This document shows, one piece after another, positions 1-41,072 of a DNA stretch of 41,072 nt. Under the pieces are notes generated by a model. That model was not told the origin of the DNA. It ran no database searches and worked only from the letters and a program-made list of their open reading frames with translations. Positions within the stretch are counted from its first letter, which is position 1. Each line of letters opens with the position of its first letter. The DNA comes from a virus (lineage: Duplodnaviria; Caudoviricetes), in IMG/VR virus record IMGVR_UViG_3300022930_000012, positions 1 through 41,072 of that record. One strand, given 5' to 3'. The translations under genes and the position numbers were made by a program.

Positions 1-578
1 TTCATAAAGCATTAACATCACTATCTTCTTATGAAGGTTATGATATTGTACTTTTTGACGTAAACAACACATTATGGCTTACTTCTACTAAATCAGGAGA
101 GTACAAAGGATTCTCTTTGGGTATGTTTCAAAATGGAAAATACACAGGTGCAAATGGAACTGATAGTGCAAGCCAAACAGTTACATTCCAGATTGTAAAC
201 CGTTTAGAGGTTGATTCTTTAATGTCATGGGTAGCTAATGACAAATTAGATTTTACTTATGATGAATTACAAGGCGTAAACGAGGTTAAAATTTCAGTTG
301 ATCCGGTATCAGCAGGAACATCAATTGTTGTTGATGCTTATTTGTTAGACGGCACGCATTCAGTTGACGGCTTATTGTTCGGTAATTTCACGGCTACTAA
401 AAATGGAGTCACAAGTAATCCAACAGTAGCAGTACAGAATCCATCTACAAAGAAATACACACTAACAGTTCCGGCTTTGGTTGCTACTGATGTTGTTACA
501 GTTTCTTTAAACGGGATTATCCTAACTACATTAGGAACTCTTTATAAATCAAACACAGCAACAGCGGTTGTAGTGTAA
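1..578 (+). CDS. Major tail protein, 3' part (5'-truncated by window edge; allele A)
   Basis: Frame open from position 3 (HKALTSLSSYEG...); about 86% aa identical to the C-terminal half of 40090..40992. Confidence 0.8.
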   Translation, partial: HKALTSLSSYEGYDIVLFDVNNTLWLTSTKSGEYKGFSLGMFQNGKYTGANGTDSASQTVTFQIVNRLEVDSLMSWVANDKLDFTYDELQGVNEVKISVDPVSAGTSIVVDAYLLDGTHSVDGLLFGNFTATKNGVTSNPTVAVQNPSTKKYTLTVPALVATDVVTVSLNGIILTTLGTLYKSNTATAVVV

Positions 579-597
579 TGTCTGATTATTAAATATC

Positions 598-629
598 AAA
601 AGCCGTTGCGTTATGTAACGGCTTTTTTT
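598..629 (+). terminator. Rho-independent terminator after major tail gene
   Basis: AAAAGCCGTTGC-gttat-GTAACGGCTTTT followed by T tract. Confidence 0.85.
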
Positions 630-642
630 GTATTTTTACATC

Positions 643-1077
643 ATGGCGATTAGGGTTAAACAGAAGATTAGGAAACTTGAATTGATTCGTGATAATTTAA
701 AAAGCGATACCAATAAAATACTCAATAGGCATAAACGAGAAATAATTGAGCTGAATAAATCGCAAATGATTGATGGTTACGGAAGCGATAATCGTGATTT
801 ATTCAATATATTAAGACAATATGACGGAGTTTATAATCCTGGGTATAAAAAGTCTGGGTTATACAATTTTTACGAAACTGGAGCTTTTATGCGTGGGTTA
901 TTTGCTGAGATTAGAAATAACGAAATATTTGTAGATAGTCGAGGTAAAGGAAGCGGGGATAAATCATTATTCTTTGCAGGGTACACTAATATGTTTGGAT
1001 TGAATAGAGATAGCATGCAAAAATTACGCATAATTATATTACCAGAAAGAAAAGAAGCCTTAAAACGTAGATTATGA
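643..1077 (+). CDS. Putative tail/neck completion protein (HK97 gp10-like position)
   Basis: Basic 144-aa protein between major tail and chaperone genes; ATG at 643 preferred over the start inside the terminator. Confidence 0.45.
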   Translation: MAIRVKQKIRKLELIRDNLKSDTNKILNRHKREIIELNKSQMIDGYGSDNRDLFNILRQYDGVYNPGYKKSGLYNFYETGAFMRGLFAEIRNNEIFVDSRGKGSGDKSLFFAGYTNMFGLNRDSMQKLRIIILPERKEALKRRL

Positions 1078-1715
1078 ATAAAATTTCTGAATTACCAAAT
1101 CACTACGCATCAATTGAAGATTTGACTCTTTATAGATGGGACAAATACACCCAAACCAAAGACAATAATTGGTTTTTAATCGACTACGATGGCAGACAAA
1201 CAAAACTTGATTCAGAAGACTTAAAAGCTGTAGAAAACGATTTGGTTGACCAATATTTCAAAGCTGTTGATGACAGAAGTTTTTCTAATAAAATGCAAAA
1301 ATGGGGTAGGATTGATTTTTTGAAAAGAAAATTCGAAACTTGCCATTTGTTGCTTGATGGATTAACTACGATTATCGGATTCCCAGTAACAAAAGAAACT
1401 TCTGAAATGCGTATTAAGTACGTTTTAGAGCTTAAAAAATGGCGTTTGAATTTTCCTTTGTTGAATAGTTTTTATGATGATACAATCCTTGTAAATGATT
1501 TTAGACAAGCATTAGAAGGAATAGCAACTGAGATTGCATTGATAAGCAAAGAGGTAATAAAAGAGGGTAGAGAAGAAAGCGCATCATTATCTAAACAATT
1601 ACAAATAGCAACAATAACATTATCATACCCATATCGTTTAAATCCAAAAGAAATAACAGTTTCGGAATGGATTGAAATATGCAAATTAGTAGAAGAAAAA
1701 GCTAAACAAAATTAA
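1074..1715 (+). CDS. Putative tail assembly chaperone
   Basis: Directly upstream of tape measure; C-terminal NPKEITVSEW resembles chaperone C-termini. Confidence 0.5.
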   Translation: MNKISELPNHYASIEDLTLYRWDKYTQTKDNNWFLIDYDGRQTKLDSEDLKAVENDLVDQYFKAVDDRSFSNKMQKWGRIDFLKRKFETCHLLLDGLTTIIGFPVTKETSEMRIKYVLELKKWRLNFPLLNSFYDDTILVNDFRQALEGIATEIALISKEVIKEGREESASLSKQLQIATITLSYPYRLNPKEITVSEWIEICKLVEEKAKQN

Positions 1716-1718
1716 TAC

Positions 1719-4700
1719 ATGGCTAATCAGGACGAATTATTTGATTTTAACGAAGAACAAAAACAGCTTCAAAAGCTTATAGATCAGTTCAAACTTCTTG
1801 ACACTACTATAATGAAGGTTTCTGCTGATGCTTTGGCAGCGGGTAGAAACATAAACGCAATAACATTGCCAAGCGATTTAGCTAATTTTACAACTCAAAA
1901 CGCACAATTAACTGCTACAATTCAGGCACAGGCAAGGGAGTTGGCAAGATTACAGGCGCAATACACAACACTAACACAACAACGCCAAAGATCTTCACAA
2001 AGAACTGCTGAAGAATCTGTTAATCAAGGTATATTGAATCGTAATGCTATGGAGGCAGCACGTATTAATTCTACTTTAGCTGGAGCATATACCAGATTAA
2101 GCGCAGAACAAAGCAGGGCGTCAAGATTGTTGCAAGACTTAATCTCACGTGGCAGACTGGCTACGCAAACGCAACGTGAGTATGATAGAGAATTAAGAAT
2201 TGCACAGCGTGAATTTGACACGCTTAATAATCGTGTTCTGGCAGCTGATAGAGCTGTTGGTCGTTTCAATAGGAATGTTGGGAATTATCCAGCACAAGCC
2301 GTAAGAGGTTTAAAAGATTTGCTTTCTGCTTTCGGAATTGTAGGCGGTTTGCAAATGTTTGCTCAGATATCAAAGGATATTTTCGAAACCACCAAAGAGA
2401 TCCAATCAATGGACATGGCTTTAAAACAAGTAACAGGAACGCAAGATTTGTTTAATCAATCTCAAATGTTCTTGTCTCGTGTTTCAGAAGCTTACGGTGC
2501 AGATTTAGGTAAATTAACTCAACAATTTACTCAGTTTTATGTTTCTGCAAAAGATAAGATTAGCGGTAATGAAATTGAAAATATTTTCGAAAGCATTACA
2601 AAAGCTGGCGCAACAATGGGGTTGTCAACTCAGCAACAGGAAAGAGCTTTTATGGCATTGAATCAAATGATGTCTAAAGGAACAATCCAGGCTGAGGAAT
2701 TGCGAGGGCAATTAGGGGAAGCTTTACCAGGATCATTAGGCATTATGGCAAAAGCTGTAGGAGTTACCGAAAAACGTTTGGCTGAAATGATGAAGGCAGG
2801 GCAGTTGCTTGCTTCGGATGTTTTGCCAAAATTTGCCAGACAATTAGAAATAACTTACGGTATTGAAAATGTAAATCGTATAGATACATTGGCGGCTGCA
2901 CAGGGAAGATATACAAATGCATGGCGTGATTTCGTAAGAGGATTAGATGAAGACGGAAACAAACTTTCTAACTTTATGAAAAAAGCCATAGGAGTCGGAG
3001 CTGATTTATTAGTAGGAATTTCAAGAATTGCAGAATCAGACCAACAAACAAGAAACAGAACTTTAAAAGAATTACAAGAATCTGGTTTTAATCAAACAAT
3101 GTCTTATTATAAAAGCTTAGCTGAGTTAAAAAAAGAAGACTTAGAAAACGATAAAGCTTATAATTTACAAAAGGTAAAAGAAGAAACGGCAGAATTTAAT
3201 AGGTTAAAAGGTAGAAATTTAATATTAAAAGCTATTACTCCAGAAACAGCAGGATTCGAAACGCAGCGTGATCCTAAATTAATGGAATCTTATGTCAAAG
3301 GAAATGCTGAATTAGAAGAGAATAAGAAGAAATTAAATGAAATAAACAATTTATTGTCGAGAAGAAAAGGTCAGATAATGGCTGTAAATAAACTTTTAGG
3401 AGATGATAACAAAGCTACAGAAACAAATACAGAACTTACAAAAGCTCAATTAAAATCAATTGAAGACTCTTTAAAAGCCAAATATGACGCAGCTAAAAAA
3501 GAACTTGAATTACGTGTTTTGGTTCAGGAAACTATTTTAAACGGAGAAAATGAAAGTTACGAAAATCAATATGAGGCTTTAGATAAGTTCCTTGATTTAA
3601 AAATGCAAATTATAAAACTTGATTATAATGAACAAGTCCGATTAGCAAAAGGAAATAAAGATAAAATAAGGATAGCGGAAATTGATGCCGAAATGGCAAC
3701 TATTAAACAGTTGCAGGATGGATTCAACAAAACAAAGGCTATTCGTAAAAAACAAAACGATGAATACATTGAGGAAATTAAAAACGTTGAGAAGTTTTTA
3801 AAAGACCATGAAGATGAAAAAACAAGAATAAGAGAAATCTCAGACGAATTTGAGAATGATTTGTTTATGACTGCATGGAAAGCAAGAGAGGAAAAATATG
3901 ACAAGGAACTTGAAAGGCTTAAAGAATTAAAACAGGCTACTTCTGACTATCTTTATACTTTTGGAGATGAATTCATGTCTAATTCTGGGTTTAACGAAAC
4001 CTTTAACACTTTCTTTAAGCAAATAAAAGACGCTAACGGGAAAATGACAACGATGTTTAAGCAACTTATGGAAGGAGCTGACACAACAGCCAAAAAAGCT
4101 GCAGTTGTTTTTACTTCAATTGCTGAATCGGCTCAGGAAATGTATAATTTTATTTCTAATGCTTCACAAGCTAATTTCGATGCAGAAAAAGAAAGATTAC
4201 AATCTCAGTACGATGTTGCTTTTGAGTATGCAAACGGAAATAAAGAGGCAGAGGAAAAACTTGCAAACGATTTAGAAGCAAAGAAAAAAGAAATAGCTAA
4301 TCGTGAGGCAAAAGCGAAGAAACAACAGGCAATATTTAACATCGCTATTGATACGGCTCAGGCTATTGTTGCTGTTTTACCTAACTTTGTATTAGCCGGA
4401 TTAGTTGCTGCTTTAGGAGCGGTTCAAATAGCTATGGTTTCAAGTCAAAAAATACCTCAATATTTTAAAGGCGGCGTGCATGATGGCGGGTTGATGATGG
4501 TAAATGATGCTCCTGGTAATAATTTCAAAGAAACAATTGTATTTCCTAATGGTGGTATTGCACAACCAGAAGGCCGTAATGTTTTAATGAACGCACCTGC
4601 AGGGACTAAAATACACACTCCTGACCAATGGGATAAAATACAACAAGAGAAAGAACTATTCAATATGTTACAACCTCGTGGTATTTTTATGAACTCTCAA

Positions 4701-4883
4701 CAAGCACAATCTGGTTTTGATTATGAGGCAATGGATGGTATAATGAATAAGTATTTAGGGAATGTTACCGTTGAGCAGACATTAATGGATAAAAGAGGAT
4801 TTAGAACATTTATTAAGAACTCAGGAAGTAGTACTGAAGTAAACAGAAATTTCGCATCATCAAAAGGTTACAAATTCAAATAA
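1719..4883 (+). CDS. Tail tape measure protein
   Basis: 1054 aa coiled-coil with tape-measure motif QMMSKGTIQAEELRGQLGEALPG. Confidence 0.93.
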   Translation: MANQDELFDFNEEQKQLQKLIDQFKLLDTTIMKVSADALAAGRNINAITLPSDLANFTTQNAQLTATIQAQARELARLQAQYTTLTQQRQRSSQRTAEESVNQGILNRNAMEAARINSTLAGAYTRLSAEQSRASRLLQDLISRGRLATQTQREYDRELRIAQREFDTLNNRVLAADRAVGRFNRNVGNYPAQAVRGLKDLLSAFGIVGGLQMFAQISKDIFETTKEIQSMDMALKQVTGTQDLFNQSQMFLSRVSEAYGADLGKLTQQFTQFYVSAKDKISGNEIENIFESITKAGATMGLSTQQQERAFMALNQMMSKGTIQAEELRGQLGEALPGSLGIMAKAVGVTEKRLAEMMKAGQLLASDVLPKFARQLEITYGIENVNRIDTLAAAQGRYTNAWRDFVRGLDEDGNKLSNFMKKAIGVGADLLVGISRIAESDQQTRNRTLKELQESGFNQTMSYYKSLAELKKEDLENDKAYNLQKVKEETAEFNRLKGRNLILKAITPETAGFETQRDPKLMESYVKGNAELEENKKKLNEINNLLSRRKGQIMAVNKLLGDDNKATETNTELTKAQLKSIEDSLKAKYDAAKKELELRVLVQETILNGENESYENQYEALDKFLDLKMQIIKLDYNEQVRLAKGNKDKIRIAEIDAEMATIKQLQDGFNKTKAIRKKQNDEYIEEIKNVEKFLKDHEDEKTRIREISDEFENDLFMTAWKAREEKYDKELERLKELKQATSDYLYTFGDEFMSNSGFNETFNTFFKQIKDANGKMTTMFKQLMEGADTTAKKAAVVFTSIAESAQEMYNFISNASQANFDAEKERLQSQYDVAFEYANGNKEAEEKLANDLEAKKKEIANREAKAKKQQAIFNIAIDTAQAIVAVLPNFVLAGLVAALGAVQIAMVSSQKIPQYFKGGVHDGGLMMVNDAPGNNFKETIVFPNGGIAQPEGRNVLMNAPAGTKIHTPDQWDKIQQEKELFNMLQPRGIFMNSQQAQSGFDYEAMDGIMNKYLGNVTVEQTLMDKRGFRTFIKNSGSSTEVNRNFASSKGYKFK

Positions 4884-4885
4884 TC

Positions 4886-7498
4886 ATGGCAGGAGAAAAA
4901 TTTTACTTCATTTTTTCAGAAGAACCAAATACTAAATATTGGATTGACGAGCCAGAAGGATATTCTGAAGTAGATTTTGTTTTAGAGCAGAAAGAAAACA
5001 GAATGGGGCGTGATGAATCTTTAAACGGTGGAGAGAATCGTTTTAAATTCACAGACTATAGAAATCATTATTTAGATAAATTACTTTTTTATTATCATAG
5101 TAGAGGTTTTGAAGCTGAAATAATTTTAGGAATAGTTACTTTATTAGACAATGTTTATGAATCTGAATTGCATTTTGTTGATGTGGAAACGGATGAATTG
5201 ACTTATTTGTCATGTCGAACAATATCAAAAAACAGCCAACAGTTGATTAAATCACGCATAGAAACAAAAGTAGATATGTTTTCGTCTGTGGATATTGACG
5301 GGAACTACATTGAGCCGTTAGTTCCTTCAAATATGCTTCAGCAAACAAAACCGACAATTCAAATATCTGAATGGGAGCAAACTGTTGACTATTCACAGAA
5401 TTTATTGGCGAGTGGTTCGGATGTAGAGGTTCGTTACCAGGTAAATCCGGTTCAAAATCTAGTTAAGAGTGGGATTCAGGACACATATACTTTTTTTACA
5501 GATACGGAATCAAAAAGGAGAGAGCCGTTTTTAGACAGTTCTTTCAAATTGTTTCAAGCAGATTCTAATTTGATAAATGTAAAAATATCGGTTAAATCAT
5601 TAAATTTAAAGTTTACTACAGATGTAGACAACAACGGTAACGGTTATGTAAATTTCAAACTAAAAGTTTTCAAAGGAAGTATTTTTTTGGATGCAGAAGA
5701 ATATTCATTGTTATCCACTTTTAATACCGAAAATCAGTTTTATTCTTTCATGGGGGATTTGTCCGATTTGAATATAGGTACTGTTTATCGTAATGAATCG
5801 GTATGGATGTTTTTTGAAGTTAATACTGTTCAATCAACAAATGTTGTTATAGGAGGGACACCAAGGTTTGAAGTATTTACCGATATATACAAAGGAACAA
5901 AAATAACGGCTTCTGCCGAATCATTATCTTATAATTCAATAATACCTACATTTCGTTTAATTGATGTGATGAGACAAGTTTTAAGAAGCATTTCAGGAAA
6001 TCCAGTATTATCGCAACGCTATGATTTTGCAGGGGAGTTGTATGACAATGTTTTGTTCAATGGTAATCTAATGCGAGGCGAAACTGACAAACCTTTTTAC
6101 GTTTCTTTGGATGATATAGAAAAATCAATTTGGGGAGAAAATAAAGGAGATACCGAAATACAGGAAGACGGGTCTGTTTTTGTTGGAATTGAAAAGGATT
6201 TCTACACCAATATTGAGTGTGGTTTTTTTGACAATGTTCAGTTTGAGGACATGGCAAAAAATACCAATCCAAAATATGCGTTGAATGAGTTTAAATTTAA
6301 GTATAGCAAATACCAATCACTAAAAGAGGAAACTCAGCCTAATTCAGAAAGCACAATTCATGGAGAAAGCATTTGGACTTTTTTCAATAAACGAGCTACG
6401 AATAAATTAGAAGCAAATGTAGAATGGGTTCGTGATGCAATATTAATAGATGCTCAACAAAGATTATCAACTAAAATAAGCGACAATACAGCCACTCAGG
6501 ATGATGACACTATATTTTGTGTTGATGTTTTACCTACTGAAAACGATCAGAAATTTACAGAAACTACAAAGTTACAGCACACTTATTCAGACCCTACATT
6601 AACACTAAGAAGTAACGGGGAGGTTAATTTTTTAACGCTTGGAATTAAGCCATTAACGACTGTAATAATAGAAGAGCCAAACATAAATGCAGGAACCTAC
6701 ACGGTACAATCTGTTTTACAGACAGAACTTGTGTTGGTTGGTGGCGTAGGATTGAATCCAATAAATGATGGTTTAAAAATAACCAGGTACACGTATGAGA
6801 TAAAAAAAGAAACAATTCCTTTAACGAATAGAACAGATGAAGGAATTACAGCTATTAGTAATTTGATTTCGCCTGATAAGTACAGTAATTTGCGCTATAG
6901 TATCAAAAGAAACATTTTAAATTATTGGAATAGCACACTAGCAACGGCTAATCTATTCTGGAAAGAAAACCCATTACGAAGCACGTATTACAAAAACAAC
7001 GGTAAGTGTAGCACAACATATTCCGGATTAACTGTAGTTGAAAACGAACCTTTTGTGCCTACTGACCCTATTGTCTCGCCTTACATTTACAACGATCTGA
7101 CTTTTGCGAACGTTGATTTTGATGATTATATTATATTGCGAAATAATATTAAAAAAGACCGTGGTTATGTCCGTGCTATTAATAAAAATATGCGTGTAAT
7201 AAAAGTCTACCCTCAAAAAGTAACTTATGTAAATGCGGAAAAGAAATTGGTTATTTCAGGAGAGGAAAAATTCGAAAAGGCTTATTTGACTATTTCAAAT
7301 GAGGGCGGTATTATACTTGTGAATAACGAAACTAGTTTGATTAGATTCGATTATAGCATAGAAAATAATGAGGTTTCATTGTTTGACAAAGAGCGATTTA
7401 GGTTGTATAATCCTGTTTTCTGGGATAAAGTAACAATTAATGGAGCGAATGCAGAAACGATTGAGCAATTAATTTCGTGGTTGGATTTGCTTAGTTAG
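4886..7498 (+). CDS. Tail tip/hub structural protein
   Basis: 870 aa beta-rich protein immediately after tape measure. Confidence 0.65.
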   Translation: MAGEKFYFIFSEEPNTKYWIDEPEGYSEVDFVLEQKENRMGRDESLNGGENRFKFTDYRNHYLDKLLFYYHSRGFEAEIILGIVTLLDNVYESELHFVDVETDELTYLSCRTISKNSQQLIKSRIETKVDMFSSVDIDGNYIEPLVPSNMLQQTKPTIQISEWEQTVDYSQNLLASGSDVEVRYQVNPVQNLVKSGIQDTYTFFTDTESKRREPFLDSSFKLFQADSNLINVKISVKSLNLKFTTDVDNNGNGYVNFKLKVFKGSIFLDAEEYSLLSTFNTENQFYSFMGDLSDLNIGTVYRNESVWMFFEVNTVQSTNVVIGGTPRFEVFTDIYKGTKITASAESLSYNSIIPTFRLIDVMRQVLRSISGNPVLSQRYDFAGELYDNVLFNGNLMRGETDKPFYVSLDDIEKSIWGENKGDTEIQEDGSVFVGIEKDFYTNIECGFFDNVQFEDMAKNTNPKYALNEFKFKYSKYQSLKEETQPNSESTIHGESIWTFFNKRATNKLEANVEWVRDAILIDAQQRLSTKISDNTATQDDDTIFCVDVLPTENDQKFTETTKLQHTYSDPTLTLRSNGEVNFLTLGIKPLTTVIIEEPNINAGTYTVQSVLQTELVLVGGVGLNPINDGLKITRYTYEIKKETIPLTNRTDEGITAISNLISPDKYSNLRYSIKRNILNYWNSTLATANLFWKENPLRSTYYKNNGKCSTTYSGLTVVENEPFVPTDPIVSPYIYNDLTFANVDFDDYIILRNNIKKDRGYVRAINKNMRVIKVYPQKVTYVNAEKKLVISGEEKFEKAYLTISNEGGIILVNNETSLIRFDYSIENNEVSLFDKERFRLYNPVFWDKVTINGANAETIEQLISWLDLLS

Positions 7499-7508
7499 AA
7501 ATAATTAC

Positions 7509-7516
7509 TATATTTG
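7509..7516 (+). promoter_or_regulatory. Bacteroidota -7 promoter element
   Basis: TATATTTG matches TAnnTTTG, TTTG upstream near 7486. Confidence 0.7.
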
Positions 7517-7520
7517 TTGT

Positions 7521-7578
7521 TCGCTACAACTAAAAACATATTAAAACGTCATTCTTTGTAGCGAGGGGTGGCGTTTTT
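7521..7578 (+). promoter_or_regulatory. Structured leader: terminator-like hairpin whose loop pairs with the 5' end
   Basis: Stem 7543-7555/7565-7577; loop TTGTAGCGA is the reverse complement of TCGCTACAA at 7521-7529. Confidence 0.65.
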
Positions 7579-7595
7579 ATTTTAAATTATTTATT

Positions 7596-8009
7596 ATGAA
7601 AAAATTATTATTATCATTGGCAATTGCATTTTCTTTAACTTCATGTTGGGATTTCAACAGAGAACAAGATTACAAAGATGCGGAAAACAAAGGTAAGTCA
7701 GTTTTAATTCAAGCAGAAAGCGAAAAAAAAGCAATGATTGAAGAGGCTAAAGCCAATTATGAATCTGCAAAACTTAACGCTCAAACTAAGGTTGAAAAAG
7801 CAAAAGCCGATGCAGACGCTAAATTAATTTCTGCTAAAGCAGAAGCATCAGCAAGATTGATGAATGCAGAAAGTCAAGCAAAAGCAAATAAAATGCTAGA
7901 TGAATCTATTACTCCTAAAATTTTGGAATTTAATAAAATCAATCGTTGGAACGGAAAGTTGCCTACAACTACTTTAGGAAGTCAAGGTTCAATCATAAAC
8001 TTAAAATAA
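7596..8009 (+). CDS. Lipoprotein with coiled coil and SPFH/prohibitin-like C-terminus
   Basis: Lipobox LTSC; Ala/Glu/Lys coiled coil; ANKMLDESITPKILEFNKINRWNGKLP tail. Confidence 0.6.
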   Translation: MKKLLLSLAIAFSLTSCWDFNREQDYKDAENKGKSVLIQAESEKKAMIEEAKANYESAKLNAQTKVEKAKADADAKLISAKAEASARLMNAESQAKANKMLDESITPKILEFNKINRWNGKLPTTTLGSQGSIINLK

Positions 8010-8104
8010 TGAGAATGACTTTGTTTTTTGTGGTTGGGATACCGCTCGCTATTTTATTGTATTTTTATGTTTTTAAAGATATAATAGATAATTTTAAAAA
8101 ATAA
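8009..8104 (+). CDS. 31-aa single-TM peptide (not in ORF track)
   Basis: TAATG coupling; MRMTLFFVVGIPLAILLYFYVFKDIIDNFKK. Confidence 0.55.
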   Translation: MRMTLFFVVGIPLAILLYFYVFKDIIDNFKK

Positions 8105-8136
8105 TCGTGTGAATATGCACGATACATACAATAACT

Positions 8137-8165
8137 AAAGCACCTTTTAACCGAGGTGCTTTTTT
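8137..8165 (+). terminator. Rho-independent terminator
   Basis: AAAGCACCT...AGGTGCTTT plus T tract. Confidence 0.8.
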
Positions 8166-8194
8166 AATTTAAATAGCCACTAAAAACAATTATT

Positions 8195-8527
8195 ATGAAA
8201 ATTAAAGGAAAATTCAAGAAGGATTTCGAAAATTATCTGTTGAAAAATGATTTAATGTCTCCTTGGGAATATCAAGTCTTTGAAAAACTTTCTGAGATAG
8301 TAAAATTAGCTTATATTATAGGTTTTTTAGATTCTAAAGGCTTGTATATAAATACTTTTTCAGTTTGTCTTATTTATACTTCTTTTGGTTATAATATTAG
8401 ATTTAAAGATATAGAAAAGCCAGAAATTGAATCTGATGAAAATGAATTTGACACTAGAAGTTTAGCTACAAAAGATGCTATTTCAAAAGCGCAAGAAATT
8501 TATAACTCAAATAAAATAGCAATATGA
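8195..8527 (+). CDS. Hypothetical phage protein
   Basis: ORF with A-rich leader. Confidence 0.65.
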   Translation: MKIKGKFKKDFENYLLKNDLMSPWEYQVFEKLSEIVKLAYIIGFLDSKGLYINTFSVCLIYTSFGYNIRFKDIEKPEIESDENEFDTRSLATKDAISKAQEIYNSNKIAI

Positions 8528-8847
8528 AACCAACCTTAAACGAAGAAATAAAAATGAGTGCAAAAGGAGTTGATTATGTTGATTCGCTTGTGCCAACTGA
8601 CAAGGATTGTATTAACGCAATCAAATATCAAATCGATGATGAATATATAAGGGCGGGTGAAAAAGGAATTTATGCTAAAGACGAAAAAGGCAAATTTTTT
8701 TTGTTAAGAAAAGAAATGTTCACTAATGACCCGCATTTAAAACCAAAGAAACAAAAATATAATATCCTACCATTAATAATATTTACATTCATGGTAATTT
8801 CAATCGTGCTTTGGATAATAGCAATAATTAAAATTAGTGAGTTATGA
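8524..8847 (+). CDS. Hypothetical protein with C-terminal TM helix
   Basis: ATGA-type overlaps; hydrophobic C-terminus. Confidence 0.65.
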   Translation: MKPTLNEEIKMSAKGVDYVDSLVPTDKDCINAIKYQIDDEYIRAGEKGIYAKDEKGKFFLLRKEMFTNDPHLKPKKQKYNILPLIIFTFMVISIVLWIIAIIKISEL

Positions 8848-9032
8848 AAAAAGAATGTAATTGCGGAACACTAAAAAAGTGTGTTAAAGCTGAAATGATT
8901 ATTCCTGACAAACCATTTATATTACCTACGTTTAAACAAGTTAATTTTTACAAGTGCTTTGAATGTAATGAAGAATATTATTTTAATTCAAACGATTTAA
9001 AACAACAACAAAAACAAGCTAAAGAACAGTAG
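8844..9032 (+). CDS. Small zinc-ribbon-like protein
   Basis: CNCG...CFEC motif. Confidence 0.55.
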   Translation: MKKECNCGTLKKCVKAEMIIPDKPFILPTFKQVNFYKCFECNEEYYFNSNDLKQQQKQAKEQ

Positions 9033-9033
9033 T

Positions 9034-9195
9034 ATGGAAGATTGTAAATGTAAACCAATTGTAGAAAGTAGTTTTACTACGTGCCATGTAGAAAGGAGAT
9101 TATACAAAAGAACATTAGTATATCATCCTTCAAACAGTAAGAAAGGATTTCCAATAAAAGGAACTAACTTAAGAGTTTCTTTTGAATATATTTAA
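9034..9195 (+). CDS. 53-aa hypothetical protein (not in ORF track)
   Basis: MEDCKCKPIVES..., tightly packed in the operon. Confidence 0.5.
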   Translation: MEDCKCKPIVESSFTTCHVERRLYKRTLVYHPSNSKKGFPIKGTNLRVSFEYI

Positions 9196-9199
9196 AATT

Positions 9200-9361
9200 A
9201 TGGAAAAATATCAAAAATGGATTTCAATATTTACATCTTGCCTAATTGGATCAGGATTTGGTAGCGTTATAAGTGGCAAACCATTTAATAACTATTTATT
9301 ATCTATTATATTATTTTTAATAGTAATTAATTTAGCTGTTGTAAACGCTAATAAAAAATAA
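9200..9361 (+). CDS. 53-aa membrane protein (not in ORF track)
   Basis: MEKYQKWISIFTSCLIGSGFG...LLSIILFLIVINLAVV; two hydrophobic segments. Confidence 0.55.
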   Translation: MEKYQKWISIFTSCLIGSGFGSVISGKPFNNYLLSIILFLIVINLAVVNANKK

Positions 9362-9367
9362 TTTATC

Positions 9368-9395
9368 AAACCTACACTAATAATGTAGGTTTTTT
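9368..9395 (+). terminator. Rho-independent terminator
   Basis: AAACCTACA-ctaataa-TGTAGGTTT plus T tract. Confidence 0.8.
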
Positions 9396-9399
9396 GTTT

Positions 9400-9407
9400 T
9401 ATATTTG
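9400..9407 (+). promoter_or_regulatory. Bacteroidota -7 promoter for tRNA
   Basis: TATATTTG 10 nt upstream of tRNA. Confidence 0.7.
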
Positions 9408-9417
9408 CTTTGATATT

Positions 9418-9491
9418 GGTCTTTTAACTCAGTTGGTTAGAGTAGCGCACTCATAATGCGTTTGTCGGAGGTTCGAGTCCTTCAAAGTCCA
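9418..9491 (+). tRNA. tRNA with CAT anticodon (elongator Met or Ile2); CCA not encoded
   Basis: Cloverleaf: GGTCTTT/AAAGTCC acceptor (one T:T mismatch), ACTC/GAGT D stem, GCGCA/TGCGT anticodon stem with CTCATAA loop, GGAGG-TTCGAGT-CCTTC T arm. Confidence 0.9.
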
Positions 9492-9627
9492 CGAATGCAG
9501 TTCGATTCTGCTCGCTTACCGAGATTGTGGTAAATGCTTAATGCTTCAGTTCGAGTCTGGAGAGCTATTTTATAGCACGGGTATATAAGCGGTAATTTTA
9601 ACTAACGCAGTGATTGCAGGAGTTTTT

Positions 9628-10452
9628 ATGGTAAATCCAATAATAAATTTATACCGTACAAAAGAGGAAGCAATGCTCTTCAAAAACTCGCCTCGAAACG
9701 CTTTCTATACGTTTTCGGGGATTCAGCTTTTGCCAAATAACCCAAATAAATATATTCAAGTTACCAATACACCAAACGGCATAAATTTAGAGGATTGGAC
9801 TGTTTACGGTATTTCTATTTGTGGTACGTACGAAGCTGATATTACCGCTTCGTTTATGGTTGAAAAACTAACCAATTCATTAAACGGTAATCCTCAATTA
9901 ATTTGGTCACTTAAAAACGTTCCTATTGATTTTGGATTTGGACTGATATATTTAAGAATTGAACAGGCAGTTGGCGAAACATTCTACAGCACGCCTTTTA
10001 AATTGACTTCAATCAATGAGGAATTAGTTAGCCAAATAACATACAAATACAAGCGTACTGATGAATTTCAAAGTATTGGAGCTAATATATGGTTTAGATC
10101 AGAATCACTTCAAATAAACCTTCAAAACTATTACGAAACATCAACAGAAAACACAGTTACTACTGCGGTACAATCAAATAAAACCGAATTTTGGGAAACT
10201 GAAAGCATGTCAATATCAAACCTTATAAACATTGTACAGCTTATGAAATTACCTTATGTTTATTTGAATGGTGCAAGAACTTATTTTTTTGAAGCTCCTG
10301 AAATACCAAAACCAACATCACAGGAAAATTTCGGTTACATGGAATTACATTTAACCGTAAACCCAAATGATGTTTATACACCACCTACAGTATCAAGTGG
10401 GGATTTCGATAACAATGATTTTATAGAAGACGATTTTTCAATATTTAATTAA
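9628..10452 (+). CDS. Tail structural protein
   Basis: Resumes the tail operon; C-terminal GDFDNNDFIEDDF motif; ATG 9628 preferred. Confidence 0.55.
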   Translation: MVNPIINLYRTKEEAMLFKNSPRNAFYTFSGIQLLPNNPNKYIQVTNTPNGINLEDWTVYGISICGTYEADITASFMVEKLTNSLNGNPQLIWSLKNVPIDFGFGLIYLRIEQAVGETFYSTPFKLTSINEELVSQITYKYKRTDEFQSIGANIWFRSESLQINLQNYYETSTENTVTTAVQSNKTEFWETESMSISNLINIVQLMKLPYVYLNGARTYFFEAPEIPKPTSQENFGYMELHLTVNPNDVYTPPTVSSGDFDNNDFIEDDFSIFN

Positions 10453-10459
10453 AAACACA

Positions 10460-11020
10460 ATGAAAAAATTATTTTTACTTTTATTAGTTCCTTTTTTACT
10501 TCAAGCGCAGTCTCGTTCTGAAATACAGACACAGATAGAAACTATTGCAACCGGAGTTCCAAACACAGCCTTAAAAATACGTAATGTTCTTTCGGTACTT
10601 GCTGACGGAACAGCGCAAACAGGAGATGTAAAAGAAATAGATGTTTCAAACGCATACCTTACAGCTAATTTTGACGCTTCTGGATTAGGAACAAATGAAC
10701 GCTTAGGATGGGCTATTTGTAACGGTCAAAACGGTACACGAAATCGTGGTGGTCGTGGTTCTATACAATACAACTCAACCTATCCAACGTTAGGAGCAAT
10801 AGGGGGATCAAAAGATGCGGTCGTAGTTTCTCATAGCCATCAACAAGGGTCTGAATCATTATACAACCTTTACGGAGGTGGTACATCGGTTGGAGGAAGA
10901 ACGTTTCCTTCTGGGGCTATAAATGCTTTTACAAGCCAAAATACATCAACAGCAGGAGAAAGCGGAACAGATAAAAATATGCAACCTTACATAGTAAGTT
11001 TATTTATTCAAAAACTATAA
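10460..11020 (+). CDS. Tail collar/short-fibre-like protein with N-terminal signal-peptide-like segment
   Basis: GWAICNGQNGT collar motif, HSH motif, NMQPYIVSLFIQK C-terminus; MKKLFLLLLVPFLLQA-Q N-terminus. Confidence 0.7.
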   Translation: MKKLFLLLLVPFLLQAQSRSEIQTQIETIATGVPNTALKIRNVLSVLADGTAQTGDVKEIDVSNAYLTANFDASGLGTNERLGWAICNGQNGTRNRGGRGSIQYNSTYPTLGAIGGSKDAVVVSHSHQQGSESLYNLYGGGTSVGGRTFPSGAINAFTSQNTSTAGESGTDKNMQPYIVSLFIQKL

Positions 11021-11024
11021 TTAA

Positions 11025-12365
11025 ATGGCAACTTTACTAATTACCAAAAAAACAGGCGATTATTTTAGCTTTGTGCTGAACGGGGATTATTCAAACGAGA
11101 TACTAAACACTCGAAATGATCTTACTGTGGTAAAAGGTAATGAATCTCATTTTAAAACAGCTAACGGGGCTAATTTAATTAAAGAACAAATAATTTACCC
11201 TGCTGATGTTACTATTGTTGATGGAGTCACAACATTAAATCCAACAACAGTAACGCAATTATTTACAATGCTTATAAGCGTTGGTTATTTTGATTGGATT
11301 GATGCAAGTGGTGGGGGTTCAGGTGTTACAAGATTCGATCAGCTTTTAGATACGTTTACATACTTTGGAAAAAACGGACAAACAATAGTTGTTGATGAGG
11401 CTCAAATGAGATTAAAACCAGTTACGTTTTACAACTACAACAAATTCACCCAATTACAAGACGCTCCAAATGCGTTGGTGGCGGATAAATTTTTTCAAGT
11501 AGACCCAACAGGAGAAGAAATTGTTTTGGTAGATTTGCCTCCTGCTCCTTCTGATTCTACTAAAACAGACAAGGGTGGATATGCCGGAACATCACAAGAT
11601 TTAGCTGATTCAATGAGTAATTTTCAATCTGAATTAGATGAAAAATTAAATATTGTAGATTATAATAATTATTTTGTTGGTAAATTCACTTCTCTATTAT
11701 CGCTTGAGTCTACTTTTCCTGTTGCAAATGATGGAGACTATGCAATTGTTGATGCTGGATCCGGTTCTGATGCAAAAGAATATATTTGGGATTCAGAAGA
11801 AGGATGGGTTGAAGGCGGTAGTTCTGGCGCATCAACAACTGACGCATTGCCAGAAGGAAGTTTGAATTTATATTTTACAACATCTCGTGTTTTAACTACT
11901 ATACTTTCAGGATTATCTTTAGTAACCGGAACAGCAATAACAGCAACAGATACAATATTATCTGCATTTGGAAAAATTCAAAAACAAATAAATGATTTAA
12001 TACCTTTTGCTACTACCAAAGAATTAATGTTTGCTTGTAGTGATGAAGTATCAGATTTAACAACAGGTATATTATTAACGTTTAGGATGCCTTACGGATT
12101 GACATTGACAGAAATTAAACTATGTGTTAATTCAGCTCCATCAGTTACAAAAGTAATTGTAGACATTAAAAAAAATGGAACGACAATATTTAGTACTCTT
12201 CCGAGTATAGATCCAGGATCAACAACAAGTGTAGGAGCAGTTCCTTATGTAATATCAAATAACAATCTTTCTGATGATTCTATAATAACAATAATAACAA
12301 CTTCCGTAGGTAGTGGTATTTTAGCAAAAGGGCTAAAAGTTACTTTAATAGGAACAAAACAATAA
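11025..12365 (+). CDS. Tail fibre protein
   Basis: TDALPEGSLNLYFT and ITATDTILSAFGKIQKQI fibre-type motifs; Gly/Ser/Thr rich. Confidence 0.75.
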   Translation: MATLLITKKTGDYFSFVLNGDYSNEILNTRNDLTVVKGNESHFKTANGANLIKEQIIYPADVTIVDGVTTLNPTTVTQLFTMLISVGYFDWIDASGGGSGVTRFDQLLDTFTYFGKNGQTIVVDEAQMRLKPVTFYNYNKFTQLQDAPNALVADKFFQVDPTGEEIVLVDLPPAPSDSTKTDKGGYAGTSQDLADSMSNFQSELDEKLNIVDYNNYFVGKFTSLLSLESTFPVANDGDYAIVDAGSGSDAKEYIWDSEEGWVEGGSSGASTTDALPEGSLNLYFTTSRVLTTILSGLSLVTGTAITATDTILSAFGKIQKQINDLIPFATTKELMFACSDEVSDLTTGILLTFRMPYGLTLTEIKLCVNSAPSVTKVIVDIKKNGTTIFSTLPSIDPGSTTSVGAVPYVISNNNLSDDSIITIITTSVGSGILAKGLKVTLIGTKQ

Positions 12366-12387
12366 TAACAACTAAAATAACTAAAAT

Positions 12388-12945
12388 ATGGTACCAGGTG
12401 TATTAATTAAGAAAAGCACAAAAAGCACAGTATATTTCGGGACTTATCCTAAATCGGATATGTTGCCTTTTGAACCTCAGGATATTGATCCAGATTACGA
12501 ATGGCTGATTGAATACGTTCCATTTACAGAACCTTCCTACGACCCTAGGATATATCTGATTGTTACAAACGTACCAGATGTTAATTTTTACGAATTATTC
12601 GAAGAGCATCCTCTTTATCCCGGTTTAAAAGCTTATACAATTACTTACTCTTTGGAAAAGAGAAGCAATGAAGAAATTATTTATTCTATAGAAAATGCAC
12701 AAAGACAAGCTAATGACATGGTTTGGCTTGATACCATTCATAAAGAAGAAACTGTTTATATGTTAAGCGCTTTATTGAAACTTAATAGCGGATTCGCATT
12801 GACCCCAAATGAGCAATTATGGGCTAATAAAATATCTGAATTAAACATGAAGTTATCTAAAAATATAGATAATAGAAATGTATTAGTGGCTCAAGTAATG
12901 GCTAATCAAGAACCAAACATTGATTCAGGATGGGAGAGCGCATAA
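12388..12945 (+). CDS. Hypothetical tail-fibre-associated protein
   Basis: Position between fibre and LamG genes. Confidence 0.5.
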   Translation: MVPGVLIKKSTKSTVYFGTYPKSDMLPFEPQDIDPDYEWLIEYVPFTEPSYDPRIYLIVTNVPDVNFYELFEEHPLYPGLKAYTITYSLEKRSNEEIIYSIENAQRQANDMVWLDTIHKEETVYMLSALLKLNSGFALTPNEQLWANKISELNMKLSKNIDNRNVLVAQVMANQEPNIDSGWESA

Positions 12946-12983
12946 TAAACCCTATTCACAATTCTTTTAAACAGTACAAAAAA

Positions 12984-13721
12984 ATGAACTTAGTAAATCC
13001 ATATTTATTTGCAAATATTCAATTGAATACTGGTTTGTCAGCTTATTATAAATTTGATTCAAATTCAAACGCTTCCTTTGGTGGCATTAATGGGACTCCT
13101 GTTTTTATAACATACACAGGTGGTAAAATTGGAAACTGTGCTGTTTTTAATAATTTTACCGCAAGAATAGATTTAGCCGATTCAGATATTTTCTCATTTA
13201 CGAGTGGTGTAGGGGTTGACTTGCCTTTTTCTTTTTCGCTATGGGTTTATGTTACAGCTTTTTCTTCTGTAAGTAACTTTCTTATAAATAAAAGAGGAGA
13301 TAGTACAAATACAGAATGGCAAATGAGTCTTACGCCAACTGGACAAATAAGTTTTACTAAATTTAGCGGAGGTGGTAACACTGTATTTCAAACAGTAAGA
13401 ACACCATCCTCGTCAATATCTATTAATACATGGACTCATATTGTATTTACTAGCGACGGAAGTAAAATTGCGTTAAATGATAAGATTTATGTTAATGGAG
13501 TAAATATGTCTTTAACTAATGCAAGCTCTGGAACTTATACGGGAATGGTAAACGGTAATTCAATTACTCGAATAGGGTTAAATGCATGGGATTTGCTAAA
13601 TCCAAATCTTAGACATCAAGGCTATATTGATGAATTGGGTATTTGGAAAAACAAAACATTAAATTCTGGAGAAGTAACAACTCTTTATAACTACGGAAGC
13701 GGAAGGTCATACCCTTTTTAA
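12984..13721 (+). CDS. LamG/concanavalin-A-like domain protein (putative receptor binding)
   Basis: AYYKFD, FSFSLWV, NTWTHIVFT, KIYVNG, GYIDELGIW motifs; ATG 12984 preferred. Confidence 0.85.
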   Translation: MNLVNPYLFANIQLNTGLSAYYKFDSNSNASFGGINGTPVFITYTGGKIGNCAVFNNFTARIDLADSDIFSFTSGVGVDLPFSFSLWVYVTAFSSVSNFLINKRGDSTNTEWQMSLTPTGQISFTKFSGGGNTVFQTVRTPSSSISINTWTHIVFTSDGSKIALNDKIYVNGVNMSLTNASSGTYTGMVNGNSITRIGLNAWDLLNPNLRHQGYIDELGIWKNKTLNSGEVTTLYNYGSGRSYPF

Positions 13722-13738
13722 TTAAATAAATATAAAAA

Positions 13739-14107
13739 ATGGAAACATTCATGTTAGAATTATTCGGAACAGTAGATTTGCCAAGTTATTTAGCGTGGTT
13801 GATACTATCAATTATTGGAGCGATTACAGCTACTTTAGTTAGAAATCATTTAACCACTTTAAAAAGCTTTCCGGTAAATGCGGTTCAGTTGTTAACTGGA
13901 ATTTTGATTACCTTTATATTTATTCGATTCTCTTTGGAGCTAACAGGATTAACGCCCAATGCTTTTGGAGCTTTTGCAATTGGACTTGGTGGGAATGAAT
14001 TAGCTTTAGGATTTTTGAAAAGGTATTTAGAGAAAAAGAAATTGGATGTAATTGCAGATGATGGTCCAGGAGGATCAAATCCAAGACAAATCAAAGGAGA
14101 CAAGTAA
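13739..14107 (+). CDS. Holin-like membrane protein (about 3 TM)
   Basis: Hydrophobic helices, charged C-terminus, lysis cassette position. Confidence 0.55.
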   Translation: METFMLELFGTVDLPSYLAWLILSIIGAITATLVRNHLTTLKSFPVNAVQLLTGILITFIFIRFSLELTGLTPNAFGAFAIGLGGNELALGFLKRYLEKKKLDVIADDGPGGSNPRQIKGDK

Positions 14108-14463
14108 TGCAAATAAAGCACATAATATTGCTTTTACTCATCCCTTTTGCAGAGGCTAAGGCTATATTTTACAACATAGACAAAGAGGTTTCTTGGTATT
14201 TATTTTCTGACCATGAAAGGCAATTATGTATGGTTGTAGAAGATTACTGTAATATTATTATCTTTGGAGTGGTCTTTTATTTTTTAGCATTTACAAAAAG
14301 GGACAAAATAACTGTTCAAATCGCATTATTTTTATTTATTTTAAACGCTTTGGATTTGTTGCATTTAGGACTTTACGATATGCAGGGTTTTATACTTGTA
14401 AAATTATTATTAGCTTATGGATTATATTATAAAGTATGGCAAAAGTTAAAGCATTCCTTTTAG
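14107..14463 (+). CDS. Membrane protein in lysis cassette
   Basis: 3-4 hydrophobic segments; TAATG coupling. Confidence 0.55.
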   Translation: MQIKHIILLLLIPFAEAKAIFYNIDKEVSWYLFSDHERQLCMVVEDYCNIIIFGVVFYFLAFTKRDKITVQIALFLFILNALDLLHLGLYDMQGFILVKLLLAYGLYYKVWQKLKHSF

Positions 14464-14747
14464 GTCTTGACTGGTTTTTCTTGACGGTTAGCGGTTATTC
14501 ATTTATTGATATAGCAGGAACACTTATTTCAGGAAATTTAGCTATGGCTAGTTTGGAAAACTTTGTAAAATTGCTTTTGTCTATGGCGGGTTTTGTTTAT
14601 TTGTGCGCAAGAACTTACCACTTTATAATGAAATCGGCTTTAGAACGTGAAATGTTAAAGGAGGATATTATCGCAAAAAGAAACGATAACTTTCCTAAGA
14701 GATTCAAAAAAGAATTTATTGATAGATTTGAAAAAGACGGATTATGA
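14436..14747 (+). CDS. Putative holin/antiholin (2 TM)
   Basis: Overlaps endolysin start; highly charged C-terminus. Confidence 0.55.
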   Translation: MAKVKAFLLGLDWFFLTVSGYSFIDIAGTLISGNLAMASLENFVKLLLSMAGFVYLCARTYHFIMKSALEREMLKEDIIAKRNDNFPKRFKKEFIDRFEKDGL

Positions 14748-15298
14748 AACTATACGAAAAATATAAATCCTTACTTAATAACTCAGGAATAAACACTCCA
14801 TTAAGATTAGCTCATTTTATGGCGCAAATTGAACACGAAAGTAATTTGAAACCTATTCAGGAAAATTTAAACTATTCTGCCCAGGGATTGTTGAATGTGT
14901 TTAGCAAGTATTTTATAAGCAAAGAAATTGCCAAAATGTACGAAAGAAAACCCGAAAATATTGCAAATCGTGTTTATGCTAATCGTATGGGTAACGGATC
15001 AGAATCATCCGGTGAAGGATGGAAATACAGGGGTCGTGGTTTTATTCAGTTGACTGGTAAAGAAAACTATTTCCATTTATCAAATGATACCGATATTGAA
15101 TTTCTTAAAAATCCTGATTTACTTTTAGAAGAAGCTAATGCAATGATAAGCGCAATTTGGTTTTGGAATAAAAACGGATTAAATAAGTTAGCCGATAAAG
15201 ATGATTTAAATAGCATTACAAAACGGATTAATGGCGGTTTAAATGGTTTGGCACACAGAAAAGAATTACTTACTAAATATAAAAAAGAATTGTTATGA
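14744..15298 (+). CDS. Endolysin, glycoside hydrolase family 19
   Basis: AHFMAQIEHES, ENLNYS, YRGRGFIQLTGKENY, ITKRINGGLNGL motifs. Confidence 0.95.
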   Translation: MKLYEKYKSLLNNSGINTPLRLAHFMAQIEHESNLKPIQENLNYSAQGLLNVFSKYFISKEIAKMYERKPENIANRVYANRMGNGSESSGEGWKYRGRGFIQLTGKENYFHLSNDTDIEFLKNPDLLLEEANAMISAIWFWNKNGLNKLADKDDLNSITKRINGGLNGLAHRKELLTKYKKELL

Positions 15299-15359
15299 AA
15301 AACGAAATAGTAATATCAGATTTAGTAATTGGCGCAATAATAGATAAAGGAACATTTGT

Positions 15360-15920
15360 ATGAAAAAACTAAACGTAATTTACGGATGCTTTGTATTTAT
15401 GTTTCTATTATCGATGTGTTCCTGTGGTGCCAGGAAAGTAAATATTGAAAATCAAAAAGAAGAAACAAAAACCGAAATAAAGGACAATTCCGTTACTGAA
15501 ATAAAAACAGATACCAACGTTAAAAAAACTACAACGCTAAAGACTGACGATAAAAACGAAACTCTTACCGAGGAAACTGTTTACGAACCTGCAGATGCGT
15601 CAAAAGAAAGCTTTGTAATCGAAAAAGACGGAACTAAGACTGTGTTGAATAATACCAAAAAAACAGTCCGTAAAACGACCAAAAACAATAATACTTCAAT
15701 CATCAAGGAATCCTTGACAGTTGAAAACAAAAAAGAAGCCGTTAAGGAAGAAAAAGAAGTTGAGTATAAGGAAGTCTCAAAAAAAGAAATCAAGTCAAAA
15801 CAAGTAGATAAAAAGCAGTTTAATCCGTTTGTTTCAATATGTATTGGTTTGTTTGGATTGCTTGTACTATGGTGCGTTTACAGGTTTTACAAAAAGTTGC
15901 CGTTAGTTCCGAAATTATAA
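15360..15920 (+). CDS. Unimolecular spanin candidate
   Basis: N-terminal lipoprotein signal (MCSC-G), Thr/Lys/Glu-rich middle, C-terminal TM helix; follows endolysin. Confidence 0.75.
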   Translation: MKKLNVIYGCFVFMFLLSMCSCGARKVNIENQKEETKTEIKDNSVTEIKTDTNVKKTTTLKTDDKNETLTEETVYEPADASKESFVIEKDGTKTVLNNTKKTVRKTTKNNNTSIIKESLTVENKKEAVKEEKEVEYKEVSKKEIKSKQVDKKQFNPFVSICIGLFGLLVLWCVYRFYKKLPLVPKL

Positions 15921-15921
15921 T

Positions 15922-15929
15922 TATATTTG
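15922..15929 (+). promoter_or_regulatory. Bacteroidota -7 promoter
   Basis: TATATTTG. Confidence 0.7.
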
Positions 15930-15932
15930 CAT

Positions 15933-16032
15933 AGCTGTGGAGGCAATCTATTCATATTCATAATATTTGTTTTTTGGTTTTAGCGGAGTGGTTACCGCAC
16001 ATTAAAAACCGCTTCTTAATTGGAGCGGTTTT
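15933..16032 (+). ncRNA. Candidate small RNA of about 100 nt
   Basis: Bounded by a promoter and a terminator with no credible + strand ORF; U-rich tract complementary to start-codon regions. Confidence 0.55.
16005..16032 (+). terminator. Rho-independent terminator (possibly bidirectional)
   Basis: AAAACCGCTTC-ttaatt-GGAGCGGTTTT. Confidence 0.85.
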
Positions 16033-16121
16033 ACTGTTTATAGAAGTTAGTAAAATAAGGCAATTGTAAAATAAATTAAAAATAATTGTGTTTTTATGCT
16101 ATGGAATTAAAAAACTATTCT

Positions 16122-16129
16122 TATATTTG
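16122..16129 (+). promoter_or_regulatory. Bacteroidota -7 promoter for early operon
   Basis: TATATTTG upstream of ATG 16157. Confidence 0.7.
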
Positions 16130-16156
16130 CTTCATAGAAATTTAAAACTAAAAATT

Positions 16157-16540
16157 ATGAAAAACACGGACGAAGCATTAGGTAAACTAATCGAAAAAGG
16201 AATTGAAGTTGCAGAGCAAACAGGAAAATTTGTAATCGATCAAGCTCCTGAATTAATTCAACAATTTTACACATGGCATATTGCGCAAAATATTTTTGGC
16301 GTATTGTTGGGATTATTTTTATTTTTTGTTGCTTACAAAGTAATTATATTACTTGGAGAAGATGAAAGTAATTGGGATACAGATTTTAAATTATTTGGTA
16401 AACACGTTGGAATGGGAACAGGAATTATAAGCTCATGTATTTGTTTATTTGCTTCAATATTTTTATTCTGTAGCATTTATCAATTAATTTATATTTTAGT
16501 CGCTCCTAAACTTTATTTAATTGAATACTTTATAAAGTAA
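16157..16540 (+). CDS. Two-TM phage membrane protein
   Basis: FVIDQAPELIQQ...APKLYLIEY; start placed downstream of promoter. Confidence 0.7.
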   Translation: MKNTDEALGKLIEKGIEVAEQTGKFVIDQAPELIQQFYTWHIAQNIFGVLLGLFLFFVAYKVIILLGEDESNWDTDFKLFGKHVGMGTGIISSCICLFASIFLFCSIYQLIYILVAPKLYLIEYFIK

Positions 16541-16546
16541 TTAACC

Positions 16547-16765
16547 ATGAAAATAATCAACGAACTATTCCTATTATCGGAATTAAATCAAAAACAGTTT
16601 GCCGAAAAGCATAAAATTGAAGAAAGCTTATTCGGAAAATATCTAAAAGGGAAGGCGGTTCCTAGAAAGTCAACGCTTGACAGGATAGCCGATAAAGAAG
16701 GTTATATTATTTCAGAGGAACTTATGATTAAATCAGAATTTATTAACAACCAAAAAACAAAGTGA
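16547..16765 (+). CDS. XRE/Cro-like HTH regulator
   Basis: LNQKQFAEKHKIEESLFGKYLKGKAVP. Confidence 0.8.
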   Translation: MKIINELFLLSELNQKQFAEKHKIEESLFGKYLKGKAVPRKSTLDRIADKEGYIISEELMIKSEFINNQKTK

Positions 16766-16769
16766 TATT

Positions 16770-17015
16770 ATGAAAATTAAATACAAAGGGTTATCAGTAA
16801 TAGTGCAAAATGAAAACGAATTTAATCGACTAAAATATTTTTTAGGCGAAGATATTCTTTATTTAAATTGGCATGAAAATATGCAATTAAAAGAAACAGC
16901 AGTAGTCTTTTATGCGAAAAAGAAAACTGATTTATCTCCAGGACATGTAGGAAGTTCAGATTATCATTTATCACATGATTTAAGAGTTGTTTATTTCAAT
17001 GAATATTTTAAATAA
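16770..17015 (+). CDS. Hypothetical protein
   Basis: ORF in packed operon. Confidence 0.6.
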   Translation: MKIKYKGLSVIVQNENEFNRLKYFLGEDILYLNWHENMQLKETAVVFYAKKKTDLSPGHVGSSDYHLSHDLRVVYFNEYFK

Positions 17016-17021
17016 TTAACC

Positions 17022-17246
17022 ATGAAAAACTTTGCAGTAATTACCAACAGCCAACGGGATTTTAATGTTTTTAAATTAGAAAACGAGTATTCCGGAAACG
17101 ATCAAAATTTCATCCAAGTGCAAACTATTGAAGATGTATTAAAAAACCAATTCAACGACTTTGTTGTAAAATCGAACTCGGTAAAAATGCCGAATGTATC
17201 GGAAATAATTAAGGCTGTTGAGAATAATATTAGTCAGTTAAATTAG
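17022..17246 (+). CDS. Hypothetical protein
   Basis: ORF in packed operon. Confidence 0.6.
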   Translation: MKNFAVITNSQRDFNVFKLENEYSGNDQNFIQVQTIEDVLKNQFNDFVVKSNSVKMPNVSEIIKAVENNISQLN

Positions 17247-17253
17247 AAATAAT

Positions 17254-17598
17254 ATGAGTAAAGATGTAGAATGTCCATATTGTGGCAATTATCAAGATAT
17301 AAATCACGATGATGGTTTTGGATACGAAGAAGATACAGCGCATAACCAAACGTGTGAAAGTTGTGATAAAACATTTGTTTTTTACACCTCAATATCTTTT
17401 TATTACGAATCACAAAAAGCAGACTGTTTAAATGGATCTAAACACGAATATTTAGCATCGTGTACTTTCCCTAGAAGATTTACTAAAATGGCCTGTAAAA
17501 ATTGTGATGATAAAAGGGAGCCTACAGAACAAGAGTTTGAAATAATAACTTCTGATTTGCCATTTGAAGAAATAAGAAAAAAATGTGCTGAGTTATGA
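17254..17598 (+). CDS. Zinc-finger protein
   Basis: CPYC, CESC, CKNC motifs. Confidence 0.7.
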   Translation: MSKDVECPYCGNYQDINHDDGFGYEEDTAHNQTCESCDKTFVFYTSISFYYESQKADCLNGSKHEYLASCTFPRRFTKMACKNCDDKREPTEQEFEIITSDLPFEEIRKKCAEL

Positions 17599-17813
17599 AC
17601 CCAGAAATATTCACCCACTACGGAACCCGATTAAGGACGAAATCAAAGCGTGTTTATAGAAAGTCGTTAAAAGCAATTTCAGTATCTAAAATTGCAGTAA
17701 TAGACACGGTGCAGATAACAACACACTACGCAAAAGAAATTCGATTACAGGCGAAAGTGTTTTCGTTACGAGACCACGACCGATTTAGAAAACCAACAAA
17801 TTACGATTATTAA
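17595..17813 (+). CDS. Hypothetical basic protein
   Basis: ATGA overlap. Confidence 0.55.
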   Translation: MNPEIFTHYGTRLRTKSKRVYRKSLKAISVSKIAVIDTVQITTHYAKEIRLQAKVFSLRDHDRFRKPTNYDY

Positions 17814-17830
17814 AACCTAAAAATAAGATT

Positions 17831-18346
17831 ATGGAAACATTAACGCACTGGAAAAAGAATAATGATTCGCGTTACATTAGCGGAGAAGATTTAAAAGCCG
17901 AACTCAAAGGCTTAAAAAAAGAAATGAATGTCGTTATTTCAAAGTTTGAAGATTCTGAAACTTTCGACATGAACAGCCAAAAAAAACTAACCCGTACAGG
18001 TTTTTGGCTTTCAGAATATCCAAGCGGAAAACCATTATACAAACCTGTTATTTTGAACAACACAAACGCTAATTTTTGCGAAAAAGAATTTGGCAGCGAG
18101 TACATGGAACATTGGTTGAACAAGCCTCTTGTACTTTACGCGTTGGCAGATAAAAGACACGGTCATGTAGCAAGATTCAAAAAGTATTACGCGCCTCAAA
18201 TATCAGATGTAAACGCGTTGGCAACTTTAAATAAGTCTAAAACATTAGACGAATTAAAATCTAATTGGGAACTGTTGACCGCGACCGAAAAGAATTTACC
18301 GACCGCATTGTCTTTAAAAGACAAACTTAAAAACGAGCTTAAATAA
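17831..18346 (+). CDS. Putative single-strand annealing/recombination protein
   Basis: THWKK N-terminus; translationally coupled to exonuclease, followed by SSB. Confidence 0.5.
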   Translation: METLTHWKKNNDSRYISGEDLKAELKGLKKEMNVVISKFEDSETFDMNSQKKLTRTGFWLSEYPSGKPLYKPVILNNTNANFCEKEFGSEYMEHWLNKPLVLYALADKRHGHVARFKKYYAPQISDVNALATLNKSKTLDELKSNWELLTATEKNLPTALSLKDKLKNELK

Positions 18347-19056
18347 TGATAAACTACAAAAACATTGACCAGAATTCCCCTGAATGGTACGCTATAAAAT
18401 GGCGAAAAATAGGTGGTACGTTATCAAAAGGCTTATTTGTTGATTCAGATACGTTATTCATCGAGTTGCTTTCTCAGTTCTTAGAAGAATATAAAGATCA
18501 AGAAGAAGAAGGATATATGAATGATGCAATGATACGAGGCAAAGAATTAGAACCACGCGCACTTGAGTATATTTCACAGTACACCGGAATACAATTTCAT
18601 TCTTCAGGATGGTTGCAAAGCGAAGAAAGTAAATTACTTGGCGTTTCTCCTGATGGAATTTCAGAATGTGAGGAATACGGAGCAGAAGCTAAATGTTTGT
18701 CCAGGAAAGAACATACGGCTATTTTAGTCGAGAACAAAACACCAAAAGAAAAGATACCGCAAATTGTTGAATACTTTACCGCCAACCCTAAATTTAAAAA
18801 AGTTTGGTTTATCGCGTTCCGTCCTGAGAGTATTAAACCCTTTATTGAAGAATTTACGCGTGAATCGGTTGTTGACATGGGATGGAAAAAGAAAATTGAA
18901 GTCGAAGTAATTGGAGCAAAAGGAACTCCAATAAAACCAAAAATTGAAACGGTTACTGATTGGCGAACAATTGACGCGTGGACAAAAATTGCTATTGAGA
19001 GAGCAAATAAATTAGAAATTAGAATCGAAGAAAAAATTAAACAATTAAAATTTTAA
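18346..19056 (+). CDS. YqaJ/lambda-exonuclease family protein
   Basis: QNSPEW, AMIRGKELEP, GVSPDG, EAKC motifs. Confidence 0.9.
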   Translation: MINYKNIDQNSPEWYAIKWRKIGGTLSKGLFVDSDTLFIELLSQFLEEYKDQEEEGYMNDAMIRGKELEPRALEYISQYTGIQFHSSGWLQSEESKLLGVSPDGISECEEYGAEAKCLSRKEHTAILVENKTPKEKIPQIVEYFTANPKFKKVWFIAFRPESIKPFIEEFTRESVVDMGWKKKIEVEVIGAKGTPIKPKIETVTDWRTIDAWTKIAIERANKLEIRIEEKIKQLKF

Positions 19057-19058
19057 AC

Positions 19059-19346
19059 ATGGAATTAAACGGAATTATTGAACACATTGGAGTGGTAGAA
19101 GAAAACGGAACTTTTAAAAAACGCTCGCTTATCTTAGGAACAGAAAAAGAAAGCCAGTACCCGCAATCAATTAACATAGAGTTTCAGCAAGACAAAACAA
19201 GTCTTTTAGATTCTTTATCAGTAGGTCAAGAAGCGAAAGTTTTTATCAATTTAACTGGTAGAAAATGGACAGATGCAAACGGTGTTGATAAATGGTTCAA
19301 TACTATCAAAGGATGGAAAGTGGAAGTTAAAACAAACGCCTTTTAA
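19059..19346 (+). CDS. DUF3127 family ssDNA-binding protein
   Basis: FKKR, QYPQ, INLTGRKW, FNTIKGWK motifs. Confidence 0.85.
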   Translation: MELNGIIEHIGVVEENGTFKKRSLILGTEKESQYPQSINIEFQQDKTSLLDSLSVGQEAKVFINLTGRKWTDANGVDKWFNTIKGWKVEVKTNAF

Positions 19347-19348
19347 CC

Positions 19349-19588
19349 ATGAAATACACAAAATACATTTTATCAATAGTAATTCCTTTTGGGCTTATGT
19401 ACTTAATTGGATGCTTAACGTTTGAAAGTTTTTGGCTTTCGACTTGGAGCAGTAACGGACGGGTTTTAATCGGTTCTTTTGCTTCTGTAATATCAGCGTA
19501 CTTAACAATACATAATATTGCTTTAGATGCTTCTAAAATATACGTTAATGATATTGTAGTTTATGGGGCTAAAATTGTGAAGAAATGA
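19349..19588 (+). CDS. Small membrane protein
   Basis: Two hydrophobic segments. Confidence 0.6.
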   Translation: MKYTKYILSIVIPFGLMYLIGCLTFESFWLSTWSSNGRVLIGSFASVISAYLTIHNIALDASKIYVNDIVVYGAKIVKK

Positions 19589-19758
19589 AATATAATGAAG
19601 AACAACGGAAAAGATACAAAATACCATTAGATAATCCGGAATATAAAAAAGATATGATTCAGGAAGGTATTCAGCAAAATATTGAAGATCATTATTATAA
19701 ACCAGAACCTGAAAAATACGAAATATTTGAGAGCAAATTAAACACAATGAATTTATGA
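19585..19758 (+). CDS. 57-aa hypothetical protein (not in ORF track)
   Basis: ATGA overlaps on both sides. Confidence 0.55.
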   Translation: MKYNEEQRKRYKIPLDNPEYKKDMIQEGIQQNIEDHYYKPEPEKYEIFESKLNTMNL

Positions 19759-19892
19759 AACTACCCGAAGCAATAAGAATATTAGAAGTACACAATTTAG
19801 TGAGACACGGTAAAATGATTGCTAAACCTGATTCAAAAGAATTAACAGAAGCTTTAGAAATAGCTATACGATTACTTAAACAATTAAATTAA
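19755..19892 (+). CDS. 45-aa hypothetical protein (not in ORF track)
   Basis: MKLPEAIRILE...EALEIAIRLL; ends just before terminator. Confidence 0.6.
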   Translation: MKLPEAIRILEVHNLVRHGKMIAKPDSKELTEALEIAIRLLKQLN

Positions 19893-19896
19893 CACC

Positions 19897-19926
19897 AAAG
19901 CCATTTCGAAAGATTTGGCTTTTTTT
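19897..19926 (+). terminator. Rho-independent terminator
   Basis: AAAGCCA...TGGCTTT plus T tract. Confidence 0.75.
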
Positions 19927-19954
19927 AGTGATATGCGGAAAATAAAATAATTTT

Positions 19955-20005
19955 AAAATAATTATTTAAAAAGTATTGTTTATTTAAATATTAGTTATAT
20001 CTTTG
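19955..20005 (+). promoter_or_regulatory. Early promoter, copy 1
   Basis: TTG upstream element plus TATCTTTG (19998-20005); near-duplicate at 20644-20694. Confidence 0.75.
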
Positions 20006-20035
20006 CTTCAGTAATAACCACTAAAACAAAATATC

Positions 20036-20197
20036 ATGGTAAAGAGAATTATTTTAACAGCAATACATTTTAAAGGAATTGACCAAGTAAAATCAGAAGT
20101 AAAAAAATTGGCAGAAAATTGTTTATGTTCTGAATCTCACATAAGAAACATAATAAGACAAGTAGAAAAACAACAAATAATTATAAAATCATGTTAG
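20036..20197 (+). CDS. 53-aa possible HTH protein (not in ORF track)
   Basis: VKKLAENCLCSESHIRNII; first gene after promoter. Confidence 0.55.
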   Translation: MVKRIILTAIHFKGIDQVKSEVKKLAENCLCSESHIRNIIRQVEKQQIIIKSC

Positions 20198-20469
20198 GAG
20201 AGATTAAAACAATCACAGAGTATCATCCAAACGGTGCTCTGTGGTTTACAACGGTAATAGCCTTTGTAAATCCAAAATACGTATCTTTTTATATGAACAA
20301 TACTCAACTAAGAGAATGGAATAGCGTAAAGCCATATATAAAACTTAAATGCGAAAAACATTTTGATAATGGTCAATTCGGATGGAAATTAGAATGGAAT
20401 GAATCGGGAGAATTAATAAATAAAAACGATAGGTCTTACAGAAAAGACGGAACCTTAATTTTACATTAA
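20191..20469 (+). CDS. Hypothetical protein (MORN-variant-like repeats)
   Basis: EYHPNG and HFDNGQ motifs. Confidence 0.55.
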   Translation: MLGEIKTITEYHPNGALWFTTVIAFVNPKYVSFYMNNTQLREWNSVKPYIKLKCEKHFDNGQFGWKLEWNESGELINKNDRSYRKDGTLILH

Positions 20470-20470
20470 A

Positions 20471-20650
20471 ATGGCAGAACAAAAAAAAGACGGTAGAGGC
20501 TCAGGAAGCAAAAAAAACGTAGGCAGGAAGAAACTGACCTACGAAACTAAAATAGTGTATAAAAAAGTGCCTGAATCTATTCACGATTTATGTTGCTCAT
20601 TAGTAGATGCAGAGGTTTTAAAATATAAGCTAAAAAATAAATCAAAATAA
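20471..20650 (+). CDS. 59-aa putative DNA-binding protein (RHH-like with basic arm; not in ORF track)
   Basis: DGRGSGSKKNVGRKK...KIVYKKVPES. Confidence 0.6.
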   Translation: MAEQKKDGRGSGSKKNVGRKKLTYETKIVYKKVPESIHDLCCSLVDAEVLKYKLKNKSK

Positions 20651-20694
20651 TTATTTAAAAAAGCTTGTTTAATTAAATAAATGTATTATCTTTG
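20644..20694 (+). promoter_or_regulatory. Early promoter, copy 2
   Basis: TATCTTTG at 20687-20694. Confidence 0.75.
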
Positions 20695-20716
20695 ACAAAC
20701 AAATAACAAAGAAACC

Positions 20717-20998
20717 ATGAAAACCAAACAAATATTAATGACCTCAGCCCACGCAATCTACAAAACGCAAAACGTAACTTTTTCTGAGGCACTTACAGAG
20801 GCGTGGAGCTTGTTTAAATCAAACACAATGGCTTACGTTATGAAAGCAAATAAGTTGGTTAAAAGCATTGGTTTAGGATATGAAACGGTTTATTTTGATG
20901 AATTGGTTTTTAGTAATATTGTTATGAGTAGAGAATCAGTAGCTTATAATCCTGCTGTTGAAAAATGGTACGATGGTAAAACATTTAATAACGATTAA
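20717..20998 (+). CDS. Hypothetical phage early protein
   Basis: AHAIYK...FSEALTEAW N-terminal motif. Confidence 0.65.
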   Translation: MKTKQILMTSAHAIYKTQNVTFSEALTEAWSLFKSNTMAYVMKANKLVKSIGLGYETVYFDELVFSNIVMSRESVAYNPAVEKWYDGKTFNND

Positions 20999-21000
20999 TT

Positions 21001-21186
21001 ATGGAATATAACGCAGATTGGCACGCTAAAAGAAACGGATTTGAATCGGAATCAGAACGTTGGAGATTATCAAATGAAATTGATAATTCAAAACCTGGTA
21101 ATATTGAAAAATACCATACATGGCAATTTGAAGACGGAACAAAAGAAGGATTATTAAAACTAATTAAAGAATCAAAAAAAGACTAA
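21001..21186 (+). CDS. Hypothetical protein
   Basis: ORF in packed operon. Confidence 0.55.
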   Translation: MEYNADWHAKRNGFESESERWRLSNEIDNSKPGNIEKYHTWQFEDGTKEGLLKLIKESKKD

Positions 21187-21188
21187 CT

Positions 21189-21452
21189 ATGGATAATTTA
21201 TTATTACATGGAACTACTGCTACTTTAATGCGTGATAAACTAAAAGAAGAATGGTTTGCAAAAAGAATAAAATTACATGAAATAAAAGATAGGCTTTGCA
21301 AATTAGAAATCCCTAGTTTTTTACGTAGTCAAATAATTCAAATGTCTGAATACAGAAAATACGATAGGATTAAAGATGATATTGAAGAAGCAATGTTTGA
21401 TGCTGTTTGTTATCATATAGTAAAAGAACTTCTGCAATTCAACAACGATTAA
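21189..21452 (+). CDS. Hypothetical protein
   Basis: ORF in packed operon. Confidence 0.6.
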   Translation: MDNLLLHGTTATLMRDKLKEEWFAKRIKLHEIKDRLCKLEIPSFLRSQIIQMSEYRKYDRIKDDIEEAMFDAVCYHIVKELLQFNND

Positions 21453-21475
21453 TTAACCACTTAAAAATAAATATT

Positions 21476-21700
21476 ATGAAAATAAAATTAGGATTCGGAT
21501 TTTATATTATAAGAACTCCGAAATCAGATAAAAGATTTGTAGCTAACCGAGCGTTAAAATTTATGGATGAATATTTTGGCAAGCATCAATATACTAATCC
21601 TGAGGTAAACATGACAAATAGACGAATGGGTTTTGAAGATGGTTATTTAGCGTGTTTGAAAGATTTAGGAATTAAATTAAGATATCCAACTAAAAAATAA
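21476..21700 (+). CDS. Hypothetical protein
   Basis: ATG 21476 after TAACCAC leader. Confidence 0.6.
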   Translation: MKIKLGFGFYIIRTPKSDKRFVANRALKFMDEYFGKHQYTNPEVNMTNRRMGFEDGYLACLKDLGIKLRYPTKK

Positions 21701-21704
21701 CACC

Positions 21705-21905
21705 ATGCAAGAACAGAAAGAATATCAGATTGAGAAGGTAAATCATTCAAAAATATATATCGTTAACACTTGTTTTGTGATAGACTATTACAAAAACGGA
21801 ACTTTATGCCAAGTTAATTTTTGTAATGAAGATTACGCAAGAGAACAAAAAGTAAAACAATCAGTCGGAATGTGGCGAATCAAACAACAGAAATTAAATC
21901 ACTAA
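21705..21905 (+). CDS. Hypothetical protein
   Basis: ORF in packed operon. Confidence 0.55.
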   Translation: MQEQKEYQIEKVNHSKIYIVNTCFVIDYYKNGTLCQVNFCNEDYAREQKVKQSVGMWRIKQQKLNH

Positions 21906-21917
21906 AAATAAAGGATT

Positions 21918-22280
21918 ATGAAACCAGAAAATAAACCAGCATTCCCAACATTGTTTTACACACAATCTACGGGTCAACCATGCGGACATGATGAAGGAAT
22001 GTCTTTGAGGGATTATTTCGCTAATTCAGCTATGCAAGGACACTTATCTTCTGAGCACGGAGCCGGAATACATTGCGATAATCAAAATAAAGAATATTTA
22101 GCAAAATCGTTTTATAGCATGGCTGATGCAATGTTAAATGAGCGTAACAAAGAAAAAGAAAACGATCTTTTAGATTTAATTAAAAGTTTTGTTTCTGCAG
22201 ACCCAAACGACTCTACTTTTAATTATAAGGCATGTGTTTCAAAAGCTCTTCAATTAATTAGCAAATACGATAATCCATGA
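21918..22280 (+). CDS. Conserved phage protein
   Basis: PAFP...GMSLRDYFANSAMQG motif, common in phage early regions. Confidence 0.75.
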   Translation: MKPENKPAFPTLFYTQSTGQPCGHDEGMSLRDYFANSAMQGHLSSEHGAGIHCDNQNKEYLAKSFYSMADAMLNERNKEKENDLLDLIKSFVSADPNDSTFNYKACVSKALQLISKYDNP

Positions 22281-22407
22281 AAACCACAAACCAACTATTC
22301 CACAAATACAACACCAGTCTTAAAAAACGATTGTTGCCGGAACCGACAAATAGAAATCTTGTTTATATTTATCAAAGATTTGTTGTTAACTTAAATTAAT
22401 AAAATAT

Positions 22408-22692
22408 ATGGAAAATATTAAAATAAATTGCGATTGTGGAATAGTTCACGATGTAAGAAAAGATAATTCAGCACCAAAAAATGCTATTTCAATGGGGTGT
22501 AATTGGTGCCCAGAATGTGAAGATACAGCAGCAGAAGATTATTATCACGAATGGTATAATTTAAATGATGATAACGGCTCAAAAGAAATAGAACCAGATG
22601 TTCCTGATAATCAATTAATGTTATTTTCTATTGTTGATGATATTTTACAAAATCATGTAGTTAATAATGAATCAACAATAAAACAATTATGA
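22408..22692 (+). CDS. Cys-rich acidic protein
   Basis: CDCG and CNWCPEC. Confidence 0.6.
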   Translation: MENIKINCDCGIVHDVRKDNSAPKNAISMGCNWCPECEDTAAEDYYHEWYNLNDDNGSKEIEPDVPDNQLMLFSIVDDILQNHVVNNESTIKQL

Positions 22693-23078
22693 TACAAACA
22701 AACGAATTAAGAATAGGAAATTATGTTTCCAATATTCATGGAGAAACATTAAAGGTATCTATAGTAACTGAAAATGCAATTCATTCAAAGGAGAAGTACG
22801 ATATAATTGGTTGCCCATCATCTTGGATAAATCCAATACACTTAACTGAAGAATGGTTGATTAATTTTGGATTTGAAAAACTTCCTAACAATCGTTTTGA
22901 ACATGATTTATTAGATTGGGAGGTAGAAAGACAAGGAAATAAATTTTCTTTTTGTATTTGGGATGCGGAAAACCCAGCAGTAACAAATTTTATTATGCAC
23001 TCTTATTTTTTGCATACTTTCCAAAACAATTTTTTCGCCCTTACAGGCATCGAACTAACCCATCAAAAAATTAATTAA
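22689..23078 (+). CDS. YopX-like phage protein
   Basis: ELRIGNYV...PIHLTEEWLINFGF. Confidence 0.65.
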   Translation: MIQTNELRIGNYVSNIHGETLKVSIVTENAIHSKEKYDIIGCPSSWINPIHLTEEWLINFGFEKLPNNRFEHDLLDWEVERQGNKFSFCIWDAENPAVTNFIMHSYFLHTFQNNFFALTGIELTHQKIN

Positions 23079-23091
23079 AACCTAAACGGAA

Positions 23092-23331
23092 ATGAGAACA
23101 GCGATAGAAATGCTAGTCGAAGAACTAGAGGCAAAACATTCTGACATACTTTTTCAATACCCCAACTTATTATCGAATATTGACAAGTATTTAGAAACCG
23201 AAAAACAGCAAATTATTGAGGCTGTAACTTACGGTCAAAATAATCATGGAGTATCTATTACATGGGATTTAAAAACAGCAGAACAATACTACGAATCAAC
23301 ATACACAACAAACAAAGAAACTTTAAAATAA
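23092..23331 (+). CDS. Hypothetical phage protein
   Basis: EKQQIIEA...AEQYY motif. Confidence 0.65.
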   Translation: MRTAIEMLVEELEAKHSDILFQYPNLLSNIDKYLETEKQQIIEAVTYGQNNHGVSITWDLKTAEQYYESTYTTNKETLK

Positions 23332-23337
23332 ATTGGG

Positions 23338-23589
23338 ATGAAAACTATTTACAACACATTTATAAAAATGAAATCACAAAGTGATTGCGATATTATGAAG
23401 CAACTATGCATTGATTACAATCTACCAATAGGAAAATATAAGTCATCTTTTGAACTCATGAAAAATATAGGATATGTATTTTTTCATTATTCAGAAAATT
23501 CAAATGCATTTTATATTGGCGATAATTTTTATAACTTCAAAGAAGTAACGAAACAAGAGTTTACCGAACTTTTACAACCAACCCACTAA
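23338..23589 (+). CDS. Hypothetical protein
   Basis: ORF in packed operon. Confidence 0.55.
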   Translation: MKTIYNTFIKMKSQSDCDIMKQLCIDYNLPIGKYKSSFELMKNIGYVFFHYSENSNAFYIGDNFYNFKEVTKQEFTELLQPTH

Positions 23590-23609
23590 CGCCAATAGGT
23601 ATAAAATTT

Positions 23610-23915
23610 ATGATTATGAAATACACGAAAAAACCAGTTGAAATTGAAGCTATTCAGTTAACAGACAAAAACATTTTAGAAGTTTATAGATTCATACACG
23701 GTAAAGAATCAGTTAATTTAAGTATTCGTATGGCTTCTGATAAATGGGATGAATACGAAGAAATAGTAAAGTGTGAAGGTATGGCTTTAAAAACTTTAGA
23801 ATCTCACAATGAATATCAAAAAGCTATTATTTCAGATTACATTATTAAAGGAATTAAGGGAGAGTTTTATCCATGCCGTGAAGATATATTTTTACTAACT
23901 TATGATAAAGTTTAG
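23610..23915 (+). CDS. Conserved phage protein
   Basis: KKPVEIEAIQ...DYIIKGIKGEFYPC. Confidence 0.75.
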   Translation: MIMKYTKKPVEIEAIQLTDKNILEVYRFIHGKESVNLSIRMASDKWDEYEEIVKCEGMALKTLESHNEYQKAIISDYIIKGIKGEFYPCREDIFLLTYDKV

Positions 23916-23982
23916 AATATTTTTAAATATATTTACAAATAATTAAGGCTAGTGAAAATTAGGATGATTAAATAAAAAGAAT

Positions 23983-24035
23983 TATATTTGCTTATAAATA
24001 AATATCAAAAAGCCTGTTTTAAAGAATAGGCTTTT
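23983..24035 (+). promoter_or_regulatory. Promoter plus leader hairpin for replication operon
   Basis: TATATTTG 23983-23990, then AAAAGCCTGTTTT/AGAATAGGCTTTT hairpin. Confidence 0.65.
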
Positions 24036-24063
24036 ATTAAAGTAAAAAATTAAACATCGTATA

Positions 24064-24213
24064 ATGACGAAAGAAATAAGAAAAGATTTGTACACTCAGG
24101 CAGAGTATGCGAAGAAAATAGGCCTAACCCGTGGCCGAGTTAATCAGATGGTTAAGGCCGGAGAACTTAAAACGGTAACAGTAAATGGAGCAACCTTAAT
24201 TAAGATAGGTTAA
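24064..24213 (+). CDS. 49-aa excisionase-like HTH protein (not in ORF track)
   Basis: LYTQAEYAKKIGLTRGRVNQMVKAGELK. Confidence 0.75.
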   Translation: MTKEIRKDLYTQAEYAKKIGLTRGRVNQMVKAGELKTVTVNGATLIKIG

Positions 24214-24249
24214 AAATTTTTAGCTAATAATTATACATCGTTTAATAAA

Positions 24250-26493
24250 ATGGATAAATCATTTTTAAAAAGGCTTGCAGATTCTAACTTATCTATTATT
24301 CCGGTATCGGCCGATAAAAGGCCGTTAGGACAATGGAAAGCATACCAAACAGAAGCACGCACAAAAGAAGATATAGATAAACTAAACAGTCCTTTATATG
24401 GGCTTGTTACAGGTTTCTCAGGTGTTGAAGTTATTGATGTGGATTTAAAGGTTTTTTCTACGCTTCAGGAACAAAACGACTTTTGGAATGAATTACTTTC
24501 TTTCCTAAAAGATAATATTGACGACTTCGATAAAAAGTTTGTTATTTATAAAACTAAGAATCAAGGTTATCATATTTTATACCGTTGTGAATCAATAGTA
24601 GGAAACACAAAAATAGCCGTTTTAGAAGGACATAAAGAGGCCGTCATTGAATCCCGTGGTATTGGCGGAATGGTTGTTTTATATGAAAACCAAATTTCTA
24701 AATTATCGTATTCAGAAATCCAAACTATTTCTGTTCGTGATCGTGAAATTGCCTGGGGAATTGCTAAAACTTACAATTACATTAACCATGAAGAAATTGA
24801 GGCTCCTAAAATAAAAGAGAAGACATACGATGAATCTATTATTACACCATGGGACGATTATAACCAAAAGGTATCAATATTTGAAATAATATCAGGCGAA
24901 TTAAAAATAGTGCGTACATTAAATGATAGATATATTTTACAACGTATTGGTTCTGAAAATCCAATGTCTGGGAGTGTTTTTAAATCTAACGGTTGCATGT
25001 ATTTGTTTTCTACTGGTACCAGTTGGGCACACGAAAAACTTTATAGCCCTTTTACGGCCTACACAAGACTATTCCATCATGATGATTACACGGCATCGGC
25101 CAGAGAATTATACAATAAAGGTTACGGAACCAGATTAATACATAAGAAAATTGAAAAGGCCGAACCTGAAAAACGAGAAACACCAATCATAAATAAGAAT
25201 GATTTAGTTTTTCCTATTGAAATATTTCCGGCACCAATACAATCTTATATTTTGGAATGTAAAGAAACATTAGATAGCTCTATTGATTACATGGGGTGTA
25301 GTATGTTGTGGTTAATTTCGGTTATAGTTGGTAATTCAATACAAATTGAGGTTAAAAAAGGATGGACTGAAACCGCTACAATTTGGTTGGCCGTAGTTGG
25401 TAAGGCCGGACTTGGAAAAACGCCATCTATTCACAATATTATTAAGCCGTTGTTAATGGCCAATAATAAAGAGATTAAAAACTACATTAAACAATCTGAA
25501 AAATTCGAGTACTACGATAAATTATCGGCCAAAGAAAAGAAAGACCATGAAGAAATACAACGGCCAACCAAAAGCCAATTTATAGCCAATGACATTACTA
25601 TTGAAGCCTTAGTTGAATTACATCAAGAAAACCCTAACAGCGTAGGAGTATTTAAAGACGAGTTGGCCGGATGGTTTAAAGACATGAATAAGTATCGTGA
25701 AGGATCAGATTTAGAATTTTGGCTTTCCACATGGAGCGGTAAGGCTATTTCATTAAATCGTAAAACAGCAAAGTCGGCCTTTGTCGATAAACCCTTGGTT
25801 TCAGTTTTAGGAGGTATACAGCCAAGTATTTTAAATTCATTCTATACTGATGATAATAAAGATAATGGTTTTATGGATCGTATGCTTTTATCGTACCCCG
25901 ATTTAGAAATTGAAAAGTGGAATGATAAAGAAATGGATTACGATACAATACAATGGTACCAAGATAGTATAATTGCGTTCTACGAAACAGTAAAACATAA
26001 AGTGGTACAATTTGATTCAGATGGAGATATTGCGCCTAAAACGGCCATAATACCAAAAGAGAGTAAAGCCGAATGGATCAGGGTTTTTAATGAGTATACC
26101 GATATTCAGAATTCAGATGAAGAAAACGAGTACATGAAATCAATGTTGCCAAAACAAAAATCTTATTTACCTCGTTTTGCTTTGCTTTTAAATACGTTAG
26201 ATAGTTTTTTTGATGATACGCACACGGCCGATGCAATGAAGATATCTAAAGAATCAATTTTAAAGGCTGAGAAAGTTTCAAAGTATTTTATAGCCATGGC
26301 AAAAAAGATTAAGGTTAATTCAATTGAAACTCACGAAATAAAATCAATCATAACAACCAACAAATTAAAATCTAATAAGGAGAAGTTTACAGAGCTTTAT
26401 AAAATAAATCCAGAATTAGATAAAAAGGAAGTGGCCGAGATTTTAGGAGTTTCTTTACAGATGATCTATAAATATGTTAAAGAAATGAAGTAG
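24250..26493 (+). CDS. Bifunctional primase-polymerase / DUF3987-type helicase with C-terminal HTH
   Basis: Prim-Pol motifs VIDVD and GYHILY; Walker A GKAGLGKT; DELAGW; LGGIQP; GFMDR; C-terminal VAEILGVSLQMIYKY. Confidence 0.88.
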   Translation: MDKSFLKRLADSNLSIIPVSADKRPLGQWKAYQTEARTKEDIDKLNSPLYGLVTGFSGVEVIDVDLKVFSTLQEQNDFWNELLSFLKDNIDDFDKKFVIYKTKNQGYHILYRCESIVGNTKIAVLEGHKEAVIESRGIGGMVVLYENQISKLSYSEIQTISVRDREIAWGIAKTYNYINHEEIEAPKIKEKTYDESIITPWDDYNQKVSIFEIISGELKIVRTLNDRYILQRIGSENPMSGSVFKSNGCMYLFSTGTSWAHEKLYSPFTAYTRLFHHDDYTASARELYNKGYGTRLIHKKIEKAEPEKRETPIINKNDLVFPIEIFPAPIQSYILECKETLDSSIDYMGCSMLWLISVIVGNSIQIEVKKGWTETATIWLAVVGKAGLGKTPSIHNIIKPLLMANNKEIKNYIKQSEKFEYYDKLSAKEKKDHEEIQRPTKSQFIANDITIEALVELHQENPNSVGVFKDELAGWFKDMNKYREGSDLEFWLSTWSGKAISLNRKTAKSAFVDKPLVSVLGGIQPSILNSFYTDDNKDNGFMDRMLLSYPDLEIEKWNDKEMDYDTIQWYQDSIIAFYETVKHKVVQFDSDGDIAPKTAIIPKESKAEWIRVFNEYTDIQNSDEENEYMKSMLPKQKSYLPRFALLLNTLDSFFDDTHTADAMKISKESILKAEKVSKYFIAMAKKIKVNSIETHEIKSIITTNKLKSNKEKFTELYKINPELDKKEVAEILGVSLQMIYKYVKEMK

Positions 26494-26494
26494 A

Positions 26495-26745
26495 ATTTTA
26501 AACCATTTTAAACTAGGTTTAAACCTGTGAAGCACTATAAACACTGAGCTTTAAAACGTTTAAACCTTTTAAACCAAGTTTAAAATACTTTTCACAAAAA
26601 ACAAAAACACATTTTTATTTTTTAATTATTTTTAAACCAAAAGTTTAAAAGTTTAAAATCACATCTAAAGCCAATGACAATACAGGTTAACATTTTTAAA
26701 CTCGGTTTAATTGGTTTAAAATAAAAAGGCAGTTTAAACCGTTTT
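26495..26745. repeat. Candidate replication origin, TTTAAA iteron array
   Basis: About 13 copies of TTTAAA, mostly as TTTAAAC/GTTTAAA, in non-coding DNA directly after the primase gene. Confidence 0.75.
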
Positions 26746-26786
26746 AATACAAAAAAATGTTATCTTTGTTTAAAATCAACTTAAAA

Positions 26787-27233
26787 ATGGAGAACAATTA
26801 TTCATCAGTATATTTTTTGAAACATAAAAATACTGTGCCTATAAAAATAGGCCATTCAAAAGAACCAAATCCAAAAAGAAGAATACAATCGTATTTAACT
26901 TATGCGCCTTTTGGAATTGATTATTTAGGCCATGTAAAAATTAAGGGAAAAGAAAACAGCGTTCTTTTAGAGAAACGAATTCAGGCCTATTTTAAAGATA
27001 AGAGATTAGTAAAAGAATGGTTTTTAGTATCTGAGGCCGAAATAGTAAATTACTTAGAAAAATCAGGCTTAAAATTTATTAAAAATAATGCCGGAGAGAA
27101 GGTAAAAAGAAAAAACAAAATAGTAGAGTTTTACAACATTCAAAAAAACATTCAAACTACTGCTATTAATTTCAATGTATCGATTCAGTATGTATACCGT
27201 ATTTTAAAGAAACATGGAGTAAAAAAAAAATAA
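26787..27233 (+). CDS. GIY-YIG/T5orf172-like protein with C-terminal HTH
   Basis: VYFL...IKIGHS...RI...LEKRI...EWF; promoter TATCTTTG at 26761-26768. Confidence 0.75.
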   Translation: MENNYSSVYFLKHKNTVPIKIGHSKEPNPKRRIQSYLTYAPFGIDYLGHVKIKGKENSVLLEKRIQAYFKDKRLVKEWFLVSEAEIVNYLEKSGLKFIKNNAGEKVKRKNKIVEFYNIQKNIQTTAINFNVSIQYVYRILKKHGVKKK

Positions 27234-27237
27234 AACT

Positions 27238-28497
27238 ATGAAAAAAACACTAAGAGATTACCAGAAACAAATATCATTAAAAGGAATTGAAATACTGCGT
27301 AAATACGGCCTTGTTTATTACTCTATGGAAGTACGTACCGGAAAAACTGCAACCGCTTTAGAAACGGCTTATTTGTACGGGGCAAAGGTTGTTTTGTTCC
27401 TAACTAAAAAAAGAGCGATTACGAGTATTGAAAATGACTATAAAGATTTCGGTTACGATGATAAATTTAATTTAATTGTGGCTAACGATGAAAGTTTACA
27501 TTTGATTACTTCAATGCCTGATTTAGTTATACACGATGAGCATCATAGATTTGGCGCTTTCCCAAAGCCAAACAAGACCGCAAAATTATTTAAAGATAAA
27601 TTCGGTAGGCTTCCAATGATTTTTTTATCTGGCACACCACATCCAGAATCATACTCGCAAATATTTCATCAATTCTGGGTAAAGGTTGGATTCTGGAAAA
27701 GACATATTAATTTTTACAAATGGTTTAATGAATTTGGCATAGCTAATAAAAAGCATTTAGGCTATGCGATCGTAAACGATTATACTAAATTGAACGATTC
27801 GGGAATGGAGGCTATAAAATGGATGCAAAGAAAACTATTCGTTACTTATACTCAAATTGAATCAGGTTTTACAACATCAGTAAATAAAAAAGTACTGTAT
27901 TGCGATATGAATTCAGAAACTCATTTCATGTGTAAAAAACTATGTAAAGAATTATTTATGACTATTGAGGGGAAAGAAGTAATTGCAGATACCGCTGTTA
28001 AATTACAATCAAAAATACATCAATTGTCAAGCGGATCAATTATTGCAGATGATAAAGATGTAATTATTACCGATATTTCTAAAGTAGAATTTATACACAA
28101 TCATTTCAAAGGAAAAAAAATGGCAATATTCTATTTTTTCAAAGCTGAGTATGATATGTTGAAATTAATATTTCAAGGCAGTTTAACTGATAATTTAGAG
28201 GAATTCAATAAAACTGATAAACATATAGCTTTACAGCAAATATCAGGAGCTGAAGGGATTAGTTTAGCCAAAGCAGATGTATTAATTTTTTATAACTTTG
28301 GTTTTTCTAATGTGAAATTTACTCAGGCAATTGACCGATTAACCACAATGGAACGAAAAGAAAACGATGTTTATTTTATATTCGGGAAAGGAGGAATAGA
28401 AGAAAAAATATATAATCGACTGGAACTAAAAAAAGATTACATAACGTCAGCATTTAAAAAAGATTACAATGTCAAATTTCCAAAAAAAGTTAATTAA
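27238..28497 (+). CDS. Superfamily 2 (SNF2-like) helicase
   Basis: LRDYQ, RTGKT, DEHH, LSGTP, GAEGISL, QAIDR motifs. Confidence 0.88.
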   Translation: MKKTLRDYQKQISLKGIEILRKYGLVYYSMEVRTGKTATALETAYLYGAKVVLFLTKKRAITSIENDYKDFGYDDKFNLIVANDESLHLITSMPDLVIHDEHHRFGAFPKPNKTAKLFKDKFGRLPMIFLSGTPHPESYSQIFHQFWVKVGFWKRHINFYKWFNEFGIANKKHLGYAIVNDYTKLNDSGMEAIKWMQRKLFVTYTQIESGFTTSVNKKVLYCDMNSETHFMCKKLCKELFMTIEGKEVIADTAVKLQSKIHQLSSGSIIADDKDVIITDISKVEFIHNHFKGKKMAIFYFFKAEYDMLKLIFQGSLTDNLEEFNKTDKHIALQQISGAEGISLAKADVLIFYNFGFSNVKFTQAIDRLTTMERKENDVYFIFGKGGIEEKIYNRLELKKDYITSAFKKDYNVKFPKKVN

Positions 28498-28735
28498 AGA
28501 ATATACTCAAAAAGGATATACTGTTTTGAAAACTATTCGTTTAAACTCAAACGCCTATCCAGATTTATTATGTATGAAATTAGGAGAAGTAGATATTTGG
28601 ATTGAATCAAAAGAATTAAATGATGATTTAAAGCCACTACAGAAACTAAGAATTGACCAATTAAATGCATTAGGTAAACGTGCCTTTTGTATGCAAGACA
28701 CTAAGGGGATTATTTATCCCCTACCCAAAAATTGA
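28469..28735 (+). CDS. VRR-NUC domain nuclease
   Basis: YPDL...WIESK...KPLQ PD-(D/E)xK motif next to helicase. Confidence 0.85.
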   Translation: MSNFQKKLIKEYTQKGYTVLKTIRLNSNAYPDLLCMKLGEVDIWIESKELNDDLKPLQKLRIDQLNALGKRAFCMQDTKGIIYPLPKN

Positions 28736-28757
28736 GCCTTACCTAAAATAGAGAATT

Positions 28758-29108
28758 ATGTTAGATATTTTGAGACATTGGAATCCGGAACTAAAGCAAT
28801 CAGTAAATAGTAAACATGTTTACATTGCTAATTATTGTCCAGTATGTAAATATTATAATTATTCAGGCAGGCATTTTAGATATAATACTCAATTAAAAAA
28901 TATTAAATGCTACAATTGCGGAATGGGCGCAAAAAACATACAAACCTTATTGCATCAAATTAGAAATGGTGTAAATCCAGGTTATTGTAATCTTGTCAGC
29001 CACGAAAGAAAGCGAGATTATGAGAGACGTAAATTGACCTTAGAGAGATTAAGATTTGAAAAGGTATCAAAGTGTGAGACAGAGTATGAAAGTGCTATGC
29101 CGTTTTGA
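28758..29108 (+). CDS. Zinc-finger protein (primase Zn-binding-like)
   Basis: CPVC...CYNCG. Confidence 0.6.
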   Translation: MLDILRHWNPELKQSVNSKHVYIANYCPVCKYYNYSGRHFRYNTQLKNIKCYNCGMGAKNIQTLLHQIRNGVNPGYCNLVSHERKRDYERRKLTLERLRFEKVSKCETEYESAMPF

Positions 29109-29117
29109 CCGCGTTGC

Positions 29118-29154
29118 CGGTTAGTTTAGCTCAAATGGTCGCTAACCGTTTTTT
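29118..29154 (+). terminator. Possible terminator
   Basis: CGGTTAG...CTAACCG plus T6. Confidence 0.5.
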
Positions 29155-29200
29155 ATTAAAATTGAGCCTTATTTCAAAACTAAAAATAAATAGAGAAATT

Positions 29201-29416
29201 ATGTATAAAGTAGAAGTAACTTACTCGGCAAACAAAGTATCTAAAATACAAGTAGGTCAATTTTCAGCAGAATCCTATATGACAATAGGAGAAACTGTAT
29301 CTGAATTAGTAGAAAGGCGTTTAGAGGAAATGCAAGAAATTAATCCTGAAAACATAAGCATCACTTTAGATTTGCAATATATTGAAGATGATGACGAAGA
29401 CTGCGATGATTACTAA
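29201..29416 (+). CDS. Acidic hypothetical protein
   Basis: ATG 29201 with A-rich leader preferred over TTG 29105. Confidence 0.55.
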   Translation: MYKVEVTYSANKVSKIQVGQFSAESYMTIGETVSELVERRLEEMQEINPENISITLDLQYIEDDDEDCDDY

Positions 29417-29452
29417 CCAACCTTATTTTAAATAACATTAAAAAAAAAGATT

Positions 29453-29779
29453 ATGAACGACAAAGAAAAACAATTTGAAGAAGTTATTGAATCAACACTA
29501 AAACAGATTAGAGATCTTTTAATAACAAAAGGAAAAGAATATAGACGAAACAATGATCCATATCATAATTTTAACCGAGGAGCAGAGCTTACAGGAAAAA
29601 GCACTGAAGAAGTTCTACAAGGATTTTTATTAAAACATTTAATATCAGTTGAGGATATTAGAAACGACATAAAAGAAGGAATTATGCCTAAATCAGACAA
29701 AGTGAATGAAAAATACAATGACATTTTAGTATATTTCCTAATCGAGAAAGCTATGTTGTTGGATAGAATTAACTATTAA
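29453..29779 (+). CDS. Conserved all-helical phage protein (possible nucleotide pyrophosphohydrolase-like)
   Basis: KGKEY...DPYHNF...KH...D..VY pattern. Confidence 0.55.
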   Translation: MNDKEKQFEEVIESTLKQIRDLLITKGKEYRRNNDPYHNFNRGAELTGKSTEEVLQGFLLKHLISVEDIRNDIKEGIMPKSDKVNEKYNDILVYFLIEKAMLLDRINY

Positions 29780-29785
29780 CGGAAT

Positions 29786-30031
29786 TTGGATATGAAAACA
29801 GGAAAAAAGAATTTAACCGCACAACAATTATACAATGCCTGTATGAATCACAGGTTTTTAATATTAAGATATTCAAGAGATAATTCTACTATTGCGGTTA
29901 ATTGTAGAATAGCAAGATTTACTTATTTATCTAATTTTAAAGATTCAGATCAAAGAACTAAATTTATTTCTTATACTCCATGTGGTTTTATGGAATACAT
30001 AACAAATAAAGTTCCATTCTTTTATGCGTAA
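29786..30031 (+). CDS. Hypothetical protein
   Basis: ORF. Confidence 0.5.
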   Translation: MDMKTGKKNLTAQQLYNACMNHRFLILRYSRDNSTIAVNCRIARFTYLSNFKDSDQRTKFISYTPCGFMEYITNKVPFFYA

Positions 30032-30216
30032 ATATTTAATCTGGTGGCGAAATTTACCTACCGAAACCAAAAAACAAATCATGCAATCCAACTCAATCAA
30101 AGTAATCACATACGCCGACATTAAGCGACTTTATTTGGAAGGGAGGAAATAAATTGAAAATAAAGTATTGTTATTAGAAATGTTTTTTATATCTTTTAAA
30201 AATAAAACTTAAAATT

Positions 30217-30507
30217 ATGAACTACGGAAAAGCAATTAAAGAATTAAGAAATTCATTATTATTAGAGAATCAAGACGATTTTTCACATAATATCGGAATT
30301 ACACAGGGTCATTTATCGTCTATTGAAAATGAAAAGAAAAACCCAAGCGCACAGCTATTAGAAAGAATATCTGAGTACACCAAAATTCCAACGCCTATAT
30401 TATCATGGTTGGCAATTGAAGAAAAAGATATTCCGGAAAATAAAAAAGAAGCATTTGAATTATTGAAGCCAAGTATTGATAATTTTGTTTCAGGATTTTT
30501 TAACTAA
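30217..30507 (+). CDS. XRE-family HTH transcriptional regulator
   Basis: GKAIKELR...IGITQGHLSSIENEKKNPS. Confidence 0.9.
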   Translation: MNYGKAIKELRNSLLLENQDDFSHNIGITQGHLSSIENEKKNPSAQLLERISEYTKIPTPILSWLAIEEKDIPENKKEAFELLKPSIDNFVSGFFN

Positions 30508-30547
30508 AATAAATGTTAAAATGTATTGCTAAAAGAAATAACATTTG

Positions 30548-30555
30548 TATCTTTG
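30548..30555 (+). promoter_or_regulatory. Bacteroidota -7 promoter
   Basis: TATCTTTG with upstream TTG. Confidence 0.7.
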
Positions 30556-30586
30556 AATATGTTTAACCACTAAAACAAATTAAATT

Positions 30587-30775
30587 ATGAATGAAGATGC
30601 TTACAACACGATTATGGCACTTTTTAAATCCGGAGAAATGGAAAGTATAAAGTTCACAAAAAAAGGCAAGATAATCGTTAAATGGAAACGAGAGGGGATA
30701 GTTATTCAATACACCGGAATCAATTCAATGAATCAAGTATTGAAAGATTTGGAAATGTTTGAAGAGACAATTTAA
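30587..30775 (+). CDS. Hypothetical protein
   Basis: After promoter and TAACCACTAAAAC leader. Confidence 0.6.
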   Translation: MNEDAYNTIMALFKSGEMESIKFTKKGKIIVKWKREGIVIQYTGINSMNQVLKDLEMFEETI

Positions 30776-30829
30776 AAACAAAAAACAAAGCCGGTGTAAA
30801 AGCCGGCTATTAAAAAAATATCAACTATC

Positions 30830-31072
30830 ATGAAAAACTTTACCAAACAAGAATTAGCACAATTAAACAAAATGAATAAAGGAGCTTTTCACATCAACAC
30901 AGAAGAACTTGAAACAGTGTGTAAAAACGCTTCAGAATCATTATTAAGACTACAAAAAACTATTGATTCGCTCCCAAAAAGAAAGTCACTATTCGAACCC
31001 TTTTACGACTACATGTCTAACCTTATCAACGGAGGCAAATCAATTGCTCCTAATGAGCTTAAATCATTTTAA
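30830..31072 (+). CDS. Hypothetical protein
   Basis: ORF with A-rich leader. Confidence 0.6.
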   Translation: MKNFTKQELAQLNKMNKGAFHINTEELETVCKNASESLLRLQKTIDSLPKRKSLFEPFYDYMSNLINGGKSIAPNELKSF

Positions 31073-31074
31073 TT

Positions 31075-31176
31075 ATGAAAACATTTATTTACAATTACGG
31101 AGGTTACATTTTATTTGCAACTGCAATATTAGTGACATTTTTATGGAAAATATTTTACCCTAATTTGAAATGGTAG
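31075..31176 (+). CDS. 33-aa single-TM peptide (not in ORF track)
   Basis: MKTFIYNYGGYILFATAILVTFLWKIFYPNLKW; overlaps next start. Confidence 0.55.
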   Translation: MKTFIYNYGGYILFATAILVTFLWKIFYPNLKW

Positions 31177-31376
31177 CACTATTCAAAAAACCACCAGGCG
31201 TTCCATGCCCACCACGAAATCCACATTGCAACGGTAATGCTCCGGATGTTCCTTTAGATAATCCTTACTTTATTTGCATAATGATTGTTATAGCGATTTT
31301 AATCATAGCTTATAAAACTGGAATATTCGCCTGGATAAAACACGATGTATTAATTAACCAATCTAAAAGTAAGTAG
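31170..31376 (+). CDS. Small Pro-rich membrane protein with PID-CTERM-like motif
   Basis: PPGVPCPPRNPHC...DVPLD followed by TM helix. Confidence 0.55.
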   Translation: MVALFKKPPGVPCPPRNPHCNGNAPDVPLDNPYFICIMIVIAILIIAYKTGIFAWIKHDVLINQSKSK

Positions 31377-31378
31377 TT

Positions 31379-31771
31379 ATGACTAAAGAAGAAAAAATTA
31401 AAGAGGCTTATAAAGAATTAGGTATAAACTTTCATGAAAACGTATTATACGACAAAGGCTGGATGCGTATATCACCAAGTCAATATAGCTCAAAATATGA
31501 TAAATTAGACTTATTAAAATTAACAGACCATACGCATTCTATTCGTCCTAAATCCTTACAAGGAATAGAAAACAACAACGGTTGGATTAAAATTGAATCG
31601 GAAGATGATTTGCCGAAAGAATCAGGGCTATATGATTTCCAAGTTTATCCTCAAAGATCATATAGACCAAATAATTTATATTGGCATAAAGGAGCTACTA
31701 AAATAGGATGGTATATTGAAACTTATACTCACTACCAAAAGACAGAAATACGCAAACCGCCTTTATATTAA
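31379..31771 (+). CDS. Hypothetical phage protein
   Basis: NNNGWIKIESEDDLP motif. Confidence 0.65.
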   Translation: MTKEEKIKEAYKELGINFHENVLYDKGWMRISPSQYSSKYDKLDLLKLTDHTHSIRPKSLQGIENNNGWIKIESEDDLPKESGLYDFQVYPQRSYRPNNLYWHKGATKIGWYIETYTHYQKTEIRKPPLY

Positions 31772-31792
31772 CCAATCAAAACAAAAATAATT

Positions 31793-32314
31793 ATGAAATT
31801 AGAATTGAAAAAATTAATATCAAGCCGTTTATTTGGTGAATTAATCAGGAGTGAAGAACCGGGTTTTAAAAATCGAGAAGATTATTTAATATTGTATGAA
31901 TCACAAAGAAATAATTACGATGATTTTCTAAAACAACAATTGGCTATTTGGATGTTCGTTCCCTGCAAGTTAGTTGACGGTGTTTGGGTTGTTTTGGAAG
32001 AGCCTAAAGATTGGAAAAACTGGCAAGATGTTTATATTGCCAATAACACAGAGGGAAAGACAAAAGATCGTTACACAAGTCAATTGTCGGCAAGGTGGGA
32101 TTGTCAAGAATACCAAGAAGCAAAAGACTGGGTATTGTTTGAGGGGTTTAAGTTTAAAGAAGCAGAACACAGCACTCATAGGTCGTTTATTAAGTTTCCT
32201 AATAAATCAAGAATGTTATTATATCCTGATTTATGGAGATTACTTACTATAGAAGATTTAGTAAAATACAATTTAGAACTAACGCCAGCAGCCGAAAAAC
32301 AAATAGGAATTTAA
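31793..32314 (+). CDS. Hypothetical phage protein
   Basis: MFVPC...VLEEP...VLFEGF. Confidence 0.65.
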   Translation: MKLELKKLISSRLFGELIRSEEPGFKNREDYLILYESQRNNYDDFLKQQLAIWMFVPCKLVDGVWVVLEEPKDWKNWQDVYIANNTEGKTKDRYTSQLSARWDCQEYQEAKDWVLFEGFKFKEAEHSTHRSFIKFPNKSRMLLYPDLWRLLTIEDLVKYNLELTPAAEKQIGI

Positions 32315-32339
32315 CCACTAACAAAACAAAATAGAAATT

Positions 32340-32588
32340 ATGGAATTTAAAGGGACGAAAGGAGAGTGGTATAAAATGGAAGCACAAAGAATGGGCGTGC
32401 CTTTTATTATTTGCTCAGGTAACGAAACTATATTTCAGGCTTATGGAGAATATGCTGAACATAATGTTAATTTAGCTTTATGCGCTCCTGAAATGCTTCA
32501 AAAGTTAATTGATATAGCTTTTTTTGCTAATCTAACAAATGAACAGCAAAAAGATATTAATTCATTTTTAAATAAAGTATTATCATGA
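32340..32588 (+). CDS. Conserved phage protein
   Basis: MEFKGTKGEW...CAPEML. Confidence 0.7.
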   Translation: MEFKGTKGEWYKMEAQRMGVPFIICSGNETIFQAYGEYAEHNVNLALCAPEMLQKLIDIAFFANLTNEQQKDINSFLNKVLS

Positions 32589-32797
32589 AACAACCTTATC
32601 TATTCATGTTCGTATATTGGCATGATTCACCTCCTAAGTATATTTTGTGTTATGGCGAAAATGAAGAAATTGCAAAATAATTAGCAAGTAAAAAATTATT
32701 TTATAACAATGGAGAGCCCGCAAAAATAAATGATATTGTTTCCTGCACTTATGGAATTTAAAAGCAACAACAATTTAACCAAGTAAAAAACAATGTT

Positions 32798-32980
32798 ATG
32801 GAAAAGGAAATAAAAGAAGTTACGTGCCCTGATTGCGGGGGTTATGGTTATGTAGTAGATATAATATCCAAATGTTGCGGAAATGCAAATGAATATGGCA
32901 GTTGTTGTGGTATTCCTGAACCTGAGCAATTTCAAAGAGAATGTTATTGCGATAATGGTAAAATCATAATTGAAATTTAA
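32798..32980 (+). CDS. Small DnaJ-type zinc-finger-like protein
   Basis: CPDCGGYG...CYCDNG. Confidence 0.6.
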   Translation: MEKEIKEVTCPDCGGYGYVVDIISKCCGNANEYGSCCGIPEPEQFQRECYCDNGKIIIEI

Positions 32981-33292
32981 CCAAACATTAGTATAATTAA
33001 AAACAAACCAATATGACAAAATCAGACAAATCACTAATAACATCGGCATCAATAGCAATATTAATTTTAATATATTTTGGATTATGATTAAAGATTTCAA
33101 AACAAAAAACGGTGATGGCAGATTGATTATTCAAAAAACTATATTTGGTTTTGGATTTATGATAGATTTTCAATCAGCAACATTCGGTAGGATAAAAAAA
33201 TGGCAATTAGAAATAGATTTAATATTTATCCGTTTTTGGTGGATGCAATATTAACTTTGCGATGGTTTTTTGCTTTTTATGTTGGAAATGTT

Positions 33293-33300
33293 TAATTTTG
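33293..33300 (+). promoter_or_regulatory. Promoter for terminase operon
   Basis: TAATTTTG. Confidence 0.55.
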
Positions 33301-33331
33301 GTCAATTGAATAATCAATACTTTTTTCAATA

Positions 33332-33619
33332 ATGTCAGAAAAATCTAATAAAGGGGGAACGAGAGAAGGAGCCGGAAGAAAGTCTAAAGCGGATGAAGAA
33401 AAAGCTAATCAGATTTTTTTAACTATGATAAAGGAAGTTAAGAAAGTCGATACTGATGATGAGGCTAGAATTGCATTAGCAAAAGAGTTGTTTACTTTCG
33501 AGCGTGGTTGTATGTTTATAGCTGAGCATGTATTTGGCAAACCAAAAGAAACAATAGAGCAAATAAACTTTAATTTAGCACCTATATTCGGAGAAAACCC
33601 ATTAGATAATAAAGACTAA
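33332..33619 (+). CDS. terS: Terminase small subunit
   Basis: GGTREGAGRK N-terminus; coupled to large subunit. Confidence 0.75.
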   Translation: MSEKSNKGGTREGAGRKSKADEEKANQIFLTMIKEVKKVDTDDEARIALAKELFTFERGCMFIAEHVFGKPKETIEQINFNLAPIFGENPLDNKD

Positions 33620-34851
33620 TGTTTAAGTTTAAACCTACAACAGCTCTATATAAAATTAAAGCCCTATTACGAAATGTAAGCAGGGTTTTTGTTATTTCAG
33701 GAGGACAGGGGGCAGGAAAAACAATATCGATACTAATGCTTATTATTGACTATGCACACCGTAACGATAAAAAGAAAATATCTATAATTTCGGCTGAGCT
33801 TTCAAAGATGAAGAAAACTGTGATAAAGGATTTTTTGGATATAATGCAGGATTGGAATATGATGCAATACGGGCGTTGGAATATATCAGAAAATACTTTT
33901 ACATTCAAAAACGGAACTTTTATTGAGTTTCTAGGTCTAGATACTCATGATGTAGGAAAAGGGATGAGACGTGATTTAGTTTACTTTAATGAGGCTAATA
34001 AGTTAAAATTAGAAGCTTATAGGCAAGTTGGATCTCGTTGTAAATTAAACATTATTGACTTTAATCCAGATCAACGTTTTTGGGGGCACGATTTAATAGA
34101 TACTAATAATTTCCTTAACCTTACATTCAAAGACAATGAATACCTTTCAAAAGAAGAAGTTGAAAGTATCCAGGAATATTACACTAAAGGATATTCGGAA
34201 GCCGGAATAATCATAAATGAATATTGGGCTAACATTTGGCGTGTTTATGGATTGGGAGAAATTGGATCTGTTGAAGGACGTGTTTTTACGCATTTTAAGA
34301 CAATATCTTACAACGACTATCACAATATTAATTTAAGTAAAGTTTACGCTATTGACTGGGGTAAAAATCACGGATTTGGTATAATTGAAGGTAAATTTGA
34401 CAGATACAGTAATGATTTTTATACTCATGAATTAAATTATAAATCCGAAAACAAATTAACCTCTGAGTTATCGGATAGCGAAAAAGCTTTTGTAAATAAC
34501 GCTGATAATGGTGGTATAATAATTTATACGGTTAAAAAATCAGGGATTCCAAAAGACGCAACTATTGTTTGCGATAGTGCAAGACCAGACAACATTTTAC
34601 TCCTACGAAATCATGGTTGGGAATATGCTTACGGGATAGATAAGCCTAAAGGCTCTGTTATGGCTAATATTTCTTTAATGCAATCAACTAACGTGCATTA
34701 TACGGATTGTTCTGCAGGAATAGAACACGAGTATCAAACGTATCAGTACAGACAAGACAGAATGGGAACGGTAGATGATGAAATACTAAAAGAAAATGAC
34801 GATTTAATTGATCCAATGATGTATTTAAGACGTCATTTCAATAATAATTAA
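33619..34851 (+). CDS. terL: Terminase large subunit (PBSX-like)
   Basis: GGQGAGKT, YFNEAN, DFNP, IDWG, CDSA, DDLID motifs. Confidence 0.93.
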   Translation: MFKFKPTTALYKIKALLRNVSRVFVISGGQGAGKTISILMLIIDYAHRNDKKKISIISAELSKMKKTVIKDFLDIMQDWNMMQYGRWNISENTFTFKNGTFIEFLGLDTHDVGKGMRRDLVYFNEANKLKLEAYRQVGSRCKLNIIDFNPDQRFWGHDLIDTNNFLNLTFKDNEYLSKEEVESIQEYYTKGYSEAGIIINEYWANIWRVYGLGEIGSVEGRVFTHFKTISYNDYHNINLSKVYAIDWGKNHGFGIIEGKFDRYSNDFYTHELNYKSENKLTSELSDSEKAFVNNADNGGIIIYTVKKSGIPKDATIVCDSARPDNILLLRNHGWEYAYGIDKPKGSVMANISLMQSTNVHYTDCSAGIEHEYQTYQYRQDRMGTVDDEILKENDDLIDPMMYLRRHFNNN

Positions 34852-34861
34852 AATAAATCAT

Positions 34862-34956
34862 TATATTTGCTTTAAATAAAAATCATTGATGCGATATCAA
34901 AGAGAAGAAAATACTAATCAAAGCACTAACTGTTTAATTACGGATAGTGCTTTTTT
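34862..34956 (+). promoter_or_regulatory. Promoter and terminator-like leader ahead of the head operon
   Basis: TATATTTG 34862-34869; AAAGCACTA...TAGTGCTTTTTT 34920-34956. Confidence 0.6.
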
Positions 34957-34969
34957 ACTTTTATTTTAA

Positions 34970-36220
34970 ATGAGTTGGATTAGAAATGTATTAGGTTTAG
35001 GCTTTCTTGATGATGTAATTACATACATCAACAGGCAGTTAGATGGTAAGGCTCAATACAACGACTATTCTGACGATGTTAAAAAGTTAGAGGCGATATT
35101 TTCAAATCCGGCTGTATTAAAAGTATTTGCTTTGCAATGTGATTTATTCTCTTTGGGCAAAGTTTACGTTTATAAAGATGGCAAAGAAGTTGATAATGAT
35201 CCGTTCTTAGACATGATTAAAAAACCAAACCCATTTCAAAAAGAATCTCAGTTTCTTTGGGATATGATGTTTTGGAATATGGTGGGTAACACTTATGCTT
35301 ATTGCGATTCTAAAATAGTTTCTGAAGATAATTTGTTATACGTGTTGGAAAACAATAAAATGGATTTCCCAACAGAAATGAAGACTTATCAAGATAAGAT
35401 AATATTGTCAAAAGGTTTGAGACAAAAGATTAATGATTTTATGATCGGTTATAAATATGCGGATGGTAGCGGAACAACATTCCAATGGGGGAAAATTATT
35501 CACACTCCTGATTTGACAAACGGAGCAGGGAATTGGTTCAGAGGTGCAAGCCGTATCGATGCTTTATTTAAGATTATATCTAACTCAGAAGCTGCGATGG
35601 ATGCTTTAAATATAAACATTCGTTATAGCGGAAAGTTTATGGTTGCAGGGCAAGCTGATCCAAACAACGTTACTCAATTGCCAATGGGTGAAACTGAAAA
35701 ACAAGATATTGAAACTAAAATGAATGGGCGTAAATCTGTTCATGCCGTTAAATCAATGATTGATATCAAAAGGTTTGTTGATAATTTAAGCTCATTAAAA
35801 TTAGATGAAATTCAATTAGCACAAATGTTTTTAATAGGTTCGATTTATAATATTCCAAAAGACGTTTTAGAAGCTTTATCTTCTGGAACTTATGAGAATC
35901 AAGAAAAAGCAAGAGGAGCTTTTATAAGCTATTGTTTAGCTCCAAAAGGTAAATTATTCTTTGAGGGATTCGCTTCGTTTTTTGGGTATGATTTAGAAGG
36001 AAAAGAAATAATTATTGATTGGGAACATTTGCCTTTTATGCAGGTTTTCGCTAAAGAAAGAGCTGAAACATTACAAACTCAATCTGAAACATTGTTAAAT
36101 TTAATGCGTGCAGGAATTGAATTGAACGAGATAAATGAAATGTTAGATACTAACTTTACAAAATTAGATTATGAAAGAGCAGAAAGAGCAACTCAAACAA
36201 GAAGTAATCAATCAAATTAG
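34970..36220 (+). CDS. Portal protein
   Basis: 416 aa after terL; KKPNPFQ, GNTY, IYNIPKDVL, TYENQE motifs. Confidence 0.9.
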   Translation: MSWIRNVLGLGFLDDVITYINRQLDGKAQYNDYSDDVKKLEAIFSNPAVLKVFALQCDLFSLGKVYVYKDGKEVDNDPFLDMIKKPNPFQKESQFLWDMMFWNMVGNTYAYCDSKIVSEDNLLYVLENNKMDFPTEMKTYQDKIILSKGLRQKINDFMIGYKYADGSGTTFQWGKIIHTPDLTNGAGNWFRGASRIDALFKIISNSEAAMDALNINIRYSGKFMVAGQADPNNVTQLPMGETEKQDIETKMNGRKSVHAVKSMIDIKRFVDNLSSLKLDEIQLAQMFLIGSIYNIPKDVLEALSSGTYENQEKARGAFISYCLAPKGKLFFEGFASFFGYDLEGKEIIIDWEHLPFMQVFAKERAETLQTQSETLLNLMRAGIELNEINEMLDTNFTKLDYERAERATQTRSNQSN

Positions 36221-36296
36221 GCATACAACCGATCCGATGATTAAAAAGGTATTGGAAAAACGTTTGAAAGAAATAGATAAAGAAGTAAAAAAATGA
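36171..36296 (+). CDS. 41-aa helical protein overlapping portal end (not in ORF track)
   Basis: MKEQKEQLKQEV...EVKK; stop overlaps the next ATG (ATGA). Confidence 0.5.
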   Translation: MKEQKEQLKQEVINQIRHTTDPMIKKVLEKRLKEIDKEVKK

Positions 36297-37096
36297 AAAT
36301 ATTTTGCAAAGAATTAAATCAGGAGTTCGATTCTAAAACAGAAATGTTTAAAGAGTTAGTTAAAAATGAATCTAAGATAGTTGATTTAAAGAAAGCTACT
36401 ATCAAAGAGAGTGATTCTGTATCTACTTTTTTTGCATTAAAAGAATCGGCTTATAAAGGATTAGATTTTGTAAAAGAAGGGTTTTACTATCCAGTAATAA
36501 ATACGACTAATTTCTTAGATTCTCATGATGATGTGCATTTTCCTAATATTTGGAATCGTTCATTAAAAGATAAAGCAAATAAGATTTTTTACGTATTAGA
36601 ACACCGTTTATCTATTGATAATGTTATTGCTTTCCCTAATGATGTTAATGCATTTGTAAAAACGGTTTCATGGAATGATTTAGGATTTAATTATCCAGGA
36701 GAAACACAAGCTTTGATTTATGAAATAGGTAAGGATAAAATAAAAATACCTAAAATTAAAGAGTTATTAGAAGAAAAAACAGCTTTTGAAAACTCAGTTA
36801 GGATGCGTTATATTACTATTAAATTAGCAATTAACACAAAAGATCCTGATATGGTTAAATATAAAACACTTTGGGATGAAAGAGCTCCATTAGTAGTAAA
36901 CATCGATAAAAACGAAGAAGATGGGTATTTTTGGGCAATTGACGAAGCAAGCATTGAAAAAGAAGGTAGTTTGTGTTTGTTTGGTTCAAACAGCGCAACA
37001 CCAATAATATACGGAGCCGGAGAATCCACTTCGAATAAATTTGAATTAGAGCCGTCAAACGACACTCAACCGAGAAGAAAAACATTTATTAATTAA
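36293..37096 (+). CDS. Putative prohead maturation protease
   Basis: Between portal and capsid; DSHDDVH, EGSLCLFGSN. Confidence 0.7.
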   Translation: MKIFCKELNQEFDSKTEMFKELVKNESKIVDLKKATIKESDSVSTFFALKESAYKGLDFVKEGFYYPVINTTNFLDSHDDVHFPNIWNRSLKDKANKIFYVLEHRLSIDNVIAFPNDVNAFVKTVSWNDLGFNYPGETQALIYEIGKDKIKIPKIKELLEEKTAFENSVRMRYITIKLAINTKDPDMVKYKTLWDERAPLVVNIDKNEEDGYFWAIDEASIEKEGSLCLFGSNSATPIIYGAGESTSNKFELEPSNDTQPRRKTFIN

Positions 37097-37110
37097 ACAC
37101 ACAAAACATT

Positions 37111-38430
37111 ATGAAGTTTGTTTATAAAACAGATGCCCAATTAGAGGCGATGTCGGCGGCGGAAAGAGACACTTACGCAACCGAAAAAAGAGCACACGAA
37201 GAAGGTTTGCAAAAAGAAGCTATTGCTGAAGCAAACAAGGCATTAAAAGCAGAACTTACAGAAGCTCAGAAAACTGAAATCGCTTCACAAATCGAAACTC
37301 TTAAAGCTGGTTTAGGAATTACTAAAGAGCAATTAGACGAGTTTAAAGAAGATTTGCGTATTATCAAAGAAAACCCTTCTGCAATCAGTGGAAACGGAAC
37401 TTTTGATTTAATGAAATCTATTGAAGAAGGCTTAAAGACTTTGCTTCCAACGATCAAAGAAAAATCTCAAGCGTCAGGAGCTAACGGATTTGAAGTTGAA
37501 TTAACGGTTAAAGCTCCTATCAACATGGCAACTACTGCCGTAACGAACGGAACAGCTACACCTGTTTCTTATGTAGCTCAGGACATATCTCGTTATGCTG
37601 AAGATGTAAGAGCGCAAGAGTACATTTTGAACTATATGTCAATTGGAAACACTTCACGCGCTACTATTGCGTATGTTGATAAATCTCCAACCGAAGGAAC
37701 AATGGCAATTACTGCTGAAGGTGCATTAAAACCGTTGATTTCTATTTCTTATGTAATTAGATATTCTCAGGCACGTAAAATGGCGGGAAGAACTAAAATT
37801 TCAGAAGAAGCTTTAGATGATTTACCTTTCATTATGTCAGCTATTCGTAATGAATTAGCTTATCAACACGCTATTGGAGTTCAAGGGGATATTTTCACTG
37901 TATTATCTGCATTTGCTCCGGCATTCGTAGCGGGTACATTGGCAGCGTCAACTGATACACCAACCAATTATGATGCAATTAGAGCAGCAATCTACGCTGT
38001 TAAAATCGCTTCTAAAGGAAAATATATCCCTAATGCTGTTTTGGTTGCTTCGAGTGATGTTTATGCAATGGGAGCTACTAAAGACACAACTAAACAATAT
38101 GTATTTCCTCCATTCGTTATGCCTGACGGTACAACAATTTCAGGAGTAAGAATTGTTGAGGTTGCAGATGGTGTTTCCGTTCCTGCAGGTACATTTATTG
38201 TAGGTGATTTCAAAAAACTTCACTTAGAGAACTACAAAACATTTACTGTAAGAATTGGTCAAGGTATTCAGGGAAGCGCAACAGCTGCTAATATCATTTC
38301 TGATTTTGAAAGTAACATGTATACTTTGATTGGTGAATCTCGTTACCATTTATGGATTTACGAAAACGAAAAAACAGCATTTATTAAAACAACGTTCGCT
38401 GCAGTTAAAACTGCAATTGCGACAGCTTAA
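37111..38430 (+). CDS. Major capsid protein (HK97 fold, N-terminal scaffold coil)
   Basis: AEGALKP, ISEEALDD, IVGDF motifs. Confidence 0.92.
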   Translation: MKFVYKTDAQLEAMSAAERDTYATEKRAHEEGLQKEAIAEANKALKAELTEAQKTEIASQIETLKAGLGITKEQLDEFKEDLRIIKENPSAISGNGTFDLMKSIEEGLKTLLPTIKEKSQASGANGFEVELTVKAPINMATTAVTNGTATPVSYVAQDISRYAEDVRAQEYILNYMSIGNTSRATIAYVDKSPTEGTMAITAEGALKPLISISYVIRYSQARKMAGRTKISEEALDDLPFIMSAIRNELAYQHAIGVQGDIFTVLSAFAPAFVAGTLAASTDTPTNYDAIRAAIYAVKIASKGKYIPNAVLVASSDVYAMGATKDTTKQYVFPPFVMPDGTTISGVRIVEVADGVSVPAGTFIVGDFKKLHLENYKTFTVRIGQGIQGSATAANIISDFESNMYTLIGESRYHLWIYENEKTAFIKTTFAAVKTAIATA

Positions 38431-38442
38431 TTTATAACTATC

Positions 38443-38727
38443 ATGGCAGACGAAAAAGCGAAAGCAACGAAAGCAGAAATTGTAAAAAGCCAGGCTGATT
38501 ACAAAGGGAATAGTCATTTCGACTTAGTAGAAGTTAAAATAATCAAAGATGGAGATTTTTACAAAGAAGGAGATACTGACAAAGTGCACCCGACTGTAGC
38601 GGCTATTCTAAAGAAAAAAGGTTTAATTGGGGAGTATGAGAATAAAGTTGTAAAACGTGATTCAAGCGCACCTCTTTTAACTGATTTAGAAAGCCAAAAA
38701 GTTCAAGACGGAGATAAAGCACTTTAA
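38443..38727 (+). CDS. Hypothetical head-associated protein
   Basis: Follows capsid gene. Confidence 0.55.
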   Translation: MADEKAKATKAEIVKSQADYKGNSHFDLVEVKIIKDGDFYKEGDTDKVHPTVAAILKKKGLIGEYENKVVKRDSSAPLLTDLESQKVQDGDKAL

Positions 38728-38737
38728 TTAAACAATC

Positions 38738-39406
38738 ATGTATATAATAGACGACACATATTTTCAATCTCCTAAACGAGAAGTTCCAAACTTGGGCGAA
38801 GCTGATAGTAAGTCATTTGCCGAACTACAATTGTTGATTGATGAAAAGTGTCGTTTATTGTTGCTTAATTTCTTAACAGTAGAGCAGTTTCAAGAGTTGG
38901 ATAGTTATTTAGTTAATGGGTTATTTCCAGAAGTTTATCAACCTGATCCTTTATTACCGGATTACGTTCCACAGAAATGGATTGATTTGGTCAAAGGTTG
39001 TGCTTATGAGGTAAATGATGTTCCTTTAAAATGGAATGGATTAACTTATTTATTAGGCACATCAAAACAATCGTTATTGGCTGATTACGTTTATTCGTTT
39101 TGGTTGGAATCACAAGTAAGTTACATGACCGGAGTAGGTGACGCAAAGGGCAATCCAAAAGGAGCTGTTTTAGTCAATCCAACGCAAAGAATAGTTACGG
39201 TTTGGAATGAGTTTGTTTTTCAATATCAAGATTGTCTTTCTTCTTATAGAGGATGTCAGTATGGTAATTATTACAGACCTGGAGGATACTGGATTTACAA
39301 CAATAACAAAGAGGTTTCTTTAATTCAATTCCTTTCAGATAACAACGAAATCTATCCAAACGACAATCGTAAGTTTTTCGAAATCAAAAATCAGTTAGGA
39401 TTATGA
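38738..39406 (+). CDS. Putative head-tail adaptor
   Basis: Synteny. Confidence 0.55.
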   Translation: MYIIDDTYFQSPKREVPNLGEADSKSFAELQLLIDEKCRLLLLNFLTVEQFQELDSYLVNGLFPEVYQPDPLLPDYVPQKWIDLVKGCAYEVNDVPLKWNGLTYLLGTSKQSLLADYVYSFWLESQVSYMTGVGDAKGNPKGAVLVNPTQRIVTVWNEFVFQYQDCLSSYRGCQYGNYYRPGGYWIYNNNKEVSLIQFLSDNNEIYPNDNRKFFEIKNQLGL

Positions 39407-39918
39407 TAATTACCGAAACATTACTAAAAGAAATATTCTCTCAGCTACCGCCTTATAAAGACAGTAACGATAAAGAATTTCCGATACGTTTTGAATGGGG
39501 TAATCAAAATGACCTTATATTGTTTTTGAATAAGATTTCGGGCAATAAATATCCGTTAATTTGGCTTGTTGAAGGTTCTCAGGATGTTGACAGAGTAGCA
39601 CATTTAACCACAAGAAATTGCCGTTTAATCATTGCAAAGGATTGTAAAAGCGCAACTGATAGAAATCCTACTGTTTGGAATACTGAATTTATAACTGCTT
39701 TAAATCCTATATTAAAAAATGTTTTACGTGCCTTGGATAGATCAGGTGTAACGACAATTATCGGAACTCATACTGAAGATAGACGAGCAAATTATACAGA
39801 AGAAGATTTACTTAAATGTACTGATTTTTGGAATGTGATAATTTTAGACGTAAATATTATGTTTAAGGAAAAATCAGATGGAACAGCGCAATGCATTAAC
39901 ACCATTAAATTTACATAA
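39403..39918 (+). CDS. Putative tail terminator protein
   Basis: KYPLIWL motif; upstream of major tail. Confidence 0.55.
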   Translation: MIITETLLKEIFSQLPPYKDSNDKEFPIRFEWGNQNDLILFLNKISGNKYPLIWLVEGSQDVDRVAHLTTRNCRLIIAKDCKSATDRNPTVWNTEFITALNPILKNVLRALDRSGVTTIIGTHTEDRRANYTEEDLLKCTDFWNVIILDVNIMFKEKSDGTAQCINTIKFT

Positions 39919-39919
39919 A

Positions 39920-40090
39920 ATGGCAGAAGATAAAAAAGAAGTTGAGGTTAAACAGCCGAAAACTGAAAAATTCAAAATTAAAAGGGAAGTCGTAATTGAC
40001 AAACCTTATAAATTAGGTAGCGAAATTACGCTGACTAAAGGCAAAGACGACAAATTAAAAGAAACATTAATCTTTAATAAATTCATATAA
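39920..40090 (+). CDS. Small hypothetical virion-module protein
   Basis: ATG 39920 preferred; TAATG coupling. Confidence 0.55.
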   Translation: MAEDKKEVEVKQPKTEKFKIKREVVIDKPYKLGSEITLTKGKDDKLKETLIFNKFI

Positions 40091-40992
40091 TGGCTTTAGA
40101 AGATCAAATTAACAAAGTAGATTGTACAGCGAGCGGAGTATTGGGAACTGGTTTAGCCGGATGCCGAATCGACCGTGACAGAGTAACAGCAATCGGACTT
40201 CTTACGAGAGGTTTTAAATTCGCAGAAGAAATTACGCTTGAATATATGCGTGAACTTCAAACAAACGGAACATTGATTATGCTTCAGGGTGTAATTACTT
40301 TTGTGGATAATACAGCCGAAGATACGGTAATTACCCGTGATGGTTCTGGGATTAAAAAAGTAGCCGGACAGATGCCGTATGAATATGCAGCAACTTTTGA
40401 TAATGGTGTGAACTTTCATAAAGCATTAACATCACTATCTTCTTATGAAGGTTATGATATTGTACTTTTTGACGTAAACAACACATTATGGCTTACTTCT
40501 ACTAAATCAGGAGAGTACAAAGGATTCTCTTTGGGTATGTTCCAAAATGGAAAATACACCGGAGCAAACGGAACGGATTCGGCAAGTCAAACTGTACCAT
40601 TCCAAATTATCAACAGGTTAGAGGTTGATTCTTTGATGTCGTGGGTAACTAACGAGAATTTAGACTTCACTTATGATGAATTGCAAGGAGTAAATGAAGT
40701 ATTGATTACTGTTGACCCAGTATCGGCAGGAACTTTAATAGTAGTTAGTGCATTTCTTTTAGACGGAACGCATCCTGTCGAAGGTTTGTTATTCGGTAAC
40801 TTTACAGCAACTAAAAATGGAGTATCGAGTAATCCAACAGCTGCTACCTATAGCGCAGTAACTAAGAAATACACCCTTACAGTTCCGACTTTGGTCGCTA
40901 CTGATGTAGTTACGGTTTCTTTAAACGGGATCATCCTAACTACATTAGGAACGCTTTACAAATCAAACACATCAACAGCGGTTGTAGTGTAA
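40090..40992 (+). CDS. Major tail (tube) protein with Ig-like C-terminal domain (allele B)
   Basis: 300 aa, followed by strong terminator, upstream of chaperone and tape measure on the circular map; Thr/Val-rich C-terminus. Confidence 0.8.
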   Translation: MALEDQINKVDCTASGVLGTGLAGCRIDRDRVTAIGLLTRGFKFAEEITLEYMRELQTNGTLIMLQGVITFVDNTAEDTVITRDGSGIKKVAGQMPYEYAATFDNGVNFHKALTSLSSYEGYDIVLFDVNNTLWLTSTKSGEYKGFSLGMFQNGKYTGANGTDSASQTVPFQIINRLEVDSLMSWVTNENLDFTYDELQGVNEVLITVDPVSAGTLIVVSAFLLDGTHPVEGLLFGNFTATKNGVSSNPTAATYSAVTKKYTLTVPTLVATDVVTVSLNGIILTTLGTLYKSNTSTAVVV

Positions 40993-41072
40993 TATTGTAA
41001 ATGTATAATTGTAAAAGCCGTTGCGTTATGTAACGGCTTTTTTTGTATTTTTACATCATGGCAATCAGGGTT
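40415..41072 (+). repeat. Terminal direct repeat, copy 2
   Basis: Matches 1..657. Confidence 0.95.
41013..41044 (+). terminator. Rho-independent terminator (identical to 598-629)
   Basis: Same hairpin. Confidence 0.85.

What the first reader, a model, noticed from the sequence alone, without database searches (positions are those of the whole stretch)
15922..16032. Stand-alone sRNA candidate complementary to Bacteroidota-type translation start regions
Seen: a TATATTTG promoter, about 100 nt with no credible + strand ORF, an internal GCGG/CCGC hairpin and a strong terminator, between the lysis and early modules. Its tract TTCATAATATTTGTTTTTTGGTTTTA is the reverse complement of TAAAACCAAAAAACAAATATTATGAA, an A-rich leader plus AUG. 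It could pair with the start of ORF 16770 (14 bp at 16748-16761, a 4-nt bulge, 9 bp at 16766-16774 covering the AUG), matches 16 nt at 30064-30079, and resembles the TAACCACTAAAACAAA leaders. Known: Bacteroidota initiate at A-rich leaders without SD. Inference: a trans-acting anti-initiation sRNA that could silence phage early genes or host mRNAs.
Basis: partly seen in the sequence, partly recalled or inferred. Interest (0 to 1): 0.7.

Follow-up and report, generated by a model that had tools for sequence, protein, structure and literature searches.

The report
Phage small RNA mirroring start codons
Between its lysis genes and its early genes, this Flavobacterium-type phage and most of its relatives keep a gene for a predicted 100-base non-coding RNA whose conserved stretch mirrors the start-codon region of phage messages, so it likely blocks their translation as the FopS and GibS RNAs do in gut Bacteroides, though no transcript has been seen.

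Summary
A TATATTTG promoter box, a U-rich UUCAUAAU tract, a small hairpin and a terminator lie at the late/early junction. The seed is kept in 16 of 19 related phage contigs found by the upstream gene, and beside 14 of 17 copies of the terminator, even when both neighbouring genes change. The hairpin arms covary around a kept UGGUU loop. The opposite-strand ORF is 2-24 aa and not conserved, so it is not a peptide gene. The tract pairs with phage start regions better than shuffles that keep the octamer (0 of 150), and better with this phage group's leaders than with outgroup phages. It is not tuned to its own genome, and no target gene is conserved, so ORF 16770 is only one candidate. The 30064 match lies inside an unlisted 42-aa gene. 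It is built like Bacteroides FopS/GibS but fails the Rfam FopS model, and its likeness to FopS is no more than ordinary inverted leaders show. Cultured Flavobacterium phage 11b has the same build, which makes it testable. Expression and host targets are untested. The scan has noted such elements on other phage DNA before. Verdict: new variant of a known kind.

The parts
15360..15920 (+). Upstream lysis-module gene, probable spanin-like lipoprotein (inferred from its place after the endolysin, an N-terminal hydrophobic stretch with Cys, and a C-terminal hydrophobic stretch); not part of the RNA
   Evidence: no family above cut-off; replaced by a different gene family in several carriers
15922..15929 (+). 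Bacteroidota -7 promoter box TATATTTG; TA(T/C)(A/C)TTT(G/A) precedes the seed in every homologue examined
   Evidence: consensus TANNTTTG with the start 4-5 nt downstream, PMC6847099 passages
15934..15956 (+). Predicted 5' segment of the RNA; variable, from almost none to about 100 nt in relatives, and holds a tRNA gene in L001
15957..15982 (+). Seed: UUCAUAAU plus a U-rich tract, complementary to AUUAUGAA starts and the A-run at about -9 to -13
   Evidence: opening energy only 2.3 kcal/mol
15983..15998 (+). Hairpin P1 (GCGG/CCGC) with UGGUU at 15989-15993 in the loop; arms covary; the same hairpin is the terminator itself in more distant elements
16005..16032 (+). Intrinsic terminator hairpin, A-run before and T-run after (likely works in both directions)
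16122..16129 (+). Separate TATATTTG promoter box of the early block, downstream of the terminator
16748..16774 (+). Best-scoring predicted target site, start of ORF 16770 (-22.5 kcal/mol)
21455..21480 (+). Predicted target site at the start ATG 21476: 18 contiguous pairs with one G-U (-20.5 kcal/mol)
30064..30079 (+). 16-nt exact complement inside a 42-aa ORF (30024-30152); probably incidental

Best explanation
The unit is likely a phage gene for a trans-acting RNA of about 99 nt (predicted 15934-16032) that would base-pair over the AUG and A-rich leader of several phage mRNAs and so lower their translation. Shown: the unit and its seed are conserved while neighbours and the 5' part change; the hairpin covaries; no peptide is conserved; the seed pairs with start regions better than shuffles, and better with this phage group's shared leader cassettes than with outgroup phages. 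Inferred: host RNA polymerase transcribes it from the -7 box, and possibly also as the 3' end of the lysis transcript. Its unpaired seed would cover the AUG and the adenines at -3 and -12/-13 that drive initiation in Flavobacterium, and would block ribosome loading as FopS-10 does. Because the RNA would build up during infection and its best phage matches lean towards early and accessory genes, it would most likely act as a delayed damper on those genes.
For: Conservation: seed in 16 of 19 contigs found by the upstream protein alone (one is cut by the contig end, several are identical copies), and 57-75 nt upstream of 14 of 17 terminator copies, the other 3 being plain terminators after a capsid-type gene. 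One strong copy per genome. Hairpin arms: native -6.5 versus swapped -4.1 kcal/mol, 1 of 20000 permutations, 17 arm pairs. U at +13 in 19 of 19 and at +14 to +17 in 16-18 of 19, facing mRNA -9 to -13; adenines at -3, -6, -12, -13 promote initiation (PMC6847099). Top-5 pairing -20.7 versus -16.4 +/- 1.3 for shuffles keeping TTCATAAT, 0 of 150; at or below -18: 7 of 77 starts versus 8 of 794 other ATGs; early versus late p 0.023. Family seeds favour family leaders by 2.0 kcal/mol, six outgroup seeds by 0.4. Precedent: FopS represses translation by pairing at start codons (PMC11697453). Same build before the early block of cultured phage 11b.
Against: No transcript has been seen. No robust tuning of a seed to its own genome: p 0.013-0.11 with 10 genomes, 0.06-0.08 with 17, and 0.18-0.42 in near-complete or newly added genomes alone. 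The best-matching gene differs from phage to phage. The best single site is matched by 8 of 150 octamer-keeping shuffles. Two late-side genes rank in the top four (1074, 8195), and ATTATGAA starts 13 of 77 genes, capsid and endolysin included. Group-level tuning could reflect origin from an inverted leader of the group, and the seeds and genomes compared are related. Three of 19 relatives lack the seed. Starts were called by a simple script; energies are hybridisation only.
Confidence: 0.48

Rival explanations
1. Same RNA and same blocking mechanism, but aimed at host mRNAs (for example Met-Lys-starting outer-membrane or TonB-dependent receptor genes), for host takeover or receptor shut-down.
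For: FopS targets are SusC-like transporter starts (PMC11697453 section 11). The seed extends over AUGAA(A/G). No own-genome tuning and no conserved phage target. A cellular Bacteroidota contig (ndk, PHP, BlaI genes) carries the same seed and UGGUU hairpin.
Against: Seeds favour this phage group's leaders over other Bacteroidota phages. The tract beyond the octamer varies between phages, more than a fixed host target would allow. No host genome was available to test it.
Confidence: 0.22
2. The unit is a stable 3' end or protein-binding RNA: the U-rich tract and UGGUU loop bind a host RNA-binding protein (RbpB-like) or nuclease, and pairing with mRNAs is secondary.
For: The UGGUU loop is kept while the arms change and recurs in distant elements. 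RbpB binds the FopS motif (PMC11697453 passages). It always sits at the end of the late block.
Against: The fixed letters spell exactly the complement of AUUAUGAA, and the order of the tract adds pairing beyond composition. A promoter box of its own is always present. The same terminator occurs without a seed after a capsid-type gene.
Confidence: 0.13
3. An inverted relic of a lost gene's start (terminator, leader, ATG), kept only because it sits beside a needed terminator.
For: Read backwards, real gene starts that follow a two-way terminator give the same layout (4 of 23 rows). Identity to FopS is no higher than for inverted leaders. Group-level tuning fits such an origin.
Against: The octamer, U-run, loop and promoter box are kept while the DNA on both sides of them is replaced; the arms covary; the build recurs in unrelated phages and in a cellular contig.
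Confidence: 0.09
4. The tract is the leader of a minus-strand small protein (MNMNRL..., 24 aa).
For: It has the look of a strong leader; the ORF exists.
Against: The equivalent ORFs are 2-24 aa with unrelated sequence in 18 family members and in 11b; no minus-strand TANNTTTG between 12573 and 18329; the terminator would block transcription from downstream (inferred).
Confidence: 0.02

Closest known systems
FopS, family of paralogous sRNAs of Bacteroides thetaiotaomicron (Rfam RF04319; PMC11697453)
   Same: TANNTTTG promoter, single-stranded UUCAUA seed with U-rich tract and GGUU, intrinsic terminator; pairing over start codons is the predicted mode; also carried by phages (paper; exact motif in 93 viral stretches). 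The window tract matches 18 of 23 nt of the FopS seed.
   Different: No RF04319 match. Single copy per phage genome, not 12-15 chromosomal paralogues. Extra covarying hairpin with UGGUU loop plus a second terminator, and a variable 5' part. Family mean identity to FopS 13.4 of 23 equals that of inverted phage leaders starting the same way (13.1), so convergence is not excluded. Predicted targets are phage leaders.
GibS of Bacteroides thetaiotaomicron (PMC7366714)
   Same: Trans-encoded RNA with an unstructured 5' seed that spans target start codons, internal weak hairpins, then a terminator (passages).
   Different: 145 nt, non-canonical promoter motif, host metabolic targets; no Rfam match to the window region at E up to 10.
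Unannotated unit in cultured Flavobacterium phage 11b (NC_006356.2, about 30326-30398)
   Same: TATATTTG, UUUUUUCAUAG U-rich tract with UGGUU, terminator, then the early-block promoter.
   Different: No internal hairpin, almost no 5' segment; not annotated as an RNA in the record; homology not shown.

Membership tests
FopS (RF04319) | Score above the Rfam gathering threshold | tested here: not met
   No hit on the element at E up to 10; 0 of 6 family loci versus 11 of 12 FopS-motif loci above threshold
FopS (RF04319) | R1/R1' seed sequence shared by descent | tested here: inconclusive
   Window 18 of 23, but family mean 13.4 versus 13.1 for 97 inverted leaders beginning TTCATAAT, 1 of which reaches 18
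FopS (RF04319) | Single-stranded seed followed directly by the terminator hairpin | tested here: not met
   An internal hairpin lies between seed and terminator in 17 of 18 family sequences; seed itself predicted open
FopS (RF04319) | Canonical Bacteroidota -7 promoter upstream | tested here: met
   (sequence motif only)
FopS (RF04319) | Multicopy in the genome | tested here: not met
   One strong copy per phage genome; host chromosome not available
FopS/GibS-type anti-initiation sRNA (mode of action) | Seed complementary to start-codon regions beyond chance | tested here: met
   (computed pairing only)
FopS/GibS-type anti-initiation sRNA (mode of action) | Discrete expressed RNA that represses translation of a target | not testable with these tools
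   No RNA holder listed
FopS/GibS-type anti-initiation sRNA (mode of action) | Binding by RbpB-type RRM protein | not testable with these tools
   Needs CLIP or EMSA
Type I toxin-antitoxin antisense RNA | Conserved small toxin ORF paired with the RNA | tested here: not met
   Opposite-strand ORFs 2-24 aa and unrelated

The most novel reading that the evidence does not exclude
The RNA is a group-wide silencing device: it reads the leader cassettes that this whole phage group shares in front of interchangeable early genes, so one 100-base RNA times the phage's own early programme and also mutes an incoming relative (RNA-based superinfection exclusion). It would belong to a Bacteroidota-wide class of anti-start-codon RNAs, marked by a UGGUU-loop hairpin, of which FopS and GibS are only the gut branch.
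Probability: 0.15. Interest if true: 0.8.

Novelty: new variant of a known kind. Interest (0 to 1): 0.5.

Why it matters
Bacteroidota start translation without a Shine-Dalgarno sequence, and among the papers my searches returned, sRNA control of their start regions is shown only for the Bacteroides RNAs GibS and FopS acting on host genes. A conserved phage-encoded RNA whose fixed U positions face the adenines that drive initiation would show phages using this layer to time their own genes or to silence hosts or relatives. The same build in cultured Flavobacterium phage 11b makes this directly testable, and a short programmable seed-plus-terminator scaffold could serve as a knock-down tool for Flavobacteriia.

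Tried and rejected
Rfam on 15000-17000: 4 weak matches, none on the element. blastn of the region against cultured phages and plasmids: only short chance or terminator-like pieces; the FpV9 hit lies inside a gene. First viral pattern was mis-specified and gave 1 unrelated hit. GTDB genomes: no relative of the upstream protein and 0 exact matches to one strict seed-plus-hairpin pattern; the pattern is too narrow to show absence from chromosomes. Sequencing runs: no RNA holder listed; two runs guessed as RNA did not cover the element and are contigs only; neither is evidence. Own-genome tuning looked weakly positive with 10 genomes and faded with 17. The second covariance model included a FopS row, so its FopS hits are partly by construction; it found nothing at E 0.5 in two Cytophagia plasmids and only weak hits, several being inverted leaders, in three cultured phages. 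No seed-plus-terminator unit in lillamy9-1 or Arctus_1, and no promoter-plus-seed pattern in FpV9 or Harreka_1. The F. johnsoniae supplement gave no leader sequences, so host targets stayed untested. The 30064 match was rejected as a likely target: it is coding sequence, kept in one homologue whose own seed differs. In the metagenome scan 8 of 15 hits lie in or over ORFs and were set aside as chance; in the loop-pattern viral scan most of 41 hits were ORF-internal or one cluster of a different build.

Full report
Setting. The window is a whole 41-kb virus record. Its long ORFs lie on the + strand. PHROG hits give tail and tape-measure genes, a GH19-type endolysin at 14744, early regulators, exonuclease, SSB, primase/helicase, terminase, portal and capsid; no integrase was hit among the 70 ORFs scanned. 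Intergenic TATATTTG/TATCTTTG boxes and A-rich leaders and nearest cultured relatives among Flavobacteriia phages point to a Flavobacterium-type host; that is an inference.

Observation. Every feature named is present: box 15922-15929, tract 15957-15982, hairpin 15983-15998, terminator 16005-16032. With the 4-5 nt spacing reported for F. johnsoniae (PMC6847099, passages) the RNA would run from about 15934 to 16032. The seed is predicted open (mean unpaired 0.57; opening energy 2.3 kcal/mol). The duplex with ORF 16770 is as described. The 16-mer at 30064 is exact and absent from 100 shuffles but lies in an unlisted 42-aa ORF.

Conservation. A search with the upstream protein, blind to the RNA, gave 19 viral contigs. 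Sixteen carry TTCATA(A/G) plus a U-rich tract downstream: one is cut by the contig end, and two sets are identical copies (L001/L007/L008, L002/L004). Three do not (L121, L124; L125 has only a degenerate tract). A scan for the terminator gave 17 stretches; 14 have promoter box, seed and hairpin upstream, 6 of them new and behind a different last gene, while 3 follow a capsid-type gene directly with no seed. The first downstream gene also varies. The 5' part between box and seed runs from almost nothing to about 100 nt and holds a tRNA in L001. A covariance model finds one strong copy per genome. In 19 junction sequences, positions +13 to +17 from the first T are U in 16-19 cases, though only the first six or eight letters were used as anchor; they face mRNA positions -9 to -13, and +7 faces -3, where adenines promote initiation.

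Hairpin. The arms change together (GCGG/CCGC, GCAG/CTGC, GTAG/CTAC, GAAG/CTTC, GGGA/TCCC, GCGT/ACGC, CAGG/CCTG) around UGGU(U). Native arm pairs average -6.5 kcal/mol against -4.1 for swapped arms, 1 of 20000 permutations over 17 pairs; the sequences are related and the best hairpin was chosen per sequence, so this is not a strict probability. In more distant elements this hairpin is itself the terminator: 7 of 15 metagenome hits are intergenic units, among them a cellular contig with ndk, PHP and BlaI genes (L161) and phage-like L163/L170; at least 9 of 41 viral hits of a loop pattern are such units. So the window's form probably arose by adding a second terminator behind an older seed-plus-terminator RNA (inference).

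No peptide. The minus-strand ORFs opened by the CAT are 2-24 aa and unrelated in 18 family members and in 11b, and no minus-strand promoter box serves them in the window. Four of the 23 rows in that scan are real gene starts read backwards behind a two-way terminator, which shows how the layout can arise by inversion.

Targets. Against 77 script-called starts the seed's five best duplexes average -20.7 kcal/mol; shuffles give -13.5, -14.4 (TTCAT kept) and -16.4 (TTCATAAT kept), each 0 of 150 as good; the single best site is equalled by 8 of 150 octamer-keeping shuffles. Seven of 77 starts but 8 of 794 other ATGs reach -18; early genes pair better than late ones (p 0.023). The top ranks are 16770, 1074, 21476, 8195, 23610, 17831, 30587; capsid and endolysin, which also start ATTATGAA, rank 34 and 27. 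Leader cassettes are shared across the group with different genes behind them. Seeds are not reliably tuned to their own genome, a test of low power given shared cassettes. Fourteen family seeds pair 2.0 kcal/mol better with nine family genomes than with four outgroup phages, six outgroup seeds 0.4 (p 0.0005, non-independent). Host targets could not be tested.

Known kind. FopS RNAs of B. thetaiotaomicron have a single-stranded seed plus terminator, pair at start codons, block translation in vitro and were noted in one phage (PMC11697453: abstract, passages, sections 10 and 11, supplement search hits). GibS has an unstructured seed, weak internal hairpins and a terminator (PMC7366714, passages). 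The FopS motif occurs in 93 viral stretches; 11 of 12 tested pass RF04319, 0 of 6 family loci do, and the element is not hit. The window tract matches FopS at 18 of 23 letters, but the family mean (13.4) equals that of inverted leaders (13.1). It therefore works like FopS/GibS by prediction and is not a member. Seven literature searches (listings only unless named above) showed no description of this phage element. The alignment files of a catalogue of viral structured RNAs (PMC10690425; files 1, 2 and 4) could not be searched and may hold it. Earlier scan notes describe like elements in other Bacteroidota phages; none matched this sequence; they are unchecked and not counted as support.

A testable case. 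Cultured Flavobacterium phage 11b has TATATTTG, a UUUUUUCAUAG tract and a terminator at about 30326-30398, just before its early-block promoter, unannotated; its best own match is the start of PHG11b_17.

Verdict. A real, conserved non-coding unit; probably an anti-initiation RNA (about 0.7 summed over phage and host targets), more likely damping phage early and accessory genes (0.48) than host genes (0.22). New variant of a known kind; interest 0.5.

Noticed in passing
window 9400-9570: tRNA gene with CAT anticodon (9418-9492) behind its own TATATTTG box, followed by tRNA-like remnants with GTTCGA motifs.
   Followed up: no
window 21476-21700: The ORF listed from TTG 21407 more likely starts at ATG 21476, behind a shared leader cassette.
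   Followed up: partly
window 30024-30152: Unlisted 42-aa ORF with one homologue in G007; no Pfam hit.
   Followed up: partly
early block of window and G001-G017: A set of near-identical leader cassettes is shared across the phage group with unrelated small genes behind each, suggesting gene swapping at leaders.
   Followed up: partly
L001:3556-3629; L019 and L095 upstream of the FopS motif: A tRNA gene (L001) or tRNA-like 3' end (L019, L095) lies directly before the seed; tRNA processing could release the seed RNA.
   Followed up: no
L161:1996-2060: Cellular Bacteroidota-type contig with promoter box, UUCAUAAU seed and UGGUU-loop terminator between a PHP gene and a BlaI gene: a chromosomal FopS-like unit; its taxon was not determined.
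   Followed up: partly
L179:30326-30398 (NC_006356.2): Unannotated candidate RNA gene in cultured Flavobacterium phage 11b.
   Followed up: partly
L205:1201-1260: Seed plus UGGUU hairpin plus terminator between convergent genes, one integrase-like by its N-terminal sequence.
   Followed up: no
L182 and about a dozen like loci, 1201-1250: A conserved GC-rich hairpin region between two long genes in phages that use an AGGAG ribosome site; different build, unexplained.
   Followed up: no
window 15934-15950 and L200 5' segment: Both 5' segments carry TGTGGAG inside a weak hairpin; meaning unknown.
   Followed up: no
L014-L106: The exact 24-nt FopS motif occurs in 93 IMG/VR stretches, far more than the one phage noted in the FopS paper; some may be host flanks of prophages.
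   Followed up: partly

What the first reader, a model, noticed from the sequence alone, without database searches (positions are those of the whole stretch)
24121..27310. GGCC island: a tetramer avoided genome-wide is packed into the replication module
Seen: by manual scan GGCC occurs about 24 times in 3.2 kb (about 24121, 24133, 24156, 24309, 24320, 24639, 25056, 25098, 25158, 25389, 25404, 25458, 25527, 25562, 25665, 25776, 26043, 26226, 26433, 26850, 26928, 26984, 27035, 27307). It occurs only twice (about 4572, 17490) in the other 38 kb, roughly a 100-fold density difference. Many sites use synonymous choices unexpected in AT-rich DNA (TCG-GCC, ACG-GCC, AAG-GCC, GAG-GCC, CGG-CCA). The island covers the small HTH gene, the primase-helicase, both flanks of the origin candidate and the GIY-YIG-like gene, and ends at the start of the helicase. 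Known: GGCC is the HaeIII-type restriction/m5C site; phages purge restriction sites; Vsr-type repair enriches methylase sites; Dam GATC clusters regulate E. coli oriC. Inference: either a recently swapped module from a lineage under GGCC methylation and very-short-patch repair, or a methylation-sensitive replication control that reads host methylation, since no phage MTase is evident.
Basis: partly seen in the sequence, partly recalled or inferred. Interest (0 to 1): 0.8.

Follow-up and report, generated by a model that had tools for sequence, protein, structure and literature searches.

The report
Restriction-site islands in phage replication genes
This phage, likely of Flavobacterium, has purged the restriction site GGCC from almost its whole genome yet packs 24 copies into its DNA-replication genes, and related phages do the same with other restriction sites, a reversal of the usual rule that likely reflects selection for host methylation marks on the replication DNA.

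Summary
Confirmed exactly: 24 GGCC in 24121-27310 against 2 in the other 38 kb (143-fold; 13x above and 12x below base-composition expectation). The primase uses 16 of 34 synonymous opportunities, genes outside the replication region 2 of 531. Sites are kept across relatives of 77-85% DNA identity and new ones arise. The pattern recurs in this phage group on four unrelated primase types and SF2 helicases, with different words: GGCC, CGCG, CCGG, GGWCC, GGNCC. In 30 genomes, 11 of 13 genes with a codon-corrected palindrome excess are replication or recombination genes (89 of 1,388 genes). The cultured Flavobacterium phage lillamy9-1 has 14 of its 17 CCGG at its primase. The window has a second, CGCG island on its recombination genes. 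No Vsr signature, no GGCC-rich donor phage or host, and no phage methyltransferase were found. GGCC methyltransferases of Flavobacterium sit beside restriction enzymes. Best reading (about 0.38): dense host cytosine methylation is selected on origin-linked replication genes as a local shield, while sites elsewhere are purged. The mechanism is untested; the pattern is solid, not found in ten literature searches, and testable in culture.

The parts
24121..27310 (.). GGCC island: 24 sites in 3.19 kb
24064..24213 (+). 49-aa Cox/excisionase-like HTH gene; 3 GGCC of 5 possible; 94% identical to the HTH gene at the edge of the island of G011, whose primase is unrelated
24250..26493 (+). 747-aa Prim-Pol + DUF3987 primase-helicase with C-terminal HTH; 16 GGCC of 34 possible; GC3 outside the sites 0.25, as in other genes
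26493..26750 (.). Candidate replication origin (inferred): 23% GC, 13 TTTAAA, direct and inverted repeats; no GGCC
   Evidence: TTTAAA clusters at the same place in G001, G002, G022
26757..27233 (+). 158-aa T5orf172/MUG113 (GIY-YIG-like) nuclease gene, possibly a homing endonuclease; 4 GGCC of 6 possible
   Evidence: no relatives found in viral contigs
27238..28497 (+). 419-aa SF2 (ResIII/SNF2-like) helicase; only the site at 27307 (1 of 19); island edge
17868..18978 (.). Second island: 9 of the genome's 11 CGCG sites, on the recombination genes
17831..18346 (+). 171-aa gene of no known family upstream of the exonuclease (recombinase role inferred from position only); 5 CGCG of 12 possible
18346..19056 (+). 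YqaJ-like recombination exonuclease; 4 CGCG of 18 possible

Best explanation
The phage keeps 24 GGCC sites in its replication genes by synonymous codon choice while the rest of its genome has purged them, and the sites are likely selected because a Flavobacterium host's HaeIII-type methyltransferase would put dense methyl-cytosine marks on this origin-linked DNA and so shield it locally from a methylation-sensitive attacker. Shown: the island, its retention and turnover, its confinement to replication/recombination genes, its recurrence with other restriction words, its double-strand symmetry, and the presence of GGCC restriction-modification pairs in the likely host genus.
For: Per-site retention far above synonymous background: window vs L001 9 of 15 (2.6 expected), vs G001 7 of 11 (0.7), L001 vs G001 7 of 9 (0.85); lineage-specific gains, some with amino-acid change. 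Of the 40 best-supported of 533 differences in close relatives, 0 destroy and 3 create a site (2.3 and 0.39 expected). G|GCC at 52 of 115 opportunities in 5 island primases against 1 of 247 in 14 close non-island ones. Complete genome G001: all 19 GGCC inside the primase; G012: all 18 GGWCC in helicase, primase and the next gene; G002: 40 of 52 CGCG clusters in 5.6 kb. 3 of 8 genomes chosen by capsid homology have clear islands, all on replication genes. The strong words are all cytosine-methylation restriction sites (GGCC, CCGG, CGCG; for GGWCC/GGNCC recalled); GCGC, which the window does not avoid, reached no p<1e-4 hit and forms clusters in replication genes only beside CGCG. GGACC 17 and GGTCC 19 on the coding strand of four genes. 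F. psychrophilum has HpaII (CCGG) and FnuDII (CGCG) systems (PMC11837570). M.HaeIII-like methyltransferase in 11 of 401 genus genomes, 9 with an adjacent HaeIII- or NgoPII-family nuclease. Other avoided words stay avoided inside the primase (GGNCC, CGCG, CTAG, GCNGC all 0). Precedent for a methyl-sensitive, sequence-independent sensor of replication intermediates: DrmAB (PMC9142583).
Against: No methylome, host or reader is known for this phage; no attacker was identified. Twenty-four sites make unmethylated phage very sensitive to restriction, and GGCC systems are in only about 3% of the genus genomes sampled. The DISARM paper itself says methylated DNA still supports activation and class 2 DISARM protects against modified phage. 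Several islands end exactly at gene borders: the initiator-like DUF6291 gene beside Toprim primases has 0-2 CCGG sites, and the 410-420-aa helicases next to the origin have 0-1 GGCC, which a pure distance-from-origin shield does not predict. Island genomes G001, G002 and lillamy9-1 have no recognised homing nuclease beside the primase. The windows over the island are among the most deviant in tetranucleotide signature even without GGCC words (0.223-0.228, top of 48; the AT-rich origin contributes), so a foreign origin of the module is not excluded. Two genomes have CCGG about 2x above expectation throughout (G009, G010).
Confidence: 0.38

Rival explanations
1. Neutral drive: a methylation-directed repair or gene-conversion ratchet (as proposed for cyanobacterial HIP1) fixes sites wherever heteroduplex DNA forms often, and the replicon is the recombination or homing hot spot; the sites have no function.
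For: Saturation near half of all opportunities, turnover and amino-acid-changing gains look like a per-site process; model in PMC4390886.
Against: The only established enzyme of this kind, Vsr (recalled), does not fit: GGTC/GACC not depleted, and for CCGG the non-Vsr neighbour CAGG/CCTG is depleted more (1.16 vs 3.70/kb) than CTGG/CCAG (1.65 vs 2.87). Chromosomes that carry HaeIII systems have GGCC O/E 0.86-1.03, and 0.24-1.32 at dnaG/dnaB. Terminase genes, also widely shared, show 0 of 15 enriched.
Confidence: 0.2
2. Conditional self-cutting: the sites are meant to be cut. In a host with that restriction enzyme an unmethylated genome loses only its replication module, and the site-free remainder is rescued by recombination with a resident phage, or breaks near the origin start recombination-dependent replication.
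For: Explains why the same genome purges the word everywhere else; the cognate methyltransferases are nuclease-coupled, not orphans; modules are visibly swapped gene by gene; the phage has an exonuclease/SSB set.
Against: The allele that is cut is the one lost, so it gains nothing (inference); a few sites would suffice, yet 16-24 are kept; breaks inside the primase gene destroy the gene needed for replication.
Confidence: 0.15
3. SeqA/Dam-like control: a protein that binds hemimethylated sites coats the region after replication and times re-initiation or expression of the replication genes.
For: In Dam-positive gamma-proteobacteria GATC is enriched beside oriC and in replication and repair genes (PMC4786541); islands abut the candidate origin.
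Against: Five words would need five readers; the methyltransferases found are restriction-coupled and rare; host dnaG/dnaB are not enriched; the origin itself has no GGCC; 1 of 24 genomes has an integrase and lillamy9-1 is described as virulent.
Confidence: 0.12
4. Plain module swap from a donor lineage (phage, plasmid or host) that is GGCC-rich throughout.
For: Sharp gene-level edges; only the primase block is shared with L001 and G001; deviant tetranucleotide signature.
Against: No such donor among 30 phage genomes, 80 + 79 primase loci or 201 genus genomes (the richest sampled have 4-6/kb at 42-53% GC, O/E 1.2-2.1); plasmid hits are below 30% identity. Five words on four primase types would need several unseen donors that give only replication genes; GC3 and other avoided words match the genome.
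Confidence: 0.1
5. RNA-level signal: the word is a cleavage or pairing site in replication-gene mRNA (RegB- or MazF-like; recalled).
For: Islands often match open reading frames exactly.
Against: All words are DNA palindromes; GGACC and GGTCC are equally frequent on the coding strand; two CGCG sites of G002 are intergenic.
Confidence: 0.04

Closest known systems
GATC enrichment beside oriC and in replication/repair genes of Dam-positive gamma-proteobacteria (Sobetzko et al. 2016, PMC4786541; abstract and passages read)
   Same: A methyltransferase site is over-represented, after codon correction, in origin-flanking and replication genes; the authors call the replication-gene effect puzzling.
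   Different: There the methyltransferase is an orphan read by SeqA and MutH, and the word is fixed. Here the genome is a phage, the word is a restriction site purged elsewhere, about half of all opportunities are used, and five words alternate.
Cyanobacterial HIP1 and alternative HIPs (Elhai 2015, PMC4390886; passages read)
   Same: A palindrome tied to a methyltransferase is over-represented; the word can change between lineages.
   Different: HIPs are genome-wide; here the word is confined to a few genes and depleted elsewhere, and host chromosomes with the cognate system show no excess.
Restriction-site avoidance in phages (established knowledge)
   Same: The other 38 kb, and most relatives, avoid GGCC, GGNCC, CGCG.
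   Different: The island is the inverse, in essential genes. T5 and T7 first-entering regions (recalled) lack sites locally; they do not gain them.
GATC clusters of P1 ori and pac (recalled, from no call)
   Same: Methylation-site cluster tied to phage replication.
   Different: Those are 5-7 sites in under 250 bp of a cis element; here kilobases of coding DNA, and none in the origin itself.
DISARM DrmAB methylation sensing (Bravo et al. 2022, PMC9142583; passages read)
   Same: A sequence-independent defence acting on replication intermediates whose activity is reduced by 5-methylcytosine: the kind of reader the best explanation needs.
   Different: No DISARM host is known for this phage; no phage counter-adaptation by site gain is described in the passages read.

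Membership tests
Dam/SeqA-type origin control | Orphan methyltransferase for the word | tested here: not met
   9 of 11 M.HaeIII-like genes in 401 genus genomes have an adjacent HaeIII- or NgoPII-family nuclease; 2 loci are cut or broken; none in the phage. The true host is unknown.
Dam/SeqA-type origin control | Sites clustered in the origin itself | tested here: not met
   No GGCC in 26493-26750; origin assignment is inferred.
Dam/SeqA-type origin control | Hemimethylation-specific binding protein | not testable with these tools
   Needs pull-down or genetics.
Dam/SeqA-type origin control | Word enriched in origin-flanking and replication genes | tested here: met
Vsr (very short patch) signature | Depletion of the T:G precursor (GGTC/GACC; CTGG/CCAG) | tested here: not met
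   Primases 1.01 vs 1.02/kb; helicases 2 vs 11 counts, weak; window island 1 vs 65 in the rest; for CCGG the non-Vsr neighbour is depleted more.
Vsr (very short patch) signature | Sites gained at the methylated inner position | tested here: not met
   Most sites are NNG|GCC, made at the outer bases by third-position choice.
HIP (highly iterated palindrome) | Genome-wide over-representation | tested here: not met
   O/E 0.08 outside the island; hosts with HaeIII 0.86-1.03.
HIP (highly iterated palindrome) | Cognate methyltransferase in the same cell | tested here: inconclusive
   Exists in the genus; host of this phage unknown.
Horizontally acquired compositional island | Donor-like GC, GC3 and word usage | tested here: inconclusive
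   GC 0.313 vs 0.319 and GC3 0.25 match, other avoided words stay avoided, but the overall tetramer distance is the highest of 48 windows; no donor found.

The most novel reading that the evidence does not exclude
Flavobacterium phages run restriction-site selection in reverse: they recode their primase and helicase genes to carry as many sites of the host's own restriction-modification system as the protein allows, borrow the host methyltransferase as armour for the replicon against an undescribed methyl-sensitive nuclease or sensor, and switch word when they switch host. The island word would then tell which restriction system the host of an uncultured phage carries.
Probability: 0.35. Interest if true: 0.92.

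Novelty: categorically new. Interest (0 to 1): 0.82.

Why it matters
Phages are expected to lose restriction sites, most of all in essential genes. Here the same genomes purge a site almost completely and load it to about half of what the code permits in their primase or helicase, repeatedly and with at least five words. Some strong per-site force acts on phage replication DNA and has not been described in the papers searched. It is a far stronger version of the unexplained GATC excess in bacterial replication genes, it may reveal a methylation-sensitive defence or phage-against-phage weapon, and it could predict host restriction systems from phage sequence. A cultured phage-host pair carries it, so it can be tested now.

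Tried and rejected
Vsr signature: rejected. Codon or tRNA preference: sites occur in all frames and need the preceding G. Helical phasing: none (R 0.19-0.30). Phage methyltransferase: none in 59 ORFs or by whole-genome search with a short C5 enzyme and PF01555. C5 methyltransferases in relatives (11 of 28) do not track islands; the one beside the G017 island is closest to PDB 8yf3, taken to be CmoX (recalled; GC motif in PMC12783734). Integrase: 1 of 24. HIP-like host: none. Plasmid donor: only distant hits. Relatives of the T5orf172 gene: none; no solved relative. Five of six cultured phages had no island (Leef_1, phi12:1, Arctus_1, P12024S, lotta8-1). The methyltransferase that separates restricted from unrestricted phages on LMO6 is an N6/N4 enzyme of unknown site, so that restriction cannot be tied to CCGG. 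GCNGC, GTNAC, AASTT and similar clusters in tail or repeat genes were set aside as protein-repeat effects. The primase tree is a quick one and was not put to a one-clade test, so 'two gains of GGCC' is a hint only. Ten paper searches found no description of such islands; subscription journals are mostly outside the library. Four look-ups of earlier findings gave nothing on this pattern.
Full report
Observation. The window is a complete 41-kb siphovirus-like record whose relatives point to Flavobacteriales hosts (host inferred). GGCC occurs 24 times in 24121-27310 and twice elsewhere, at exactly the positions given. That is 7.52 against 0.053 per kb; base composition predicts 1.9 and 23.8, so the word is about 13-fold enriched inside and 12-fold depleted outside, at equal GC. 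The primase has 16 sites against 1.0 expected from genome codon usage and 4.8 from within-gene shuffles. Of the places where a synonymous choice could make GGCC, the HTH gene uses 3 of 5, the primase 16 of 34, the T5orf172 nuclease 4 of 6, the helicase 1 of 19 and genes outside 22000-29500 2 of 531. A second island was found: 9 of the 11 CGCG sites lie in 17868-18978, on the YqaJ exonuclease and the gene before it.

Anatomy. The island covers a Cox-like HTH gene, a Prim-Pol/DUF3987 primase-helicase, a 23%-GC TTTAAA-repeat region taken to be the origin (inferred; no GGCC in it), a GIY-YIG-like gene and the first 70 bases of an SF2 helicase. No methyltransferase or integrase was found in the genome.

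The sites are maintained. Among 80 viral loci with this primase, 4 carry a GGCC island, 3 a CGCG island and 6 a CCGG excess; most have none. L001 and G001 are 85% and 77% identical in DNA. Where the amino acids are unchanged, 9 of 15 and 7 of 11 window sites are kept, against 2.6 and 0.7 expected from other G- and C-ending codons; each lineage also has sites of its own, some made with an amino-acid change. In three runs with closer relatives, none of the 40 best-supported differences (of 533) destroys a site and three create one. A quick tree puts GGCC alleles in two groups; this was not tested further.

The pattern is general and convergent. I examined the window and 29 related records (G006 in part; G012 without its last 51 bases), reached through primase, helicase, exonuclease and capsid queries. 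A codon-aware test of every gene against 112 palindromic words (155,456 tests) gave 15 hits at p<1e-4 in 13 genes; 11 are primases, helicases or YqaJ, a class of 89 of 1,388 genes, and of the other two one is a pentapeptide-repeat protein and one lies in a repeat-rich stretch. With a looser rule 17 of 88 replication genes and 6 of 1,218 others pass, those six all CCGG in genomes that do not avoid it. Of the 8 genomes chosen by capsid alone, 3 have clear islands, all on replication genes: GGWCC in G010 (20 of 25) and G012 (18 of 18), GGCC/GGNCC in G011 on an unrelated Toprim-DnaB primase. G001 has all 19 GGCC in its primase; G017 has 24 of 25 on a split BT4734-like/DUF5906 primase and a helicase; G016 has 18 of 22 in a helicase. 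Among 74 listed Toprim loci (of 75) 7 have 11-17 CCGG in the gene with 0-2 outside and 5 have GGNCC/GGCC islands; among 28 listed loci (of 30) of a third primase type 12 have 6-12 GGWCC. Key genes use about 30-60% of their opportunities, flanks about 1% or less. Many of these loci are related, so they are not independent; independence rests on the four primase types and five words. One of six cultured phages fetched shows it: lillamy9-1 has 14 of 17 CCGG at its primase, the other three in a methyltransferase gene, and 25 records share that module at 99% or more.

What the words are. GGACC and GGTCC are equally common on the coding strand (17 and 19), so the signal is double-stranded. CCGG and CGCG are restriction-modification sites of F. 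psychrophilum (PMC11837570, passages and Table 1 excerpt). In genomes of the genus of G034 (a Flavobacterium by its record title) a HaeIII-family nuclease is in 3 of 151 and an M.HaeIII-like methyltransferase in 11 of 401, 9 of them beside a HaeIII- or NgoPII-family nuclease (that NgoPII cuts GGCC is recalled).

GGTC/GACC is not depleted in island primases (1.01 vs 1.02 per kb); sites are made mainly by NNG|GCC, 52 of 115 against 1 of 247. Chromosomes with HaeIII systems have GGCC O/E 0.86-1.03 and no excess at dnaG or dnaB. None of 201 genus genomes approaches island density except at high GC. No low-GC phage rich in GGCC throughout was seen. Against my own reading: the island's overall tetramer signature is the most deviant of 48 windows, G009 and G010 are 2x rich in CCGG throughout, and several islands stop at gene borders next to the origin.

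Mechanism. Saturation near half of all opportunities means each site counts on its own, which fits a local benefit or a drive better than a self-destruct signal. Five interchangeable cytosine words fit a reader of methyl-cytosine better than five word-specific proteins. I therefore commit, at 0.38, to selection for host methylation as a local shield on origin-linked replication DNA, with purging elsewhere by the cognate nuclease. DrmAB is a precedent for such a reader (PMC9142583, passages), though that paper notes that methylated DNA still activates it. Rivals: neutral methyl-directed drive 0.2 (PMC4390886, passages), conditional self-cutting 0.15, SeqA-like control 0.12 (PMC4786541, abstract and passages), plain swap 0.1, RNA signal 0.04. 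None of these steps was tested experimentally.

Novelty. It fails the membership tests for Dam/SeqA control, Vsr bias and HIPs, while resembling the first in where the sites lie. Ten searches of the held library found no description; passages of PMC10711547 and PMC7077304 (passages; supplement rows and Table S13) do not mention it. Papers outside the library could. Verdict: real, recurrent, unexplained and directly testable in lillamy9-1 with LMO9 and LMO6; interest 0.82.

Noticed in passing
window 17868-18978: Second island: 9 of 11 CGCG on the recombination genes; close relatives L095-L097 keep 2-4 per gene; G002 has CGCG over its whole recombination-plus-replication block.
   Followed up: yes
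L215 (MN812212.1) 2380-3036: The three CCGG of lillamy9-1 outside the primase region all lie in DNA methyltransferase gene gp007.
   Followed up: partly
L102 24-935 (G017); also G025: C5 methyltransferase closest to PDB 8yf3 (E 7e-39), likely a CmoX-type carboxymethyltransferase, 600 bases upstream of a GGCC island; a homologue at 63% in G025.
   Followed up: partly
G009, G011, G012, G022, G030, G006, G002: Short (205-268 aa) C5-methyltransferase-like genes that match only the first 80-111 positions of PF00145.
   Followed up: no
L234-L236 primase; L009/L010 primase; G008 7737-10725: Weaker islands of TCGA (23-32 in the gene), CATG (12 vs 2) and CTAG (10 vs 14), possibly the same process with other methyltransferases.
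   Followed up: partly
island primases: GGAC/GTCC is 2.6/kb in GGCC-island primases against 0.95/kb in others, perhaps a relic of an earlier GGWCC island; L249, L252 and L255 carry CCGG and GGNCC together, as if switching word.
   Followed up: no
L218 (lotta8-1): Zero GGCC, CCGG, CATG, CTAG, GGNCC and CCNGG in 34.7 kb, but CGCG and GCGC 2-3x above expectation.
   Followed up: no
window 40090-40992 and 117-578: Both ends match the same PHROG (31902), consistent with a circularly permuted record with a short terminal overlap.
   Followed up: no
L059 3930-6101 and 10863-11639; L002 4808-6988: Helicase-N6/N4-methyltransferase fusion genes and a Mom-family gene beside the primase.
   Followed up: no
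L033 9135-9972; G002 22700-23750; L002 648-1320: Tandem-repeat coding stretches (one a pentapeptide-repeat protein) that give false word islands.
   Followed up: partly
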